In this document: one piece after another, positions 1-35,615 of the stretch
Position numbering within the stretch: the first letter of the stretch is position 1
How the letters are laid out: each line of letters begins with the position of its first letter
NCBI GenBank assembly: GCA_050745085.1
Contig: JBOGJB010000140.1
Location: 1-35,615 of the forward strand
DNA length: 35,615 nt
Direction: 5' to 3'
Source: Vicinamibacterales bacterium
GTDB taxonomy: Bacteria > Acidobacteriota > Vicinamibacteria > Vicinamibacterales > 2-12-FULL-66-21
The notes under the pieces: model-generated
Databases searched by the model: none
Seen by the model: only the letters and a program-made list of their open reading frames with translations
Told to the model about the DNA's origin: nothing
Translations under genes and position numbers: made by a program

Positions 1-141
1 GTGCTGACCAAGTCGCTCGGATCGGCGAATCCGCACAACGTCGTGCGGGCGACGTTTACCGGGCTGATGACGCTCAGGGATCCGGCCGCGGTCGCGCGGC
101 TGCGCGGGCGCGAGCTGGAGCCTGCCGGAGAGCGGGGCTAA
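1..141 (+). CDS. rpsE: 30S ribosomal protein S5, C-terminal fragment (5' end outside window)
   Basis: Frame 1 is open from base 1 to TAA 139-141 and reads [36 protein letters not shown], a conserved S5 C-terminus. It sits directly upstream of rpmD-rplO, as in spc operons. Confidence 0.9.
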
Positions 142-145
142 GCCA

Positions 146-361
146 ATGCCGGACAAGAAGGCGCAGGCCGACAAGACGGCGAAGAAAAAGACGCTCAAGA
201 TCACGCTCGTGCGGAGCACGATCGGGTTCAAGCGCAACCAGGCTGACGTCGTGCGTGGCATGGGGCTGCGGCGCCTCCATCACACGGTGGAGCTCGCCGA
301 CACGCCGGCGACGCGCGGCATGATTCACAAGGTGCGCCACCTCGTGGAAGTGGTCGAATAA
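146..361 (+). CDS. rpmD: 50S ribosomal protein L30
   Basis: 71-aa [58 protein letters not shown] is a typical L30 sequence. It starts 4 nt after the rpsE stop. Confidence 0.95.
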
Positions 362-362
362 C

Positions 363-815
363 ATGTCATTGAACAACTTGCGCCCGCCGCAGGGCGCGAA
401 GCACTCGAAGAAACGGGTCGGCCGCGGGCAGGGGTCGGGCAGCGGCAAAACGGCCGGCCGCGGGCACAAGGGGGCGAAGTCGCGCTCCGGGTTCAAGCAC
501 AAGCGCGGGTTCGAGGGCGGGCAGATGCCGCTCCACCGCCGCGTGCCGAAGCGCGGGTTCCACAACCCCTTCCGCGTGGAGTACGCCGTCGTCAACCTCG
601 ACGCGATCGCCGAGCGGTTCGACGCCGGTGCGGAGATCACGCCCGAGCTCTTGCGCGAGCGCGGGCTCGTCGGCGCGGCGGGCCGCGTGAAAGTCAAAGT
701 GCTGGCGCGCGGTGACATCGGCAAGGCGCTCACGGTGCGCGCCCACAAATTCAGCGGCAAGGCGGCGGAGAAGATCGCCGCGGCCGGGGGGAAGGCTGAG
801 GTACTTACGCCGTAG
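363..815 (+). CDS. rplO: 50S ribosomal protein L15
   Basis: 150-aa ORF with the Gly/Arg/Lys-rich N-terminus [20 protein letters not shown] typical of L15. It starts 1 nt after the rpmD stop. Confidence 0.95.
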
Positions 816-978
816 TCCTTGGTCCTTGGTCCGTGGTCCTTAGTCAGGTGCACGCCGCACCGAACGAAGGACTAAGGACTAAGGACTAAGGACTGAGGAC
901 TAAGGACTAAGGACTAAGGACTAAGGACTAAGGACTAAGGACTAAGGACTAAGGACTAAGGACTAAGGACTAAGGACT
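813..978 (+). repeat. Heptamer-repeat hairpin A: left arm 813-845 (TAGTCCT/TGGTCCT, ~4.7 units), loop 846-868, right arm 869-978 (GGACTAA x15 plus a partial unit)
   Basis: Counted directly. Fifteen contiguous 7-nt units occupy 869-973, all GGACTAA except GGACTGA at 890-896, followed by a partial GGACT. The left arm is the degenerate reverse complement and begins at the rplO TAG stop. The loop contains a small GGTGC/GCACC hairpin. Confidence 0.95.
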
Positions 979-992
979 GGCAGAGTCACTGA

Positions 993-2384
<1,392 letters not shown>

Positions 2385-2385
2385 C

Positions 2386-3054
2386 TTGCCCGTCAACCTC
2401 ATCGTGCTGGGCCCTCCGGGGGCCGGCAAGGGTACGCAGGCGGAGCGTTTCGCGCGGGTCCGAGGCATCCCGAAGATCTCGACGGGGGACATCCTCCGTG
2501 AGGCGGTCTCCGCCGGGACCGAGCTGGGGTGCATCGCGAAGGCGACGATGGACGCCGGCAAGCTGGTCGGCGACGACCTGATGATCGGCATTGTGCGCGA
2601 GCGGCTGTCGCGCCCGGACACGGCCCACGGCTTCGTGCTCGACGGCTTTCCGCGGACCGTCAGGCAGGCCGAGGTGCTCGACGGGATGATGAACGGCCGC
2701 GGACCGCTCGTCGTGCTCGACATCGTCGTGCCGCCGGAGGAGCTGGTGCGGCGCCTGGCGCAGCGCCGCGTCTGCAGCAACTGCGGCTGGACGACGGCCG
2801 CTGACGGCGAGACCGTCTGCTCGAAGTGCGGTGGCGCGATCGTCCAGCGGAGCGACGACAGCACCGAGGTCGTGCGCAAGCGGCTGCAGGTGTACGAGCG
2901 CGACACGAAGCCGCTCGTCGAGTACTACCGATCGCGGGGAAAGCTGCAGGTCATCGACGGCAACCGGCCCCCGGCGGAGGTCTCGGCGGCGGTGGATTCA
3001 GCGGTCGCGCAGGCGGCGAAGCCGGAGACCGAGGCGCGGGGCCAGAGGACATGA
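2386..3054 (+). CDS. adk: Adenylate kinase (zinc-lid type)
   Basis: 222-aa ORF with a TTG start 1 nt after the secY stop. It has the P-loop GPPGAGKGTQ and a Cys4 lid, CSNCG...CSKCGG. Confidence 0.95.
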   Translation: MPVNLIVLGPPGAGKGTQAERFARVRGIPKISTGDILREAVSAGTELGCIAKATMDAGKLVGDDLMIGIVRERLSRPDTAHGFVLDGFPRTVRQAEVLDGMMNGRGPLVVLDIVVPPEELVRRLAQRRVCSNCGWTTAADGETVCSKCGGAIVQRSDDSTEVVRKRLQVYERDTKPLVEYYRSRGKLQVIDGNRPPAEVSAAVDSAVAQAAKPETEARGQRT

Positions 3055-3854
3055 TCGTCTGCAAGTCGCCGGCGGAGCTGCGGCGGATGCGGGCGGCGAA
3101 CCAGGTCGTGGCGGAGATCCTCGCCGAGCTGGCCGCGATGACCGCCCCCGGCGTGACGACCGCCGACCTGGATCAGTTCGCCGAGGCGCGGGTGCGCGCC
3201 GCGGGGGCGGCGCCCGCGTTCAAGGGCTACCGCGGGTACCCGGCGACGCTGTGCGCGTCGGTGAACGACGAGGTGGTGCACGGCATCCCTTCGAAGCGGA
3301 AGCTGAACGAGGGAGACATCCTGTCACTCGACATGGGGGTGCTCCTCGACGGGTTTTACGGCGACTCGGCGGTGACGGTCGGCGTCGGGGGCATCTCCGC
3401 CGACGCGGGCGAGCTCCTGCGGGTCACCGAGGAGGCGCTGCACAAGGCGATCGATCGGGTGCAGGTCGGCGGGCGTCTTTCGGACATCGGGAACGCCATC
3501 CAGCGCTGGGTCGAGGCGCACGGGTTCTCGGTCGTGCGCGAGTTCGTCGGGCACGGGATCGGCGCGTCGCTCCATGAGGAGCCGCAGATCCCGAACTACG
3601 GCGAGCCGGGACGCGGCCCACGGCTGGTCGAGGGCATGGTGCTCGCGATCGAACCGATGGTGAATGCAGGCCGTCCGGCGGTGAAGATTCTGTCGGACGG
3701 ATGGACCGCGGTGACGCGCGACGGCAGCCTCTCGGCGCACTTCGAGCACACGGTGGCGGTCACCTCCGACGGACCGCTAGTGCTCACGGTGCCGAACAGC
3801 GCCGAGCCGCCCGCCCGCCGCGCCCCGGGGGCGCGCCCGGAGGCGAGGCCGTAG
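3051..3854 (+). CDS. map: Type I methionine aminopeptidase
   Basis: The internal ATG at 3051 overlaps the adk stop (ATGA). The sequence begins MIVCKSPAELRRMRAANQVV and has MetAP metal-ligand contexts (LDGFYGDSA, VGHGIG, LAIEP, HFEHTV). The upstream part of the 342-aa track ORF is Arg/Gly-rich, overlaps adk and is rejected. Confidence 0.92.
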   Translation: MIVCKSPAELRRMRAANQVVAEILAELAAMTAPGVTTADLDQFAEARVRAAGAAPAFKGYRGYPATLCASVNDEVVHGIPSKRKLNEGDILSLDMGVLLDGFYGDSAVTVGVGGISADAGELLRVTEEALHKAIDRVQVGGRLSDIGNAIQRWVEAHGFSVVREFVGHGIGASLHEEPQIPNYGEPGRGPRLVEGMVLAIEPMVNAGRPAVKILSDGWTAVTRDGSLSAHFEHTVAVTSDGPLVLTVPNSAEPPARRAPGARPEARP

Positions 3855-3863
3855 GGCGCCCGG

Positions 3864-4103
3864 GTGGACGACGACGTCAGGCCGGGCCGCTCGCGAGACC
3901 AGCAATCGACGGGTGTGGTGCGAGAAGTCCTGCCGCACGCGCTGTATCGCGTCGAGCTGGGCAACGGGCACGTCGTCGTGGCACACGCGGCAAGCGGCCG
4001 CGGTCGCAACTTCGTTCGGATTCTCGTCGGCGACTCGGTCTGCGTGGAGTTGTCGCCGGTGGATTTGAACAGAGGACGGATTACGAGGCGGGTAAACAGC
4101 TAA
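3864..4103 (+). CDS. infA: Translation initiation factor IF-1
   Basis: 79-aa [26 protein letters not shown]...[27 protein letters not shown] matches the IF-1 S1 fold. It has a GTG start; the exact start is uncertain. Confidence 0.88.
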
Positions 4104-4208
4104 TGCCGAATGCCGAATGCCAAATGCCGAACGCGTCGCGCTTGCGACGGCGGAACGACCGTTGCGAGCGCAGTCGACTTCGGCCTTCGGCATTGGGCAT
4201 TCGGCATT
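4102..4208 (+). repeat. Heptamer-repeat hairpin B (AATGCCG family): left arm 4102-4136, structured core 4137-4174, right arm 4175-4208 (CGGCATT units)
   Basis: The left arm reads AATGCCG AATGCCG AATGCCA AATGCCG AACGCGT, starting inside the infA TAA. The right arm reads CGGCCTT CGGCATT GGGCATT CGGCATT. An inner 13-bp stem (4138-4150 with 4159-4171) contains two G-U pairs. Confidence 0.93.
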
Positions 4209-4224
4209 GATAGGGGACGAGAGC

Positions 4225-4338
4225 GTGAAGGTCAGGGCATCGGTGAGGCGCATCTGCGCGAAGTGCAAGGTCGTCCGACGCCGCGGCGTGGTCCGGGTGA
4301 TCTGTACGAATCAGAAACACAAGCAGAGACAGGGTTGA
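4225..4338 (+). CDS. rpmJ: 50S ribosomal protein L36
   Basis: GTG at 4225 is preceded by [42 protein letters not shown] is full-length L36 with its Cys/His zinc knuckle. The 73-aa track ORF simply starts at an ATG inside repeat B. Confidence 0.9.
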
Positions 4339-4342
4339 TCCA

Positions 4343-4380
4343 TTCGGGATTGTGGATTGCGGATGTGGATTCGCGGGATG
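4343..4380 (+). repeat. Degenerate heptamer tract (GGATTGT GGATTGC GGATGT GGATTCGCG GGATG) in the rpmJ-rpsM spacer
   Basis: GGAT recurs at 4347, 4354, 4361, 4367 and 4376 (spacings 7, 7, 6, 9). No inverted partner is present. Confidence 0.5.
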
Positions 4381-4408
4381 AGCCCCCAGTCCCTCCAGAG
4401 GAACAGAG

Positions 4409-4783
4409 ATGGCACGTATAGCAGGCGTTGATCTTCCGCGGACCAAGCGGGTCGAGATCGGGCTCACCTACATCTACGGCATCGGGCGGAAGCGCTCGAA
4501 CGACATCCTGTCGGCCGCCGGCGTCAGCCCGGACGTCCGGGTCAAGGACCTGTCGGAAGAGGACGTCCGGAAGATCAGCCGCGTGATCGAGGAGGAAGGG
4601 CGCGTCGAGGGCGACCTCCGCAAGGAAGTCTCGCTCCACATCAAGCGGCTGATGGAGATCGGCAGCTATCGGGGCGGCCGTCACCGGCGCAACCTGCCAG
4701 TCCGCGGCCAGCGCACGCGCACGAACGCGCGCACGCGGAAGGGCCCGCGCAAGGGCGCGATCACGAAGAAGAAGGTAATTTAG
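4409..4783 (+). CDS. rpsM: 30S ribosomal protein S13
   Basis: 124-aa ORF beginning [27 protein letters not shown], with GAGGAA upstream of the ATG. Confidence 0.96.
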
Positions 4784-4811
4784 CAGTGACTGCTGATGGT
4801 GGATTGCTGAT
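4784..4811 (+). repeat. Short heptamer tract CAGTGAC TGCTGAT GGTGGAT TGCTGAT in the rpsM-rpsK spacer
   Basis: TGCTGAT occurs at 4791-4797 and 4805-4811, exactly 14 nt apart. The intervening unit shares the NNNTGAN pattern. Confidence 0.45.
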
Positions 4812-4813
4812 TT

Positions 4814-5263
4814 ATGGCCAAGACTGAACCGAAGGCGGAGCAGCCAGAGGGCGCGACGCCCGAAGGCGGAAAAAAACCGAAGAAGAAGACGTTCAAGAAA
4901 CGCGGCGAGAAGCGCATCGTCCACCACGGGGTGGCGAACGTCCGCGCGTCGTTCAACAACACGACGATCACGATTACCGACCCTGAGGGGCACGTGATCG
5001 CCTGGTCGAGCGCCGGCGCGGTCGGCTTCAAGGGGTCGCGCAAGGGGACGCCGTTCGCGGCGACGCAGGCGGCGATGAACGCCGGCAACGCCGCGAAGAC
5101 GTACGGCATGCGCACGCTCGAGGTGCGGGTGAAGGGGCCGGGCGCGGGCCGCGAGTCAGCGATCCGCGCGCTGCAGACCGTCGGGCTCGACGTCAAGTCG
5201 ATCCGCGACGTCACGCCGATCCCGCACAACGGGTGCCGGCCGCCGAAGCGACGAAGGGTTTGA
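4814..5263 (+). CDS. rpsK: 30S ribosomal protein S11 (with ~20-aa Lys/Pro/Glu-rich N-terminal extension)
   Basis: 149-aa [35 protein letters not shown]...[13 protein letters not shown] is typical S11. Confidence 0.95.
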
Positions 5264-5299
5264 CGATGACTGTGATGGTGATAGAGGTAGAGATACAGA

Positions 5300-5929
5300 A
5301 TGGCTAGGTATATCGGTCCCGTGTGTCGCCTGTGCCGCCGCGAAGGCATGAAGCTCTTCCTGAAGGGGGAGCGCTGCTACACCGAGAAGTGCGCGATCGA
5401 GAAGCGCAACATCCCGCCGGGGCAGCACGGTAAGATGCGCAAGGCGAAGCTCCTCGGCTACGGCCTGCAGCTCCGCGAGAAACAGAAGGTCAAGCGCATC
5501 TACGGCGTGCTCGAGAACCAGTTCCGCCGCTACTTCGAGGAGGCGGAACGGCAGCGCGGCATCACCGGTGAAACGCTGCTCCAGATGCTGGAGCGCCGGC
5601 TCGACAACGTGATCTACCGCCTCGGACTTGCGACCTCGCGGCCGCAGGCGCGGCAGCTCGTGCGCCACGGCCACTTCATGGTCAACGGCAAGAAGGTGGA
5701 CGTGCCGTCCTTCTCCGTCCGCGCCGGGGACGTCGTGACCGTGCGGGGGACGAGCGCCGAGAACACGGCGATCCAGCACGCGATGGAAGAGGTCAAGGGA
5801 CGCGGCATCCCCCAATGGCTCGAGTTCGACGCCGCGAAGCTGAGTGGGCGCATCGCATCGCTCCCCACGCGCGAGCAGATCAACCTGCCCGTGCAGGAGC
5901 AACTGATAGTGGAGCTGTACTCGAAATAG
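5300..5929 (+). CDS. rpsD: 30S ribosomal protein S4
   Basis: 209-aa ORF beginning [31 protein letters not shown] (zinc-ribbon S4 N-terminus), followed by an S4 RNA-binding domain. Confidence 0.96.
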
Positions 5930-5932
5930 AGA

Positions 5933-6033
5933 AATGCCGAATGCCGAACGCCGAAAGGGTCTGCACTCGCGACCGTCGGCGACTGTCGACGAGCGTAGAC
6001 GTTTTCGGCATTCGGTATTCGGCATTCGGCATT
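5933..6033 (+). repeat. Heptamer-repeat hairpin C (AATGCCG family): left arm 5933-5960, core, right arm 6006-6033
   Basis: The left arm reads AATGCCG AATGCCG AACGCCG AAAGGGT. The right arm reads CGGCATT CGGTATT CGGCATT CGGCATT. The core shares GCGAC...GTCGAC strings with the core of element B. The element starts 4 nt after the rpsD TAG. Confidence 0.92.
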
Positions 6034-6063
6034 GACGGAAGACAAACGAAAGGAATCACACCC

Positions 6064-7044
6064 ATGCTGTGGAAAGGTTTCCAGCGGCCGAAGCGGCTGG
6101 AGTTCGAGCGTGAGACGCTTACCGACAGGTTCGGCCGGTTCTACGCGCAGCCGTTTGAGCGCGGGTTCGGAACGACGATCGGGAACGCCCTGCGCCGCGT
6201 GCTGCTGTCCTCGGTCGAGGGAGCGGCGGTCACAGCGGTCAAGATCGAGGGGGTCCTCCACGAGTTCTCCCCGATCCCAGGCGTCGTCGAGGACGCGACC
6301 GACATCATCCTCAACCTGAAGCAGATCCCGCTGAAAATGCACGGCGATCACACGAAGACGCTGTACCTCAAAGCGGAGAAGCCGGGCGTCGTGCGCGCGC
6401 GGGACATCGAGACCGACGCCGACGTCGAGATCCTCGAGCCGGACGCGCACATCGCGACCGTGTCAGAGCACGGCAAGCTGCAGATGGAGATGCGCGTCAA
6501 GCGCGGGCGCGGCTACGTCGCAGCCGACAAGAACTTCGACGAGGACCTCGGCATCGGCTGGATTCCGATCGACTCGGTGCACTCGCCGATCAAGAAGGTC
6601 AACTACCTCGTCGAGGCGGCGCGCCTCGGACAGACCACCGACTACGACAAGCTGACCGTGGACGTCTGGACCAACGGCGCCGTGACGCCGCGTGACGCCG
6701 TGTCGCTCGCGGCCAAGCTGATCCGCGATCACCTGACGATCTTCGTCAACCTCGAGGAAGCGCTCGAGTCGGCGCCGGAGGCGGCCTCCGACACGCCCCG
6801 CGCGGCGCTCAACGAGAACCTCGACAAGAGCGTCGAAGAGCTGGAGCTTTCCGTCCGGTCCTACAACTGCCTCAAGAACGCGAACATCCGGACGATCCGC
6901 GAGCTGGTGCAGAAGACCGAAGGGGAGATGCTCAAGACGAAGAACTTCGGCCGCAAGTCACTGAACGAGATTAAGGAGATCCTGTCGACCATGGGTCTCA
7001 GCCTCGGGATGAGATTGGATCAACCGACTCACGCTCAGGAGTAA
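6064..7044 (+). CDS. rpoA: DNA-directed RNA polymerase subunit alpha
   Basis: ATG at 6064 is preceded by AAAGGAA. The sequence begins [17 protein letters not shown], has an N-terminal assembly domain, and has a C-terminal domain with [23 protein letters not shown] (the HhH of the alpha-CTD). The upstream part of the 409-aa track ORF runs through repeat C and is rejected. Confidence 0.95.
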
Positions 7045-7050
7045 ACGGTA

Positions 7051-7245
7051 AGTTCTTAGTGCTTGGTTCTTAGTGCTTAGTGTGATTTCCCTCGCGACTG
7101 ACTTCGCTGTTGTGGGTCTCGTGTCTTTGCTTGTTTCTTCTGCGTGCGCTGGCGGTGAACGCGACGCGTGGACAGCGAAGATCAATCACCGAAGACGCTG
7201 GCGAGCGAGGTCAGACTAAGCACTAAGAACTAAGCACTAAGAACT
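7051..7245 (+). repeat. Heptamer-repeat hairpin D: 31-bp stem (7051-7081 with 7215-7245) enclosing a 133-nt lower-GC core
   Basis: The left arm is AGTTCTT AGTGCTT GGTTCTT AGTGCTT AGT. The right arm is ACT AAGCACT AAGAACT AAGCACT AAGAACT. I checked it base by base and found 30 Watson-Crick pairs plus one G-U (7065 with 7231). The core has internal pairings CTTCGCTGT/ACAGCGAAG and CCTCGC/GCGAGG. Confidence 0.93.
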
Positions 7246-7258
7246 GTGAGGATCGAGA

Positions 7259-7867
7259 ATGCGTCACGGACGAGCACACAGAAAGCTGGGGCGGGTCGCC
7301 GACCATCGCGTCGCGATGCTCCGGAACCAGGCGCAGGACCTCCTGCGCCACGAGCGGATCCGGACGACGGTGCCGCGCGCGAAGGAGTTGCGGCCGTTCG
7401 TCGAGCGGATCATCACGATCGCCAAGCGAAGCCTCGCGGACGGCGGGATGACCCGCGGCGTCACCGCGCGGCGGCTCGTCGCCCGCGACATCCACGACCG
7501 CGCCGTCGTCGTCAAGCTGTTCGACACGATCGCGCCGCGGTTCGCGGAGCGGCCGGGCGGTTATACGCGGCTCCTCCGCCTCGGCCATCGCCGCGGCGAC
7601 GACGCCGAGGTCGCGCAGATCGAGCTCATCGGGAGCGAGTACAACCCAAGTGCGGCGACCGGGAAGACCGCGGGCGAAGGCGCGGCCCCCGCGAAGACGA
7701 AGGGGGTCGGCGGGCGTCTGCGCGCCGCCGCCGACCGGCTACGCGGCAAGAAGGCCGAGGCGCAGGCGGCGAAGTCCGAAGGTCGGAGGGACGCGGAGCC
7801 CAAGCAGGGCAAGACGCGGGCCACGGCCAAAGGTCCCAAGAAGGCCCGGACGCGCGACGACGAGTAG
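7259..7867 (+). CDS. rplQ: 50S ribosomal protein L17 with ~77-aa Lys/Ala/Gly-rich C-terminal tail
   Basis: 202-aa ORF beginning [53 protein letters not shown] (L17), with GAGGAT upstream. Confidence 0.95.
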
Positions 7868-7879
7868 CGCCGTCGGGCT

Positions 7880-8776
7880 CTACTCCTGCGCCTGCAGCTG
7901 GACTTCGATCACCTTGGCGTACTTGACCGGTTGCCCGTCCTTGAGCGCCGGCGTGAACGTCCAGTTCTGCGCAGCTCTCAGAAGCGCCGCGTCGTACGAC
8001 GTGTGAATCGCGCGGAGGAGCGTCACGCTCTCGACCTTGCCGGTTTCGTCGATGATGAGCCGCACGAGACCGCTGAGAACCGTCCCGCGGCGCAGGTTTC
8101 CTGGCGACCGCCAGGGCGGCAGATCCTGCACCATCGCTACCGGCACCGTGACACGCGGGTCGTCGCCGCCGTAGACGATCGGCGCCGGCGGTAGGGTCGG
8201 CACCGGGGCCGGCAGTGAAACCGTTCGAGCGGCCGCGGCGGCCGCGGCCTTTGCGCGGGCTAGCGTCAGCAGCCCATCGGCCACGAGGTGCAGGTCGTCC
8301 AATCCGTCGACGTCCTTGACCGCCGGATCCGACGTGATTCGGGCCACGCGATCGAGCTGCTCGATGGCCTGCTGGTGCTCCTGTCGTTCGAATAAGGCCT
8401 TCGCTGCCGCGAACTCCTTCCGGGCGACGCCCGGCAGCAGCTCGCGGCGTGTCTCGGCGAACAGGGTCGCAATTCTCGGCGTGACCTCGGCCTCCACTGG
8501 CACGTACAAGGGATCCCGTTCGACAATCCGTCTCACCGAGGCGCGCGCCTCGCTCTGCCGTCCAATTGCCAGCAGGCACAGGGCGCGGTACTGTTCCGCT
8601 TCGATCGCAATCGCGGTGTCGGTACCGTTCACGCTCGCCAGCACGCTGAGCGCATCTTCGTAGGACGCCGAGGCATAGAGCTCCCGGACGCTGGCCATCT
8701 GCGTCTGCCCCACCGCGGGTGACGCGATGAGGAACGTCAGGGCGATTCCCGTCACGATTCTGAGACCGCGTGTCAT
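7880..8776 (-). CDS. Secreted protein with TPR-like N-terminal region, Ala/Pro linker and TonB C-terminal-like domain
   Basis: 298-aa ORF with a signal peptide (LTFLIASPAVGQ). Its C-terminus, GLVRLIIDETGKVESVTLLRAIHTSYDAALLRAAQNWTFTPALKDGQPV, resembles the TonB_C fold. The start overlaps the upstream stop (ATGA). Confidence 0.7.
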   Translation of the reverse strand: MTRGLRIVTGIALTFLIASPAVGQTQMASVRELYASASYEDALSVLASVNGTDTAIAIEAEQYRALCLLAIGRQSEARASVRRIVERDPLYVPVEAEVTPRIATLFAETRRELLPGVARKEFAAAKALFERQEHQQAIEQLDRVARITSDPAVKDVDGLDDLHLVADGLLTLARAKAAAAAAARTVSLPAPVPTLPPAPIVYGGDDPRVTVPVAMVQDLPPWRSPGNLRRGTVLSGLVRLIIDETGKVESVTLLRAIHTSYDAALLRAAQNWTFTPALKDGQPVKYAKVIEVQLQAQE

Positions 8777-9957
8777 CGCCGGAGATCCACGCCGACGCGC
8801 GTGGTCCCTCCCGCCGTGACGGTCACGGAGCGGCGCTGCTCGCCGAGCTGCGGATGACGGAACACCACTTCGTGCTGTCCGATCTGGACGGGGAGGTTGC
8901 CGATCGGGGTTTCACCTTTGCGCTCGCCGTTCACCAGGACCTCGGCCCAGGGCAGCGCGTTGATGCTCAGCGTCCCGGTCGGCAGCTCGGGCCTGATGAC
9001 CCGCGTCTGCCCTCCAGCGATTTGGACCGTCTGTCTCTGTTCGTAGTTCAGCGGCCGGCTGACGAGCCGCAGCGTGTGCGAGCCGGCCGACAGCATGATT
9101 CGATCGACCGCGCTGGTTCCGATCAGGCGATTGTCTTCGTACACGTCCAGCGCCACGCCTGACTCGACGCGGGCCCACCCGGGCTGCTTAGGTGGCGCGG
9201 CCGATCCCATCGGGGTCAACAGCAGAGCCGTCGTGCTGGCGCTCAGGCGGACCTGACGCCGCACGCTGGTCCCGCCGCTCGTCAGGACGACCTCGTGGAC
9301 GCCGGGCGACAGGTTGGTGAGGACGAGCGGCGTTGTTCCGCGCGCGCGCCCATCGATGCTCACGCGCGCGCCCGAGGGATCGGAGATCAGCTCGATCGTG
9401 GCGGTGTTCCCGGCGGTCGCGACCGCTTGGGACTGACCGAGGTCGAACGAATGGACCGCCGCAATGCCGGCCGTGATGTCAACGGCTTCGCGACGGGTAA
9501 CAGTGCCGCGCCGCAGTTCCAGCTCGTGACGGCCGGCCGACAGGCTCAGTTCGACCGGAGACGTTCCCCGAAGCTGGCCATCAATGTAGAGTTCCGCTCC
9601 AGCGGGCCGCGAGATGACGCGGAGCGTCCCCGCCGTCGGCGGCGCGACCGCGCGAAAGTGCCAGATGATGTACGCCCCCTCGCCAAGCGCAGCGGCGACC
9701 GCCAGGATGGCGATGAGCGGCGCAAGGGAGAGGTGCAGTTTCGGCCGCGACGAAGGGGGCTGCTTGCCCGCCTCGGACGCGAAGAGCGCAAGAGCATCGA
9801 CCGGTTCGGCCGAGGGCCGCCGTGCTGGCGCGGCGGGGCTCGGCCGCGTGCGCCCGATCAAGAGCGAAAATGGATGCGGATGCTGACGTGCGGTGGGCGG
9901 CGTCGCTGCTGCCGCCACCGCAGGGTCGTCCTGCCTGGGCGCGCTTTTTGGGGTCAT
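8773..9957 (-). CDS. Membrane-anchored PEGA domain-containing protein
   Basis: One TM helix (LAPLIAILAVAAALGEGAYIIW) is followed by repeated PEGA-type units (ISRPAGAELYIDGQLRGTSP, ISDPSGARVSIDGRARGTTP, NALPWAEVLVNGERKGETP). ATG at 9957 with GGAGG 4 nt upstream is preferred over the TTG at 9978. Confidence 0.78.
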   Translation of the reverse strand: MTPKSAPRQDDPAVAAAATPPTARQHPHPFSLLIGRTRPSPAAPARRPSAEPVDALALFASEAGKQPPSSRPKLHLSLAPLIAILAVAAALGEGAYIIWHFRAVAPPTAGTLRVISRPAGAELYIDGQLRGTSPVELSLSAGRHELELRRGTVTRREAVDITAGIAAVHSFDLGQSQAVATAGNTATIELISDPSGARVSIDGRARGTTPLVLTNLSPGVHEVVLTSGGTSVRRQVRLSASTTALLLTPMGSAAPPKQPGWARVESGVALDVYEDNRLIGTSAVDRIMLSAGSHTLRLVSRPLNYEQRQTVQIAGGQTRVIRPELPTGTLSINALPWAEVLVNGERKGETPIGNLPVQIGQHEVVFRHPQLGEQRRSVTVTAGGTTRVGVDLRR

Positions 9958-10117
9958 TGGGCCTCCGGGCCGGGGCAAGATCAGCTAAAAGTGTGCCCGC
10001 CCGAAATGTCTCGAAAACAAAGGCTTTTCGCCTACACATGTTGTAATAGGGACCCAGGAGGAAGACTTTTGTCCGCGGGGACGGCGGGAAGGGATCCACG
10101 CGACTGACCGCAGGTTC

Positions 10118-11500
10118 TCACTCCGGCGGCAGCTCGAACGAGATGAGATTCCTGCGGAAACCACGCGTCTGTACCGCGCCGTACAACACCCCGGCACCAA
10201 GCCACAGCGCGCCGGCCACCTTCGCCGGCCACCGCAGGCTGAGCCAGAGATACAGACAAAACAAGAACCCGGCGAGCGGCAGGACGAAGTCGGGCCATCG
10301 CCGTTCGGCGGAGCGCGCCCAGTAGCGCGTGAACGCGGCGAGGTTTACCCCCATGAAGGCGATGAAGGCGCCGAAGTTGAGCATCTCTGCGCCGAGCTGG
10401 AATCCGGTGCCGCCGGTGAACTGCGCGAAATAGTCGAGCGACAGGCCGCCGGCGAGCGCCAGCGCGCCGACGAGCAGCACGTTGTTCCGCGGGATTTGAC
10501 GGATCGGCTCGACCGCGCCGAAGAAGCCGCGTGGCAGCGCGTTCTGCCGACCCATCCCATACAGGAGCCGCGCCGCGCCGAGCTGCGCGCCGGTGCCCGA
10601 TCCCATGTTGGCGACGAGCAGCGTGGCGTTGAGGAGGGTGAAGAACATCGGACCGCCCGCCCTGCCCGCGACGTGCACGAACGCGGTATCGACGTCCGGG
10701 AATCCCTTCCAGTCGCCCCAGACGAGCTGCGCGGCGTAGACCTCCACCGACGCGAGCACGCCGATGATGAGACAGGTCAGGACGGTTGCCCGCAGGACAT
10801 TCCTCCGCGGGTCCTCGACCTCTTCGGACAGCGTCGAGATGCCGTCGAACCCGATGTAGGTCAGGCTCGCGATCGACGCCCCGGTGAGCACGAGCGGCAG
10901 CGAAAAGGTGGCCGGATCGTACAACGGCCTCGTGAGCGCGCCGTCCGGGAGCGGCGTGGCCAGCAGGTATCGCACCGCTGCGCCGAAGAAGAGCACGACC
11001 ACCACGGACATGCCGATCGCGAGCACCTCGTTCGTGCGCGCGCTCGCCTTCACGCCGCGCAGGTTGAGCCCCGTGAAGAGCGCCGCGAAGAACACGACCC
11101 AGGCCCAGTACGGGATCCCCGGCAGCACGTTCATCGCCGCCTTGCTGCAAAAGATCGTGCAGATCGTCGGGTTGAGGACGTAGTCCATGACCATGCTCCA
11201 GCCGGTTACGTACCCGAGTCCCGGGTGGAGCTCCTGCCCGACGTAGGTGAAGGCCGATCCGGCGCTCGGGTACGCGCGCGCCATGCGTCCGTAGCTCAAG
11301 GCCGTCAGGAGCATCGCGACCATGCCGATCAGGATCGTCGTAACGACGTGCCCGCGCGCTTCCGTGCTGACGACGCCGAAGATGCTCATCGGCGCGACCG
11401 GCTGGATGATGACGATGCCGTAGAAGACGAGATCCCACAGCGTCAGCGTGCGCTTGAGCGTCGCGGCCTGGGGCTGGCCTGCGGCGTTAGTGGCCGGCAT
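10118..11500 (-). CDS. APC superfamily (amino acid/polyamine/organocation) permease
   Basis: 460-aa ORF predicted to span the membrane about 12 times, with an N-terminal LKRTLTLWDLVFYGIVIIQPVAPMSIFG segment typical of APC permeases. Its start overlaps the upstream GH2 gene end by 14 nt. Confidence 0.85.
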   Translation of the reverse strand: MPATNAAGQPQAATLKRTLTLWDLVFYGIVIIQPVAPMSIFGVVSTEARGHVVTTILIGMVAMLLTALSYGRMARAYPSAGSAFTYVGQELHPGLGYVTGWSMVMDYVLNPTICTIFCSKAAMNVLPGIPYWAWVVFFAALFTGLNLRGVKASARTNEVLAIGMSVVVVLFFGAAVRYLLATPLPDGALTRPLYDPATFSLPLVLTGASIASLTYIGFDGISTLSEEVEDPRRNVLRATVLTCLIIGVLASVEVYAAQLVWGDWKGFPDVDTAFVHVAGRAGGPMFFTLLNATLLVANMGSGTGAQLGAARLLYGMGRQNALPRGFFGAVEPIRQIPRNNVLLVGALALAGGLSLDYFAQFTGGTGFQLGAEMLNFGAFIAFMGVNLAAFTRYWARSAERRWPDFVLPLAGFLFCLYLWLSLRWPAKVAGALWLGAGVLYGAVQTRGFRRNLISFELPPE

Positions 11501-14500
11501 CGGCGCGTGATTTTTCGCCGCTGAGGAATGACGCGATCAGGCTGCGCACGCCGTCACGGCTATAGGCGAAGAATACTTCGTCGGGCCGAGGGGCTCGCCT
11601 CAAGTAGTCGACCTCCGGGACCCGCGGATAGTCTGGACGCCGGGGTGCGCCCGGGTCGCCGCAAGCCGCCTGTTCGGCCGGGGAGAGCCGGAGGTCGTGC
11701 ATCGACTCCAGCGCGAACAGCTTCCTGCGCTGGAGCTCGGGGCTCAGGCGGTGCGAGTAGACCCGCTCGACGGGGATCTCGTCGCCGCCCCAGGGAGGCA
11801 GCGACACCTCGCTGTCGGCCGGGCCGAACGGGTATCGATCGCGCGCCGCGTGGTTGGTATAGAGCAGGAACTCCGGCTTGCCGTTCCAGCGCTCGAGCGC
11901 GTCGTCGACGGCCACCGCGGTGTACTGATGATCGCCGTGGGTGTCGAGAAGCGGGTGCGGCATCACGACGATGTCTGGCTTCGTCTTGCGGAGCACCTGC
12001 ACGATGTCCTCGACCAGGTGCACCCATGTTGCGGGGCGCGAGCCGTTCGGCAGCAGCCGGCTGACGTTCGCGCGCCTGTACGGCGCAACATCATGGTTGG
12101 GTCCGTACATCTCCGGAACCGCGGCGTCGGGACGCTCGCGCATCGTCTTCAGCCGGGCGTCGAAGTAGCCGAGGTTGTAGGCGCGCTCCGGCGGAATGCC
12201 CCCTTGCCACGGGACCGTCACGCTGTCGACGGCGCGCAAATATCCCTTGAGCTGATAGTGCTCGGCTGGATCGCTGACGTTGTCCTTGTAGTTGGCGTCG
12301 CCGGCATTGCCAGACGTCACCGTGACGATGGTCGCGTTCCGTCCCGCGTACAGCCCGAACGCCGCGATCTCCGCATCGTCTGGATGCGGCGCAATGATCA
12401 AGATCCGCTCTCCGAGATCGACGCGGTTTGCGAACGTCCGCACGGTGGCCTGGCCGGGCTCGATCGTGACGCCGTGCCCGCGCAGATCCACCGCCGCGCC
12501 GTCCGCGAGCTGGCCGCGCACTCCCGTCAGGTTCAGCCAGCGGAGCCCGGTGGCGTCTTCGTCGAGATACTGCCGGAGTCGCCCCGATCCAGCGGAGATC
12601 TCCACCCACGGTGCAGGAGCGAACGTGCTGACGCGGACGCCCAGCAGCGCGGTATCCCAGTCCGAGGCCGCGGGCCGCCAGGTGAACCTGACGCCGCCTT
12701 CCATCGCCGACAGCGTCTCGCTCCGCTCCTGGCTGGCGTCTGAACGGAAGCGATACGCGTCGTCGACGGGAGCCGCCAGAGCGCGCGGGCGCGGCGTGTT
12801 CCAGGCCTCCACGTCGATCCGTGGTGGCGTCAGGTCGGCCCGGCGCGGCCACGAAACGCCGATCTCGCGCTTTTCTCCCGGAAAGAGCTCGAAGTAGTTG
12901 TCCTCCCAGAAGACCGGCAGGATCTCTTCGCCGCTCCGCGGGTCGATCGCCTTCAGCCGTACCTGAAACGCGAGCGCTTTGCCCGTGTTCGCGATTGTGA
13001 CGCGACCGATTTCCTCCTTCCCTTTTGTTTCGAACGTCGCCGATGTCTCCAGTGTCGTCTCCGGGAGCCGCGCGAGCGCGGTCAGGTCGGAGTGCCGCGA
13101 CGTCGGCGTGTAATACCACTTGGTGTTCTTCCAGTCGAGCACGTCTTCCTGCGTCGAGAGCCAGTAGAAATTGGTGCTCCGAATTCGGCCGGCCGCGTCC
13201 TCGAGCCTGAGCCGGACGAAATACGTCGTGCTGAGACCGTCGAGGAGTGGAATCGTCAAAACGCGCACCACGCCGTCGGGGCCGACGTCGGTCCGTGCCT
13301 GGCGCGAGAACTTCTGCGCGAGATTCAGGTCGAAGACCTGAGCCGTGACCTTCAGGCCGGCGAACGACTCCTGCAGATCGTTGACGACGACGACCGAGCG
13401 ATCGTCGTACGAATACTGGACGTGCAGCGGCTCGCAGGCTTTCTTCGTGCCGAAGTAGCCGCCCCCCGGGCGCAGGTAGTAGTCGTAGAGGTGCCAGATC
13501 ATCGACGGCCAGGCGTTGTTCAGCATCCACTGAATCACGCCCGTCGACGTGTATTTGTTCCGGCCGAAGGCCTCGAACATCGCCCGCTGCCCTTCGTAGG
13601 TCAGCGCCTGCGACTTTCGCGCGTAGTCGTCCGCGCCGGTCGCCTTGCCGTAACGCGCCTCGAGCGCCTCGGTAAAGAGCTTGAGATCCTTGAACTCGTC
13701 GCCGCCGGCGTGGAACGTCCAGAACTGATCCATCGGCCACAGATGATCCTGGCCGAGCATGCGCGTGAGCGTGTCGATCGGCGGGACGGCCGCGCCGGGC
13801 CCGATCTCGGTCGCGAAGCCGAACGCGCCGCCGTTGGCAGTGTCGGTCAGCCAGTACGAAGGCGGAACGTAGTCGTACGGGCCGCGCATCTTCACGCCGC
13901 TCGGCCCGCTGACGGGGCCCGCCGCATCGGTCGCGTTCGAGAGGATCGGCTTGCTCCAACCGACCGCGGTGAGCATGTCGAGGTACGACCGCTCGACGTC
14001 GGCAGGCGGAGGAAAATCGCTGCCGTTCAGCCAGACGAGCACGCTCGGATGGTTCCGCAGCCGCAGCGCCTGGTCGCCGAGCGACGCCGGCGCGACCAGG
14101 TAGTCTTCGGCGTCCCACTCCTTCCACTTCTCCCATTGATCGCAGCAGCACCAGCCGGGCATCAGCAGGATGCCGTAGCGATCGGCGAGGTCGTAGAACT
14201 CGTCGGTCTCGAGCTTGCCTTCGAGCCGGATCGTGTTGAGCCCCATCTCGCGCGTGTAGCGCAGCTCCGCCTCGAGGCGCTCGCTCGACGCCGGACGCAG
14301 CATCATGTCAGAGGCCCAGCCGCCGCCGCGGATGAGCACGGGCTTTCCGTTGACCTTGAACAGGCGGTGCCCCTTCTCGGTCAGCTCTGATGTCATCTGG
14401 TGGATGCCGAAACTCGTTCGGCGCTCGTCGGACGGCTTTCCATCGACGTCGACGCCGATCGACAGGGTGTAGAGATGCTGAGCGCCGTATCGGTACGGCC

Positions 14501-15428
14501 ACCACACGCGGGGATTCTTGATCATGAGCGAGGCCTGTTCTTCGGGAGTGATCCTCACGGTGGTCTGCTGGCGCGGTCCGAGAGAGACCCGCTTCGAGAA
14601 CGTGATCGCCTCGATCGTGCCCCGGACAACCGCGCTGACCGGACGGTCGGTCGTGTTGCGCAGCTCGGCGCTGACCGTGAGGGCGGCCGTCAGGAGTGAC
14701 GGCACGTCGAGCCGGCTGCGGACGTACGGATGCCGCAGCGCGACCGGACCGCTGTCGGTCACGTAGACCTCTCCCCACAGGCCCATGTTCTTGTCAGCCG
14801 GCGTGGGGTTCCAATCCACCCACATCACCGCGAGGTCGTGCGGTTCGGGCGCGAGCACCTCGACGGCAACCGCGTTTCTGGCGCCGGCGCGCGCCGCCGC
14901 GGTCACATCGAACTCGTACCGCCGGAACGCGCCCGCAACGTCGGTGGCCGCCGCGATGCGCGCGCCGTTCATCCAGACGTTCGCGCGGTAGTTGATGCCG
15001 TCGAAGTGCAGCGCGAAGGATCGCCCGGCTTTGCCCGCCGGGATGTCGAACTCCGTGCGGTACCACCACGACGGCTTGAACGGACTGTCGGCCGGCATCG
15101 GCAGCAGCGTGAACCGCTCGCCGATCGGATACGTCGTCCCCGGGATCTGCCGCAGGTTCATGCCGAAGTACGGATCCTTGTAGGTCCCGTTCTCGACGAG
15201 CGCGCCGACGACCGTATTGGGGACGGTGATCCGGTGCCACCCGGTCGGCCGGTATTCCGCGCGCGAGATGGCGTCGCCGGCGTCGGGGGTTTTTGCGGAG
15301 GACTGGAGGGTCCACTCCTTTTTCAGCTCGAGCCGGGCGTCCTGAGCGGCCGCGGCGCTCGGCGCGAGGCCGATGAGACCGATGGCGAGCGAGATCAGGG
15401 CTCCCGGAGAGGGGAGCGTCGGGCGCAT
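11487..15428 (-). CDS. Secreted fusion protein: GH2 exo-beta-D-glucosaminidase-like domain (aa ~35-880) plus C-terminal PIG-L/LmbE-type deacetylase domain (aa ~1008-1250)
   Basis: 1313-aa ORF with a signal peptide. GH2 sugar-binding, Ig-like and TIM-barrel regions are present, with WLNGSDFPP (Asp codon 14016-14018) and GFATEIGPG (Glu codon 13806-13808). This resembles the CsxA-type subfamily, which uses an Asp acid/base. The C-terminal domain has IIAPHPDDAE and a later DTHGDHQ, the PIG-L zinc-ligand motifs. Confidence 0.85.
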   Translation of the reverse strand: MRPTLPSPGALISLAIGLIGLAPSAAAAQDARLELKKEWTLQSSAKTPDAGDAISRAEYRPTGWHRITVPNTVVGALVENGTYKDPYFGMNLRQIPGTTYPIGERFTLLPMPADSPFKPSWWYRTEFDIPAGKAGRSFALHFDGINYRANVWMNGARIAAATDVAGAFRRYEFDVTAAARAGARNAVAVEVLAPEPHDLAVMWVDWNPTPADKNMGLWGEVYVTDSGPVALRHPYVRSRLDVPSLLTAALTVSAELRNTTDRPVSAVVRGTIEAITFSKRVSLGPRQQTTVRITPEEQASLMIKNPRVWWPYRYGAQHLYTLSIGVDVDGKPSDERRTSFGIHQMTSELTEKGHRLFKVNGKPVLIRGGGWASDMMLRPASSERLEAELRYTREMGLNTIRLEGKLETDEFYDLADRYGILLMPGWCCCDQWEKWKEWDAEDYLVAPASLGDQALRLRNHPSVLVWLNGSDFPPPADVERSYLDMLTAVGWSKPILSNATDAAGPVSGPSGVKMRGPYDYVPPSYWLTDTANGGAFGFATEIGPGAAVPPIDTLTRMLGQDHLWPMDQFWTFHAGGDEFKDLKLFTEALEARYGKATGADDYARKSQALTYEGQRAMFEAFGRNKYTSTGVIQWMLNNAWPSMIWHLYDYYLRPGGGYFGTKKACEPLHVQYSYDDRSVVVVNDLQESFAGLKVTAQVFDLNLAQKFSRQARTDVGPDGVVRVLTIPLLDGLSTTYFVRLRLEDAAGRIRSTNFYWLSTQEDVLDWKNTKWYYTPTSRHSDLTALARLPETTLETSATFETKGKEEIGRVTIANTGKALAFQVRLKAIDPRSGEEILPVFWEDNYFELFPGEKREIGVSWPRRADLTPPRIDVEAWNTPRPRALAAPVDDAYRFRSDASQERSETLSAMEGGVRFTWRPAASDWDTALLGVRVSTFAPAPWVEISAGSGRLRQYLDEDATGLRWLNLTGVRGQLADGAAVDLRGHGVTIEPGQATVRTFANRVDLGERILIIAPHPDDAEIAAFGLYAGRNATIVTVTSGNAGDANYKDNVSDPAEHYQLKGYLRAVDSVTVPWQGGIPPERAYNLGYFDARLKTMRERPDAAVPEMYGPNHDVAPYRRANVSRLLPNGSRPATWVHLVEDIVQVLRKTKPDIVVMPHPLLDTHGDHQYTAVAVDDALERWNGKPEFLLYTNHAARDRYPFGPADSEVSLPPWGGDEIPVERVYSHRLSPELQRRKLFALESMHDLRLSPAEQAACGDPGAPRRPDYPRVPEVDYLRRAPRPDEVFFAYSRDGVRSLIASFLSGEKSRADAGH

Positions 15429-15463
15429 GGGATAAGCCTCCGCGCCGACTTTACTATCCCGCA

Positions 15464-15494
15464 GTCACTTTAATAAACTACTTTCCAAAGTGAC
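15464..15494. promoter_or_regulatory. Candidate operator: perfect 8-bp inverted repeat GTCACTTT-N15-AAAGTGAC in the AT-rich divergent spacer
   Basis: GTCACTTT at 15464-15471 and AAAGTGAC at 15487-15494 are exact reverse complements. They lie in the 84-bp spacer between the GH2 fusion gene and the ROK regulator gene, which is the most AT-rich stretch nearby. Confidence 0.45.
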
Positions 15495-15512
15495 CATGCT
15501 CTCCTCACCGCT

Positions 15513-16730
15513 ATGAGGCTGCGGGCGAGCACGGACGAAACCGCCTGGGAAGCGGCCCATCTGCGCGCGCTGAACCTCGAGCGGGTTCTCGCCGTCGCGA
15601 TGGAGCGGCGAGCGCCCTTCACCCGCGCTCAGCTGATCGACGCCACCGGTCTGTCTGCGCCCACCGTCGGCAGTCTCACCTCGCAGCTCATTCGCACCGG
15701 CCTCGTGGCGGACCTTGGCACCGGACCTTCACGCGGCGGCCGCCGGCCATCTCTCATGGCGTTCAATCCTCGGTACGGGTTCGCGGCGGGCATCGACATC
15801 GGCCCGACCCGGACGCGACTCGCGGTCGCCGATCTCCGCGGCGAGACGCTCGCGCACAGCATCGTGCCGACGCCGTCGGGCGGCACGCCCGCGGCCACGT
15901 TGACGCGTCTCGCGGGCGATCTGCAAGCGCTGCTGAAGAGCGCGGACGTGGAGCCCGGCCATCTCCTCGCCGTCGCCGCCGGCGCGCCAGGTCCCGTGGA
16001 CATTGACCGGGGGATTGTCACCCTCGCGCCGAACCTCAAGGGCTGGACCGACGTGCCGATGCGCGACATCCTGCACGGCGCGCTCGGAGCGCCGGTGCTC
16101 GTCGAGAACGACGTGAACCTGGCGCTGCTCGGGGAGCACTGGCGCGGCGCCGCGCGCGGGCACGACACCTGCGCGTTCATCTTCGTCGGCACCGGTATCG
16201 GCGCGGCGTTCCTGATCGACGGCGCCATCCACCGCGGACATCATTTCATGGCGGGTGAGATCGCCGTGATGTGCATGGGGCCGCAGTTCGTCGAGCAGGA
16301 CTTCGGCAAGCGCGGCTGCCTCGAAGTGCTCGCCGGGCTCGAGGCGCTCGCAGCCCGGTGGCCGAAGGCCGCTGGACGTGACCCCGCGGGTTGGATGACG
16401 GAACTGTTCGATGCGGCCGAGCGGGGCGACAAGGATGCGCGCCGCGCGATCAACGAGACGGCGCGGCTGATCGGCATCGCGACCGCGAATGTGGGGACGG
16501 TCGTCGATCCGTCGATCGTCGTGCTCGGCGGCGCGCTGTTCGCGCAGGCGGAGCCGCTCGTGGTCGCCGTGCGCGAGGTCATGCAGCGGCTGTCGCGCGC
16601 TCCCGTTCAGCTCGTCGTCTCCGCGCTCGGGAAGGAGGCGCCGCTCGCCGGTTGCGTCCTCGTCGCGGCTACGGAGGCAAGGCGGCAGATCAGGTTGCAG
16701 CTTCGCAGTGGCCTGCGACGGGTGAGCTAG
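15513..16730 (+). CDS. ROK family transcriptional regulator (NagC/Mlc/XylR-like)
   Basis: 405-aa ORF with an N-terminal winged-helix region (FTRAQLIDATGLSAPTVGSLTSQLIRTGLV), followed by a ROK sugar-kinase-like fold (GIDIGPTRTRLAVADLRGE, ENDVNLALLGE). Confidence 0.88.
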   Translation: MRLRASTDETAWEAAHLRALNLERVLAVAMERRAPFTRAQLIDATGLSAPTVGSLTSQLIRTGLVADLGTGPSRGGRRPSLMAFNPRYGFAAGIDIGPTRTRLAVADLRGETLAHSIVPTPSGGTPAATLTRLAGDLQALLKSADVEPGHLLAVAAGAPGPVDIDRGIVTLAPNLKGWTDVPMRDILHGALGAPVLVENDVNLALLGEHWRGAARGHDTCAFIFVGTGIGAAFLIDGAIHRGHHFMAGEIAVMCMGPQFVEQDFGKRGCLEVLAGLEALAARWPKAAGRDPAGWMTELFDAAERGDKDARRAINETARLIGIATANVGTVVDPSIVVLGGALFAQAEPLVVAVREVMQRLSRAPVQLVVSALGKEAPLAGCVLVAATEARRQIRLQLRSGLRRVS

Positions 16731-16735
16731 ACGCA

Positions 16736-16803
16736 AGTACGAAGCTCGAAGTACGAAGGCTGAAGTTGGTTCACTTCAGCCTTCGAACTTCGTCCTTCGT
16801 ACT
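16736..16803. repeat. Heptamer-repeat hairpin E between convergent genes: arms 16736-16766 and 16773-16803, 6-nt loop
   Basis: The left arm is AGTACGA AGCTCGA AGTACGA AGGCTGA AGT. 28 of 31 positions pair with the right arm. The right arm encodes the last 10 codons of the minus-strand CRTAC1 gene, and the stop codon (16771-16773) spans the loop-arm junction. Confidence 0.9.
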
Positions 16804-18483
16804 GGGGTTCGTATCCTGTCGGATCTCGACGACCTGATTCACCTTGATGTTCTTCTGCGTGGTGGAAGTCCCGTCCGGCCAGCGGACCTCCAACGAGTCG
16901 ACCGTCGCGGCCGGCCCCAGCCCGAAGTGCTGGCGGAGGTCTTCCTGTGAGAGGTAACTGCTTCCGCTCTGCACCAGTCGCTTCCGCACGGTAGAGCCCG
17001 TCCGCGCGGTCACGACCGCGCCGATCGCGTCGAGATTCTTACCCGCCCCCCGCAGCTTCACGAGCAGCCAATTGCCCGTTCCCGTCGACTCGTTGCGCAG
17101 GACCTGCGGGCTGCCGTCGAGATCGTTGATGACGAGGTCGAGCCGGCCGTCGTTGTCCAGATCCGACGCCGCCAGGCCGCGACTGACCCGTTCTTCAGTC
17201 ATGACCGGTCCGAACTGCGCCGCGACCTCGTCGAACGTGCCATCCCCGCGGTTGTGGAAGATCAGCTTCCGCTGCCGGTAGCCGGCGGATGCGCCGAGGC
17301 GCGCCTTGTCCATCTGCGGATACACGTGGCCGTTGACGACGATCATGTCGAGCAGGCCGTCGTTGTCGTAGTCGAAGAACGCATTGCCCCAGCCGACGAA
17401 CGGCAGGCTGACCGCGCCGGTCCTCGACCGGAACGCCCTCTCGGTGAAGTGATCGCCGTCGTTGTGAAAGAGATTGTTGTACTCTTCCGAGAAGTTGGTC
17501 ACGAACAGCGCGAAGCGACCGCAGTTGTCGTAGTCGCCGACTGCCACGCCCATGCTGCCCTGCTCCGCGCCGTCCTCGCTCACCGCGGCGCCCTGCGGGA
17601 AGCCCACGTCCTTGAACGTGCCGTCCTTCTGATTCACGTACAGAAAGTTCGCATTCGAGTCGTTCGCGACGTACAGATCGAGCCAGCCGTCCTCGTTGTG
17701 ATCGAACCACGCGAGGCCCAGCCCGAAGTAGCCTCGCGGATCGGCGACGCCCGCTTTCTGCGATACCTCCGTAAATCGTCCGGTGCCGTCGTTGTTGAAC
17801 AGGAAGTCCGACTCGCCGGGAAGCCCGCGCGGTCCGCATTGAACGGCGATGCCGCGGTACTCGCACGTCTTGTCCCGGCCGAACTGCGGCAGGTTGTCCA
17901 GATCGACCTTGACGTACCGCGACACGAACAGGTCGAGGTCCCCGTCCCGGTCGTAGTCGCCGAACGCGCATCCGGCCGACCACCCTCCGCCGCGCACCCC
18001 GGCTCGATCCGTGATGTCGGCGAACGTGCCGTCGTGGTTGTTGCGATACAGCCGGTTGCCGCCGAGCGCCGTCACGTGCAGATCCTGCCACCCGTCCGCG
18101 TCCACGTCCGCCGCGCAGACGCCCATACCCCAGCCAGGGTGGCCGACGCCCGCCTTGTCGGTCACATCCGCGAACGTCCAGTTGCCGAGATTGCGATACA
18201 ACGCGCTTCGAGCCGCCTTCGGGTCCTTCGAGGTTTCCACTGTCAGCGAATCAACGAGGTAGATGTCGAGCAGGCCGTCGTTGTCGAAGTCGAAAGTGGC
18301 GATCCCACCGCTCATCGATTCGACGATGTATTTCTTTTCGGGGGCGGCATGATGTTGAAAGATGATGCCGGCCTCGCGGGTGACGTCGCGGAAGCGCGAT
18401 CCAGTGGCACCAGGCGGCGCGGCAGGGGGACCGGCGGCCTGCGATGCCGTCAGGATCATGGCGAGCGCTACATGGCGTGTCAT
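16771..18483 (-). CDS. CRTAC1 family protein (FG-GAP/VCBS repeats plus ASPIC/UnbV C-terminal domain)
   Basis: 570-aa ORF with a signal peptide and repeated DxDxDGxxD calcium-type loops (FDFDNDGLLDIYLV, DVDADGWQDLHV, DYDRDGDLDLFV). Its C-terminus, NWLLVKLRGAGKNLDAIGAVVTARTG...GSSYLSQEDLRQHFGLG, is typical ASPIC/UnbV. ATGA overlap with the upstream gene. Confidence 0.88.
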   Translation of the reverse strand: MTRHVALAMILTASQAAGPPAAPPGATGSRFRDVTREAGIIFQHHAAPEKKYIVESMSGGIATFDFDNDGLLDIYLVDSLTVETSKDPKAARSALYRNLGNWTFADVTDKAGVGHPGWGMGVCAADVDADGWQDLHVTALGGNRLYRNNHDGTFADITDRAGVRGGGWSAGCAFGDYDRDGDLDLFVSRYVKVDLDNLPQFGRDKTCEYRGIAVQCGPRGLPGESDFLFNNDGTGRFTEVSQKAGVADPRGYFGLGLAWFDHNEDGWLDLYVANDSNANFLYVNQKDGTFKDVGFPQGAAVSEDGAEQGSMGVAVGDYDNCGRFALFVTNFSEEYNNLFHNDGDHFTERAFRSRTGAVSLPFVGWGNAFFDYDNDGLLDMIVVNGHVYPQMDKARLGASAGYRQRKLIFHNRGDGTFDEVAAQFGPVMTEERVSRGLAASDLDNDGRLDLVINDLDGSPQVLRNESTGTGNWLLVKLRGAGKNLDAIGAVVTARTGSTVRKRLVQSGSSYLSQEDLRQHFGLGPAATVDSLEVRWPDGTSTTQKNIKVNQVVEIRQDTNPSTKDEVRRLK

Positions 18484-19361
18484 CGCGATTGCCCGTCTGG
18501 ACCGCCGGGCGTTCTGAGGGTCTTCACCCGCTCTTCCATCTCACGCAACTTCTGTTGATACAGGTCCACGTGCCTACGCGCCGCTTCGGCGTCTCCTAGG
18601 CGGGCGTACGCGAGGCTGAGCTGATAGTGGATCTTCGGCGAGGCGACATCGATCGCGGCGGCCGCGAGCAGTGCGTCCCGCGCTTCGGCGTACTCTCCCC
18701 TCTTGATCAAGACCATACCGAGGACCAGATGGGCCGTGGCGTGCCCGCCCGCCTTCGCGAGCGCGCGTCGAGCGTGCCCGTCGGCCGCGTCGAGTTCGCC
18801 GAGTCCTTCTTCCGCCTCCGCCAGCGCGGCCGTGGCGTCGACGCTGTCGGGGTCGCGCTCGAGCGCACGCGCGAGAGAGGACTTCGCTTCGGCATACTGC
18901 TTGCGGTTGTTCAGGGCCAGCCCCAGCGCCGTGAGCGTCAGGGCCTTGTCGGGTTCGAGGCGATCCGCTTCACCGAGCGAGTCGACGGCCGCTTCCATGT
19001 CGCCCGCCTGCATCAGCGCCACGCCGCGCAGATAGTGATACTCCCCGACCGTTGGGCAGATGCGCGTGAGCGCGTCGAGTGCCACGAGCGCCAGGATGGG
19101 CCTGTGCGCCGCCAAAGACACCTGGGCGTAGGCACTCAGCACTTCTTCCGAATTCGGTGCGATCGCGCGCGCCTTGCGAAGCGAGTCGAGAGCCGCCGAC
19201 GCGTTCCCTTCCTGGACCTGCGTCCTCGCGAGCTGCATCAGCGCCCGCACCGACTGCGGACTTGCAGACTGGGCCTCCGCACCGGCCGCGGCGACCAGAA
19301 TGGCTCCCAGCACCATGGCACCCAGCACCACCTTCGGCATTCGGCATTCGGCCTTCGGCAT
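18480..19361 (-). CDS. Secreted tetratricopeptide (TPR) repeat protein
   Basis: The start is taken at ATG 19361 (MPKAECRMPKVVLGAMVLGAILVAAAGAEAQS, a signal peptide). ATG at 19340 is an equally plausible start. Both ATGs are supplied by AATGCCG repeat units. The longer track ORF would overlap the upstream gene. Confidence 0.8.
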   Translation of the reverse strand: MPKAECRMPKVVLGAMVLGAILVAAAGAEAQSASPQSVRALMQLARTQVQEGNASAALDSLRKARAIAPNSEEVLSAYAQVSLAAHRPILALVALDALTRICPTVGEYHYLRGVALMQAGDMEAAVDSLGEADRLEPDKALTLTALGLALNNRKQYAEAKSSLARALERDPDSVDATAALAEAEEGLGELDAADGHARRALAKAGGHATAHLVLGMVLIKRGEYAEARDALLAAAAIDVASPKIHYQLSLAYARLGDAEAARRHVDLYQQKLREMEERVKTLRTPGGPDGQSR

Positions 19362-19371
19362 TGGACTAAGG
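19331..19371. repeat. Half-element F: single array CGGCATT CGGCATT CGGCCTT CGGCATT followed by GGACTAAGG, no inverted partner
   Basis: The units sit at 19335-19362 and use the same heptamer as elements B and C. The adjacent 9-mer GGACTAAGG (19363-19371) matches the element A unit and contains the stop codon of the upstream TPR gene. Confidence 0.85.
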
Positions 19372-21567
19372 CGTCCTCCCCCTGCGCTTGTCCTTGAGCT
19401 GGCGATAGCGCTCGAGGCGGTCCTCGGCAAGCGCGCTCCGCCCGAGTTTCTGATAGGCCTGTCCGAGCTGGTAGTAGATGTTGGCGTCCTCGGGCGCATG
19501 GCGCGCCGCCGCCTCGAGCTGTTCGACCGCTGCGGCGGCGTCCCCCTGCGCCAGCAGGATCTTGCCCAACAGGTACCGCGCGTCGGCGTAATCGGGCTTC
19601 ACCCGGATAACCGATCGCACGAGCGACAGCGCCTCGTCACGCCGGCCGTCCAGGTCGAGAACGGCGGCGAGATGATAGCGCGCGCTCACGTCATCCGGAC
19701 GCGATTTCAACTCCGAGCGCAACGCCTCGGCCGCCTCAGACAGCCGGCCCTGTTTAAAGTAAATGACGCCCAGCGTGGCGTTCGCTTCCGCGACATCGGG
19801 CTTGATCTGCAGGGCACGATGCAGCGTCCGGACGGCGGCCTCGAAGTCTCCCTGCTGCGCGTGCGCCTGGCCGAGGACGACGTTCATCTCGGCGTGGTCG
19901 CCGTGCGCCGCGAGGAGCCGGGTGAAGATCGCCTCCGCCTCTGCGCCGCGATCGCTCCGCACGAGGGCAACACCATATGCGTACTGCAGCGACGGATCGG
20001 ATTCCCGCTGCGGATCGTCACGCAACAGGTCGGCAGCCTTCCCGTAGACCTCGGCGTTCAAGTAGCTGAGGGCGAGCATGCGGCGGGTGCCGATGTCGTC
20101 CGGTCTGGCGGCGAGCGCGCCTGCGAGCGGTCCGCTCGCTTTCTGGTACTGCTTTGCGTTGAAGTAGGCCACGCCGAGCGAGTACTGCACTTGCGGGAAC
20201 TGGGGATCGAGGAGCGCCGCCTGTTCGAAGAACTCCACAGCACGCAGGAACCGATTCGCCTGCGCCTGCATGATCCCGAGATTGAAGTACACGCGCGTCA
20301 GCGCGACCGTGATCCGGCGTTGCAGCTCCCGCCGAGCCGCAGGCGGCTCAATCGTGAGCGGAGACGCGCCGAGCCCGATTGGAGACTGAGGGTCCGGGGT
20401 GTCCTCGAGATAGCGCGCGAGCTGCTCGCGCGAGCGCTCGACGCGTCGTTCGGAGAGACGCTGCGCCTCGGCGAAGTGCTCGGCTGCTTCCTGAAAGGCG
20501 CCCGTCTTCCTGAGCGCGACGCCGAGCTGATAGTGGACGTGTCCGGCGCGGGTCTCGTCGACAGGAGGCTGCTGCACCAGCTGAAGCGCCTTTCGAAGCG
20601 ACACCAGCGCCTCGGCGGTCCTGTCGAGCGCGAGCTGACTCCGCCCGAGATAGTAGAACGCAAGCGCTGGGACCGGTTCGGCGCGCGCCGCCAGGCGGAG
20701 TGCGGGGAGCGCCTCAGCGGCACGCTGCGCCTCGACGAGCGCCATGCCGAGCCGGAGATTGGTGACGGGGTCGGCAGGCGAGAGTTGCAGCTCCTGTCGG
20801 AACTCGGCGATCGCCTCGTCGAGCCGAAGTACCCCCTCCTCCAGGACGCTCAGCGTACCCAGATAGTAGTGAGCGCGCGGCACCCGCGGGTTTTTCTTCA
20901 GCGCCGTTAGGAGCGACGCGCGGGCGCGATCGTAGTGTCCCGAGTCGCGGTAGGTCCGGCCGATGAGGACGTAGGTCTGTGGCAGCGGCTTCGCCTTGAT
21001 CACCTCGGCGAACAGCCGCTCTGCGGCATCGAGTTTCTTCAGCCGGAGATACCCCGACGCAAGGGCAAACGCCAGCTCCGGATCGTCCGGCGCCGTCCCT
21101 CGCGCCTCTTCGAGCTCCTGCACTGCCTCGTCCGGATGGCCGTCGGCGAGCAGGGCCTGGGCGAACAGGCGCCGTGTCGCGACGTCCCGCGGGTTCGCTC
21201 GCGCAAGCTGGGAGAGAATCTTCATCGCCTCTCCGGCTTCGCCGAGCTGGAGATGCACGAGCGCGAGCGAGTGCAGCGACCCGCCGGTTTCCACCGCGGA
21301 GGTCGAGGCGCGCCGGAATGCCTCGCGCGCGTCGGTCAGCCGGCCATTCGATGCGTGGACCGCGCCCAACAGCATCCATCCTTCGACTAGCGCGGAGCGG
21401 TAGCGGCTTTCGGCGATCTGCAGCTCGTTCTCGCGCAGGCTCGCTTCAGCGGCAGCCATGGTCTGCTCGACCGCTGCAAGCGGATCGACGGACGGGGTCT
21501 GCGGTTGGGAACGCGCGGCCGACGCCGCGAGCAGACAGCACGCCGCCAGGCTGACGATTCTCCGCAT
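19366..21567 (-). CDS. Secreted multi-TPR repeat protein (733 aa)
   Basis: The start is taken at ATG 21567 (MRRIVSLAACCLLAASAARSQPQ, a signal peptide), 10 nt after the upstream stop. TPR-like A/L/Y-rich 34-aa periodicity runs throughout. The N-terminal 110 aa of the track ORF overlap the sulfatase-like gene and are Arg/Ser-rich. Confidence 0.85.
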   Translation of the reverse strand: MRRIVSLAACCLLAASAARSQPQTPSVDPLAAVEQTMAAAEASLRENELQIAESRYRSALVEGWMLLGAVHASNGRLTDAREAFRRASTSAVETGGSLHSLALVHLQLGEAGEAMKILSQLARANPRDVATRRLFAQALLADGHPDEAVQELEEARGTAPDDPELAFALASGYLRLKKLDAAERLFAEVIKAKPLPQTYVLIGRTYRDSGHYDRARASLLTALKKNPRVPRAHYYLGTLSVLEEGVLRLDEAIAEFRQELQLSPADPVTNLRLGMALVEAQRAAEALPALRLAARAEPVPALAFYYLGRSQLALDRTAEALVSLRKALQLVQQPPVDETRAGHVHYQLGVALRKTGAFQEAAEHFAEAQRLSERRVERSREQLARYLEDTPDPQSPIGLGASPLTIEPPAARRELQRRITVALTRVYFNLGIMQAQANRFLRAVEFFEQAALLDPQFPQVQYSLGVAYFNAKQYQKASGPLAGALAARPDDIGTRRMLALSYLNAEVYGKAADLLRDDPQRESDPSLQYAYGVALVRSDRGAEAEAIFTRLLAAHGDHAEMNVVLGQAHAQQGDFEAAVRTLHRALQIKPDVAEANATLGVIYFKQGRLSEAAEALRSELKSRPDDVSARYHLAAVLDLDGRRDEALSLVRSVIRVKPDYADARYLLGKILLAQGDAAAAVEQLEAAARHAPEDANIYYQLGQAYQKLGRSALAEDRLERYRQLKDKRRGRTP

Positions 21568-21577
21568 GCCGTGGATC

Positions 21578-23641
21578 TTATCGCACGCCGAGGCGGGCGC
21601 GGGCGCGCTCGATCTCGCGCGCGTACTCGGGCGGCGGCGCGGATGAGGCGAGGAAATCGAAGTACGCGCGCGCTTCGACGGTACGGCCCGCGCGGGCGAG
21701 TGCCGCCCCCATCCCCAGAACCGTCCGGTACTCGCGCGGATCGAGCCGGACCGCTTCACGCCAATGTTCGATCGCTTGAGAGAGATGCCGGTCCTCGGCC
21801 GCCAGCACGCCCAGCGAGCTGTGAGCCCGGGCGCTCTCGGGGTTCGTCGCGAGCGCCGCTTCGAAATCCCGGCGCGCCCCGTCGCGATCGCCCGCAATCA
21901 GACGAACCGTCCCGGTCTCCACGAGCAGCCGCGCGCTGGAGGGATCCTGCTCGCGCGCCCGTCCGAGCGCCGCGAGCGCATCCGCGGATCGGCCGAGCCG
22001 CGCGAGCGCCAGGCTGTACGCCGTCAGCACCTGCACGTCCGCCCCATCTTGGCGCGCGTGCGGCTCGAGGACGACGATGGCATCCCGAGGACGGCCGGCC
22101 TCGGTGAGATACGTACCGAGGAGCGCGGCCGTCTCGCCGTCGCCTGGGGTCAGCGCGGTTGCCGATCGCATCGCTTCGATCGCCGCCGAGAGATCGCCAC
22201 GATCGCGCTCGATCTGCGCGAGGTGCATCAGAGAAATCACCATCCCCGGCCGGCGCCGGATAAGCTCGCGGCATCGCGCCGCCGCTCGATCGAGATCGCC
22301 CGCGAAGTAGAGGCTCTCCACTTCCTGCAGCATCGCGTCCAGCTGGATGAGTCGCTTCGGGTCGTCATCTTCGGTGGAGCGCTCTTTGACGGGCGAGGAT
22401 CCCGCTGCCGCGTAGCCGAGGCTTCTCAATCGCTCTCGCGTCCCGGCGGCCTCCGCGCTCCGCGCCGCCTGCGACCCCTCCGCGCGGAAGGTCTTCAGCA
22501 GCGCGCGCAATTCCTTCACTCTCACTGGCTGCTCGCCCGCCAGATTGTGCGCTTCACCAGGGTCGCTGAAGAGGTCGTACAGCTCCGGGATCGGCAGGTC
22601 GATGTACTTCATCCGATGGCTGACCACGCCATGCAGCGGGGCCCAGCCGCGATTGAGTGCGCCGGACAGCGCCTCGAAGTACGTGACCGCCGAATCCGTT
22701 TCGGCTGCGCCGCTCATGACCTTCATCAGGCTGCGGCCGGGAAGGCCGTGTGGAGCTGGCAGCGACAGCGCTTCGAGAAGGGTCGGAAGTATGTCCACGT
22801 GCCGCGCGGGCCCCGCGAGTACGCGCGGCTTCCAGCGCCGCGGGTGATAGAAGATGAGGGGCACTTTGAGCGACGCGTCGTACCCGAAGATACCGTGCGT
22901 CGCTTCTCCGTGCTCGCCGAGCGACTCTCCGTGATCCGACGTCAGGACGACGAGCATCGAGCCTCGCGCGCCGTCAGCAACGAGCGGTTCGACCAAGGGA
23001 GCCAGCGCCGCGTCGGCGGCGGCGACGTCATCGGCGTACGTCGGCGAGTACGGGAAATGCGGCTCGTAGAGATGAACCCAGCAGAAAAACGGGTCCGCCC
23101 CCTGGGCTGCCATCCATTGTCGAGCCAGCGCGACGGTATCCCCCCCGCGGCGTTCCTGGAACATGAACGCGGTCCCTGGACGCGCGTCGACGAAGCTGTC
23201 CTCGTAGACGTCGAACCCGCGGTCGAGACCGAAACGTGAATCGAGCGGAAAGGCGCTGACGAAGGCGCCGGTGCTGTAGCCACGATCTTTGAGGAGGGTG
23301 GCGAGCGTCGGCCGATCCGGAGGGAAACGGTAGCCAGAATTGTCTCGGACACCGTGATCCTGTGGATGGCGGCCGGCCAGGATGTTGGCATGCGACGGCA
23401 GCGTGACCACATTGTGCGCTCGTGCATCGTCGAAGCGGACACCCGAGGCCGCCAAGCGGTCTATCGACGGGGTCCGGCCGCGACCGACCGCGTCGGCGCG
23501 CAGGGTGTCGATCGTGATCAGCAGAACGCTGGTAGGCCCTTGCCGGTCAACGTCTTGCGGGCCAGCGCGTTGGCAGCCCCCGAGGGTGAGCACGAGCGCG
23601 GGAGTGAAAGCGGCGAGCGTTCGCGCAATGGCCCTTGACAA
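21578..23641 (-). CDS. Lipoprotein: sulfatase-like hydrolase/transferase (alkaline-phosphatase superfamily) domain fused to C-terminal TPR repeats
   Basis: 687-aa ORF with a TTG start and the lipobox-like LTLGGC. The N-terminal domain carries LLITIDTLRADAVG, GAFVSAFPLD and LTSDHGESLGEHG. TPR repeats run from about aa 440. Confidence 0.85.
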   Translation of the reverse strand: MSRAIARTLAAFTPALVLTLGGCQRAGPQDVDRQGPTSVLLITIDTLRADAVGRGRTPSIDRLAASGVRFDDARAHNVVTLPSHANILAGRHPQDHGVRDNSGYRFPPDRPTLATLLKDRGYSTGAFVSAFPLDSRFGLDRGFDVYEDSFVDARPGTAFMFQERRGGDTVALARQWMAAQGADPFFCWVHLYEPHFPYSPTYADDVAAADAALAPLVEPLVADGARGSMLVVLTSDHGESLGEHGEATHGIFGYDASLKVPLIFYHPRRWKPRVLAGPARHVDILPTLLEALSLPAPHGLPGRSLMKVMSGAAETDSAVTYFEALSGALNRGWAPLHGVVSHRMKYIDLPIPELYDLFSDPGEAHNLAGEQPVRVKELRALLKTFRAEGSQAARSAEAAGTRERLRSLGYAAAGSSPVKERSTEDDDPKRLIQLDAMLQEVESLYFAGDLDRAAARCRELIRRRPGMVISLMHLAQIERDRGDLSAAIEAMRSATALTPGDGETAALLGTYLTEAGRPRDAIVVLEPHARQDGADVQVLTAYSLALARLGRSADALAALGRAREQDPSSARLLVETGTVRLIAGDRDGARRDFEAALATNPESARAHSSLGVLAAEDRHLSQAIEHWREAVRLDPREYRTVLGMGAALARAGRTVEARAYFDFLASSAPPPEYAREIERARARLGVR

Positions 23642-23663
23642 GGTCGAGCTACTGACAATAATA
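23635..23663 (+). promoter_or_regulatory. Possible sigma-70-type promoter for the TonB-dependent receptor gene (TTGACA ... AATAAT)
   Basis: TTGACA at 23635-23640 and AATAAT at 23657-23662 (16-nt spacer) lie in the AT-rich 65-bp divergent spacer. This is a pattern match only, and the promoter consensus for this lineage is not known to me. Confidence 0.3.
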
Positions 23664-23706
23664 CGCTTTGTTAAGTTCTTTAAGGAAGATCGGGAGGCGC
23701 ACGTTC

Positions 23707-26700
23707 ATGCGGAAGTCCTGCCTGTTTCTCGCCTCGTTACTCCTCCTCGCCGGGCCCGCGCTGGCTCAGCGCTCCAACGCCACTATCCGCGGCACCGTCA
23801 CAGATTCGACGCAGGCTGTGCTGCCGGGAGCCACGGTAACCGCTGAGAACCAGGACACGGGTCTGACCCGCTCGACGGTGACCAACTCCGCCGGCGCGTA
23901 TTCGTTGTCGGACCTGCCGATTGGCCGCTACACGGTCGGCGCGGAGCTGCAGGGCTTCAAGAAGGCCTCGCGGACGGGGGTCCTACTCAGGGTCGCCGAT
24001 GATTTCTCGATCGACTTCGAGCTCGCGGCCGGCGACATCACCGAGACCATCAACGTCGAGGCCTCCTCCACGCCCGTGCGGGTGCTGGGTGGCGACGTCT
24101 CAGGCGTGATCACGGGGGAGCAGGTGCGCGAGCTTCCGTTGAACGGTCGCAACTTCCTCCAGCTCGCAACGCTGATGCCGGGTGTGAGCGCGCCGGACTT
24201 TCTGAACGTCAAGGACAAGGGGCTGCTCGGCGGATCGGATCTCTCGGTGAGCGGCAGCGACGTCACCGCCAACATGTGGACGGTCGACGGCGCCAACAAC
24301 AACGACGTGGGCTCGAACCGCACCATCCTGGTCTATCCCTCGCTCGAGGCGATCGAAGAGTTCAAGATCCTTCGGAACAGCTACGGTCCCGAGTTCGGCG
24401 GCGCCGGCGGCGCGCAGATCAACATCGTCACGCGCGGCGGGACGAATCAGTACCGCGGCACGATGTTCTACTCGGGCCGGAACGACGCGCTCAACGCCAA
24501 GAACTACTTCCTGAAGCAGGCCAACCAGCCCAAAGGAGAGCTGAGCCGCCACGACTTCGGGGGGTCGATCGGAGGTCCGGTCGTCAGGGGCAGGGTGCAT
24601 TTCTTCGCCAACGCGGAGTGGAACCTCGAGGACCGCGGCACGGCGCGCGCTTCATTCGTGCCGACGGAAGCGGAGCGAAACGGGGATTTCAGCGGCTCGC
24701 TGATCGCAGGCTGCTCGTCCCCCAGACCGGTCGATCCGCTCACCGGTCAGCCGTTTCCGGGGAACCGGATCCCTGCGAATCGCCTGAGCCCGGCTGGCCA
24801 GGCGTTCCTCAGCCTGTATCCTCTCCCGAACGTCACGCCGGTCGCGGGCAGCTGCAACAACTGGGTGACGTCGGTGACCTCCCCGATTGACTACAGCCAG
24901 CTGAGTGGCCGCGCCGATTGGACCATCACGAACTCCAGCCGTCTGATGGTGCGCTACACACAGGACAGCTGGAAGAACAACGCCCCCAGCATTCAGAGCA
25001 ACCTCTGGGGCGACGACAAGTTCCCGGCGGTGGACTCGAACTGGGATCAGCCGAGCCGATCGTTCGTCGCGGCCCTCACCCAGACCTTTGGGTCGAACGC
25101 CACCAACAGCCTGCAGTTCTCGTATTCCGCCAACAAGATCGACATCACCCGCGGCGGGCTTAACACCGGTCTGAGCGCCGACATCGTCAACAAGCTGCAG
25201 CCGATCTTCCCAATCAGCAGCAAGCAGTATGGAGAGGGCATCGGCCATCCGGTCTTCTGGGGAGGCGCGGGGTACGAGGCGCTCTGGAACGAGGCGCCAT
25301 TCCTGAACAACCAGGATCTGTGGATCGTCAAGGACGACTACACGCAGGTGTTCGGCAAGCATTTCATCAAGGCCGGTGTGCTCGCGAGCACGAATGTCAA
25401 GAACGAGGATACCGACGGGAACGGCTCGAGCATGCACTCGCGCTTCTGGGGCTCCGCAGGCCTGAACGGCTGGGGCGCGAACACGGGGAACATTCTCGCG
25501 AACTTCCTGCTCAGGGATATGACGTGGGGATTCTCGGAAGCGAACAACAGCCGCTCGGCGCCGCAGCGCTGGCGGGACGTCGAGTTCTATGCGGCCGACT
25601 CGTGGCAGGTGGGGCCGAGGATTACGCTGGACTACGGCCTGAGATACTCGTTGTTTTTCAACCCCTACGTCACGGACGACAAGATCACGAGCTTTGTGCC
25701 GGAGTTGTTCAACCCTGCGCTCGGCGCTGATTCGTGCAACGGGCTGCTGCAGCCGCCAGGCTCGAACTGGTGTCAGGGAGCCGGCGCGCGCGGCGGCGCG
25801 GATGGGCCGAACCGCTCGCTCATGGAACAGGACCTCGATAATATTGCTCCGCGCGTGGGCGTCGCGTGGGACCTGTATGGGAATGGGAAAACGGCCGTCC
25901 GCGCGGGGGTCGGCCAGTTCTTTCTGCGCGAGCGGCTGAGCCCTGTGCTCAACATTGCCACCAACCCGCCGTTCGTCACCACACTGAGCGGTATACGCAA
26001 GCTCGACGGCACCGCCGAGCCCTGCGATGGCTGCTTCGGCTCCAGCCTGGGCGTACCTGGCCGTGGTCGCGAAGTGGACATGAGGACGCCGAACAACTGG
26101 CAGTGGAACATCTCGTTTCAGCACGAGGTCTGGCGTAACAGCACGATCGACGTGGGCTACGTCGCCAATTACGGCTACGACCTCTTGAAAACGAGAGTCC
26201 CGAATCAGGTATTGAGCGGAGATATCAATCAAAACGGCATCGACGATCGGCGAGAGTACGTAATCACCACGCCAGCAAATGCCGCACTGCGACAGTTCGG
26301 GGTGTTCGGCAACGGCAACATGGGTTTCTGGGAGCACCGGGGCGAGTCGACTTACCACTCGCTGCAGACGCAGTTCATCAGCCGCTTCGGGCGCGGGTCG
26401 CAGGTCCAGACGTCGTACACGTTGGCGCGCTCGCGCGCCAACGTGAACATGACCGACAGCGGCGGCGCCCCAGCCGCAGGTACCGCGACTCTAGACAATC
26501 AGAATCCCGATCTCGACTGGGGCCGGCCTGAGACAGGCCGGACGCACATTTTCAATGCATCGCTCATCTGGATGCTGCCGAGCCTCGAGAACCGGTCGCA
26601 GTTGACGAGGCGGGTGTTCGGCGATTGGGAAATCACGACGATCGTCGGTGCGGCAACCGGCCAGCCGCTCACCGCGTTCACGGGATCGCTGCCCGGCCTC

Positions 26701-27147
26701 AACGGCGGACCCTCGGGAACAGGCTATACCGACAACCAGAGGCCGAATCGAGTCGCCAGCGAGCCCTGCGACGCGCAGAGCGGGCCGGACGAGCAGATCA
26801 TCAACCCGAACGCCTATACGCTGAACGGCTTTCAGCTCGGGACGATCGGCAGCGCACAACGCGGCGACTGCACGGGTCCCGGGTACTTCCAGGCCGATCT
26901 GGCGTTCTACAAGAACATCCCGGTCGGCAGCCGGGTGAAGCTGCAGTTCCGGTGGGACATCTTCAACATCTTCAACAACACGAACTTCTTGTTTGCCGGC
27001 ATGAACACGAGCATGAACCCGTCTGCGGTGACGCTCAACGCCGCCCAGACAACGATTACGAGCGCGACGATTCCGACGAACTTCGGCCAGGCGACGCGGA
27101 CGCGCGATGAGAGGCAGATGCAGTTGGGCTTCAAGATCCTCTGGTAA
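23707..27147 (+). CDS. TonB-dependent receptor-like outer-membrane protein with N-terminal carboxypeptidase-regulatory-like domain (Oar-like)
   Basis: ATG at 23707 lies 9 nt after GGAGG. There is a signal peptide ([11 protein letters not shown]), a CarbopepD_reg-like unit ([51 protein letters not shown]), a plug-like region ([18 protein letters not shown]), a long beta-barrel and a C-terminal aromatic residue (GFKILW). Confidence 0.88.
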
Positions 27148-27171
27148 GGGCCCACCCCGGCTTTCGACCAT

Positions 27172-27198
27172 GGGCTGCGAGTGTCATGCTCGCAGCCC
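27172..27198 (+). terminator. Perfect 10-bp GC-rich hairpin (GGGCTGCGAG-TGTCATG-CTCGCAGCCC) between the receptor and GH3 genes; attenuator or RNA-stability element
   Basis: The stem is 27172-27181 with 27189-27198, with a 7-nt loop. It is followed only by a weak CCTTTC, so it is not a canonical intrinsic terminator. Confidence 0.4.
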
Positions 27199-27214
27199 AC
27201 CGGTACCTTTCACA

Positions 27215-29068
27215 ATGACTCGGATCTGTTCAATGGTGGCTGTCGGCTTCGTCGCGACCGCGCTGTCGTCCTGGGTCGGTGCTCCCGCCCAGCCGTCCGA
27301 GTGGCGGGACGCCGGCGCGCGCGCGTCCGAGCTCGTCTCGCGGATGACCGTCGCCGAGAAGATCGGGCAGATGACGCAGCCCGATCAGCAGTTCCTGAAG
27401 GACGTCTCCGACATCGAGACGCTCTTCGTCGGGTCGCTCCTGAGCGGAGGCGACTCCGACCCGAAGACGAACAGCCTCCAGGACTGGACCGAGATGTACG
27501 AGCGGTACCAGTCGGTCGCGTTCAAGACGCGCTTGCGCATCCCGCTTCTCTACGGCGTCGACGCGGTCCACGGTCATAGCAACGTCCTGGGTGCCGTGAT
27601 CTTTCCCCACAACATCGGCCTGGGTGCCACGCGGAACGCAAAGCTCGTGGAGGAGATCGGCCGCGTGACCGCGAAGGAAGTCCGCGCCACCGGCATCAAC
27701 TGGACGTTCGCGCCCTGCATCGCCGTGCCTCGCGACGAGCGGTGGGGACGCACCTACGAGGGCTTCTCGGAAGATCCTGCGCTCGTGGCCGAGCTCGGCG
27801 CGGCGGCCGTTCGCGGACTTCAGGCTGGCAGCCTGAAGAACCCGCTCGGCGCCCTCGCCTGCGCCAAGCACTTCGCCGGCGACGGCGGCACCGCATGGGG
27901 CACCGGCATGCGGATGGCGGAGGCGCCGGGCGGACGCTGGCCGCTCGATCGCGGCGACACGCGCGGCGACGAGGCCACGCTGCGACGCCTGTACATCGAT
28001 CTCTACATCCCGGCGATTCGAGCCGGCGTGGGATCGATCATGGTGTCCTACAACAGCTGGAACGGCGCGAAGATGTCGGGGCATCGCCGGCTGCTGACCG
28101 ACGTGCTCAAGAAAGAGCTTGGCTTCGAGGGCTTCCTCATCTCAGATTACAACGCGATCGACGAGCTGCCGGGCGACTACCGCTCCGACGTGCGCGACTC
28201 GGTGAACGCCGGCATGGACATGTTCATGGTGCCGGACAAGTATCGCGAGTTCATCACGACGCTGACCGCCCTCGTTGAAGCGGGCGAGGTCTCGATGGCC
28301 CGCATCGACGATGCGGTCACCCGGATCCTGCGGGTGAAGATCGCGATGGGCCTCATGGAGCCGTCGTGGTCCCCGCGCGCGGACCGCGGCCTCCAGAAGA
28401 CGTTCGGCTCGGCGGAGCACCGCCGCGTCGCCCGTCAGGCGGTCCGTGAGTCCATCGTCCTGCTCAAGAACGACGGGCGAACGCTCCCGATCGCCACCGG
28501 GGCGAAGCGCATCCAGGTGGCGGGCCGGAACGCCGACGATCTCGGCGCGCAGTGCGGCGGCTGGACGATCACGTGGCAGGGCAAGCGCGGTCCGGTGACG
28601 ACCGGCACAACCATCCTGCAAGCCATCCGACGCGCCGTCTCGTCCGGCACGAACGTGACCCATGCCGCGGACGGGGCCGGCGCGAAAGGGGCGGACGTGG
28701 CGGTGGTCGTCGTGGGGGAATCGCCATACGCGGAGTTCTTCGGGGACCGCTCGATCCTGGCGCTTGCCGACGAGGACGTACGGACGATCGCCGCCGTCAA
28801 GGAAACGGGCGTGCCCGTCGTTACCGTGCTCGTGACGGGGCGGCCGCTGATTCTCGGCCAGGCCCTTGCGGCGAGCGACGCGCTGGTGGCAGCCTGGCTG
28901 CCCGGGACCGAAGGGGATGGCGTCGCGGACGTGCTCTTCGGCCGGCACAAGCCCACGGGCAAGCTTCCGTTCACGTGGCCTCGATCGATGGAGCAGATTC
29001 CGATCAATGTTGGTGACACTCCGTATGACCCGTTATTCGCGTTCGGCTTCGGTCTTACCTATCGCTAG
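27215..29068 (+). CDS. Glycoside hydrolase family 3 (periplasmic beta-glucosidase / exo-beta-glucanase type)
   Basis: The start is taken at ATG 27215 ([26 protein letters not shown], a signal peptide). GH3 motifs are present: KHFAGDGGT and [14 protein letters not shown] (the nucleophile Asp context). The two-domain architecture is 617 aa long. Confidence 0.88.
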
Positions 29069-29141
29069 GGCCGGGTCGATTGCGGCCGTTGCCGCGATCG
29101 TCGTCGCGGGGCTGCCGTCGCACGCCTGGGCCCAGGGTTGA
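29025..29141 (+). other. Orphan signal-peptide reading frame ending in TGA, in frame with the downstream beta-barrel ORF
   Basis: It reads [38 protein letters not shown]-stop, with a basic n-region, a hydrophobic core and an AWA-Q cleavage-type site. TGA at 29139-29141 is immediately followed by GTG 29142 in the same frame. Confidence 0.7.
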
Positions 29142-30179
29142 GTGCTGATCAGACAGAACGCGCCCGTGCTTGGCGCGTCCAGCAACCTGTATCAGCAACC
29201 CGGGGAATGGCAGATTAGCGTGGCGGCCCGCGGGCTGGAATCCGACACGCACTACCGGCTCGACGAGCGCCAGGTGGAGCGCGAGGAGCTCGCCACCTAC
29301 GTCGTCAATCGCCAGTACGCGACCGACGTGACGGCGACCTACGCGTTCAACCGCCAACTCAGCCTGTCGGTCGGCGTGCCGTTCACGGCAGCCTCCTGGT
29401 CGATCCCCAGCCCGACGGGGCCGGCGCTCGGCCCGCGCGCGCAGCAGGACGCTCGCGGCCTCGGCGACATGTCCGTCGGAGGGCGCTACTGGATCGGGAA
29501 CGCGGAGCACTGCGTCAACGGGAACGTCAGCGTGGGGCTGGGCGTGAAGATGCCGACCGGGGAGGACCGCGCGCAGGATCTTTTCCCCGATCGCAACGGC
29601 CAGAACAACCAGCTCCGCTTCGTCGATCAGTCGGTCCAGCCCGGCGACGGCGGGTGGGGGCTGATGGCCGATATTCAGGGCTTCAGGCGGGTCGGCGTGC
29701 GCGGGCAGGTGTTCGCGTCCGGCAGCTACCTCGCGAACCCGCGCGACACGAACGACACTCCGTCGCTGACCGTGTCGCGCCTGCCGCCCGGCGTGCCGCC
29801 GCCCGCCAACTCGGACCGCCTCGTGAACTCGGTCCCCGACCAGTACCTCGTCCGCGCCGGCGCCGCGTACGCGGTCACGAGAAGGATCGGCGTCATGGGC
29901 GCGTATCGGCTGGAGGGACAGCGGCGCTACGACCTGATCGGCAAGAGCCACGGCTTCCGGCGTCCGGGCGTCGCGATGTTCATCGAGCCGGGCGTCAGCA
30001 TCGACACCGGTCCGGGGGCGATGTGGATGGCGCTGCCGGTTTCGTTCTACGTCAACCGGAAGCCGGATCCTTACACCGGCAACCAGGGAGATGCGACGTT
30101 CCCGAAGGTCATCTTCCTTGCGGGGTATCAGTTCCGTTTCGGCGGGCGTGCGGCCCCGGTGGCCACAGAGTCGAAGTAG
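29142..30179 (+). CDS. Outer-membrane beta-barrel protein (MetA-pathway/transporter-like), mature part only; possible pseudogene or recoded gene
   Basis: 345-aa ORF with alternating beta-strand patterns, an LGDMSVGGRYW motif and a near-terminal GYQFRF. It has no signal peptide of its own; that is encoded upstream of the in-frame TGA. The family assignment is tentative. Confidence 0.6.
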   Translation: MLIRQNAPVLGASSNLYQQPGEWQISVAARGLESDTHYRLDERQVEREELATYVVNRQYATDVTATYAFNRQLSLSVGVPFTAASWSIPSPTGPALGPRAQQDARGLGDMSVGGRYWIGNAEHCVNGNVSVGLGVKMPTGEDRAQDLFPDRNGQNNQLRFVDQSVQPGDGGWGLMADIQGFRRVGVRGQVFASGSYLANPRDTNDTPSLTVSRLPPGVPPPANSDRLVNSVPDQYLVRAGAAYAVTRRIGVMGAYRLEGQRRYDLIGKSHGFRRPGVAMFIEPGVSIDTGPGAMWMALPVSFYVNRKPDPYTGNQGDATFPKVIFLAGYQFRFGGRAAPVATESK

Positions 30180-31192
30180 CTCGCGCGCGACGCGATCGTC
30201 TGCTTCGCAGTCTCAATCTGCTCGAGGTTCCGCTCGTACGAGAGTTCGAGCGCGCCTGAGGGGAGGCCGCGCTCCGGCGGATAGATACGTTCGCGATAGA
30301 CCGGGTACGCCTCCGTCCGCAGGTGCGCGAGCATGTGATGGCCACGCCGCGTCTCGCGCTCGTGCCTGAGCGCGCTGACGTCGATCGGCCCGACCACGAT
30401 CCGCTCGCCCGGTCCGGGTGAAGCCTCCGCGATTATCCTGCCGTCGAAGTCCACGATCTGACTGCCGCCCGGCCACGAGTACGGCGGGTAGTGCCGCAGG
30501 CTCGCCCCCTGGTTGGCGGCGACGACGAACGCGACGTTCTCGAGCGCGCGGCAGCGGTTGACGATCGTCCACCAGTTCATCGGCTCGGTCGCGCCCCACG
30601 GGTCCATGTACGCGGAGACGCGGACGAGCACTTCGGCGCCGTTCGCGGCGAGCTGGCGGATCGCCTCCGGAAATAGCCAGTCGTAGCAGATCGCGCAGCC
30701 GATGCGGCCGATCTCGGTGTCGGCGACCGGAAAAAGCGGCTCGTCGTAGCCCGCGATGTCATGCGGGCTCGCATGGACCTCGTACGGGATCCACGGGTTG
30801 ACCTTTCGGTACCTATAAAGGATGCCTTCCGGGCCAATGAGGCACGTCGTGTTGAAGACGACGCCCGGCCACCGCGGATCCGCCTCGATGAAGGACCCGC
30901 TCTGGATGTAGATGCCCAGCTCGCGCGCGCGTCGCTCGAGCCGATCGGTGTGCTCGTTCGGGATCGGCAGCGCGAGACGGTCGGCCAGCTCCGCGGCCGT
31001 CGGGTACACGGGAGCGGCGTGCGCGAACTCCGGAAAGACGACGAGCCTGACCGGGAGGAACGGCGCGCTGCCCGCGACCGCTGCGTCGACCATCGCCAGC
31101 ATGCGATCGGTGTTGTTGCGCATGTCGGTCCGGTCCGCGGGGTTGGCGAGGTCGGTCTGGCAGGCTGCGGCGGCGTAGCGAATGTGAGTCAT
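30128..31192 (-). CDS. Carbon-nitrogen hydrolase family protein (nitrilase/aliphatic-amidase-like)
   Basis: The start is taken at ATG 31192 (MTHIRYAAAACQTDL), overlapping the upstream stop (ATGA). The Glu-Lys-Cys triad contexts are LVVFPEF, YRKVNPW and GCAICYDWLFPE. The layout resembles AmiE/AmiF-type amidases. Confidence 0.85.
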   Translation of the reverse strand: MTHIRYAAAACQTDLANPADRTDMRNNTDRMLAMVDAAVAGSAPFLPVRLVVFPEFAHAAPVYPTAAELADRLALPIPNEHTDRLERRARELGIYIQSGSFIEADPRWPGVVFNTTCLIGPEGILYRYRKVNPWIPYEVHASPHDIAGYDEPLFPVADTEIGRIGCAICYDWLFPEAIRQLAANGAEVLVRVSAYMDPWGATEPMNWWTIVNRCRALENVAFVVAANQGASLRHYPPYSWPGGSQIVDFDGRIIAEASPGPGERIVVGPIDVSALRHERETRRGHHMLAHLRTEAYPVYRERIYPPERGLPSGALELSYERNLEQIETAKQTIASRASYFDSVATGAARPPKRN

Positions 31193-34100
31193 GGCTGAGG
31201 CCCGATGAGCGGCGGCAGCATGCGGCTGACGATCCGCGTGTTGTAGCGTTGGAGGTACTCCTGGTGCGCGCTGCTGGCCGGATACCTTTCCGGCGGCGCG
31301 TACGGATAGCTCGTCATTCCATGGAACGGCATCGGCCACACCGCGTCGGGGCTGGACGAGTGCAGGTCCATCTCCTTGCTGAAGCCGTCGGCATGCAGGA
31401 GGAACGTCCGGGCCGAGCCGGCCGGCAGGGATGGCAACCCGCGCGCGTCGAACGACAGGGCGATCTCGTCGCCGGGGCGAGAGACGACGAACCTGTCGTC
31501 GGTCGCGCGGACGAGCGGGCGCACGTCCCCCTCGCGCGTGTAGCGACCCGGCATCAGCTTCCAGGGCGAGATGGCCGAGACGCGCGCGTAGTCGTAGCGG
31601 TACGGCTCGTCCGGTGTCGATTCGGCCGAGTAGCCGCGCCAGCGGAGGTGCGCGCGGATCGGCTCGAGGGGTCTCAGTCTGAACGGCGCGCGGCCATCCG
31701 ACACGTCAATCAAGATCTGGTCCCAGTAGATCCGCATCGTCGTCGAGATTCGCACGTGGCGCGCCGACGGCGGAATCGACTCCGACAGATCCACGACCAC
31801 CGTCTGCGGCCGGCCGACGGGGACGCCGATATCGGCGATGGCGATGCGCCAGCGTCCGTTGTCATCCTTGATCTCGAGCGACGGCGGCAGCAGCCGCAAC
31901 CCCGCCTGGCTCGCGGCGAAGTTGTCGCTCGAGAACGCGTAATCGGTCCAGCCGGTCAGCAGGAGCAGCCGGCGCCCGGTCCGAGATTCGGGGAGGGTCA
32001 GCGTGACGTGATGCGGCGCGGCGTAGCCGCGGATCCGCTCGAGCGCGAAGTCATCGGGATAACGGCGATCCGGACGCGACACGCGGTCCAGCACATCGTG
32101 GCCGTGCTCGTCGATCGCGGCCAGCGGCGGGGCGGCGCCGCGCGTCGTGTGCAGCCGGAACGGCGGCGGCGCGCCTCTGAGGCCTTCTTCCGGATAAATC
32201 CCCACCTCCGCAGGATGATCGATCGCGATGAGCTGCGCGCGATCGAGGAAGAGCGCCTCTTCCAGCTCGTTGGTCACGCGCAGCTCGTACTGGCCGTCGC
32301 GCTCACGGAGCTGACGGCCGTCGATGCGCACGTACTCATCCGGGTCCGGCCGGGTCCTCACGCCGGGCGCGACGAAGTACCCCAGCTCGCCGCCGCCGAG
32401 GAAATCGGTCACAAACTCGAACTGCTCGCCGTTCCAGGTGTAGAGGTACGGACAGGACGAGGGTTTGCGATCCAGCTCATGGACGGTGAGCGCAGCTTCG
32501 GTCGAAGCGGGGATCTCGGCCTGCAGGATGCCCGCGGGCCAGAGCACGCGCACGACGTCGGCGCCGGCCCGCGCGCCGAGGCCGAACAGAAGGTCGGCCG
32601 TGGCGACCGCCGGGGTCGCGGCCGACGTCTCGAGCTTCTGGCGCAGGCTGCCGGCGCGCATCTCGACTTTGGATCCGAGCGCGCTGCGGTTGCTCACTCG
32701 CGCGTTCAGACGCACCCGGAGCGAGCGTCCCGCATTTCCGCCTTCGTTGCGCAGGACGATCGGACCTCCGCTGTCGGGACGCAGGATGAGGTCGACGTCA
32801 CCATCTCCGTCGACGTCCCCCGTCGCCACCGACCCTGGCGAATAGTTGGCAGGCGCAGAGGATCCCAGCGCTCGTGCGGTGACGTCCATCCATCGAGCGC
32901 CAAGATTGCGGAGCAGCCGCGGGCCGGCCGAGGTCAGCGTCAGCAGGTCGAGAAGCCCGTCGTTGTCGTAGTCGATGAACTGCGCCGCCCTGACGTCGGT
33001 GGCGGCGCCGATGGGCTCGACCCTGAACCGGCCGCGCCCGTCGCTGAGCGCCAGCGCCGCTCCGGCCGCGCGGCCGAAGACGATGTCCGTGTACCCGTCC
33101 TTGTTGACGTCGGCCAGCGCGATCGCGTCCGCGCTGCCTCCAGCGGCGAGCGTGGTCTCGGCCGCTACATCCCGGAACGTCCCATCGCGCATGTTGCGCA
33201 GCAGGAGCGGGTTGGCGCCTCCATGCGCCACGACGATGTCAATGTCGCGGCGGTTGTCGTAGTCAGTCGGCGCCACGCCGGCGACCTGGGTCTTCATCTC
33301 CAGACCGGCTGCGACGGTGATATCGGTGAACGTCCCGTCGCCGTTGTTGCGCGCGAGCAGGAGCGATCCGCGGGTACCACCGGCTGAGCCTCCGACGAGG
33401 GCGTCGAGATCGCCGTCGTGGTCGGCGTCGAGCCACGCGGCGGTGCGCGGCGACGACGGACCGGCAGGCAGGCCCGTGACCTCTTCAAACCGGCCCGCGT
33501 CCTGTCGAAAGAGCGACCAGCGATCGTCGTCTAGCAGGAGCAGGTCCGGGAGAAAATCGTTGTCGTAGTCACCCGCTACAGCGTGCCGCGGAATCCTCGC
33601 GCCAAAGGTCGCCCCGCCCGTCCTGTCGCTGAAGCGGCCGCGGTCATTGCGGTAGAAGTGAAGCCCGAGCGGATCGATGTCGATCAGATCGAGGTCGCCG
33701 TCGCCGTCCAGATCGACGAGCGTGGCACGCCCTCTGCGCGCCGCGCCCTCCCGCTTCCGCGCGTCCTGCAGGACGGTCGCCGTCACGTCCGTGAACGTCA
33801 CGTCCGGGACACGCTCATCCACGAGCTCGGGCTCAGCGCCCGTCGACGCGATTGCCTCCGCGTACCGTCCCTGCTCGAGGTAGTTCTGCGAATAGGTCGT
33901 GGCATACGCGGTGTCGCGCAGCTTCTGGAACCGGGCCATCGCCGCGGTCCCTTCCTCGCGCGAGCCCGCGCGCGTGAGCGCCATCGCGAGGCCGTACGCG
34001 GCCGTCACGTTGAACGGCTCCGCGTCGAGCGCGGCCTGAAAGAGGTCGCGCGCTTCCGCATACTCCCGCTCCTGCAGAAGGAGCTGACCCAGTTGCGTCG

Positions 34101-34503
34101 CGGCGCCGGGGTCGCGTGAGTCCAGCTCGCGCACGCGCGCGAATGCGGCGACAGCGTCCGGCGTCCGGTTTTCCGCTCGCGCGATGAGACCCAGGATGTA
34201 CGGCGCCTGTGGGACCGCGGACATGCGGGCCGCCGCCGCTTCCGCCTCCTTGCGCGCCGCCGGCAAATCCGCCGCGTAGAACAGCGCGATGGCGAGGTTG
34301 ACGCGCGCAAACGTCAGGTCGGGTTGCTGTTCGAGCGCCTGGCGGAAGGCGGCGGCCGCCGCCGGATAGTCGAACTGCTCGAGGCGCGCGACGCCGAGGT
34401 TGTTCGCGCGATAGGCGTCTTCGACAGATTGGGCCGACTGCTGGAATAGCGCACCGGCGGCGAGCGCTATCCCGCATCCCACGACGGCGAGCGCCCGCGT
34501 CAT
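31189..34503 (-). CDS. Large secreted protein: TPR repeats + FG-GAP/VCBS repeats + ASPIC/UnbV domain + ~425-aa uncharacterised C-terminal domain
   Basis: The start is taken at ATG 34503 (MTRALAVVGCGIALAAGALF), overlapping the upstream stop (ATGA). TPR-like repeats cover ORF aa ~60-250 and DxDGDGDLD loops cover ~290-620. An UnbV-like segment (RSLRVRLNARVSNRSALGSKVEMRAGS) follows, then a distinct domain beginning SCPYLYTWNGEQFEFVTDF. Confidence 0.85.
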   Translation of the reverse strand: MTRALAVVGCGIALAAGALFQQSAQSVEDAYRANNLGVARLEQFDYPAAAAAFRQALEQQPDLTFARVNLAIALFYAADLPAARKEAEAAAARMSAVPQAPYILGLIARAENRTPDAVAAFARVRELDSRDPGAATQLGQLLLQEREYAEARDLFQAALDAEPFNVTAAYGLAMALTRAGSREEGTAAMARFQKLRDTAYATTYSQNYLEQGRYAEAIASTGAEPELVDERVPDVTFTDVTATVLQDARKREGAARRGRATLVDLDGDGDLDLIDIDPLGLHFYRNDRGRFSDRTGGATFGARIPRHAVAGDYDNDFLPDLLLLDDDRWSLFRQDAGRFEEVTGLPAGPSSPRTAAWLDADHDGDLDALVGGSAGGTRGSLLLARNNGDGTFTDITVAAGLEMKTQVAGVAPTDYDNRRDIDIVVAHGGANPLLLRNMRDGTFRDVAAETTLAAGGSADAIALADVNKDGYTDIVFGRAAGAALALSDGRGRFRVEPIGAATDVRAAQFIDYDNDGLLDLLTLTSAGPRLLRNLGARWMDVTARALGSSAPANYSPGSVATGDVDGDGDVDLILRPDSGGPIVLRNEGGNAGRSLRVRLNARVSNRSALGSKVEMRAGSLRQKLETSAATPAVATADLLFGLGARAGADVVRVLWPAGILQAEIPASTEAALTVHELDRKPSSCPYLYTWNGEQFEFVTDFLGGGELGYFVAPGVRTRPDPDEYVRIDGRQLRERDGQYELRVTNELEEALFLDRAQLIAIDHPAEVGIYPEEGLRGAPPPFRLHTTRGAAPPLAAIDEHGHDVLDRVSRPDRRYPDDFALERIRGYAAPHHVTLTLPESRTGRRLLLLTGWTDYAFSSDNFAASQAGLRLLPPSLEIKDDNGRWRIAIADIGVPVGRPQTVVVDLSESIPPSARHVRISTTMRIYWDQILIDVSDGRAPFRLRPLEPIRAHLRWRGYSAESTPDEPYRYDYARVSAISPWKLMPGRYTREGDVRPLVRATDDRFVVSRPGDEIALSFDARGLPSLPAGSARTFLLHADGFSKEMDLHSSSPDAVWPMPFHGMTSYPYAPPERYPASSAHQEYLQRYNTRIVSRMLPPLIGPQP

Positions 34504-35615
34504 TGCCCGGCGGACCGCGTCGAGTCGCGTAGTTCTTCGACTGTCACCGTCTGGTTCGCGCGCGTCCCCGGCAGCGTCTGCGTGCGGCCGTTCGGCCACT
34601 TCACCTCGATCTTGTCCACGCGATCGGCGCGGCCGAGACCGAACGTTAGCGGCAGCTCGCTTTGCGAGCAGTAGCTGGACCCGCTCTTGACGAGCGCCCA
34701 GGCCGACGGCCGGCCCCCGGCGAGCGTCACACGTACGGACGTGCCGATGGCGTCGCGGTTGGACACCGTCCCAACGGCCTGCACGCGCAGCCAGTTGTTA
34801 CGAGGCCCGCCTGCGCGGCCGGAGCCGCCTTGAGGCGGCGAAGGCGCGCCGTCGTTGCGCAGCAGCCGCGCGGGGCCGTTGTTGGTCGTGACGAGCAGAT
34901 CGAGGTCGCCGTCGTTGTCGTAGTCGCCATAGGCGGCGCCGCGCGCTACCATCGGCCGGGTCATCGCCGCGCCCACGCGTGCGGTGACGGCTTCAAACTG
35001 CCGCTTGCCGAGATTCCGGAACAGGTGCGGCGGCTGAGCGTAGGTCACCCTCGGCTGCACGGCGTTCACGTCGTCGGCGACGTGACCGTTGGCCGCGAAG
35101 ATGTCCAGGCGACCGTCGAGATCGAAGTCGAAGAAGAAGCAAGCGAAGGTCAACGTGAGCAGCGAGGCGCGCCCGATCGTGGACGGCGGCGCCTCGTCTA
35201 TGAAGAGGCCGTTCCCTTCGTTCGTGTACAGCGCCATCATCTCGTTCGAGAAGTTGCCGATGACGAGGCTCTGACGGCCGGAGCCGTCGTAGTCGGCGGC
35301 GTCGACGCCCATGCCGGCCCGCGCGACGCCCGCTTCGTTGAACGCGACGCCGGCCGCGACGCCGACATCGTTGAACGTCCCGTTCTTCTTGTTCTCGTAC
35401 AGGCGGTTCGGCTGCGTGTCGTTGGCGACGAACAGATCGATCCATCCATCGTCGTTGAAGTCGATCAGCGCGACACCGAGCGCTTTGGCCGTCGGGTCGA
35501 GCAGCCCCGCGGGCTTCGTGGCGTTCTCGAACGTGCCGTCGCCGCGGTTGCGGTAGAGCGTCGAGCTCTGCCCCTTGTACGACTCCGGCGTGCAGTAGGA
35601 CTTGGTCTTGCCGTC
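34500..35615 (-). CDS. CRTAC1 family (FG-GAP + ASPIC/UnbV) protein, N-terminus outside window
   Basis: I translated the minus-strand frame up to base 35615 and it stays open (…GDGTFENATKPAGLL…DFNDDGWIDLFVAND…NGTFNDV…GMGVDAADYDGSG…). The C-terminus, NWLRVQAVGTVSNRDAIGTSVRVTLAG...GSSYCSQSELPLTFGLG, is typical UnbV/ASPIC. Confidence 0.85.
   Translation of the reverse strand, partial: DGKTKSYCTPESYKGQSSTLYRNRGDGTFENATKPAGLLDPTAKALGVALIDFNDDGWIDLFVANDTQPNRLYENKKNGTFNDVGVAAGVAFNEAGVARAGMGVDAADYDGSGRQSLVIGNFSNEMMALYTNEGNGLFIDEAPPSTIGRASLLTLTFACFFFDFDLDGRLDIFAANGHVADDVNAVQPRVTYAQPPHLFRNLGKRQFEAVTARVGAAMTRPMVARGAAYGDYDNDGDLDLLVTTNNGPARLLRNDGAPSPPQGGSGRAGGPRNNWLRVQAVGTVSNRDAIGTSVRVTLAGGRPSAWALVKSGSSYCSQSELPLTFGLGRADRVDKIEVKWPNGRTQTLPGTRANQTVTVEELRDSTRSAGQ

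Follow-up and report, generated by a model that had tools for sequence, protein, structure and literature searches.

A (GGACTAA)n array between rplO and secY of an Acidobacteriota ribosomal-protein operon is probably the slippage-expanded arm of an intercistronic heptamer-repeat hairpin

In the ribosomal-protein operon analyzed here, a long tandem array of the heptamer GGACTAA is located directly upstream of the essential gene secY. Repetition of this unit generates the motif UAAGGA, which is complementary to the 3′ end of 16S rRNA, and the question arises why an array resembling serial Shine–Dalgarno (SD) sequences should occupy the spacer between rplO and secY. The original prediction regarded the element as unique and its SD-likeness as the reason for its presence. 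The window, i.e. the whole stretch of DNA analyzed (35,615 nt), contains the following features at this locus:

363..815, + strand: rplO (ribosomal protein L15), assigned as ORF and by Pfam Ribosomal_L27A on the identical gene in L001, the contig of a second assembly
813-815, + strand: rplO stop codon TAG, inside the first left-arm unit
810..845, + strand: left arm with approximately 4.4-4.6 degenerate units, (G)TAGTCC TTGGTCC TTGGTCC GTGGTCC TTAGTC (TRF, inverted repeats, fold)
847..861, + strand: GGUGC-ACGCC-GCACC, a small GC hairpin at the apex, within the unique loop 846-866 (fold, sequence)
867..978, + strand: right arm with AAGGACT repeated 16.0 times (in GGACTAA phase starting at 869; TRF)
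890..896, + strand: variant unit GGACTGA, found in both assemblies, flanked by 3 and 12 units here versus 2 and 6 units in L001
979..992, + strand: 14-nt tail GGCAGAGUCACUGA without a usable SD, with an in-frame TGA (990-992) directly 5′ of the ATG and no upstream ORF
993..2384, + strand: secY (ORF, Pfam SecY), with homologues of 57-79% identity in 80 genomes

The rplO-secY spacer comprises 177 nt and is filled by a hairpin element that extends from the rplO stop codon to just 5′ of secY. TRF analysis of positions 867-978 gave a period of 7 with 16.0 copies at 98% matches (score 217, consensus AAGGACT), in agreement with the near-perfect long right arm originally described; read in the GGACTAA phase, this arm begins with three perfect units, continues after the GGACTGA variant with 11 more, and closes with GGACT. 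The same analysis of positions 815-845 gave a period of 7 with 4.4 copies at 87% matches and the consensus GTCCTTG, an imperfect complement of the right arm in which three central units use G·U wobble for pairing with GGACUAA. With up to two mismatches allowed, GGACTAAGGACTAA matched 21 times in the window versus 0.02 matches expected. Thus, the array itself is real, but two of the earlier counts had to be lowered: the exact UAAGGA motif occurs 14 rather than 16 times, and the left arm has 4.4 rather than 4.7 units. The site is noncoding and intergenic (rplO stop at 815, secY ATG at 993). As the GGACTAA unit contains stop codons in all three frames of both strands, the right arm is noncoding; an upstream ORF or peptide encoded by the array was ruled out, with TAA (plus strand) and TAG (minus strand) falling in all frames, and inspection of the sequence revealed no start codon in the in-frame stretch 5′ of secY. 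The array ends 14 nt before the secY ATG, and its last GGA (ending at 976) is 16 nt away from the AUG.

An inverted-repeat search showed that the arms can be aligned as complements in many different registers. The predicted fold had an energy of −93.2 kcal/mol (z = −8.6) on the sense strand versus −63.2 kcal/mol on the antisense strand, with a stem of approximately 32 bp that includes G·U pairs and a single mismatch. The 32-nt left arm leaves 75-80 nt of the right arm without a partner, and 11 (or 4) units lie outside the stem; the original estimate of approximately 75 nt thus compares well with the approximately 80 nt obtained by folding. The minimum-energy fold pairs the secY-proximal units; proximal and distal registers are isoenergetic (−69.9 versus −69.7). 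The unpaired probabilities of the right-arm units ranged from 0.13 to 0.64, and the registers are degenerate. The element is predicted to form a long imperfect hairpin in which a fixed subset of repeats is paired and additional repeats lie outside. No terminator-like site (GC-rich stem plus U-tract) was found at any hairpin in positions 1-8000, internal promoters at the hairpins were dropped as there were no promoter matches, and Rfam gave no match at the gathering threshold, either for the window or for six relatives rich in arrays.

The rplO-secY element is accompanied by six further heptamer arrays in the window, four of them within the same ribosomal-protein operon:

4099..4209, + strand: infA/rpmJ hairpin, (AATGCCG)x4.7 / (TTCGGCA)x4.6 with a GC-rich inner stem, −76.1 kcal/mol, length unchanged in L202 (TRF, sequence, fold)
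4342..4376, + strand: degenerate direct heptamer array (GGATTGT-like) in the rpmJ/rpsM spacer, without inverted partner (TRF, sequence)
5932..6034, + strand: rpsD/rpoA hairpin with AATGCCG / TTCGGCA arms, −67.6 kcal/mol (TRF, sequence, fold)
7051..7245, + strand: rpoA/rplQ hairpin, 195 nt, alternating ACTAAGC/ACTAAGA mirrored in the left arm, −107.9 kcal/mol (TRF, inverted repeats, fold)
16731..16808, no strand assigned: AAGTACG / CTTCGTA heptamer hairpin separating the convergent ROK and FG-GAP/ASPIC genes (TRF, inverted repeats, fold)
19330..19362, − strand: orphan half-element (AATGCCG)x4.3 directly 3′ of the stop codon of a TPR gene (TRF)

In total, five of the seven elements in the window are inverted heptamer pairs, and two are arrays without a partner. 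Period 7 is over-represented, with 10 runs compared with 0-3 for periods 4-12. The inner stems of the elements at 5932 and 4099 are paralogous (14/18 and 13/16 positions identical). All four operon hairpins were predicted to fold better on the sense strand, and in the rpoA/rplQ hairpin the SD (GAGGA) and the AUG stay unpaired in the fold. The supposedly unique element belongs to a class that, judged from the window and the related loci, is genome-wide and phylum-wide.

In some Acidobacteriota relatives, hairpins are present at most intercistronic junctions, with arrays at many ribosomal-protein junctions, whereas equally close relatives have none (array-free relatives include L002, L009, and L017); the class is patchy and its unit families are genome-specific. 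Inverted pairs able to form stem-loops were frequent: the 39 paired elements of the window and 80 related loci had arms of 21-44 nt, with the GGACTAA arm being the longest (119 nt), followed by one of 58 nt. As typical arms hold 4-5 units, the 16-unit arm is an outlier. The preference for 4-5 units is not explicable by G-quadruplex formation because the units here are not G-rich; a two-tier G-quadruplex built from GG dinucleotides was also considered and is unlikely with 5-nt loops. At 46 array-bearing junctions, the left arm starts at a median of 6.5 nt past the stop codon, and the right arm ends at a median of 19 nt before the start codon. Metagenomic arrays were found in convergent versus divergent contexts in 21 versus 6 cases after de-duplication (22 versus 8 before). 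The elements are located near the 3′ end of the upstream ORF and are depleted between divergent genes. A sense-strand signature at the RNA level was rejected for the whole family (25/39 elements fold better in sense, 14/39 in antisense orientation, nonsignificant), as was a polarity that places the purine-rich arm 3′ beside the ribosome-binding site (20 versus 14, p = 0.39). Most relatives show a 4-nt overlap of rplO and secY (spacer −4 to 35 nt in most of approximately 75 relatives), and the 177-nt spacer is therefore a lineage-specific insertion.

A second assembly, GCA_050745005.1, encodes an identical SecY, and its flanks are approximately 99.8% identical, with 9.0 units versus the 16.0 units found here; this difference between close relatives comes from two assemblies, and the counts may partly reflect the handling of the repeat by the short-read assembler. 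Homologous metagenomic (GGACTAA)n loci also differ in copy number (5/7, 12/14, and 6/10), in line with the recent slippage and length polymorphism that had been predicted from the near identity of the units. Exact look-ups of SecY and L30 retrieved only the GCA_050745005.1 contig, those of RplO and RpoA retrieved nothing, and a locus-specific metagenome pattern for further alleles gave 0 matches. For another part of the window, positions 4102-5065, a contig with 100% identity is present in SRR27067775. The array could be real while its unit number of 16 (or 9) merely records how the assembler traversed a tandem-repeat cycle. This is conceivable with just two assemblies to compare, and also because heptamer arrays coincide with contig ends (L203 begins exactly at base 4102 of an arm), many metagenome matches lie at contig ends, and the L001 contig end is divergent and possibly chimeric. 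However, the unit numbers of the two assemblies disagree to the left as well as to the right of the internal GGACTGA variant, and arrays of 112 and 63 nt can be covered by ordinary reads. In addition, contig-internal arrays of 12-20 units are common with homologous loci varying in number, and the class is also present on contigs between 0.98 and 1.5 Mb in length, including L013 and L018. An artefactual unit count is thus considered fairly unlikely. Over a further 2,581 nt that include two AATGCCG heptamer hairpins, there were zero gaps between the two assemblies. In general, heptamer hairpins cause assemblies to break and render unit counts unreliable.

Heptamer arrays of this kind are reminiscent of the ‘long SSR’ class reportedly described by Mrazek et al. 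in 2007. Intergenic heptameric SSRs of Xanthomonas (GGGAATC) and Nostoc (GGGGAYT) have a mode of 4 units (range 2-26), form 70-75 inverted pairs per genome, are located 28 nt from the upstream ORF with few between divergent genes, and vary in length among close relatives (Rehm et al. 2015, PMC4692102). The arrays described here match these SSRs in typical unit number, pairing, placement, and length variation. They differ in that they are not G-rich, comprise many unit families per genome, occur in an Acidobacteriota host, and reach a very high density inside ribosomal-protein operons; in addition, the Xanthomonas GGGAATC repeats show no sense bias, whereas GGACTAA arrays are modestly sense-biased. 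In cyanobacterial STRRs, e.g. at hupS-hupL, 7-bp tandem repeats form a hairpin between co-transcribed genes, and roles in transcript stability or translational coupling were proposed (PMC2670836). The elements here are likewise 7-bp tandem-repeat hairpins between genes that are presumably co-transcribed; they belong to another phylum and use other units, and STRR unit sets are few and genome-wide. The TAACTGA repeats of marine Beggiatoaceae are also heptamer arrays inside ribosomal-protein operons, 5′ of genes without a canonical ribosome-binding site, for which binding of S1, Csp, or CsrA and translational roles were proposed (MacGregor 2015, PMC4679880). In contrast to these single-unit repeats (169 direct sets and one indirect, whose 2-6 copies reach to within a few nucleotides of the start codon; PMC4679880), the array at rplO-secY has the unit GGACTAA and an inverted partner, is anchored at the upstream stop codon, and leaves the 14-nt gap to the ATG.

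The SD-likeness of the array was evaluated by its predicted pairing with the anti-SD ACCUCCUUA, which was assumed to be canonical with the 16S rRNA located outside the window. Each UAAGGAC unit gave −5.6 kcal/mol, on par with the real SDs of rpoA, rplQ, rpsM, and rpmJ (−5.6 to −6.4 kcal/mol), whereas positions −18 to −4 of secY reached no more than −2.6 kcal/mol, which places them in the weakest 10% of the 364 junctions for which pairing was calculated; both the in silico resemblance to an SD and the lack of an obvious secY SD were thus correctly recognized in the original prediction. The array contains 14 exact sense-strand TAAGGA motifs, which together with single UGAGGA and GAAGGA motifs amount to 16 RAGGA cores, and the whole window has 18 TAAGGA motifs versus 3.1 expected from shuffles (0/100 shuffles reached 18). 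Approximately 75 nt of weakly structured (GGACUAA)n with up to 11 SD-like sites might accordingly serve as a ribosome standby or loading platform that captures 30S subunits, feeds the SD-less secY start, and replaces the coupling lost when the spacer was inserted. The unpaired probabilities of the right arm, the loss of the ancestral 4-nt overlap, the similar role proposed for the TAACTGA repeats, and the modest sense-strand bias of (GGACTAA)n arrays in metagenomes (25:11 when co-directional pairs are counted, p = 0.03; 44:22 for those adjoining gene 5′ ends) are in its favor.

Several observations argue against such a platform, which we regard as quite unlikely. The last GGA lies beyond the normal SD spacing of approximately 5-10 nt, the minimum-energy fold pairs the units closest to secY and renders their accessibility ambiguous, and an allele with 9 units exists. 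Comparison of the rplO-secY spacer, proposed originally as a check, found it short or absent in most relatives; a weak secY SD is typical of the clade with or without arrays, with −2.2 to −3.9 kcal/mol in array-free close relatives and −3.0 kcal/mol in L013, where the hairpin in the same spacer is built from the non-SD units GGCUCAC/CCUGAGC. Sibling hairpins in the same operon use non-SD units (AAUGCCG, AAGUACG), relatives use dozens of others, and contigs bearing GGACTAA hold many other heptamer units too. Metagenomic (GGACTAA)n arrays pile up at upstream stop codons with a broad distance to the start (median 55 nt), and naive ORF calls revealed no SD-spacing peak relative to downstream starts, leaving no comparative signal that ties arrays to start codons. 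Loss of the SD at array-bearing junctions was rejected as a general feature (−5.9 versus −6.1 kcal/mol). Because sibling and orthologous-junction hairpins use non-SD units and an SD-spacing peak is absent, the likeness of the array to a ribosome-binding site is probably incidental and unlikely to account for its existence as had been proposed. Given SD-like units in front of a secY without SD, an effect of the array on translation still deserves consideration, and a tuning effect on secY is possible as judged from the sequence. A sponge that titrates a GGA-binding regulator of the CsrA/RsmA type could draw on 16 GGA cores within 112 nt but is hardly credible: these cores lie in a tandem array or stem instead of the short hairpin loops of CsrB/RsmZ, the array is intercistronic without promoter or terminator of its own rather than an independent sRNA gene, the sibling elements lack GGA, and csrA was absent from the ORFs scanned in the 35.6-kb window.

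The closest tested analogue of the rplO-secY element is Haemophilus hmw1A. In H. influenzae, the (ATCTTTC)n 5′-UTR forms an asymmetric long hairpin with 10 repeats paired and extras unpaired, RNase III cleaves the hairpin, expression is inversely proportional to n, and a change in n needs transcription and folding (PMC12721329). Both systems have a heptamer SSR directly 5′ of a gene, a long imperfect hairpin with a fixed number of repeats paired and extras outside, a G-rich partner arm that uses G·U pairs, and a variable copy number. In hmw1A, the repeats form the left arm in the promoter-proximal 5′-UTR of a surface adhesin gene, and expression and RNase III cleavage were measured. At rplO-secY, by contrast, it is the right arm that is long, and the array is intercistronic, precedes an essential gene, and is known from its sequence and predicted fold. 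By analogy, RNase III might cut the transcribed rplO-secY hairpin, and the repeat number would set SecY relative to the upstream ribosomal proteins, with copy-number changes providing heritable, possibly transcription-driven tuning. The predicted 32-bp stem with a strongly favored sense strand, the asymmetric arm, and the two alleles would fit this experimental precedent. It is nevertheless unlikely, since secY is an essential housekeeping gene and not a typical contingency gene, and most hairpins of the class are symmetric and stable between both assemblies.

Dispersal by mobility was also considered. REPIN and Correia/ERIC-type elements are dispersed intergenic palindromes that are co-transcribed in operons and have paralogous copies, without a defining heptamer periodicity. 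Like these and the short noncoding hairpin-forming REP elements (PMC3733652), the heptamer elements are noncoding intergenic hairpins with paralogous copies in one genome, and could be small nonautonomous palindromes that insert between genes, with the periodicity being secondary. The two AATGCCG hairpins have common inner stems as well as arms, copies at different junctions in L042, L006, and L012 have sequence next to the arms, and even tails bearing an SD, in common, and unit families are genome-specific. On the other hand, no target-site duplications flank the elements of the window or of relatives, which argues against a classical MITE with terminal inverted repeats, and neither a transposase nor a RAYT was found in the 35.6-kb window. 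A GTAG is present at 811-814 and absent from the sibling elements, and no conserved GTAG/CGTC tag was found. Moreover, the host stop codon is in phase and part of the first unit in several cases, arm length changes by whole units, and the GGACTAA element has no paralogue with a common core. An origin as a REPIN- or MITE-like mobile element is therefore very unlikely. The paralogous whole-element copies nevertheless imply that slippage alone fails to explain the spread of the elements.

Taken together, we consider it probable that the GGACTAA array is the slippage-expanded right arm of an intercistronic heptamer-repeat hairpin belonging to the class known from Xanthomonas, Nostoc, and the cyanobacterial STRRs. 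This explanation draws on sequence comparison and predicted folds, with an inconsistent sense-strand preference across the family (25 versus 14 elements). We infer that a hairpin of roughly 5+5 units was initially present between rplO and secY and that its right arm grew by slipped-strand mispairing. The element would be transcribed within the spc-operon mRNA, as suggested by the operon context and the absent promoter and terminator matches, and the transcript is predicted to fold into the stem of approximately 32 bp with G·U pairs while 4-11 units stay outside. The main consequence would be structural, with a stable intercistronic stem breaking rplO-secY translational coupling; by analogy to the Haemophilus hmw1A heptamer hairpin, the stem may also serve as a dsRNA processing or 3′-protection site. 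The SD-like UAAGGA would be a by-product of which heptamer got amplified; it may modulate secY initiation but would neither be required for nor be the cause of the array. A more far-reaching proposal would treat the heptamer hairpins as intercistronic modules with a function, ordered as stop codon, hairpin, SD tail, and start codon, which have repeatedly colonized Acidobacteriota ribosomal-protein operons in place of translational coupling, with the SD-like, slippage-prone rplO-secY arm acting as a heritable rheostat for SecY versus ribosomal proteins via standby binding and/or RNase III processing; at present this appears decidedly improbable.

Questions about what bacterial heptamer repeats (STRRs, long SSRs) do and how they spread date back to their first description, and hmw1A is the only case with a worked-out mechanism. 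The locus described here adds the phylum Acidobacteriota (order Vicinamibacterales), in which such elements saturate intercistronic junctions of the most highly expressed operons, and close genomes with and without elements at orthologous junctions provide a natural comparative design. Caution is also warranted in interpreting SD-like or otherwise regulatory-looking motifs within such arrays. Should the expanded arm tune secY, it would represent a rare case in which simple-sequence contingency affects a core housekeeping gene, and if the module with its rheostat were true, the contingency mechanism of hmw1A would extend to an essential housekeeping gene of a free-living soil bacterium.

The spacer between rplO and secY contains two inverted heptamer arrays of unequal length in the window, which has a G+C content of 67%.

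Features of the rplO-secY spacer (forward-strand coordinates; TRF, Tandem Repeats Finder)
813–815, stop codon TAG of rplO
815–845, left arm, 4.4 copies of GTCCTTG (TRF, 87% match)
867–978, right arm, 16.0 copies of AAGGACT (TRF, 98% match, score 217)
993, start codon ATG of secY

Read in the GGACTAA phase, the right arm comprises three perfect units, GGACTGA (890–896), 11 further perfect units, and GGACT at its end; its sense strand holds UAAGGA 14 times, and UGAGGA and GAAGGA once each. The window has 18 TAAGGA sites versus 3.1 expected from shuffles, and the unit dimer gave 21 matches (≤2 mismatches) versus 0.02 expected. The two arms are complementary in at least 12 registers. The array is non-coding because every unit has a stop codon on both strands (TAA, plus; TAG, minus), closing all six frames within three units. 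The original description of around 16 tandem Shine-Dalgarno (SD)-like motifs was thus confirmed, with small corrections to the numbers.

The element is one of several in the window.

Further heptamer arrays of the window (TRF)
4102/4179, infA-rpmJ spacer, AATGCCG/TTCGGCA arrays
4342–4376, degenerate direct heptamer array
5933/6004, rpsD-rpoA spacer, AATGCCG/TTCGGCA arrays
7051/7215, rpoA-rplQ spacer, AGTGCTT/ACTAAGA arrays
16735/16781, between convergent genes, AAGTACG/CTTCGTA arrays
19333 (within 19300–19362), orphan TTCGGCA array (AATGCCG ×4.3 half-element)

Period-7 runs number 10 (375 nt) in the window, compared with 0–3 for any other period from 4 to 12. The heptamer elements are predicted to fold into long hairpins (z-scores −8 to −9); at none of those in the window was a U-tract 3′ of the hairpin, a promoter match, or an Rfam family match found. 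The inner stems of the two AATGCCG hairpins are identical at 14/18 and 13/16 positions. The right arm (16771–16808) of the hairpin at 16731–16808 overlaps the last ~12 codons of a minus-strand FG-GAP/ASPIC gene, so the C-terminal tail of this gene product is encoded by repeat sequence; its Pfam match stops 18 residues short of the stop codon. The orphan half-element lies directly 3′ of the stop codon of a TPR gene, has no complementary arm, and adjoins a 15-nt tandem duplication (ATGGCACCCAGCACC, 2.1 copies).

The relatives found by SecY (57–79% identity) were Acidobacteriota, the nearest being Vicinamibacterales MAGs, and heptamer runs were patchily distributed among their loci: 21 each within 13 kb in L006 and L012, 17 in L018, 18 in L042 (Thermoanaerobaculia), 11 in L013, and 7–8 each in L004, L011, L045, L047, and L067, but zero in the equally close L002, L003, L005, L007, L008, L009, and L017. 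The class is not an artefact of short contigs, since it is present on contigs of 0.98–1.5 Mb (L013, L018). Unit cores are genome-specific: AGCTNNN (L006/L012), AAAGATG and AACTCAS (L042), and CCGACAN (L045). The repeat period is likewise a property of the genome and not fixed at 7, since L011 also has octamer hairpins (AATCGAGT/AATTACCC types; 732–838, 4347–4433, 10750–10825) and L010 has nonamer arrays, one as an inverted hairpin (11789–11875). Arms in 39 paired elements measured 21–44 nt (~4–5 units); the longest arm in this survey was the 119-nt arm of the window, and the second longest measured 58 nt. At L006 9224–9285 (rpmJ-rpsM), AGCTTCC-type units abut GGNAGCT-type units around a central CAGCTG in a loop-less palindrome, in which unit 1 opens with the TAG stop. 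Arrays of the G-tract unit AGGGATT (GGGATTA) at L012 12314–12366 and L018 3714–3747 and 5527–5547 coexist with many non-G-rich units in the same genomes and resemble the Xanthomonas and Nostoc repeats GGGAATC/GGGGATT, which form G-quadruplexes.

In most of ~75 relatives, rplO and secY overlap by 4 nt or lie <35 nt apart; the 177-nt spacer of the window is therefore a lineage-specific insertion, which does away with the usual stop/start overlap. The rplO-secY spacer of L013 carries a symmetric 5+5 hairpin (GGCTCAC/CCTGAGC, one mismatch per 7 bp), an independent acquisition. In a set of 46 r-protein junctions with arrays, the distance from the stop codon to the start of the first array has a median of 6.5 nt, and the stop codon often lies in phase within unit 1 (GTAGTCC at rplO, TAATGCC at infA, TGAGTTC in L042, TAGCTTC in L006). 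The 3′ end of the final array is a median of 19 nt ahead of the next start, with the downstream SD just beyond the arm. The 18 nt before the start codon had normal SD strength (median −5.9 kcal/mol versus −6.1 kcal/mol at 318 array-free junctions). Paralogous copies at different junctions of L042, L006, and L012 have arm-adjacent sequence in common, together with conserved 3′ tails that carry the SD of the downstream gene (GACAAGGATCAA and GGAGACGATATG; L006 563, 9284, 10351; L012 9389, 10373; L042 1648, 3095). These common tails suggest that whole spacers, hairpin plus ribosome-binding site, were copied or homogenised between junctions. GACAAGGATCAA is similar to the unit dimer of the window, GACTAAGGACTAA. 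No target-site duplications were seen at element flanks in the window or relatives.

In several relatives, a conserved motif within the rpsD-rpoA spacer precedes rpoA; it reads CCCGCAGCY..N..GAYCTGCRGYGGGAGG followed by GCAGGTCTGG.

Positions of the rpoA-upstream motif
L004, ~6222–6330
L005, ~10680–10790
L006, ~11050–11160
L009, ~10790
L010, ~10690
L011, ~10830
L012, ~11095–11200
L018, ~10635–10740
L019, ~4740

The stems on either side of it show co-variation among genomes (e.g., CCCCTG/CAGGGGG versus CACCGG/CCGGTG), and it had no Rfam match. We regard it as a candidate structured leader that may serve as an autoregulatory site for an r-protein. The motif is absent from the rpsD-rpoA spacer of the window, where a heptamer hairpin is found instead.

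That the rplO-secY array is length-polymorphic, as originally proposed, is supported by contig JBOGJA010000609.1 (L001) of the sister assembly GCA_050745005.1, which encodes an identical SecY and shows 7 mismatches over window positions 1–3789. Its spacer is 128 nt long with the same left arm; the right arm has 9.0 instead of 16.0 copies, with two units before and six after GGACTGA (three and 12 in the window). A second contig of this assembly (L202) aligned to 3703–6283 with 99.6% match and zero gaps, so each AATGCCG hairpin is as long there as in the window, and only the over-long GGACTAA arm differs between the assemblies. This difference is consistent with slippage that affects the longest perfect array most; an assembler effect is the alternative. 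A Logan contig from SRR27067775 (L203), 100% identical to window 4102–5065, starts precisely where an arm starts, and contig ends often coincide exactly with heptamer arrays in this contig and many of the loci L082–L201. Short-read metagenome assemblies break at these heptamer elements, and MAGs may contain too few of them or give their lengths wrongly. L001 diverges sharply from the window in its last ~180 nt, after ~3789 (map C-terminus and infA start; window 3728–3863 compared with L001 4585–4811 and L202). This end of contig 609 is probably chimeric or strain-variant, since contig 805 (L202) of the same assembly matches the window across the map/infA region, with 8 clustered mismatches (3728–3824). 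It adjoins a 12-mer repeat (3819–3863) in the map C-terminal tail.

A locus-specific pattern of the rplO-secY array gave zero matches in metagenomes. (GGACTAA)4 was found on at least 120 metagenome contigs (31–74% G+C, 4–20 units), mostly without an inverted partner. Among the contigs listed, 292 period-7 runs were counted versus 14–51 at other periods, and 65/120 carried other heptamer units; homologous loci among these matches had unequal unit numbers (5/7, 12/14, 6/10). After de-duplication of the listed matches to 114 clusters, arrays were sense in 25 and antisense in 11 cases between co-directional genes (p = 0.03), sense in 44 and antisense in 22 beside gene 5′ ends, and in convergent context in 21 versus divergent in 6. 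With naive longest-ORF gene calls, the listed arrays were concentrated at or on the upstream stop codon.

A transcript of the rplO-secY spacer, which we infer to be made and to fold in vivo, has a predicted folding energy (800–1000) of −93.2 kcal/mol (z −8.6) versus −63.2 kcal/mol for the antisense strand, because TTGGTCC pairs with GGACUAA via G·U. Two predicted registers, in which the left arm pairs with either the first or the final five units of the right arm, are isoenergetic (−69.9 versus −69.7 kcal/mol), and the predicted stem can therefore slide. In the minimum free energy fold, the secY-proximal units are paired (unpaired probability per unit 0.13–0.64). UAAGGAC would pair with an assumed canonical anti-SD (the 16S rRNA lies outside the window) at −5.6 kcal/mol per unit, equal on the same assumption to the real SDs of rpoA, rplQ, rpsM, and rpmJ (−5.6 to −6.4 kcal/mol); between the final GGA and the secY AUG there are 16 nt. 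The proposal that the array serves as a ribosome standby platform or a sponge for GGA-binding proteins is neither required nor supported by the comparative data. No SD-spacing peak between array and downstream start was found among the listed metagenomic matches (naive longest-ORF calls), the distances being broad with a median of 55 nt, and the secY SD is weak in the closest relatives with or without arrays (−2.2 to −3.9 kcal/mol; window −2.6 kcal/mol). Given the modest sense bias and SD-grade units, the array may still modulate secY.

The architecture matches the intergenic heptameric simple sequence repeats (SSRs) of Xanthomonas and Nostoc, which have a mode of 4 units (range 2–26), form 70–75 convergent pairs per genome, lie 28 nt from the upstream ORF, are depleted between divergent genes, vary in length among close relatives, and are transcribed (PMC4692102). 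It also matches the cyanobacterial STRR (heptamer repeat) hairpins between hupS and hupL (PMC2670836). Four to five tandem heptanucleotides were recorded in Geobacter metallireducens (PMC2700814). The TAACTGA repeats described by MacGregor (PMC4679880) also lie in r-protein operons and come with a translational hypothesis, but they are direct repeats that run up to start codons. The closest tested mechanism is that of the heptamer SSR hairpin in the Haemophilus influenzae hmw1A 5′-UTR, in which a fixed subset of units is paired and RNase III cleaves; expression is inverse to copy number, and copy-number change requires transcription and folding (PMC12721329). The literature searched yielded no account of these elements from Acidobacteria. 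The rplO-secY element belongs to this known heptamer-repeat class, and on balance we favor, with some reserve, its expansion by slippage. The heptamer hairpin class is newly seen in Acidobacteriota, where it is unusually dense in r-protein operons.

What the first reader, a model, noticed from the sequence alone, without database searches (positions are those of the whole stretch)
4102..6033. AATGCCG/CGGCATT element: two ~100-nt full copies with related cores, plus a half copy 13 kb away
Elements B (4102-4208, 107 nt) and C (5933-6033, 101 nt) share the same heptamer in both arms and have similar size and layout. Their cores share strings (GCGAC(C)G(T)CGGCG, CAGTCGAC versus CTGTCGAC). They therefore look like diverged copies of one dispersed element, not independent local slippage products. 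A third, one-armed array with the same unit lies at 19335-19362. Three occurrences in 35 kb suggest a high genomic copy number, and hence a REP- or MITE-like proliferating element built from heptamers.
Basis: seen in the sequence. Interest (0 to 1): 0.6.

Follow-up and report, generated by a model that had tools for sequence, protein, structure and literature searches.

The report
Gene-less copies of a heptamer-armed cassette
The two ~100-base hairpins belong to a family of about 125 dispersed copies in this soil acidobacterium, and they look like stripped-down, gene-less copies of a small selfish cassette (a four-helix-bundle gene between mirror-image runs of a 7-base repeat) of the kind known from ribosomal-RNA "intervening sequences".

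Summary

- **The elements.** B (4102-4208) and C (5933-6033) are long hairpins (-76 and -67 kcal/mol). Each has about four AATGCCG units, a conserved inner repeat GGGACTGCGCTCGCGAC/GTCGCGAGCGCAGTCCC, and a variable loop.
- **The family.** The 4.06-Mb assembly (a Vicinamibacterales MAG) holds 125 loci: 48 full copies and 77 partial copies, mostly one-armed. 19329-19362 is an arm-only remnant.
- **Common descent.** Copies share the order of unit variants.
- **Mobile-element traits.** There is no target duplication and no compensatory covariation. Insertion sites are empty or differently occupied in congeners.
- **The parent.** A 530-nt copy on another contig has the same arms and inner repeat but encloses a PF05635 (23S-rRNA intervening-sequence protein) gene. 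Its site is empty in three congeners. In a fourth, the ORF is deleted in place.
- **Other families.** Eight of nine PF05635 genes or pseudogenes here sit between inverted arrays, each with its own unit. The same holds for most sampled genes across Acidobacteriota and on cyanobacterial and other plasmids.

How the element moves and whether RNase III cuts it are inferred, not shown. This scan had already found the gene-bearing cassette on other DNA. The amplified gene-less progeny and the in-place deletion are new.

The parts
4102..4131 (.). Element B, 5' arm: AATGCCG x4.3. The first two bases complete the TAA stop of infA (4101-4103).
4132..4178 (.). Element B core: diverged inner inverted repeat (CGCGTCGCGCTTGCGAC ... 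GTTGCGAGCGCAGTCGAC) around a short loop.
4179..4208 (.). Element B, 3' arm: TTCGGCA x4.3, the complement of the 5' arm.
5933..5955 (.). Element C, 5' arm: AATGCCG x3.3. It starts 3 nt after the rpsD stop codon (5927-5929).
5956..6003 (.). Element C core: AGGGTCTGCACTCGCGAC ... GTCGACGAGCGTAGAC, close to the family consensus, plus a loop.
6004..6033 (.). Element C, 3' arm: TTCGGCA x4.3. It has one unit more than the 5' arm, left unpaired in the fold.
19329..19362 (-). Arm-only remnant: four AATGCCG-type units on the minus strand, with no inner repeat and no partner. It lies between two TPR genes, and the last unit supplies a possible ATG for the downstream TPR gene.
3864..4103 (+). infA (IF-1). 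Its C-terminus and stop differ from the congeners, where infA and rpmJ overlap (ATGA).
4225..4338 (+). rpmJ (L36), GTG start 16 nt after element B.
5300..5929 (+). rpsD (S4), upstream neighbour of element C.
6064..7044 (+). rpoA, downstream neighbour of element C.

Best explanation
B and C are members of a dispersed family of ~100-nt palindromic, gene-less elements. Each copy is laid out as [about four AATGCCG units] - [17-nt subterminal repeat GGGACTGCGCTCGCGAC] - variable loop - [complement of both].

They are most likely internal-deletion (MITE-like) derivatives of a ~530-nt selfish cassette. That cassette carries a PF05635 four-helix-bundle gene (23S-rRNA intervening-sequence protein, S23p) between the same inverted termini. 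It is the same type of element as the ORF-bearing intervening sequences of 23S rRNA, but here it sits in the short spacers between protein genes.

**Shown:**
- family membership and copy number;
- common descent of the copies;
- lineage-specific presence at the insertion sites;
- a gene-bearing copy with identical termini;
- a deletion derivative in place in a congener;
- the same gene-plus-arms layout across phyla.

**Inferred:**
- When transcribed, the ~45-bp stem is a substrate for RNase III, as in rRNA intervening sequences. On that reading the element is tolerated only where cleaving the transcript is harmless, between cistrons. There it would cut, or cap with a stable hairpin, the infA|rpmJ and rpsD|rpoA junctions.
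- The pentameric PF05635 protein may recognise the 4-5 tandem units of its own arms.
- The enzyme that moves the elements is unknown.
For: **Family and copy number.** There are 125 loci: 48 full-length and 77 partial. The partials are mostly arm plus half-core, and only 6 lie at contig ends. Arms are mostly exactly 4 units, and copies share the order of unit variants. Period-7 arrays genome-wide peak at 4.0-4.5 copies, whereas periods 6, 8 and 9 fall off steadily from the detection threshold.

**Insertion.**
- At infA|rpmJ the two genes overlap (ATGA) in G001 and G004.
- The rpsD|rpoA spacer holds a different hairpin sequence in G001, G003 and G004.
- Four other copies lie at sites that are empty or hold other elements in congeners.
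- AATGCCG arrays are few in the four congeners and patchy across the family.

**Parent cassette.**
- G000:C192:6079-6608 has the same arms and inner repeat and encloses a 101-aa PF05635 ORF (E 2.9e-14). That ORF is similar to PDB 2RLD.
- Its site is empty in G001, G002 and G004.
- G003 has the element at the same site with about 350 nt of the ORF region missing.
- Seven of the eight PF05635 genes in G000, plus one pseudogene, lie between matching inverted arrays, each with a different unit that matches a hairpin family. The background is 93 of 2439 genes with any arrays on both sides.

**Generality.**
- 16 of 29 (17 of the 30 loci listed, one being G000's own) and 13 of 18 PF05635 genes in Vicinamibacterales are flanked by matching inverted arrays. 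So are 15 of 27 across the phylum.
- Array density is 2.95 per kb near the gene against 0.48 per kb further out.
- All 8 plasmid genes inspected, from cyanobacteria, Gemmatimonadota and Azospirillum, have flanking arrays.
- More similar proteins carry more similar units (permutation p < 0.001).
- In G011 the gene with AATGCYN arms is the closest relative of the C192 protein.

**Literature and plausibility.** The Coxiella 23S intervening sequence has an S23p ORF, a stem cut by RNase III and tandem GACAGAT heptamers (PMC4990558). An RNase III gene is present in G000.
Against: - **No movement observed.** No transposition event was seen, and no recombinase, nuclease or reverse transcriptase is tied to the elements. 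No RVT_1 was found in the 82%-complete assembly.
- **Unlikely enzyme.** PF05635 is a small helical bundle with no known catalytic activity.
- **Unclear junctions.** There is no target duplication, and junctions carry 10-17 extra bases, so exact insertion boundaries are not defined.
- **Thin parentage evidence.** Only one intact gene-bearing AATGCCG copy was found, so parent and progeny rest on shared termini plus one in-place deletion.
- **Families without a parent.** Several large families (AGTKCTT, GGTCCTT, TAGGGAC) have no gene-bearing copy in this fragmented assembly.
- **No sign of RNA-level selection.** Sense and antisense strands do not differ in stability (p = 0.68).
- **Possible sampling bias.** An earlier check in this scan (e1-2474491) found only 2.6-7.9% of all PF05635 genes armed under strict criteria. 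My 55-70% may therefore reflect lineage and sampling of the best hits.
Confidence: 0.7

Rival explanations
1. REP/REPIN-type elements: the hairpins are doublets of a repetitive extragenic palindrome, spread by a RAYT (Y1/HUH transposase) acting on single-stranded hairpins.
For: The elements are extragenic and palindromic, have no target duplication, and run to tens or hundreds of copies. One-armed 'singlets' occur beside inverted 'doublets'. The genome does encode one Y1_Tnp gene.
Against: That single Y1_Tnp gene (G000:C395:5510-6013) is flanked by a different hairpin, GTGGTACGAGGCTTTAGCCTCGT, not by AATGCCG arms. The half element is not itself a small palindrome, as a REP is. The only ORF found inside AATGCCG termini is PF05635.
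Confidence: 0.07
2. Host-selected cis elements: the heptamer arrays are binding sites for a global regulator or RNA-binding protein, or are mRNA stabilisers or processing signals kept by selection. Their association with PF05635 genes is secondary.
For: - Similar arrays in Geobacter were proposed to be global-regulator sites (PMC2700814).
- Arrays have a preferred length of about 4 units.
- The same ribosomal-operon spacers are occupied in many Acidobacteriota: 29, 18 and 33 of 68 loci, against 0 of 68 inside rpoA.
Against: - The occupant of a given spacer differs between congeners, and some congeners have none.
- There are almost no compensatory changes; variable positions mostly break pairs.
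- There is no strand bias relative to transcription.
- There is no Rfam match and no terminator-like tail.
- Copies overlap or replace gene ends.
Confidence: 0.13
3. Classical MITE of a DDE-transposase insertion sequence: terminal inverted repeats recognised by a transposase encoded elsewhere.
For: Terminal inverted repeats, small size, no ORF, many copies, and a longer related copy.
Against: 36 of 44 copies have no flanking direct repeat at all, and no repeat length is consistent. The longer copy encodes only a 101-aa four-helix-bundle protein. No inverted pair of one-armed copies on one contig enclosed a transposase-like gene; the one pair checked by Pfam brackets pyrD/pyrF.
Confidence: 0.05
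4. Independent local products of replication slippage and template switching at each spacer, with no common origin.
For: Heptanucleotide repeats are the commonest long simple repeats in many bacteria and have been ascribed to polymerase slippage (cited in PMC4679880). A few arrays are expanded to 10-25 units.
Against: A non-repetitive inner core is conserved across 48 full and about 60 half copies. Copies share the order of unit variants. The core motif occurs 129 times against 29 in the reversed-genome control.
Confidence: 0.02

Closest known systems
ORF-bearing intervening sequences of 23S rRNA (Coxiella burnetii helix-45 IVS with S23p; Leptospira; PMC4990558)
   Same: The long AATGCCG copy has a PF05635/S23p ORF between inverted repeats that form a long stem, with tandem heptamers next to the ORF. 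Both are viewed as selfish, sporadically distributed elements. The Coxiella stem is cut by RNase III at the first heptamer.
   Different: Here the elements sit in spacers between protein genes, not in rRNA. The arms are whole arrays of about four heptamers on both sides. B and C have lost the ORF, and the gene-less form has multiplied to more than 100 copies. Excision by RNase III has not been tested here.
Dispersed tandem-heptanucleotide arrays: cyanobacterial STRR, Xanthomonas GGGAATC inverted pairs (PMC4692102), Geobacter metallireducens 'four tandem heptanucleotide' families (PMC2700814), Beggiatoa TAACTGA (PMC4679880)
   Same: Intergenic arrays of about 3-5 heptamers, often as convergent pairs able to form stem-loops. 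There are tens to hundreds of copies per genome, and the units are genome-specific.
   Different: Those papers give no origin: Rehm et al. state no association with mobile elements, and Aklujkar et al. propose regulator sites. Here the arrays come with a conserved non-repetitive subterminal repeat and a gene-bearing parent copy.
REPINs / REP-BIME elements with RAYT transposases
   Same: Both are ~100-nt extragenic hairpins made of two inverted halves around a variable spacer. Both have no target duplication, occur as singlets and doublets, and form within-genome populations.
   Different: The halves are tandem heptamers plus a 17-nt repeat, not a short imperfect palindrome. The genome's only Y1 transposase is flanked by a different REP.
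MITEs (for example Correia or Nezha elements)
   Same: Short, gene-less, with terminal inverted repeats, amplified, and related to a longer coding copy by internal deletion.
   Different: No target-site duplication, and the coding copy carries no recognisable transposase.

Membership tests
IVS-type cassette (PF05635/S23p ORF within an inverted-repeat stem) | ORF of the PF05635 family enclosed by the inverted termini | tested here: met
   Met for the family's long copy, G000:C192:6079-6608 (E 2.9e-14). B and C themselves carry no ORF, so they are derivatives rather than full members.
IVS-type cassette (PF05635/S23p ORF within an inverted-repeat stem) | Tandem heptamers in the stem next to the ORF | tested here: met
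   Four AATGCCG units lie on each side. Coxiella has GACAGAT x3.
IVS-type cassette (PF05635/S23p ORF within an inverted-repeat stem) | Located in 23S rRNA (helix 25 or 45) | tested here: not met
   B, C and all copies inspected lie between or at the ends of protein genes.
IVS-type cassette (PF05635/S23p ORF within an inverted-repeat stem) | Excised from the transcript by RNase III | not testable with these tools
   Only plausibility could be shown: the stems are about 45 bp and an rnc gene is present.
MITE | Terminal inverted repeats, small size, no ORF, many copies | tested here: met
MITE | Target-site duplication of fixed length | tested here: not met
   36 of 44 copies have none, and no repeat length is consistent.
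MITE | Parent element encoding a transposase with the same termini | tested here: not met
   The parent-like copy encodes only PF05635.
REP/REPIN | A RAYT (Y1_Tnp) gene flanked by the same repeat | tested here: not met
   The single Y1_Tnp gene is flanked by GTGGTACGAGGCTTTAGCCTCGT hairpins. The assembly is 82% complete.
REP/REPIN | Extragenic, inverted doublets plus singlets, no target duplication | tested here: met
Dispersed tandem-heptanucleotide arrays (STRR-like) | Arrays of about 3-5 heptamers, intergenic, many per genome, excess of period 7 | tested here: met
   Exact runs of at least 3 copies: 145 at period 7, against 21 at period 6 and 2 at period 8. TRF gives 1002 rows at period 7. 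The copy-number mode is 4.0-4.5.
Intrinsic terminator | GC-rich stem followed by a T run | tested here: not met
   No terminator-like site in 3800-6300. The arms end in GGCATT followed by GAC.
Curated structured RNA (Rfam) | Match to a covariance model | tested here: not met
   No match up to E = 1 in 3700-7400.

The most novel reading that the evidence does not exclude
The heptamer-armed cassettes may be a distinct class of mobile element. Its only protein, a PF05635 pentamer, would recognise the 4-5 tandem units of its own termini, one unit per subunit, and promote the spread or retention of both the gene-bearing copy and its gene-less progeny. Host RNase III would remove the element from transcripts, making it an 'intervening sequence' for mRNA as well as rRNA. 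This would give a common origin to the unexplained heptamer repeats of cyanobacteria (STRR), Xanthomonas, Geobacter and Acidobacteriota.
Probability: 0.3. Interest if true: 0.85.

Novelty: new variant of a known kind. Interest (0 to 1): 0.62.

Why it matters
Tandem heptamer arrays have been recorded in bacterial genomes since 1990 without an accepted origin or function. Examples are cyanobacterial STRR, Xanthomonas GGGAATC and the Geobacter 'four heptanucleotide' families. The PF05635 family and the rRNA intervening sequences are equally unexplained.

This genome gives unusually direct evidence that the three belong together:
- One gene-bearing cassette and more than 100 gene-less hairpins share both the repetitive arms and a non-repetitive subterminal repeat.
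- The sites are filled in some congeners and empty in others.
- One congener shows the gene being deleted in place.

If this holds, heptamer hairpins in operon spacers are relics of a selfish element, not regulatory sites. That affects how such spacers should be annotated, here inside the ribosomal-protein/rpoA operon. It also yields clear experiments on a protein family of unknown function.

Tried and rejected
- **Target-site duplications.** None were found.
- **Covariation in the stem.** There were almost no double changes, so there is no support for a selected RNA structure.
- **Strand bias.** Sense and antisense stability did not differ relative to the flanking genes (p = 0.68).
- **Distant partners for the one-armed copies.** Within 1.5 kb only 13 of 74 have a matching arm, so most are truly one-armed.
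- **Transposons bounded by one-armed copies.** The one such pair checked by Pfam brackets ordinary genes, pyrD/pyrF.
- **RAYT link.** The Y1 transposase has its own, different REP.
- **Reverse transcriptase, for a retro-mobility model.** None was found in the assembly.
- **Rfam.** No match.
- **Promoter or terminator consensus.** None.
- **PF05635 remnants inside short elements.** None, by tblastn. That search did find a degenerate copy between AAGTACG arms on C301.
- **Reads and RNA evidence.** Runs hold at most 38% of the sampled words.
- **Excluded data.** The genome flagged unpublished (G062) was left out of all counts.
Full report
**1. What is in the window**

The window is a whole 35.6-kb contig (G000:C140). 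The assembly has 606 contigs, 4.06 Mb and 67.6% G+C, and is 82% complete. RpoA relatives place it in Acidobacteriota, order Vicinamibacterales.

Each has runs of AATGCCG on the left and of the complement TTCGGCA on the right, around a 47-48-nt core. (AATGCCG)2 with at most one mismatch occurs 14 times in the window, against 0.02 expected.

- B lies between infA (3864-4103) and rpmJ (4225-4338).
- C lies between rpsD (5300-5929) and rpoA (6064-7044).
- All of these genes were confirmed by Pfam.
- As RNA, B folds at -76.1 kcal/mol (z -9.3) and C at -67.2 kcal/mol (z -8.6).
- The third occurrence (19329-19362, minus strand) is four units with no core, no partner and no structure, between two TPR genes.

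**2. A real dispersed family**

Period 7 is strongly over-represented genome-wide. Exact runs of at least 3 copies number 145 at period 7, against 21 at period 6 and 2 at period 8. TRF lists 1002 period-7 rows in 193 unit classes, and AATGCCG is the commonest with 106. There are 154 inverted array pairs with a median gap of 44 nt. Polarity is fixed within each unit class: AATGCCG is always the 5' arm, 20 of 20.

All AATGCCG pairs share a non-repetitive inner repeat. The layout is (AATGCCG)4-AA-AGGGACTGCGCTCGCGAC-[loop]-GTCGCGAGCGCAGTCCC-(NGGCATT)4, often with GTC...GAC just outside.

An HMM built from 32 copies finds 125 loci:
- 48 are full length.
- 77 are partial, almost all an arm plus the 5' half of the inner repeat followed by unique sequence.
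- Only 6 partials lie at contig ends.

B scores E 8.2e-24 and C 1.3e-22 against this HMM; both were among the copies it was built from. The two cores align with z = 5.4 against shuffles.

The arms are not free-running microsatellites. 35 of 48 5' arms have exactly four units, and copies share the order of unit variants, for example AATGCCC or AAGGCCG as the third unit. Period-7 arrays as a whole have a mode at 4.0-4.5 copies, whereas periods 6, 8 and 9 fall off steadily from the detection threshold.

**3. Signs of a selfish element, not a selected RNA**

- No flanking direct repeat in 36 of 44 copies.
- Almost no compensatory double changes in the stem. Variable positions mostly break pairs.
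- No difference in stability between the sense and antisense strands in 26 co-directional contexts (p = 0.68).
- No Rfam match.
- No terminator-like tail and no promoter consensus.
- Full copies lie between co-directional genes (19), convergent genes (8) and divergent genes (3). Twelve overlap called gene ends.

**4. Presence and absence in relatives**

(AATGCCG)3-type matches number 201 in G000, 6-23 in the four same-genus genomes, and 50, 87 and 30 in three scattered relatives. Only isolated matches (1-2) occur in two others and none in the remaining 31; reversed-pattern controls give 0.

- **infA|rpmJ.** G001 and G004 have overlapping stop and start (ATGA) and no spacer. G003 has an unrelated hairpin insert. 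So B is lineage-specific. It has changed the IF-1 C-terminus, supplied the TAA stop and uncoupled the two genes.
- **rpsD|rpoA.** G001, G003 and G004 share a different structured spacer, so C replaced or displaced it.
- **Four more copies on contigs C304 and C452.** Their sites in congeners are empty. Alternatively they hold a different heptamer hairpin (ACTCAGA type, AAGGACN type), a GC-rich hairpin element, or a RAYT-type REP.
- **Across 68 Acidobacteriota rpoA loci.** Period-7 arrays occupy the zones corresponding to infA|rpmJ (29), rpsD|rpoA (18) and rpoA|rplQ (33), and never the rpoA coding region (0). The units are always different from AATGCCG. The assignment of these zones by distance from rpoA is my inference.

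**5. The gene-bearing form**

Two one-armed copies on contig C192 face each other 422 nt apart. Together they form a 530-nt element (6079-6608) with the family's arms and inner repeat. It encloses a 101-aa ORF of Pfam PF05635, the 23S rRNA intervening-sequence protein (E 2.9e-14). The ORF resembles PDB 2RLD, deposited as five chains.

The orthologous site is empty in G001, G002 and G004, where the stop codon is followed by a dozen or so bases (5-13) and then the next ATG. In G003 the same element sits at the same site but lacks about 350 nt of the ORF region. It keeps four left units, the segment holding the ORF's 3' end, and three right units. That is a gene-less derivative caught in place.

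G000 has eight PF05635 genes, and seven lie between matching inverted arrays. Each has its own unit, and the units match hairpin families elsewhere in the genome: AGGAGGC, GAATCCA, GGTTCAG, TAGGCAC, AGTTTCG, AATGCCG and GGTTCCTG. The eighth has an array on one side only. A ninth, degenerate copy on C301 lies between AAGTACG/CTTCGTA arrays. In the background, 93 of 2439 genes have any period-7 arrays on both sides.

The AGTKCTT family, which includes window 7051-7245, shares the inner repeat GACTKCRCTCGMSAC with the AATGCCG family. That motif occurs 129 times, against 29 in a reversed-genome control.

**6. Generality**

PF05635 genes flanked by matching inverted arrays of period 7, sometimes 6, 8 or 9:
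- 16 of 29 best hits in other Vicinamibacterales (17 of the 30 loci listed, one being G000's own);
- 13 of 18 further genes in G001, G004, G011, G015 and G035;
- 15 of 27 across the phylum, at 39-70% G+C, with 24 of 27 having at least one array (the unpublished genome G062 was excluded).

Array density is 2.95 per kb within 350 nt of the gene, against 0.48 per kb further out.

On plasmids, homologues are mostly in Nostocales. All eight inspected have flanking 7-8-nt arrays, mostly inverted. The hosts were Nostoc, Trichormus, Calothrix, Picosynechococcus, Pseudanabaena, Gemmatirosa and Azospirillum. Several of these genes are wedged between genes of an operon, such as cas10|cmr3 and cas6|cas4.

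Between genera, more similar proteins carry more similar heptamers (rho -0.16, permutation p < 0.001). For protein pairs at 60% identity or more, 36% have units within one mismatch, against 1% below 40% identity. I read this as co-inheritance of gene and arms, not as proof of specificity. In G011, the gene with AATGCYN arms is the closest relative of the C192 protein.

**7. What is known**

- Warrier et al. 2016 (PMC4990558) describe the Coxiella 23S intervening sequence as a 428-nt selfish element. It has an S23p ORF, an inverted-repeat stem cut by RNase III, and three tandem GACAGAT heptamers whose number varies between strains. They cite the Xanthomonas S23p as a homopentamer.
- Rehm et al. 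2015 (PMC4692102) report 70-75 convergent GGGAATC array pairs in Xanthomonas and state no link to mobile elements.
- Aklujkar et al. 2009 (PMC2700814) list Geobacter families of four or five tandem heptanucleotides, often paired on opposite strands, as putative regulator sites.
- MacGregor 2015 (PMC4679880) reviews heptamer repeats.
- I found no paper that ties dispersed heptamer arrays to PF05635. The library lacks most subscription journals.
- This scan has described the gene-plus-arms cassette several times on other genomes. A later check there reported no movement seen, arms not shared between copies in one genome, and filled/empty sites in only one genus. I reached the cassette independently before reading those notes.
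- New here: gene-less copies that do share arms and subterminal repeat with a gene-bearing copy, amplified to more than 100 loci; further filled/empty sites; and the in-place deletion.

**8. Mechanism**

Shown:
- a family of common descent;
- lineage-specific insertions into short spacers next to stop codons;
- a gene-bearing copy with identical termini, and its deletion derivative.

Inferred by analogy with rRNA intervening sequences:
- The ~45-bp stem is cut by RNase III (an rnc gene is present). Insertions would then survive only where transcript cleavage is harmless.
- In the window this would separate, or cap with a hairpin, infA from rpmJ and rpsD from rpoA.

Speculative:
- The pentameric protein binds the 4-5 units of its own arms.

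Unknown:
- The enzyme of insertion. No reverse transcriptase was found, and the one Y1 transposase has its own REP.

**9. Verdict**

The element is best filed as a gene-less derivative of an IVS-type, heptamer-armed PF05635 cassette. That makes it a new variant of kinds already recorded, and it has real value for explaining bacterial heptamer repeats.

Noticed in passing
window 815-978: A hairpin of another family lies in the spacer before the large gene at 993-2384. It has GTCCTTG x4.4 on the left, a 21-nt core (ggtgcac...), and AAGGACT expanded to 16 units on the right. Six further inverted pairs of this unit class were listed genome-wide. No gene-bearing copy was found in the assembly.
   Followed up: partly
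window 7051-7245: A hairpin with 14-mer arms (AGTTCTT/AGTGCTT) and a 132-nt core lies between rpoA and the next gene. Its inner repeat, GACTTCGCTCGCGAC...GTCGCGAGCGAAGTC, is the same as that of the AATGCCG family, so two arm types share one subterminal module.
   Followed up: partly
window 16735-16803: An AAGTACG/CTTCGTA hairpin with core gctgaagt...acttcagc lies between convergent genes. This family has a degenerate PF05635 copy between the same arms at G000:C301:1810-2383.
   Followed up: partly
window 4342-4376, 4787-4813 and 5266-5295: The short rpmJ|rpsM, rpsM|rpsK and rpsK|rpsD spacers also show 7-nt periodicity (GGATTGT-type, GCTGATG-type units). G001 and G004 carry AATGCTG/GGATTGT-type arrays at another spacer.
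   Followed up: no
G000:C452:8156-8310 and G000:C304:6836-6958 (L090, L089): A GC-rich dispersed repeat of 125-155 nt ends in the hairpin GGCGCTGGGGGTGGGGCCCCAGCGC. It has about 20 near-full copies (roughly 100 nt or longer) plus many fragments in G000. G001 and G004 each have at least 8 copies at 81-99% identity. It also fills the infA|rpmJ spacer of G003. It has no Rfam match and is not heptameric.
   Followed up: partly
G000:C395:5510-6013 (L099): The only Y1_Tnp (IS200-like, RAYT-type) gene of the assembly is flanked by two direct copies and one inverted copy of the hairpin GTGGTACGAGGCTTTAGCCTCGT. This looks like a classical REP/RAYT system alongside the heptamer families. The same REP sits in a G001 spacer where G000 has an AATGCCG element.
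   Followed up: partly
plasmid loci L199 (Picosynechococcus) and L202 (Pseudanabaena): Four-helix-bundle genes with heptamer or octamer arms are inserted inside CRISPR-Cas operons, between cas10 and cmr3 and between cas6 and cas4.
   Followed up: no
G000:C452:700-840 and window 4095-4105: AATGCCG arrays have no stop codon in any of the six frames. Upstream genes therefore either read into the element (the C452 case) or take their stop from the junction (infA: TAA formed with the first two bases of the element).
   Followed up: partly

Follow-up and report, generated by a model that had tools for sequence, protein, structure and literature searches.

A species-specific foldback repeat in the rpoA-rplQ spacer of a Vicinamibacterales bacterium and its probable relation to PF05635 cassettes

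In this study, we found that the DNA between rpoA and rplQ at positions 7051-7245 of a Vicinamibacterales contig is one copy of a species-specific, non-coding dispersed foldback repeat with an unconstrained middle. The source is a metagenome-assembled genome (MAG) of Vicinamibacterales bacterium (GCA_050745085.1, hereafter G000; 606 contigs, 4.06 Mb, 82% complete), and the window is the whole stretch analysed here, positions 1-35,615 of contig JBOGJB010000140.1. Judged from their sequence, the arms of this family share the design of the PF05635 cassette ends known from 23S rRNA intervening sequences (IVSs), and the element is probably (about 60% by our own estimate) a gene-less miniature of such a PF05635 hairpin cassette. 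The original prediction had proposed an L17 autoregulatory leader, an embedded small RNA or cargo carried by a heptamer element. For this locus the result is corrective: it holds no new L17 leader, and region 7051-7245 should therefore not be annotated as regulatory RNA.

Anatomy of the element between rpoA and rplQ

The element starts 6 nt after the stop codon of rpoA (6064-7044, plus strand as all features of this locus; 326 aa in the ORF list, 96-98% identical to rpoA of the same genus) and is followed by rplQ, which encodes L17 (ORF at 7259-7867, 202 aa) and is present in 37 of 41 relatives. Its left arm (7051-7081), the outer part of the terminal inverted repeat (TIR), consists of 4.4 tandem heptamers in which AGTTCTT and AGTGCTT alternate, one unit being GGTTCTT (TRF period 7/14). 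The right arm (7215-7245) is composed of inverse heptamers, ACTAAGC and ACTAAGA alternating, as seen both by TRF and in the fold. The predicted 31-bp stem is real: the two arms (GC 0.387) pair at 31 of 31 positions through 30 Watson-Crick pairs and a single G-U pair, which is formed by G7065 and T7231 in RNA of the plus strand. The stem is near-perfect because both arms of this copy happen to lie near the family consensus.

The 223-nt region 7040-7262 is predicted to form a single long hairpin with a folding energy of -107.9 kcal/mol (z = -8.29), and none of 200 shuffled sequences was as stable. Both predicted inner pairings are present, that of CTTCGCTGT (7102-7110) with ACAGCGAAG (7172-7180) and that of CCTCGC (7090-7095) with GCGAGG (7205-7210), and the enclosed 133 nt are indeed lower in GC (0.586 versus 0.676 for the genome) and rich in T (42% in the left half). 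The description of these 133 nt as a structured core did not hold, since folded alone they have a shuffle-like z of -1.27, and the middle 76 nt a z of -1.0. Nor is the core one unit, as its outer 28 nt on each side belong to the conserved TIR of the family. The left subterminal motif (7082-7109, ~28 nt) is a diverged copy of a family motif containing GACTKCRCTCGCSAC (nhmmer, 24.3 bits), and its inverse copy lies at 7186-7214 (21.8 bits, minus strand). The TIR profile matches the left end at 7050-7109 with 61.2 bits and the right end at 7246-7186 with 61.5 bits. Among 34 copies, this one has the second best matched heptamer arms and ranks 30th in left/right agreement of the motif part. What remains is a variable middle of 76 nt (7110-7185, GC 0.57), resembling that of a single other copy, G000:C128:3332-3578 (BLAST, 72% over 74 nt). 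The total length of this copy is 197 nt.

The Shine-Dalgarno (SD) sequence of rplQ is GAGGA at 7248-7252; two bases separate it from the stem, and six from the ATG at 7259. GAGGAT occupies 7248-7253 and not 7247-7252 as predicted. By sequence comparison, this SD belongs to the end of an ancestral AAGGATC-type spacer and not to the element: the string (A)AGGATC(G)AGA(T) is also found 5' of rplQ in two genomes of the same genus (G003 and G002) and in many relatives that have other hairpins.

A dispersed family with conserved ends and variable middles

When the core was searched against G000 by BLAST, many loci were matched, by its two ends only. Members of the family have a common layout of four heptamers (AGTTCTT/AGTGCTT), a ~28-nt motif with GACTKCRCTCGCSAC, a variable middle, the inverse motif and the inverse heptamers, with sharply defined termini, (GTC)AGTTC...GAACT(GAC). 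A profile of the ~62-nt TIR detected at least 34 paired copies, 109-605 nt long with middles of 3-484 nt, as well as 18 unpaired or degraded ends. The junction pattern gave 63 matches in G000 versus 0 for the reversed control, and the 15-nt motif GACTKCRCTCGCSAC gave 131 versus 6, relatives being at the level of the control. Nearly all arms have four units with precise ends, that is, they do not show the free variation in copy number that marks slippage; unit number does vary in other families of G000, such as the 16 units found at 867-978.

Side by side with these regular copies, at G000:C231:2992-3689 (L068) a ~30-nt subterminal motif is tandemly amplified, with 3-4 copies on the left and 2-3 inverse copies on the right, so that the duplications are roughly mirrored between the arms. 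A long variant of ~860 nt without convincing ORF or Rfam match is located between family-type arms at G000:C317:2927-3784 (L066), and its inner sequence is shared by the contig end C526:13070. Single genes are often bracketed by same-family hairpins on both sides (G000:C159:1008-2582, C189, C266 and C307), which suggests local spread or conversion between neighbouring spacers.

The middles could not be aligned across the family. They form small unrelated subfamilies, one ~95-nt middle being common to six copies, and even in this six-member subfamily the identity is 60% (0.60) for the middles versus 76% (0.76) for the ends. Middles of 21 members had a mean fold z of -0.08, no better than shuffles. 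The core as a conserved module was also considered and rejected: only the C128 copy is similar, and the middles belong to small unrelated subfamilies. The remaining middle of the element is variable and apparently functionless.

An embedded small RNA or small protein gene within the 133-nt core is very improbable. Such a gene could account for the lowered GC content and for a 48-codon ORF with a hydrophobic start (7073-7219), but the middle is neither conserved among copies nor structured, the 48-aa product has no Pfam match, and two separate 1-nt deletions fall inside the ORF in strain contigs. A scan of 6800-7500 for sigma-70 promoters and intrinsic terminators revealed no consensus within the element; in particular, there is no terminator-like site with a GC-rich stem and a T run, the arms having a GC content of 0.39. 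Rfam gave no match at the gathering threshold in the window and only noise at E <= 10 for 6990-7300, nor was any match obtained for three other family members scanned. In one metatranscriptome the element had zero depth, which is uninformative as to transcription. Of the three readings first proposed, cargo carried by a heptamer element came closest, in that the element is heptamer-armed, yet the conserved terminal repeat makes up half of what was taken for cargo.

Arm pairing was then compared within and between elements for the 34 copies. Left/right complementarity was 0.812 in both cases (p = 0.53), with 0.847 within versus 0.850 between elements for the heptamer part and 0.771 versus 0.761 for the motif part. 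Compensatory changes thus do not preserve the pairing, and each end drifts independently around the consensus; this absence of arm covariation is a new observation. Independent drift is expected if the sequence is recognised or if copies merely decay. Considering that the ends are conserved as sequence while the arms do not covary, protein recognition appears to be favoured over structure alone. In addition, no RNA-strand signature was observed in 81 co-directional hairpins (sense fold stabler in 47, antisense in 34; p = 0.18-0.29), and the lack of both covariation and sense-strand bias is more easily reconciled with a selfish DNA repeat than with a selected RNA.

The same two results weigh against a host-selected RNA hairpin, in which a strong rpoA-rplQ stem would tune the operon (by mRNA processing, protection of the rpoA 3' end or uncoupling of rplQ translation) and its repeat nature would be secondary. 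We regard this explanation, which is compatible with a selfish origin and does not exclude it, as rather unlikely although it deserves some weight. Part of this weight comes from genomic context. Seventeen family members were placed, with 9 between convergent genes, 7 in co-directional and none in divergent contexts, and all inverted pairs of G000 show the same preference for the downstream side of genes (40 convergent versus 10 divergent, against a background of 486 versus 435). The median distance between a hairpin edge and the stop codon upstream of it is 3 nt, and ~99% of the gap is filled in convergent spacers; as gene calls were crude with over-extended starts, stop-side distances alone are trusted here.

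Species restriction and turnover at orthologous spacers

Independent copies of the locus were found in metagenomes. In two soil runs that belong to different studies, contigs span the locus from rpoA through the element into rplQ at ~95% identity. The element shows small indels in them: the left subterminal motif has lost 3 nt at 7097, and the middle lacks single nucleotides at 7140 and 7178. Metagenome depth over the terminal repeats is 20-50 times that over the middle, and loose contig ends of low consensus accumulate exactly at 7051 and at 7245/7246, which at 7245/7246 implies many different flanks. The bridging contigs, depth and loose ends together indicate that the element is no assembly artefact, that it ends at 7051 and 7245 as originally predicted, and that its ends are multi-copy in those samples.

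On the other hand, the family is narrowly distributed. The junction pattern had 0 matches in 400 other genomes of the order (146 genera) and none in the genome contig and metagenome contig collections, and the full TIR was absent from 40 relatives by BLAST. A search with the exact 28-nt AGTTCTT/AGTGCTT arm retrieved 23 metagenome loci (L070-L092) in organisms whose GC content ranges from 37 to 66%; several of the loci are hairpins with a short loop, and several belong to one assembly (Ga0207147 contigs). The subterminal motif of G000 occurs in none of these 23 loci. Thus, sharing of the word alone, across organisms of such different GC content and without the motif, may be convergent. We also noticed that the arm word is low in GC (0.39) and foreign to a host of 0.68 GC, which could mean either horizontal spread or a constraint on the word.

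To follow the spacer itself, rpoA and rplQ were located in 29 relatives, which are not independent samples. The sequence of the window element is present in the rpoA-rplQ spacer of none of the 29. In the same genus, two genomes (G001 and G004; L003 and L004, near position 1500) read TAA-C-ATG, i.e. they have a 1-nt spacer, and their rplQ SD (CAGGAG) is contained in the final codons of rpoA. The spacer can thus be dispensed with altogether, its AAGGATC-type SD included. Two further genomes of the genus, G003 and G002, have spacers of 87 and 73 nt with unrelated hairpins built from GGGACTA-type and GGGCCTG-type words, respectively, and the arm word of G003 recurs in at least 34 further places of its own genome. 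More generally, the spacer is shorter than 40 nt in nine relatives, and in ~8-13 of the 29 it holds a period-7 hairpin with a different word each, ending a few nt before the AAGGATC-type SD. For four other copies of the family, the orthologous spacers in four same-genus genomes are empty (11-22 nt) or contain unrelated repeats. This is a new observation of family turnover at fixed spacers, which, judged by sequence, is complete between species of one genus while the spacers stay occupied. In the orthologues of the G000:C159 spacers (L037-L044), the same-genus genomes carry another dispersed intergenic repeat of ~70-100 nt, which contains GCGCGCCGAGCG...GGGGTGGGGCCCC, at the places where the AGTGCTT element resides in G000.

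These data dispose of the L17 leader, in which L17 would bind a structured RNA and repress its own translation. Position directly upstream of the rplQ SD is the one point in its favour, and it is almost certainly wrong: the element is missing from the spacer in all 29 relatives, the spacer is reduced to 1 nt in two same-genus genomes, the same unit adjoins at least 34 unrelated genes in G000 (with 9 of 17 copies between convergent genes), and neither arm covariation nor an Rfam match was found. The 1-nt spacers together with the unrelated heptamer hairpins in the same genus rule it out. The comparison of rpoA-rplQ spacers that had been suggested along with the leader revealed no conservation and no covariation, with the spacer absent in close relatives.

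The bearing of the spacers on a host-selected hairpin is more divided. The frequent occupancy of this spacer (~8-13 of 29 relatives, the hairpin always ending a few nt before the SD) hints at a role at the host level that a purely selfish reading does not explain, and in the window four spacers of the operon carry hairpins of this kind. However, two same-genus genomes dispense with the spacer and keep the SD inside rpoA, and from one species to the next the site holds an entirely different sequence.

Heptamer words, PF05635 cassettes and known repeat systems

Tandem heptamers are by no means limited to the window family, which is part of a broader class of heptamer-armed hairpins occupying intergenic spacers in this order. 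G000 contains 728 period-7 arrays of at least three units, versus 17 for period 5, 65 for period 8 and 56 for period 10. They use 107 different heptamer words and form 162 adjacent inverted pairs, including 7051-7081 with 7215-7245. The window itself has four more such hairpins on the plus strand: one armed with GTCCTTG/AAGGACT in the rplO-secY spacer (815-978, with a 16-unit right arm at 867-978), two of an AATGCCG family in the infA-rpmJ (4102-4208) and rpsD-rpoA (5933-6033) spacers, and one of an AAGTACG family between convergent genes (16735-16803). The sister element at 4102-4208 has the related inner motif GACTGCGCTCGC, and a motif of this type is also present in the second AATGCCG element. 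As both AATGCCG elements and the rplQ element contain a GACTGCGCTCGC-type motif, one motif serves families with different words. Such a modular end, in which heptamers are combined with a motif common to families using different words, is a new feature.

The link to PF05635 comes from gene-bearing versions of these arrays. There are eight PF05635 genes above the cut-off and one remnant in G000, and 8 of these 9 lie between inverted tandem-word arrays with a different word each; 7 of 1227 short called genes are bracketed in this way. The words concerned are those of abundant gene-less families, and most of the abundant words of the genome (AATGCCG, AAGTACG, TAGGCAC, GGCACGA, TTCAGGG, CAGAATC and AGGAGGC) have one gene-bearing copy each. 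The C192 cassette is laid out like the window element but uses a different word: both of its ends combine four AATGCCG units with the GACTKCRCTCGCSAC motif. The junctions at these ends are found again at 62 and 44 further loci, and the encoded protein has matches to PDB 2RLD and to TIGR02436 ('four helix bundle protein'). In the two closed same-genus genomes (G001 and G004), all four PF05635 genes inspected are likewise bracketed, by 7- or 9-nt words. Moreover, on the metagenome contig L089 a PF05635 gene (95.7 bits) is enclosed by AGTTCTT/AGTGCTT arms on one side and the inverse words on the other. The traits of the window family are split among gene-bearing copies, the GACTKCRCTCGCSAC motif and four-unit layout being found on C192 with another heptamer, and the same heptamer on L089 without the motif; no gene-bearing copy in G000 combines the two. 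The sharing of end sequences or heptamer words by gene-bearing and gene-less families of one genome, as read from these sequences, is new; our literature searches found no paper tying heptamer repeats to PF05635 cassettes, except for the heptamers within the Coxiella IVS.

A PF05635 copy with exactly the ends of the window family was not found in G000, which is weak evidence as the MAG is 82% complete and in 606 contigs, and tblastn detected no remnant of a PF05635 ORF in any middle of the family. With no such ORF in its 76-nt middle, the element could only be a gene-less derivative and not a full IVS-like member. Other small called genes are also situated within inverted arrays of the same word (G000:C23:2412-2573, C36:1021-1335, C54:2868-3086 and C331:43-492); they are not PF05635 hits and may be different cargo or miscalled ORFs.

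If the element is a gene-less miniature of this kind, its full-size relatives would be the ~500-nt cassettes with a PF05635 four-helix-bundle gene in the loop, from which it may have been derived or together with which it may have been mobilised, possibly with PF05635 proteins taking part in the spread. It would have been copied into the rpoA-rplQ spacer, or have replaced an older hairpin there, just upstream of the retained ribosome-binding site of rplQ. There, it would presumably be co-transcribed with the alpha operon. A 31-bp RNA duplex is a textbook substrate of RNase III, whose gene is present in G000. Once transcribed, the stem would probably be cut by this enzyme, by analogy with the 28-bp stem of Coxiella, so that the rpoA and rplQ messages would be split and half-stems left at the new ends.

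A broader and quite speculative extension, to which we assign little likelihood, is that hairpins and PF05635 cassettes form one system, in which every variant of the four-helix-bundle protein would be specific for one heptamer word and would propagate or preserve gene-less copies that RNase III would excise from operon mRNAs. Such a pairing of words with proteins, if true, would explain why words are species-specific while sites like rpoA-rplQ stay occupied. If the PF05635 link holds, it would provide a function for a large orphan protein family and tie rRNA intervening sequences to a widespread type of intergenic repeat.

Could the family instead be an ordinary MITE, i.e. a deletion derivative of a DDE-type insertion sequence that is moved in trans and unrelated to PF05635 cassettes? 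Its small non-coding copies (109-605 nt) with ~62-nt inverted ends, of which 34 are paired and dispersed, would look much the same, as would ends conserved without covariation, variable middles and restriction to one species. We nevertheless consider a MITE distinctly unlikely. No transposase was found between or beside family ends in this 82%-complete MAG, and the unpaired ends adjoin degraded partners or ordinary genes. No direct repeat was present in the flanks of 17 copies, so that a target-site duplication was not seen, although the empty sites of relatives are too diverged to settle this point; the GTC...GAC flanks are inverted and are thus part of the element rather than a target duplication. 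Tandem-heptamer ends, furthermore, are the hallmark of PF05635 cassettes in G000 and are not known from any IS family. A search for an autonomous transposase copy led only to long-range inverted pairs that proved to be neighbouring hairpins around ordinary genes.

Small non-coding, multi-copy intergenic MITEs that are co-transcribed with their neighbours and form long hairpins are well known, such as Correia/NEMIS of Neisseria, ERIC, BOX and RUP. Their inverted ends are unique sequences, and cognate transposases are known or suspected for some of them; Correia hairpins have been reported as RNase III substrates, and Correia elements make a TA duplication. The window family differs from all of these in having tandem heptamers as ends, and no TA duplication was seen.

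REP/REPIN elements moved by the RAYT (Y1 transposase) of the genome are similar in being species-specific, paired inverted intergenic repeats that persist downstream of genes, and G000 does have one Y1_Tnp gene. However, a REP/REPIN origin is highly improbable, given that the family has neither REP anatomy (a short palindromic unit) nor a GTAG-type tag, and that the Y1_Tnp gene is bracketed by a different, classical REP palindrome, GTGG(C/T)ACGAGGCTTTAGCCTCGT, with ~20 loci of its own. This single RAYT-like gene, with its REPs in inverted orientation, is at G000:C395:5430-6075 (L053). The REP stem contains the word ACGAGGC, which also builds 37 heptamer arrays.

Ribosomal protein leaders, including the Rfam L17 downstream element, resemble the window element only in their proximity to a ribosomal protein gene; the latter lacks conservation at orthologous sites, covariation and an Rfam match.

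An excess of heptamer repeats and convergent heptamer pairs have been published for Xanthomonas and noted for cyanobacteria (PMC4692102; PMC4679880). In X. campestris and X. axonopodis, inverted pairs of GGGAATC heptamer arrays amount to 70-75 per genome (Rehm et al., 2015, PMC4692102). As in G000, the Xanthomonas pairs and cyanobacterial STRRs are tandem intergenic heptamers, often in convergent pairs able to form stem-loops, that stay in the same places in related species but differ there in length and sequence. In contrast to the single G-rich, quadruplex-prone word of Xanthomonas with its variable copy number, 107 words are used in G000, and the window family is nearly fixed at four units per arm, has a conserved subterminal motif and is devoid of G-tracts. 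Beyond the rplQ locus, G000 is informative on heptamer-repeat hairpins, a class that has lacked an explanation since its description in cyanobacteria (STRRs) and in Xanthomonas.

The closest comparison is with the 23S rRNA IVS that carries an S23p/PF05635 ORF. The IVS of Coxiella burnetii is 428 nt long, with a 28-bp terminal stem and two to three GACAGAT units whose number varies between strains; RNase III cuts have been shown in mid-stem, and doubt was expressed that its PF05635-type protein is even made (PMC4990558). Unlike this IVS, the window element is located in an mRNA spacer and not in 23S rRNA, has no ORF or detectable remnant, and belongs to a family that has an extra ~28-nt subterminal motif and numbers at least 34 copies in G000 alone; RNase III cleavage, shown for the Coxiella IVS, would here be expected by analogy. 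Both are regarded as selfish, with no known mechanism of mobility, and both have tandem heptamers within a long terminal stem of inverted ends, 28 bp in Coxiella and 31 bp in the window.

Follow-up and report, generated by a model that had tools for sequence, protein, structure and literature searches.

Can one exported polypeptide both deacetylate the end of a chitin fragment and cut off the glucosamine (GlcN) that this exposes? The question is raised by a long open reading frame (ORF) in the window, by which we mean the whole 35,615-nucleotide stretch of DNA analyzed here, from a soil acidobacterium of the order Vicinamibacterales. Vicinamibacteria, few of which have been cultured, are abundant in soil. 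CsxA-type GH2 enzymes, PIG-L enzymes, and the archaeal two-step logic carried out by separate proteins are all known; what is new is that both enzymes are fused in one predicted exported polypeptide.

A first-pass annotation of this DNA had placed both activities on one exported polypeptide, and a single ORF with a putative Sec signal peptide does encode both predicted activities (Table 1). By inspection and hydropathy, the N terminus (MRPTLPSPGALISLAIGLIGLAPSAAAA, then QD) has the n/h/c layout of Sec signal peptides; the putative signal peptide holds no Cys, and the fused protein would therefore not be a lipoprotein. The C-terminal module had been put at ∼250 aa but proved longer: in the AlphaFold model it spans ∼425 aa, made up of a ∼115-aa β-sandwich and a ∼310-aa PIG-L domain that carries insertions and a C-terminal extension. 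In the short linker that joins the two enzymes, the C-terminal tail common to GH2 proteins (xPRxx) appears to lead into what is left of the c-region of a PIG-L signal peptide.

Table 1. Features of the fused gene and its neighbors, with nucleotide positions in the window
Feature	Position (nt)	Strand	Basis
APC-family permease, 460 aa, candidate GlcN importer	10118..11500	-	Pfam, NCBIfam
Whole ORF, 1313 aa + stop, GH2 (CsxA-type)::PIG-L/CE14	11487..15428	-	Uninterrupted single ORF; Pfam, phmmer
Putative Sec signal peptide, aa 1-28 (MRPTLPSPGALISLAIGLIGLAPSAAAA)	15345..15428	-	Sequence inspection and hydropathy
Predicted CsxA-type GH2 exo-β-D-glucosaminidase module, aa 29-878 (end ...VEAWNT)	12795..15344	-	2VZS match, Pfam domains
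GH2 key residues	E403, 14220-14222; D471, 14016-14018; E541, 13806-13808	-	Alignment to CsxA
Fusion linker, 10 residues, aa 879-888 (PRPRALAAPV)	12765..12794	-	Comparison with unfused GH2 C termini and PIG-L N termini
β-Sandwich domain, aa 889-1003, N-terminal part of the "long PIG-L" module	12420..12764	-	AlphaFold model
Predicted PIG-L/LmbE (CE14) deacetylase domain with C-terminal extension, aa 1004-1313	11490..12419	-	PF02585, Foldseek, Dac triad alignment
PIG-L key residues	H1015, 12384-12386; D1017-D1018, 12375-12380; H1164-G-D-H1167, 11928-11939	-	Dac alignment
Candidate operator, perfect inverted repeat GTCACTTT-N15-AAAGTGAC	15464..15494		AT-rich ROK/fusion intergenic region
Divergent ROK-family protein, 405 aa, candidate repressor	15513..16730	+	Full-length alignment to NagC and Mlc

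Domain content and catalytic residues both bear on the identity of the N-terminal half. Pfam detected the full GH2 set (GH2 N-terminal, Ig, and TIM-barrel domains) together with the subfamily-specific Ig_GlcNase domain PF18368 (residues 771 to 878; E = 4e-29), and a phmmer search against PDB matched residues 37 to 913 to CsxA (2VZS; E = 2.2e-187). S470-D471 of the NGSDF motif (from 468) aligned with the CsxA acid/base S468-D469, E541 of TEIG (from 540) aligned with the nucleophile E541, and E403 of RLEG aligned with E394, which binds the C2 amine; the roles of these CsxA residues have been described previously (PMC6566704). E403, S470-D471, and E541 were invariant in 120 of 120 homologs. These domains, together with the Ser-preceded Asp acid/base, the Glu nucleophile, and the Glu that binds the amine, place the GH2 half in the CsxA-type subfamily, and we predict that it is an exo-β-D-glucosaminidase active on (GlcN)n but not on (GlcNAc)n. 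The proposal at first pass, a CsxA-type enzyme with Asp acid/base and Glu nucleophile in NGSD and TEIG contexts, was borne out, and the amine-binding Glu can be added to it.

An HMM search, suggested as a check in that annotation, found PF02585 as well as the GH2 domain set. PF02585 (PIG-L) covers residues 1010 to 1177 and scored 51.2 bits (Pfam gathering cutoff, 28.2). Within the HPDD (from 1015) and HGDH (from 1164) motifs, H1015, D1018, and H1167 aligned with the His40-Asp43-His151 zinc triad, and D1017 with the catalytic Asp42, of Pyrococcus chitonophagus Dac (Pch-Dac) (PMC9779004). The His-Asp-His metal triad and D1017 were invariant in 126 of 126 homologs, fused and unfused. AlphaFold modeled the C-terminal half with a pLDDT of 89.3 and a pTM of 0.91, and its top Foldseek matches in PDB were the PIG-L enzymes Dbv21 and MshB (probability, 1.0), which have the Rossmann-like α/β fold of the family. 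Score, triad, and fold agree in assigning the C-terminal domain to the PIG-L/LmbE superfamily (CAZy CE14), and we predict that it binds Zn2+ and acts as a deacetylase; the earlier reading of its AP-HPDD and HGDH motifs as those of a PIG-L domain is upheld by the confident fold model and the invariant metal ligands. The preceding β-sandwich starts with a conserved DDxYRF motif. It matched no Pfam family, and its Foldseek matches were CBM-like and weak; its role is possibly carbohydrate binding.

Close full-length similarity to Tk-, Pf-, Ph-, or Pch-Dac was not found; two motif regions alone aligned (single-sequence search, E = 0.0045; family-profile search, E = 0.0017). The module also has invariant His residues of its own, such as the H in SMHDLR. 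By sequence it falls outside the Dac (EC 3.5.1.105) orthologous group, yet it may work in a Dac-like way. Because even the closest of the solved PIG-L enzymes matches marginally by sequence (E ∼0.002, motif regions only), substrate specificity is not transferable by homology, and at the sequence level the module is a divergent subfamily without a characterized close relative. This subfamily has 336 representatives at 50% clustering (E < 1e-30). More distant long PIG-L proteins, at ≤51% identity, never adjoin a GH2, and fusions to GT2 or GNAT domains occur among them, from which we conclude that catabolism is not the role of every member of the long PIG-L family.

Two neighboring genes that overlap, both encoding a signal peptide, are the normal arrangement, found in more than 100 relatives. 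The unfused proteins of Vicinamibacteria and Steroidobacteraceae share 60 to 80% identity with the corresponding halves of the window protein. The stand-alone PIG-L homologs (60 to 77% identical, ∼450 aa, own signal peptide) are encoded directly downstream of a GH2 of the CsxA type, whose stop codon overlaps the PIG-L start codon, and the clusters run from ROK through GH2 and PIG-L to an APC permease (or a GlmS-isomerase-like SIS protein). Leaving out the locus of the window itself, we counted distinct loci whose PIG-L was ≥57% identical and whose upstream sequence was long enough; a GH2 lay within 6 kb in 15 of 16, two of the 15 being weak matches. Among these is a Steroidobacteraceae version that reads TonB-dependent receptor, GH2, sulfotransferase, MFS, PIG-L. 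One related permease::GH2 cluster lacks PIG-L, and a YdjC (ChbG-family) deacetylase gene adjoins its ROK gene instead; PIG-L and YdjC are not strict alternatives, however, because both occur in locus L005. Many CsxA-type GH2 genes, including those of the close relatives L084 and L086, have no PIG-L partner. PIG-L seems to act as an accessory, allowing an exo-enzyme specific for GlcN to get past acetylated residues.

The fusion itself is real but rare. An independent NCBI Vicinamibacterales metagenome-assembled genome (P0122) has the identical junction, with 2 of 908 residues differing, and five more clusters (P0121 and P0123 to P0126) are likewise fused through hydrophilic linkers of 10 to 25 aa with no retained signal peptide, giving six 90%-identity clusters in all. 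No GH2::PIG-L fusion occurred among 79 loci of GTDB species representatives or among 80 metagenome loci, and a literature search found no published description, in keeping with the first-pass statement that no characterized example was known. The fused proteins fall into group A (the window protein and P0121) and group B (P0123 to P0126), which formed one clade in 0 of 100 bootstraps; group A joined unfused proteins to the exclusion of group B in 100 of 100, for both halves. Since the two groups are not each other's closest relatives, the fusion arose at least twice. The gene most plausibly arose by in-frame fusion of two neighboring, normally separate genes, with loss of the stop codon and the second signal peptide. 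Comparative genomics strongly supports functional coupling of GH2 and PIG-L, given the conserved overlapping pair, the at least two independent fusions, and the YdjC gene in one related cluster that lacks PIG-L. Fusion holds the two predicted activities at a 1:1 ratio on one polypeptide. A two-domain AlphaFold model (truncated construct; pTM, 0.53) showed no confident packing of the halves and so lends no support to physical channeling.

The permease gene and the fusion gene share 14 nt, at the start of the former and the stop of the latter. An APC permease occupies the same position in L001, L002, L085, and L086, and natural permease::GH2 fusions exist. The APC family is annotated for amino acids, not sugars. 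The divergent position of the ROK gene is conserved in L002, L004, L084, L085, and L086. The candidate operator is the sole match to its pattern in the window, even when each arm may carry one mismatch; L001 and L084 have a similar element. ROK kinase and GlmS-isomerase-like SIS genes occur in related loci and are absent from the window; the SIS protein of L004 consists of the GlmS isomerase domain only, as do the NagB-II and GlmD GlcN-6-P deaminases. The examined loci contained neither NagA nor a GlcNAc transporter, only an APC or MFS permease. A chitinase or chitosanase gene was not found within the window. A sulfatase gene is present there and also in L086.

Taken as a whole, these observations are best explained, and we think probably so, by a Sec-exported, likely periplasmic bifunctional enzyme that originated in the fusion of two neighboring genes and works as follows; we infer both what it acts on and which reaction comes first. 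The PIG-L/CE14 domain, as a zinc-dependent amidohydrolase (ligands H1015, D1018, and H1167; general base D1017), would first take the N-acetyl group off the GlcNAc at the non-reducing end of oligomers of chitin or of partly acetylated chitosan, yielding acetate. The GH2 half, which has the catalytic equipment of a retaining glycosidase (acid/base D471, nucleophile E541, and E403 to pair with the protonated C2 amine), would then cleave the exposed β-1,4-linked GlcN, and repetition of both steps would turn the oligomer into GlcN and acetate outside the cytoplasm. The conserved operon and the permease::GH2 fusions suggest that the co-transcribed APC-family permease would import the GlcN. In the cytoplasm it would be phosphorylated and then deaminated, as the ROK kinase and SIS genes of related loci suggest, and the divergent NagC/CsnR-like ROK repressor would control the locus. 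The comparisons thus support a scheme in which chitin/chitosan oligomers are deacetylated and then exo-cleaved to GlcN in the periplasm, by analogy with the Dac/GlmA route of Thermococcales, and the fusion supports, as genetic evidence, a predicted archaeal-like breakdown of chitin fragments by Vicinamibacterales bacteria. More tentatively, we propose as a possibility that the new ∼450-aa exported PIG-L subfamily unblocks acetylated non-reducing ends, the GH2 clips GlcN, and the APC permease imports cationic GlcN, with the fusion a cooperating "deacetylate-then-clip" exo-machine; this would be an undescribed periplasmic, glucosamine-centered route in abundant soil Vicinamibacteria (unfused in Steroidobacteraceae), convergent with Thermococcales Dac/GlmA.

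The same bifunctional enzyme could instead serve another GlcNAc/GlcN polymer, whether a bacterial exopolysaccharide, partly deacetylated poly-GlcNAc, a cell-wall-derived glycan, or a sulfated amino-glycan. We consider this unlikely, even though several observations lean toward it: the PIG-L subfamily lacks a characterized close relative, a sulfotransferase lies between GH2 and PIG-L in the Steroidobacteraceae cluster, the window and L086 each carry a sulfatase gene, the window has no chitinase, and the GT2 and GNAT fusions of the long PIG-L family suggest polysaccharide biosynthesis or modification. Against these stand the GH2 half, which keeps every CsxA β-GlcN specificity residue within its match to 2VZS (E = 2e-187, residues 37 to 913), and the NagC-like ROK, GlmS-isomerase-like SIS, and YdjC/ChbG-family deacetylase genes, which are those expected for catabolism of chitin-derived amino sugars. 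Less probable again is a reversed logic on the same substrates, in which GH2 trims GlcN from chitosan oligomers and PIG-L mainly deacetylates the released GlcNAc or GlcNAc-terminated leftovers, so that all reaches a GlcN-specific permease as GlcN. Archaeal Dac acts on free GlcNAc too (PMC6566704, PMC9779004), and the absence of NagA and of a GlcNAc transporter from the examined loci, with their APC or MFS permeases, would suit this scheme, but it is a variant of the main model, and the fusion evidence fits both equally. That the fusion is an artefact (of faulty sequencing or assembly, or of the loss of a stop codon), or that PIG-L is a decayed noncatalytic appendage such as a binding module replacing the CsxA CBM35, is very improbable: the unfused arrangement is overwhelmingly the norm and CsxA has its CBM35 at the equivalent C-terminal position, but the junction recurs in an independent assembly, the five further fused clusters have differing linkers, the PIG-L signal peptide is cleanly gone, as simple read-through or frameshift would not leave it, and none of the six catalytic or metal-binding residues is lost or varies among the homologs, whether fused or unfused.

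Deacetylation followed by exo-cleavage of chitin fragments stays our preferred reading. Weighing against it are the divergence of the PIG-L module, the long PIG-L proteins that lie away from any GH2, the lack of chitinase and chitosanase genes in the window, the GH2 genes without a PIG-L partner, the joint occurrence of PIG-L and YdjC genes in L005, and the absence of confident packing between the halves. Two or more independent natural fusions rank with the best support that genomes alone can give for two enzymes acting sequentially on one substrate, and they assign a likely function to a large, uncharacterized, exported PIG-L subfamily. They suggest that Vicinamibacteria deacetylate chitin/chitosan fragments outside the cytoplasm and import glucosamine, as opposed to using the textbook GlcNAc route, which would bear on genome-based inference of soil carbon and nitrogen turnover. 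In soil, activity probes for chitinase and NAGase placed Vicinamibacterales among the top labeled taxa (PMC12649754). The linked APC permease, including its permease::GH2 fusions, is a candidate glucosamine transporter of a new type. Enzymatic glucosamine production, which now relies on separate archaeal Dac and GlmA, could make use of a single mesophilic polypeptide able to convert acetylated chito-oligomers to glucosamine.

Among known systems, CsxA of Amycolatopsis orientalis resembles the GH2 half in its GH2 set with Ig_GlcNase, Ser-preceded Asp acid/base, Glu nucleophile, and amine-binding Glu. It differs in its C-terminal uronic-acid-binding CBM35, which anchors it to the Gram-positive cell wall; the fused protein, from a diderm acidobacterium, has the β-sandwich and PIG-L in that position. 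The unfused Vicinamibacteria/Steroidobacteraceae pair, uncharacterized and auto-annotated as exo-1,4-β-D-glucosaminidase and LmbE/PIG-L family deacetylase, shares the locus layout of ROK, GH2, PIG-L, and permease but comprises two genes with two signal peptides. MshB (acting on GlcNAc-inositol) and Dbv21/Orf2* (glycopeptide pseudoaglycones) are the best structural matches of the C-terminal domain (TM-score 0.45 to 0.58, normalized to target); MshB and Dbv21 are cytoplasmic biosynthetic enzymes with 15 to 18% identity to it and lack the β-sandwich and C-terminal extension. In the E. coli chb operon, the deacetylase ChbG makes a chitin-derived oligosaccharide cleavable by ChbF, a glycosidase unable to handle the N-acetylated form. 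ChbG/YdjC is unrelated to PIG-L in fold and family, and ChbG is cytoplasmic. Streptomyces CsnR is a ROK repressor of chitosan genes, including chitosanase and GH2 GlcNase genes (PMC6097792); its regulon, like the window, associates a ROK regulator with chitosan-oligomer catabolic genes (predicted ones in the window) that include a GH2 GlcNase, but it has an ABC rather than an APC transporter and no PIG-L.

A precedent is the Thermococcales pathway, in which Dac (CE14/PIG-L; 8BGN, 3WL4, and 3WE7) deacetylates the non-reducing GlcNAc and GlmA frees GlcN (PMC6566704, PMC9779004), followed by a GlmS-isomerase-like GlcN-6-P deaminase to which the L004 SIS protein is similar. The parallel to it drawn at first pass stands as a functional two-step likeness but not as orthology: archaeal GlmA is a GH35, not a GH2 (PMC6566704), and the likeness to Dac is at the motif level (E ∼0.002 to 0.005). 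Dac and the fused protein have the Zn triad and catalytic Asp in common. Dac, however, is a ∼270-aa hexamer that takes a catalytic His from the neighboring subunit (His259* in Pch-Dac) (PMC9779004), whereas the PIG-L module spans ∼425 aa and has an extra β-sandwich, and archaeal Dac and GlmA, unlike the two halves of the fused enzyme, are separate proteins.

The fusion gene was read from position 15428 to position 11487 on the minus strand as 1,313 codons without interruption, and a Pfam search of its product (the window protein) recovered both of the domain sets named in the first-pass annotation. The GH2 domain set occupied residues ∼116 to 878 and included Ig_GlcNase (PF18368), which is specific to exo-β-D-glucosaminidases (E = 4e-29); PIG-L (PF02585) covered residues 1010 to 1177 (51.2 bits; gathering score, 28.2). 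GH2 and BshB matches in an NCBIfam search were sub-threshold only, so neither half has a curated equivalog. Among PDB sequences, the Amycolatopsis orientalis exo-β-D-glucosaminidase CsxA (2VZS) was by far the best match (E = 2.2e-187, residues 37 to 913). The acid/base S470-D471 (in NGSDF), the nucleophile E541 (in TEIG), and E403 (in RLEG) aligned with S468-D469, E541, and E394 of CsxA, the last of which forms a charged interaction with the GlcN C2 amine (roles from PMC6566704), and all four residues were invariant in 120/120 related GH2 sequences. The NGSD and TEIG motifs quoted in the annotation were thus present at functional positions and, by every sequence-level criterion, the GH2 half is assigned to the CsxA subfamily, as had been proposed. 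The N terminus, MRPTLPSPGALISLAIGLIGLAPSAAAA followed by QD, is organised like a Sec signal peptide, without a lipobox cysteine, as judged by inspection and hydropathy.

The C-terminal half had been described as a PIG-L domain of ∼250 residues; the family and motifs held, but the module is larger, at ∼425 residues (889 to 1313). An AlphaFold model of this module, built with 48 homologues (pLDDT 89.3, pTM 0.91), comprised a ∼115-residue β-sandwich followed by an α/β domain. Foldseek ranked Dbv21 (3DFI) and MshB (4EWL and 1Q74) at the top of PDB matches with probability 1.0, confirming the PIG-L fold; the β-sandwich gave weak carbohydrate-binding-module-like matches. By sequence and profile, the only solved relatives were archaeal diacetylchitobiose deacetylases, TT1542, and MshB, with marginal E values of about 0.002 to 0.01 confined to two motif regions, so that no substrate can be assigned by homology. 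Within these motifs, H1015, D1018, and H1167 aligned with the His40-Asp43-His151 zinc triad of the Pyrococcus chitonophagus deacetylase Dac, and D1017 aligned with its catalytic Asp42 (PMC9779004). The metal ligands and the catalytic Asp are intact: these four residues, together with H1164 and D1166, were invariant in 126/126 homologues. We conclude that the module genuinely belongs to the PIG-L/CE14 superfamily, retains intact catalytic equipment, and sits in a divergent subfamily without a characterised close relative. Because the similarity to Dac is not full length, it lies outside the Dac orthologous group.

A trivial explanation for the two-domain protein, that the fusion is an artefact, is ruled out by an identical junction in P0122 (a partial fused protein of 908 residues from an NCBI Vicinamibacterales MAG that differs from the window protein at two residues), by further fusions, and by a linker composition that fits an in-frame deletion over an overlapping stop and start, not a sequencing error. 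The further fusions were P0121 (1,322 residues, 81% identical to the window protein) and P0123 to P0126 (1,248 to 1,315 residues, 65 to 67% identical). A search with the C-terminal 434 residues returned 1,535 matches, the best 120 of which were all stand-alone proteins of ∼440 to 480 residues, 59 to 77% identical over 85 to 100% of the query; such stand-alone proteins have their own N-terminal signal peptide followed by a conserved DDxYRF start. The full-protein search likewise returned mostly stand-alone GH2 proteins of ∼880 residues, together with some fused ones. A homologue search with the junction itself (residues 771 to 1010) has no census value, as it recovered only fragments of at most 418 residues and none of P0121 to P0126.

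All fusion linkers are hydrophilic, with no signal peptide left in any of them; the linker is PRPRALAAPV in the window protein, 25 residues in P0121, and about 17 in P0123 to P0126. Since unfused GH2 proteins end in ...AWNxPRxxx, the window linker reads as the usual GH2 tail plus what is left of the c-region of a PIG-L signal peptide. Among unfused GH2 relatives, P0127 (80% identical) is the closest; its locus, L084, has lost PIG-L, retains only permease gene fragments after GH2 (7613 to 7924), and is decaying in this lineage. Without PIG-L at this locus, the origin of the junction was deduced from protein termini and not from a DNA-level reconstruction.

Bootstrapped neighbor-joining trees, one per half with 100 replicates, were used to count fusion events. 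The window protein and P0121 formed one group and P0123 to P0126 another, and the two groups were united as a clade in 0/100 replicates. In both halves, the first group joined unfused proteins (P0127 to P0129 for GH2, P0001 and P0002 for PIG-L) to the exclusion of the second in 100/100 replicates. A single fusion followed by later fissions could also yield this pattern, but it is less parsimonious; because the unfused state is far commoner and has a wider distribution, the most parsimonious explanation is two independent fusions. The fusion is rare. In the protein collection, the fused proteins fell into six clusters at 90% identity, and the architecture was absent from 79 loci of GTDB species representatives. 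A contig scan with junction alignment revealed no additional fusion among the 80 metagenome loci listed, of which 7 had separate adjacent GH2 and PIG-L genes, 10 had GH2 followed immediately by the permease, and 49 were arranged otherwise. Among the 150 clusters at 50% identity nearest to the PIG-L module, no representative exceeded 805 residues.

The order ROK, fusion, and permease is common to both fusion groups. The permease ATG lies 14 nt before the fusion gene ends, so that the genes overlap and translational coupling between them is probable; the P0121 contig (L001) has the same arrangement. NagC and Mlc both gave full-length alignments with the window ROK protein. CsnR, a ROK repressor that governs chitosan genes, including GH2 GlcNase genes (PMC6097792), is a precedent for ROK control of such genes; the window ROK gene is divergent to the fusion gene. 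The inverted repeat between them is the sole match within the window with one mismatch per arm allowed, and a similar element was found in L001 and L084, while more distant loci have another AT-rich motif in common (...CTTAAnnAAGTCTTGCCAA). We regard the repeat as a candidate ROK operator and promoter.

Features of the fusion gene locus and its surroundings in the window
Feature	Position	Strand	Remark
End of ribosomal-protein/RpoA cluster	993-7867		SecY, methionine aminopeptidase, RpoA, L17
TonB_C, then PEGA			On far side of APC permease from fusion gene
APC permease	10118-11500	minus	Start overlaps fusion gene stop by 14 nt (11487-11500)
GH2::PIG-L fusion	11487-15428	minus	1,313 aa
Perfect inverted repeat GTCACTTT-N15-AAAGTGAC	15464-15494		In AT-rich 84-bp ROK/fusion intergenic region
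ROK gene	15513-16730	plus	Divergent
FG-GAP/ASPIC (UnbV) repeat protein and TPR proteins	16771-21897		Beyond divergent ROK gene
Sulfatase-TPR fusion protein	21578-23641	minus	
TonB-dependent-receptor-like outer-membrane protein	23668-27147	plus	CarboxypepD_reg/Plug/beta-barrel
GH3, BglX-like	27107-29068	plus	Overlaps receptor-like gene
Second FG-GAP/TPR/ASPIC set	31189-35312		

The L001 locus adjoins the same housekeeping genes in the same position as in the window, and FG-GAP/ASPIC and TPR genes also adjoin ROK in L002, L004, and L084. The sulfatase-TPR, receptor-like, and GH3 genes look like a separate glycan-uptake unit; the GH3, being BglX-like, was left out as a NagZ-type partner.

Relatives with separate genes show the same partnership. 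In L002, the ROK gene precedes GH2, PIG-L, and permease genes with a 1-nt stop/start overlap, and the locus also holds a short ROK kinase-type gene; in L004, the order is ROK, GH2, PIG-L, and SIS with a 28-nt overlap. The SIS protein corresponds to the GlmS isomerase domain alone (E = 2e-57), and its matches to the NagB-II and archaeal GlmD GlcN-6-P deaminase models fell below cutoffs. Sixteen distinct loci, excluding the window, had sufficient upstream sequence and a PIG-L of 57% identity or more, and in 15 of them GH2 lay within 6 kb of PIG-L (13 strong and two weak matches); no locus with a PIG-L of at most 51% identity had GH2 nearby. Linkage thus depends on the closeness of the PIG-L. The two genes form a conserved, probably translationally coupled pair. 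Among the 15 loci is a Steroidobacteraceae/gammaproteobacterial version that comprises a TonB-dependent receptor, GH2 (941 residues, with Ig_GlcNase), a sulfotransferase, MFS, and PIG-L. The sulfotransferase-family gene (281 residues) and MFS lie between GH2 and PIG-L in L014 (3710 to 5859) and also in L011, L015 to L017, L019, and L023; this amino-sugar cluster is apparently catabolic. Since some close GH2 relatives lack PIG-L (L084 and L086, the latter with ROK, GH2, and permease), PIG-L seems to be accessory to a core of GH2, permease, and ROK.

Both families occur in other fusions. A second recurrent type of ∼1,320 residues (P0137, P0143, P0145, P0147, P0154, and P0158) has an N-terminal APC permease and a C-terminal CsxA-type GH2. 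P0145 keeps the signal-peptide-like segment of GH2 between them (RARLERSWPFVAAAILALVIPSAASGAEKRQ), which might act as an additional transmembrane helix, placing GH2 in the periplasm tethered to the presumed GlcN importer. The P0145 cluster lacks PIG-L and has YdjC beside ROK, which fits a non-orthologous replacement of PIG-L by this ChbG-family chitooligosaccharide deacetylase; counter to strict replacement, PIG-L and YdjC genes are adjacent in L005. Distant "long PIG-L" members were fused to GH3 (P0297, 805 residues, with only the N-terminal, NagZ-like GH3 domain), GT2 (P0350, 790 residues), and GNAT (P0244, PIG-L::GNAT, 724 residues), so that such members have other contexts, partly biosynthetic.

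Catalytic equipment is complete in both halves. A model of residues 346 to 1313, spanning both, reached pLDDT 73 and pTM 0.53, with the truncated TIM barrel poorly modelled, and speaks neither for nor against channelling between the two sites. As far as is known, all PIG-L enzymes characterised to date de-N-acetylate a GlcNAc moiety. We propose that the PIG-L domain would strip the N-acetyl group from the non-reducing-end GlcNAc, as archaeal Dac does, and so expose the terminal GlcN required by a CsxA-type enzyme because its E403 pocket pairs with a free amine. In alternation, the two steps would break oligomers of chitin or partly acetylated chitosan down to periplasmic GlcN and acetate; GlcN could then be imported through the APC permease and pass through cytoplasmic kinase and then deaminase steps. 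The fused protein has one N-terminal signal peptide and its stand-alone partners have one each; fusion ensures that both activities are co-localised in a 1:1 ratio.

Bifunctional CAZyme fusions are generally common, and the chemistry of this one is the expected one. Both enzyme families are known; their combination is new and naturally recurring. Database names of the GH2 and PIG-L homologues are automatic annotation only, and no published description of the fusion or of the bacterial gene pair was found in full-text literature largely outside subscription journals. The fusion suggests a bacterial pathway variant not described before and gives a large uncharacterised exported PIG-L subfamily of abundant soil bacteria a specific function that is easy to test. 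In soil, Vicinamibacterales ranked among the taxa with the most labelling by chitinase and N-acetylglucosaminidase activity probes (PMC12649754). The closest functional parallel is the Thermococcales Dac/GlmA pathway, in which deacetylase and exo-glucosaminidase are separate enzymes, whereas the window encodes one polypeptide; GlmA belongs to GH35 (PMC6566704), in contrast to the GH2 exo-glucosaminidase half described here.

Follow-up and report, generated by a model that had tools for sequence, protein, structure and literature searches.

Background

Among described outer-membrane proteins, those most similar in fold to the protein considered here are FapF (PDB 5o65/5o67) and the COG4313 channel Pput2725 (4rl8), to which it also shows a weak but significant relation in sequence. 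In these structures, an N-terminal segment occupies or plugs the barrel, and no FapF/COG4313 barrel is known to contain selenocysteine (Sec). With respect to decoding, the relevant system is the E. coli fdhF paradigm, in which an in-frame UGA is read by SelB with the aid of a SECIS stem-loop located in the coding sequence just downstream; the locus described here resembles it in both these features, as well as in the presence of selB, selD and tRNA-Sec and in the existence of Cys-containing homologues. The published consensus for the bacterial SECIS (bSECIS) comprises a loop of 3-9 nt with a G in the first two loop positions, an upper stem of 4-16 bp, a distance of 16-37 nt from the UGA to the loop, and a minimum free energy (MFE) of at most -7.5 kcal/mol (PMC13188914). 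The catalogued outer-membrane selenoproteins, NF041027 and NF049945, are likewise beta-barrels that are predicted to contain Sec (PMC13188914). Finally, the HMA-type UxxU metal-binding (seleno)protein NF041115, CopZ and MerP resemble domains that are fused to the C-termini of some members of the family discussed below.

The locus in question is found on a contig of a Vicinamibacterales bacterium (the window, that is, the entire stretch of 35,615 nucleotides that was analysed), where an in-frame TGA separates a signal peptide from an outer-membrane beta-barrel. The initial annotation listed selenocysteine insertion among the possible explanations and pointed to a SECIS-like hairpin downstream of the TGA, but considered decay or error more likely. 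Here we argue for the opposite order of preference: conservation of the codon, covariation in the hairpin and the presence of the decoding machinery indicate that the TGA very probably encodes Sec.

Architecture of the gene

The frame that opens with the ATG at 29025 comprises 38 codons before the in-frame TGA at 29139-29141, and the same frame resumes at GTG 29142 and continues to the TAG at 30177-30179 (345 aa), precisely as initially annotated. Judging from the sequence and its comparison with orthologues, 29025-30179 is almost certainly a single intact gene, the product of which is an exported beta-barrel selenoprotein of the outer membrane (Table 1). An ATG at 29007 is an alternative, upstream candidate for the start. 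The upstream GH3 gene, with its stop codon at 29066-29068, extends into the signal-peptide region and shares the first 44 nt with it. When the genome was searched with the gene, a single match with one TGA inside was recovered, namely this locus, and no second copy was found in the same assembly.

Table 1. Positions of the gene and its features in the window
Feature	Position	Strand	Details and basis
Complete putative selenoprotein gene	29025..30179	+	384 codons including Sec39; TAG stop 30177-30179; one continuous frame with TGA read as Sec
Sec-type signal peptide, 36 aa	29025..29132	+	Predicted signal peptidase I site between AWA and QG; sequence and orthologue leaders
Invariant Gln-Gly, predicted mature residues 1-2	29133..29138	+	Q1 and G2 invariant in 65 aligned sequences
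Probable UGA Sec codon, Sec39 of the precursor and mature residue 3	29139..29141	+	TGA in 67/78 loci, TGC/TGT in 11/78
Conserved N-terminal peptide VLIRQNAPVLGASSN, also encoding the putative SECIS	29142..29186	+	Homologue starts; motif kept in Cys forms
Conserved candidate bacterial SECIS mini-hairpin	29158..29178	+	Stem 29158-29164 / 29172-29178, loop CGUGCUU 29165-29171; covariation
Lower stem proposed earlier (29144-29152 with 29187-29196)	29144..29196	+	Lineage-specific, not a conserved part of the SECIS
Predicted outer-membrane beta-barrel body, FapF/COG4313-like	29205..30176	+	AlphaFold2, Foldseek, profile match to FapF

In this genome, as the initial annotation had also maintained, TGA is an ordinary stop codon: two genes on the minus strand terminate in it, namely a CN-hydrolase gene with Pfam support (30128-31339) and a gene for a 1136-aa product (31189-34599). 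Because TGA ends Pfam-supported genes in the window, a global recoding of UGA was rejected.

Conservation of the codon across orthologues

The comparison encompassed 78 orthologous loci, namely those of GTDB species representatives together with the window, all from different species. TGA is found at exactly this column in 67 of them and TGC or TGT in the other 11, so that Cys is the only sense alternative and no orthologue carries any other sense codon. The TGA form spans classes of Acidobacteriota as well as other phyla, at protein identities of 40-89%, and both flanks of the codon are under purifying selection. Upstream of it, the signal peptides end with AWAQG or AAGQG, every orthologue having a hydrophobic leader that ends in a small-x-small pattern ahead of QG; downstream, the motif C/U-[VI]-L-I-R..[AS]P..G is present in the Cys forms, too. 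It had been objected that a Sec two residues past a signal peptidase site has no obvious rationale; since Q-G-(U/C) is invariant throughout the family, this objection is answered by the orthologues themselves. The family tree requires at least five Sec/Cys exchanges, a pattern typical of real selenoproteins that was counted in favor of Sec.

The treatment of this codon in the databases is telling. Approximately 3000 homologues are annotated from the codon directly after the TGA and begin with M/V-LIRQ, a pattern characteristic of codons that are read through but that gene callers take for a stop; GTG 29142 is the false start chosen in the present case.

The hairpin downstream of the UGA

The hairpin pointed out initially consisted of an upper stem, 29158-29164 with 29172-29178 closed by the loop CGUGCUU, and a long lower stem; in the window sequence, both are present in the MFE fold (-34.2 kcal/mol, z -2.3), but only the upper one turned out to be conserved. 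The lower stem folds only in the window and in two orthologues (L022 and L023), whereas in most orthologues CUGAUC is replaced by CUCAUC and the stem is not formed; because it is thus confined to the window and its closest relatives, it was rejected as a component of the SECIS. The upper hairpin, with its 7-bp stem and 7-nt loop, lies at a fixed distance of 16 nt from the UGA, the loop starting 23 nt after the codon. When the 21-nt mini-hairpin is folded alone, its energy is -11.4 kcal/mol (z -2.1; across the variants, -9.5 to -14.1 kcal/mol), a single-sequence fold only modestly above chance, and the support for this putative SECIS is comparative rather than derived from the fold of one sequence. 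Specifically, 66 Sec-form loci retain the hairpin in the same register; 95.8% of the stem cells are paired, as compared to 87.0% in shuffles, and none of 500 shuffles reaches the observed covariation score; compensatory changes are seen in four of the seven stem pairs; and in slid-register controls only 22-47% of the cells are paired. The conserved peptide A-P-V-x-G-A, which is encoded in the same stretch, could account for part of the stem conservation.

Codon usage points in the same direction. The Pro codon is CCC in 66 of the 67 Sec forms and CCG in 10 of the 11 Cys forms, and the Val codon is GTG in 65 of the 67 Sec forms; synonymous-site constraint is seen in the Sec forms only, and in the Cys forms the hairpin is either lost or shifted in register. 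With its loop length, stem length, energy and distance from the UGA, and with a G at the second loop position followed by U, the hairpin agrees with the published bSECIS consensus on every count. A scan of 29050-29300 against Rfam at E up to 10 yielded chance matches only, to mir-9235 and to a frameshift site; the putative SECIS is thus not represented by any curated RNA family.

Selenocysteine machinery

The same genome contains selB (348.7 bits, cut-off 242) and tRNA-Sec (60 bits; identified by ARAGORN as SeC with the anticodon tca, that is, UCA), as well as selD in two contig-end pieces (222.7 and 168.1 bits), one of which has an in-frame TGA of its own. For selA, no match was found in this assembly, which is fragmented into 606 contigs and 81.8% complete; selA is above the cut-off in all five near-complete TGA-form relatives, the two closest included, and selB is likewise present in 5/5 of these. 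The Cys-form genomes could have lost selB, but all five of those examined carry it, which makes this particular comparison uninformative, and all ten relatives tested (five TGA, five Cys) are thus selB carriers. The initial annotation had named orthologues with a sense codon, in combination with a genome devoid of the Sec machinery, as the mark of a plain pseudogene; with the TGA conserved and the machinery present, this combination does not apply to the locus.

Alternative explanations

When considering an in-frame TGA in a metagenome-assembled genome, errors of sequencing or assembly come to mind, with a sense codon as the true state, and the 606 contigs of the assembly might seem to invite this explanation. 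However, the identical TGA recurs in short-read and long-read assemblies alike, dozens of them independent, and in two independent soil runs, X3 and X17, contigs of approximately 90%-identical relatives span 29139-29141 and show no listed difference within 29115-29197, so that the probability of an error appears negligible. Hardly more probable is a recent nonsense mutation, which would have left a pseudogene whose barrel ORF either yields no product or yields one that lacks a signal peptide. The ordinary use of TGA as a stop in this genome and the treatment of the codon as a gene boundary in every public annotation would fit such a decay, but a recent mutation is difficult to reconcile with the same TGA in 67 of 78 loci of diverse phyla at protein identities down to 40%, with the purifying selection on both flanks and the invariant QG, and with a downstream hairpin that is both conserved and covarying.

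Stop-codon read-through stimulated by downstream structure exists in other systems, and the UGA could, in principle, be read without Sec, by a near-cognate tRNA for Trp, Cys or Arg with stimulation by the hairpin, or else could serve regulated termination that limits the synthesis of the barrel. Such decoding seems very unlikely inasmuch as Cys codons are the only sense codons at the column, the hairpin fits the bSECIS description down to the G-U of its loop, and the genome encodes selB, selD and tRNA-Sec, with selB found in every relative tested. A different alternative retains the Sec but has the protein processed as a lipoprotein, with cleavage between QG and U and the Sec as the lipid-modified first mature residue. 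The Cys/Sec does stand directly behind a hydrophobic leader, and W-A-Q-G-C formally falls within the permissive PROSITE lipobox pattern. However, at position -3 there is A or G in place of L, V or I, the invariant Gln at position -2 is atypical of lipoboxes, and, judged by eye, the sequence departs from the lipobox [LVI][ASTVI][GAS]C; moreover, the residues ahead of QG always follow the small-x-small rule of signal peptidase I (AWA, AAG and FAQ-type variants), and an integral barrel does not need a lipid anchor. Accordingly low is the probability that we assign to lipidation, no higher than that of read-through by a near-cognate tRNA. The reading of the UGA as Sec, in a protein cleaved by signal peptidase I, is the one followed below.

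Barrel fold and possible function

By its predicted fold, the family is a FapF/COG4313-like outer-membrane barrel. The AlphaFold2 model (mean pLDDT 90.3, pTM 0.87) has strands from mature residue 25 onward, with low confidence for the N-terminal 20 residues, and its Foldseek matches include FapF (5o67, E 1.9e-15, TM-score normalised by target 0.72) and Pput2725 (4rl8, E 1.4e-10, TM-score normalised by target 0.76); the family profile matches FapF at 2.3e-8. Among the Pfam families, PF13557 (Phenol_MetA_deg) is weakly matched by 28 of 65 members at E up to 0.01, with a best E of 9.8e-8; the window protein itself has no match to PF13557 at E up to 0.1 or 0.01, its Pfam scan yielding only DUF2490 at E 0.075, that is, nothing usable. 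Against NCBIfam at E up to 0.01, it has no matches either, NF041027 and NF049945 included. The last strand ends with Y-x-F-R-F, and 17 orthologues stop exactly at RF or RL; we take this C-terminal aromatic motif to be the beta-signal of BAM substrates.

Beyond the barrel, the members differ. In 24 Sec forms, there is a C-terminal tail with a lone Cys, 18 have no tail, and 14, the window protein included, have a tail without Cys; some relatives possess fused or adjacent HMA or TlpA-like CxxC modules. In some members, the fused C-terminal domains reach 113.7 bits with NF041115 (cut-off 95) and are likewise recognised by the CopZ and MerP models, which ties the family to soft-metal binding. In general, the lone Cys and the HMA and TlpA-like domains of the relatives suggest periplasmic soft-metal or thiol-redox chemistry. 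Within the conserved N-terminal peptide, the U-V-L-I-R motif has neither a second Cys or Sec nor a UxxU/UxxC partner three residues away.

The following sequence of events can be envisaged. The UGA would be decoded by SelB and tRNA-Sec, aided by the in-frame SECIS at 29158-29178, and signal peptidase I would cut at the predicted site between AWA and QG to yield a mature protein that starts with Gln-Gly-Sec-Val-Leu-Ile-Arg. The N-terminal peptide bearing the Sec, which is conserved and probably flexible, would then lie at the periplasmic (or lumenal) mouth of the barrel, where the Sec could serve as a ligand for soft metals (of the Cu or Hg type) or chalcogens, or as a redox-active selenol. It may be paired with a periplasmic thiol partner, such as the lone C-terminal Cys or the HMA/TlpA-like modules of the relatives, the two jointly gating or loading the channel. 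A metal or redox role of the Sec is, on these grounds, a tentative proposal. Somewhat more speculative still is the specific version in which the selenol at mature residue 3 (NH2-Gln-Gly-Sec) captures, gates or hands over soft metals or chalcogens at the outer membrane, whether by forming an N-terminal X-X-Sec chelate or by Se-S pairing with the C-terminal Cys or an HMA or thioredoxin partner; in this version, soil bacteria that are largely aerobic would carry out selenium chemistry at their cell surface.

The genomic context offers little guidance. Clustering of the neighbours of all 78 loci revealed no conserved operon, so that the function is unreadable from context; the best neighbour clusters, which are found in at most 16 loci, are GH3 (in close relatives), FG-GAP/ASPIC proteins, hybrid histidine kinases and a TPR multihaem cytochrome, and no conserved metal-resistance operon surrounds the family. 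The sequencing runs that were searched contained relatives only, matched no more than 19% of the sampled words and gave no RNA signal that was convincing.

Implications

The family, which is carried by soil Acidobacteriota and also by Armatimonadota, Verrucomicrobiota and others, is absent from NCBIfam and from the 2026 list of 119 selenoprotein families. It is a widespread outer-membrane family of soil bacteria that current selenoprotein lists lack and that the databases hold as truncated hypothetical proteins. If the proposed decoding is correct, some 3000 entries of the kind "hypothetical protein, about 345 aa, no signal peptide" would be truncated selenoprotein annotations, and the selenoproteome counts of the Acidobacteriota, a dominant soil phylum, would be too low. 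Soil metaproteomics and studies of cultured Vicinamibacteria could readily target the predicted tryptic peptide QGUVLIR. In a mature envelope protein, a selenol right at the N-terminus would be in an unusual position that invites tests of metal and chalcogen handling, and the sets of Sec and Cys forms provide clean natural data on the constraint that a SECIS imposes on a coding sequence.

Comparison with known systems

Despite the similarity in fold, the identity to FapF and Pput2725 is only about 12-16%; this locus has no FapF-type operon, and neither of the two channels has Sec or Cys at the mature N-terminus, unlike the family described here. The HMA-type domains shared with NF041115 are absent from the window protein, and where they occur as fusions, they carry CxxC and not UxxU. 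Compared to the fdhF paradigm, there is no CxxU/UxxC motif, the host protein is an outer-membrane barrel instead of a cytoplasmic or periplasmic oxidoreductase, and the Sec would be mature residue 3, right behind the signal peptide. As to NF041027 and NF049945, these are distinct barrel families with other Sec positions and motifs. The present family would constitute a third outer-membrane barrel type among known selenoproteins.

Conservation of the in-frame UGA codon

The UGA codon at 29139-29141 very probably encodes selenocysteine (Sec), an option that the initial annotation had ranked below decay or error: it is supported by an alignment column that holds either TGA or a Cys codon, by a covarying SECIS hairpin and by the presence of Sec machinery. 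The sequence bears out the split frame as originally delineated, with a leader frame, a TGA and a barrel ORF that continues in the same frame.

Features of the barrel gene and its surroundings
Feature	Position	Strand	Remark
Leader frame	ATG 29025, 38 codons	+	sequence
In-frame TGA	29139-29141	+	between leader frame and barrel ORF
Barrel ORF	GTG 29142 to TAG 30177-30179	+	same frame as leader
SECIS upper stem	29158-29164 / 29172-29178	+	folding; loop CGUGCUU
Lower stem	29144-29152 / 29187-29196	+	window and nearest relatives only
GH3 beta-glucosidase gene	27107-29068		upstream, other frame
CN-hydrolase gene	30128-31339	-	convergent; Pfam-supported
CN-hydrolase and 1136-aa TPR/FG-GAP/ASPIC genes	30128-34599	-	convergent to the barrel gene

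When protein databases are searched with the read-through product, about 3000 homologues come up. Those aligned all begin immediately after the TGA (M/V-L-I-R-Q...), and none has a signal peptide, which is the gene-caller output expected from a conserved in-frame TGA followed by GTG. The DNA upstream was inspected in 80 loci from species-representative genomes, mostly of Acidobacteriota (Vicinamibacterales, Thermoanaerobaculia, Holophagales, Polarisedimenticolia) and in a few cases of Armatimonadota, Verrucomicrobiota, Binatia, Planctomycetota and Bacteroidota; L066, L073 and L075 carry the label of the Patescibacteria group and L089 that of Bifidobacteriaceae. In the orthologue alignment that the initial annotation had suggested, the Sec column of the 78 placeable loci, the window included, holds TGA in 67 (Sec forms) and TGC or TGT in 11 (Cys forms), with no other codon found. 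In every locus the upstream frame is a hydrophobic leader that ends in small-x-small and is followed by Q-G (AWAQG, AAGQG, FAQG and similar), and an alignment of 65 sequences, 40-89% identical to the window (one outlier, L094, has 30%), shows no variation at Q, G and U/C. The family has one Sec, set in this invariant motif. The maximum-likelihood tree requires at least five Sec/Cys exchanges.

Taken together, the conserved TGA/Cys column, the leader, the invariant Q-G-(U/C) and the repeated exchanges exclude both a pseudogene and an assembly error, so that the original preference for decay or error does not hold and the finding is real, not an artefact. Contigs of approximately 90%-identical relatives, taken from independent soil metagenomes, span the TGA and, in a comparison that reports best-supported differences only, show none at 29115-29197, while both flanks vary. 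Global UGA recoding, dismissed already in the initial annotation, is ruled out in this genome since TGA terminates both the CN-hydrolase gene and the 1136-aa neighbor gene.

The predicted start of the barrel gene overlaps the final 44 nt of the GH3 gene (29025-29068), which may reflect co-transcription, or else the true start may lie elsewhere (a second ATG is at 29007); GH3 is the upstream neighbor also in the closest relatives (L021-L026, L092). No conserved operon was found around the barrel gene across the loci. In some long-read MAGs the barrel gene is damaged, stopping after 100 aa in L063 and after 69 aa in L096; L094 lies on a very long tree branch, L098 is also listed among the long-read MAGs with barrel-gene or selB defects, and selB is in pieces in genomes G001, G004 and G005. 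All these defects look like homopolymer assembly errors rather than biology.

The SECIS element

The RNA 3' of the TGA folds as initially drawn, with an upper and a lower stem (-34.2 kcal/mol, z -2.3 for the single sequence), and the 21-nt tip by itself yields -11.4 kcal/mol (z -2.1), which is only modestly better than shuffled sequences. The 45 nt that follow the UGA align without gaps in 66 Sec-form loci, where 95.8% of cells pair in the 7-bp stem formed by columns 20-26 and 34-40 (29158-29164 and 29172-29178); column shuffles give 87.0% and reach the observed value in 0 of 500, and sliding the 3' partner by 1-3 columns leaves 22-47%. Two-sided changes occur in four of the seven pairs (AU/CG at the closing pair, CG/GC/AU, CG/GU, GC/AU/CG); some are synonymous at the wobble position (Ala GCG/GCA opposite Gly GGC/GGU), and others alter both amino acids jointly (Ala-Pro...Gly-Ala to Gly-Pro...Gly-Ser). 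In the loop, whose consensus is C-G-U-G-Y-U-Y, neither G varies, and at least 90% of sequences have the U. The published bSECIS consensus comprises a loop of 3-9 nt and a stem of 4-16 bp, a G within the first two loop positions with G or U after it, a UGA-to-loop distance of 16-37 nt and an MFE of -7.5 kcal/mol or lower (PMC13188914); the window's element agrees with all four criteria of that source, its spacing being 23 nt and the MFE -9.5 to -14.1 kcal/mol in five variants. Of the hairpin initially drawn, the upper stem stands, being conserved across Sec forms; the lower stem, which no loci other than the window and its nearest relatives form, is not counted as part of the SECIS.

Constraint on synonymous sites is confined to loci that use Sec: 66 of 67 Sec forms encode Pro by CCC, against CCG in 10 of 11 Cys forms, and 65 of 67 Sec forms encode Val by GTG, the equivalent position in Cys forms being I, L, M or V. 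The hairpin is absent in two of the three Cys forms folded; the third, L074, has a re-registered hairpin with a 3-nt AUC loop. A Cys-form clade of L074 (3083-3103), L079, L081 and L085 retains a strong hairpin (-13 kcal/mol) at the old SECIS site in a shifted register, which may be the relic of a recently lost SECIS.

Selenocysteine machinery

The search for sel genes that had been proposed initially was successful for selB (348.7 bits versus a curated cut-off of 242), for a tRNA-Sec with the anticodon UCA and for selD, but not for selA, in the window's genome (606 contigs, 81.8% complete). Since selD has its own in-frame TGA, SelD itself is a selenoprotein in this genome; the assembly breaks inside selD, leaving pieces at two contig ends (C103:2-529, L008; C82:2471-3007, L009) with one in-frame TGA in the N-terminal part. 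In all five near-complete relatives with the TGA form, including the two closest ones (87% tblastn identity over the match), selA scores over the cut-off, and its lack here is most simply ascribed to incompleteness. The same five relatives have selB, frameshift-fragmented in three long-read assemblies. Cys-form genomes tested also have selB, so that comparison of Sec and Cys genomes does not discriminate.

The barrel protein and the possible role of selenocysteine

AlphaFold2, run on the 65-sequence alignment, models mature residues 25-337 as a beta-barrel with high confidence (mean pLDDT 90.3, pTM 0.87) and residues 1-20 with low confidence. By Foldseek, the best-matching structures are the amyloid-subunit transporter FapF (5o67/5o65; E 1.9e-15, TM-score by target ~0.7) and the Pseudomonas putida COG4313 channel (4rl8; E 1.4e-10, TM-score 0.76), and the family profile reaches FapF by sequence at 2.3e-8. 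PF13557 weakly matches 28 of 65 family members, the window's own protein not being among them, so that its predicted fold, not Pfam membership, places it in the FapF/COG4313 barrel superfamily. Seventeen orthologues terminate exactly at the final strand (mostly ..Y-R-F), as is usual for BAM substrates. The peptide U/C-[VI]-L-I-R-x-x-[AS]-P-x-[FI]-G is kept in Cys forms too and, therefore, is important to the protein as well as to the SECIS. The barrels of FapF and the COG4313 channel accommodate an N-terminal segment; if the analogy applies, the Sec peptide may work in the lumen or at the periplasmic entrance.

In even-stranded barrels the C-terminus is periplasmic. Among 58 Sec forms classified, where related loci are not independent observations, 24 have a Pro-rich tail whose only Cys lies close to the terminus, 2 have whole CxxC domains (HMA or thioredoxin-like), 14, including the window, have a tail without Cys, and 18 have no tail; tails lack Cys in 10 of 10 Cys forms. 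The single Cys of the window protein lies in a predicted loop. Fusions occur in the wider protein set: certain members carry one or two HMA domains, which exceed the cut-off of the UxxU metal-binding (seleno)protein model and are also matched by the models of CopZ and MerP, and others carry a thioredoxin domain of the TlpA/ResA type. In about 7 of the loci, a TlpA-like or HMA module is fused to the barrel or lies next to it. The lone tail Cys could be the Se-S partner of the N-terminal Sec. The pattern fits a selenol with a periplasmic thiol partner, engaged in soft-metal binding or in a Se-S redox switch, and proves neither; we consider such a soft-metal or thiol-redox role tentative, somewhat short of an even chance. 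The predicted cleavage site invariably precedes Sec by exactly two residues, which, speculatively, would allow an N-terminal X-X-Sec chelate. That the protein is a lipoprotein with Sec as the lipid-modified first residue is unlikely, given A or G at position -3, the invariant Gln at position -2 and the agreement, in all cases, of the residues preceding QG with the signal peptidase I rule.

One-Cys tails, with the Cys a few residues from the end, occur in L025, L028, L031-L034, L037, L040-L042, L044, L046, L048, L051, L052, L058, L062, L066, L071, L080 and L087-L090. The TlpA-like motif DFWATWCAPCK immediately follows or overlaps the barrel ORF in another frame in L032:3330-4724, L033:3072-4685, L034:140-1711 and L063:3789-4613, either as a separate overlapping gene or as a frameshifted form of the barrel-thioredoxin fusions in databases (P0096, P0110). 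In several Vicinamibacterales loci, of Sec and Cys forms, the gene of a TPR protein that bears five CxxCH haem motifs and has Cytochrome_C554 / MtrC-like Pfam matches adjoins the barrel gene, downstream in L024 (4175-7066), L025, L074, L079, L081 and L085 and upstream in L072.

Comparison with known selenoproteins

The 119 prokaryotic selenoprotein families or subfamilies of a May 2026 review include two outer-membrane barrels, one of the GSU2204/MtrB-PioB type, the other a TonB-dependent receptor bearing the motif FCYXU, and nothing like the window's family (PMC13188914). This family is not mentioned in the deep-Sep and BSepDB papers, has no matching model in NCBIfam release 20, and its members are publicly named "hypothetical protein". 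The family is abundant in a dominant soil phylum, has Sec in an unusual location and is systematically mis-annotated. It is a new selenoprotein family decoded by a known mechanism: the recoding is the standard bacterial one, whereas the protein family is not standard.
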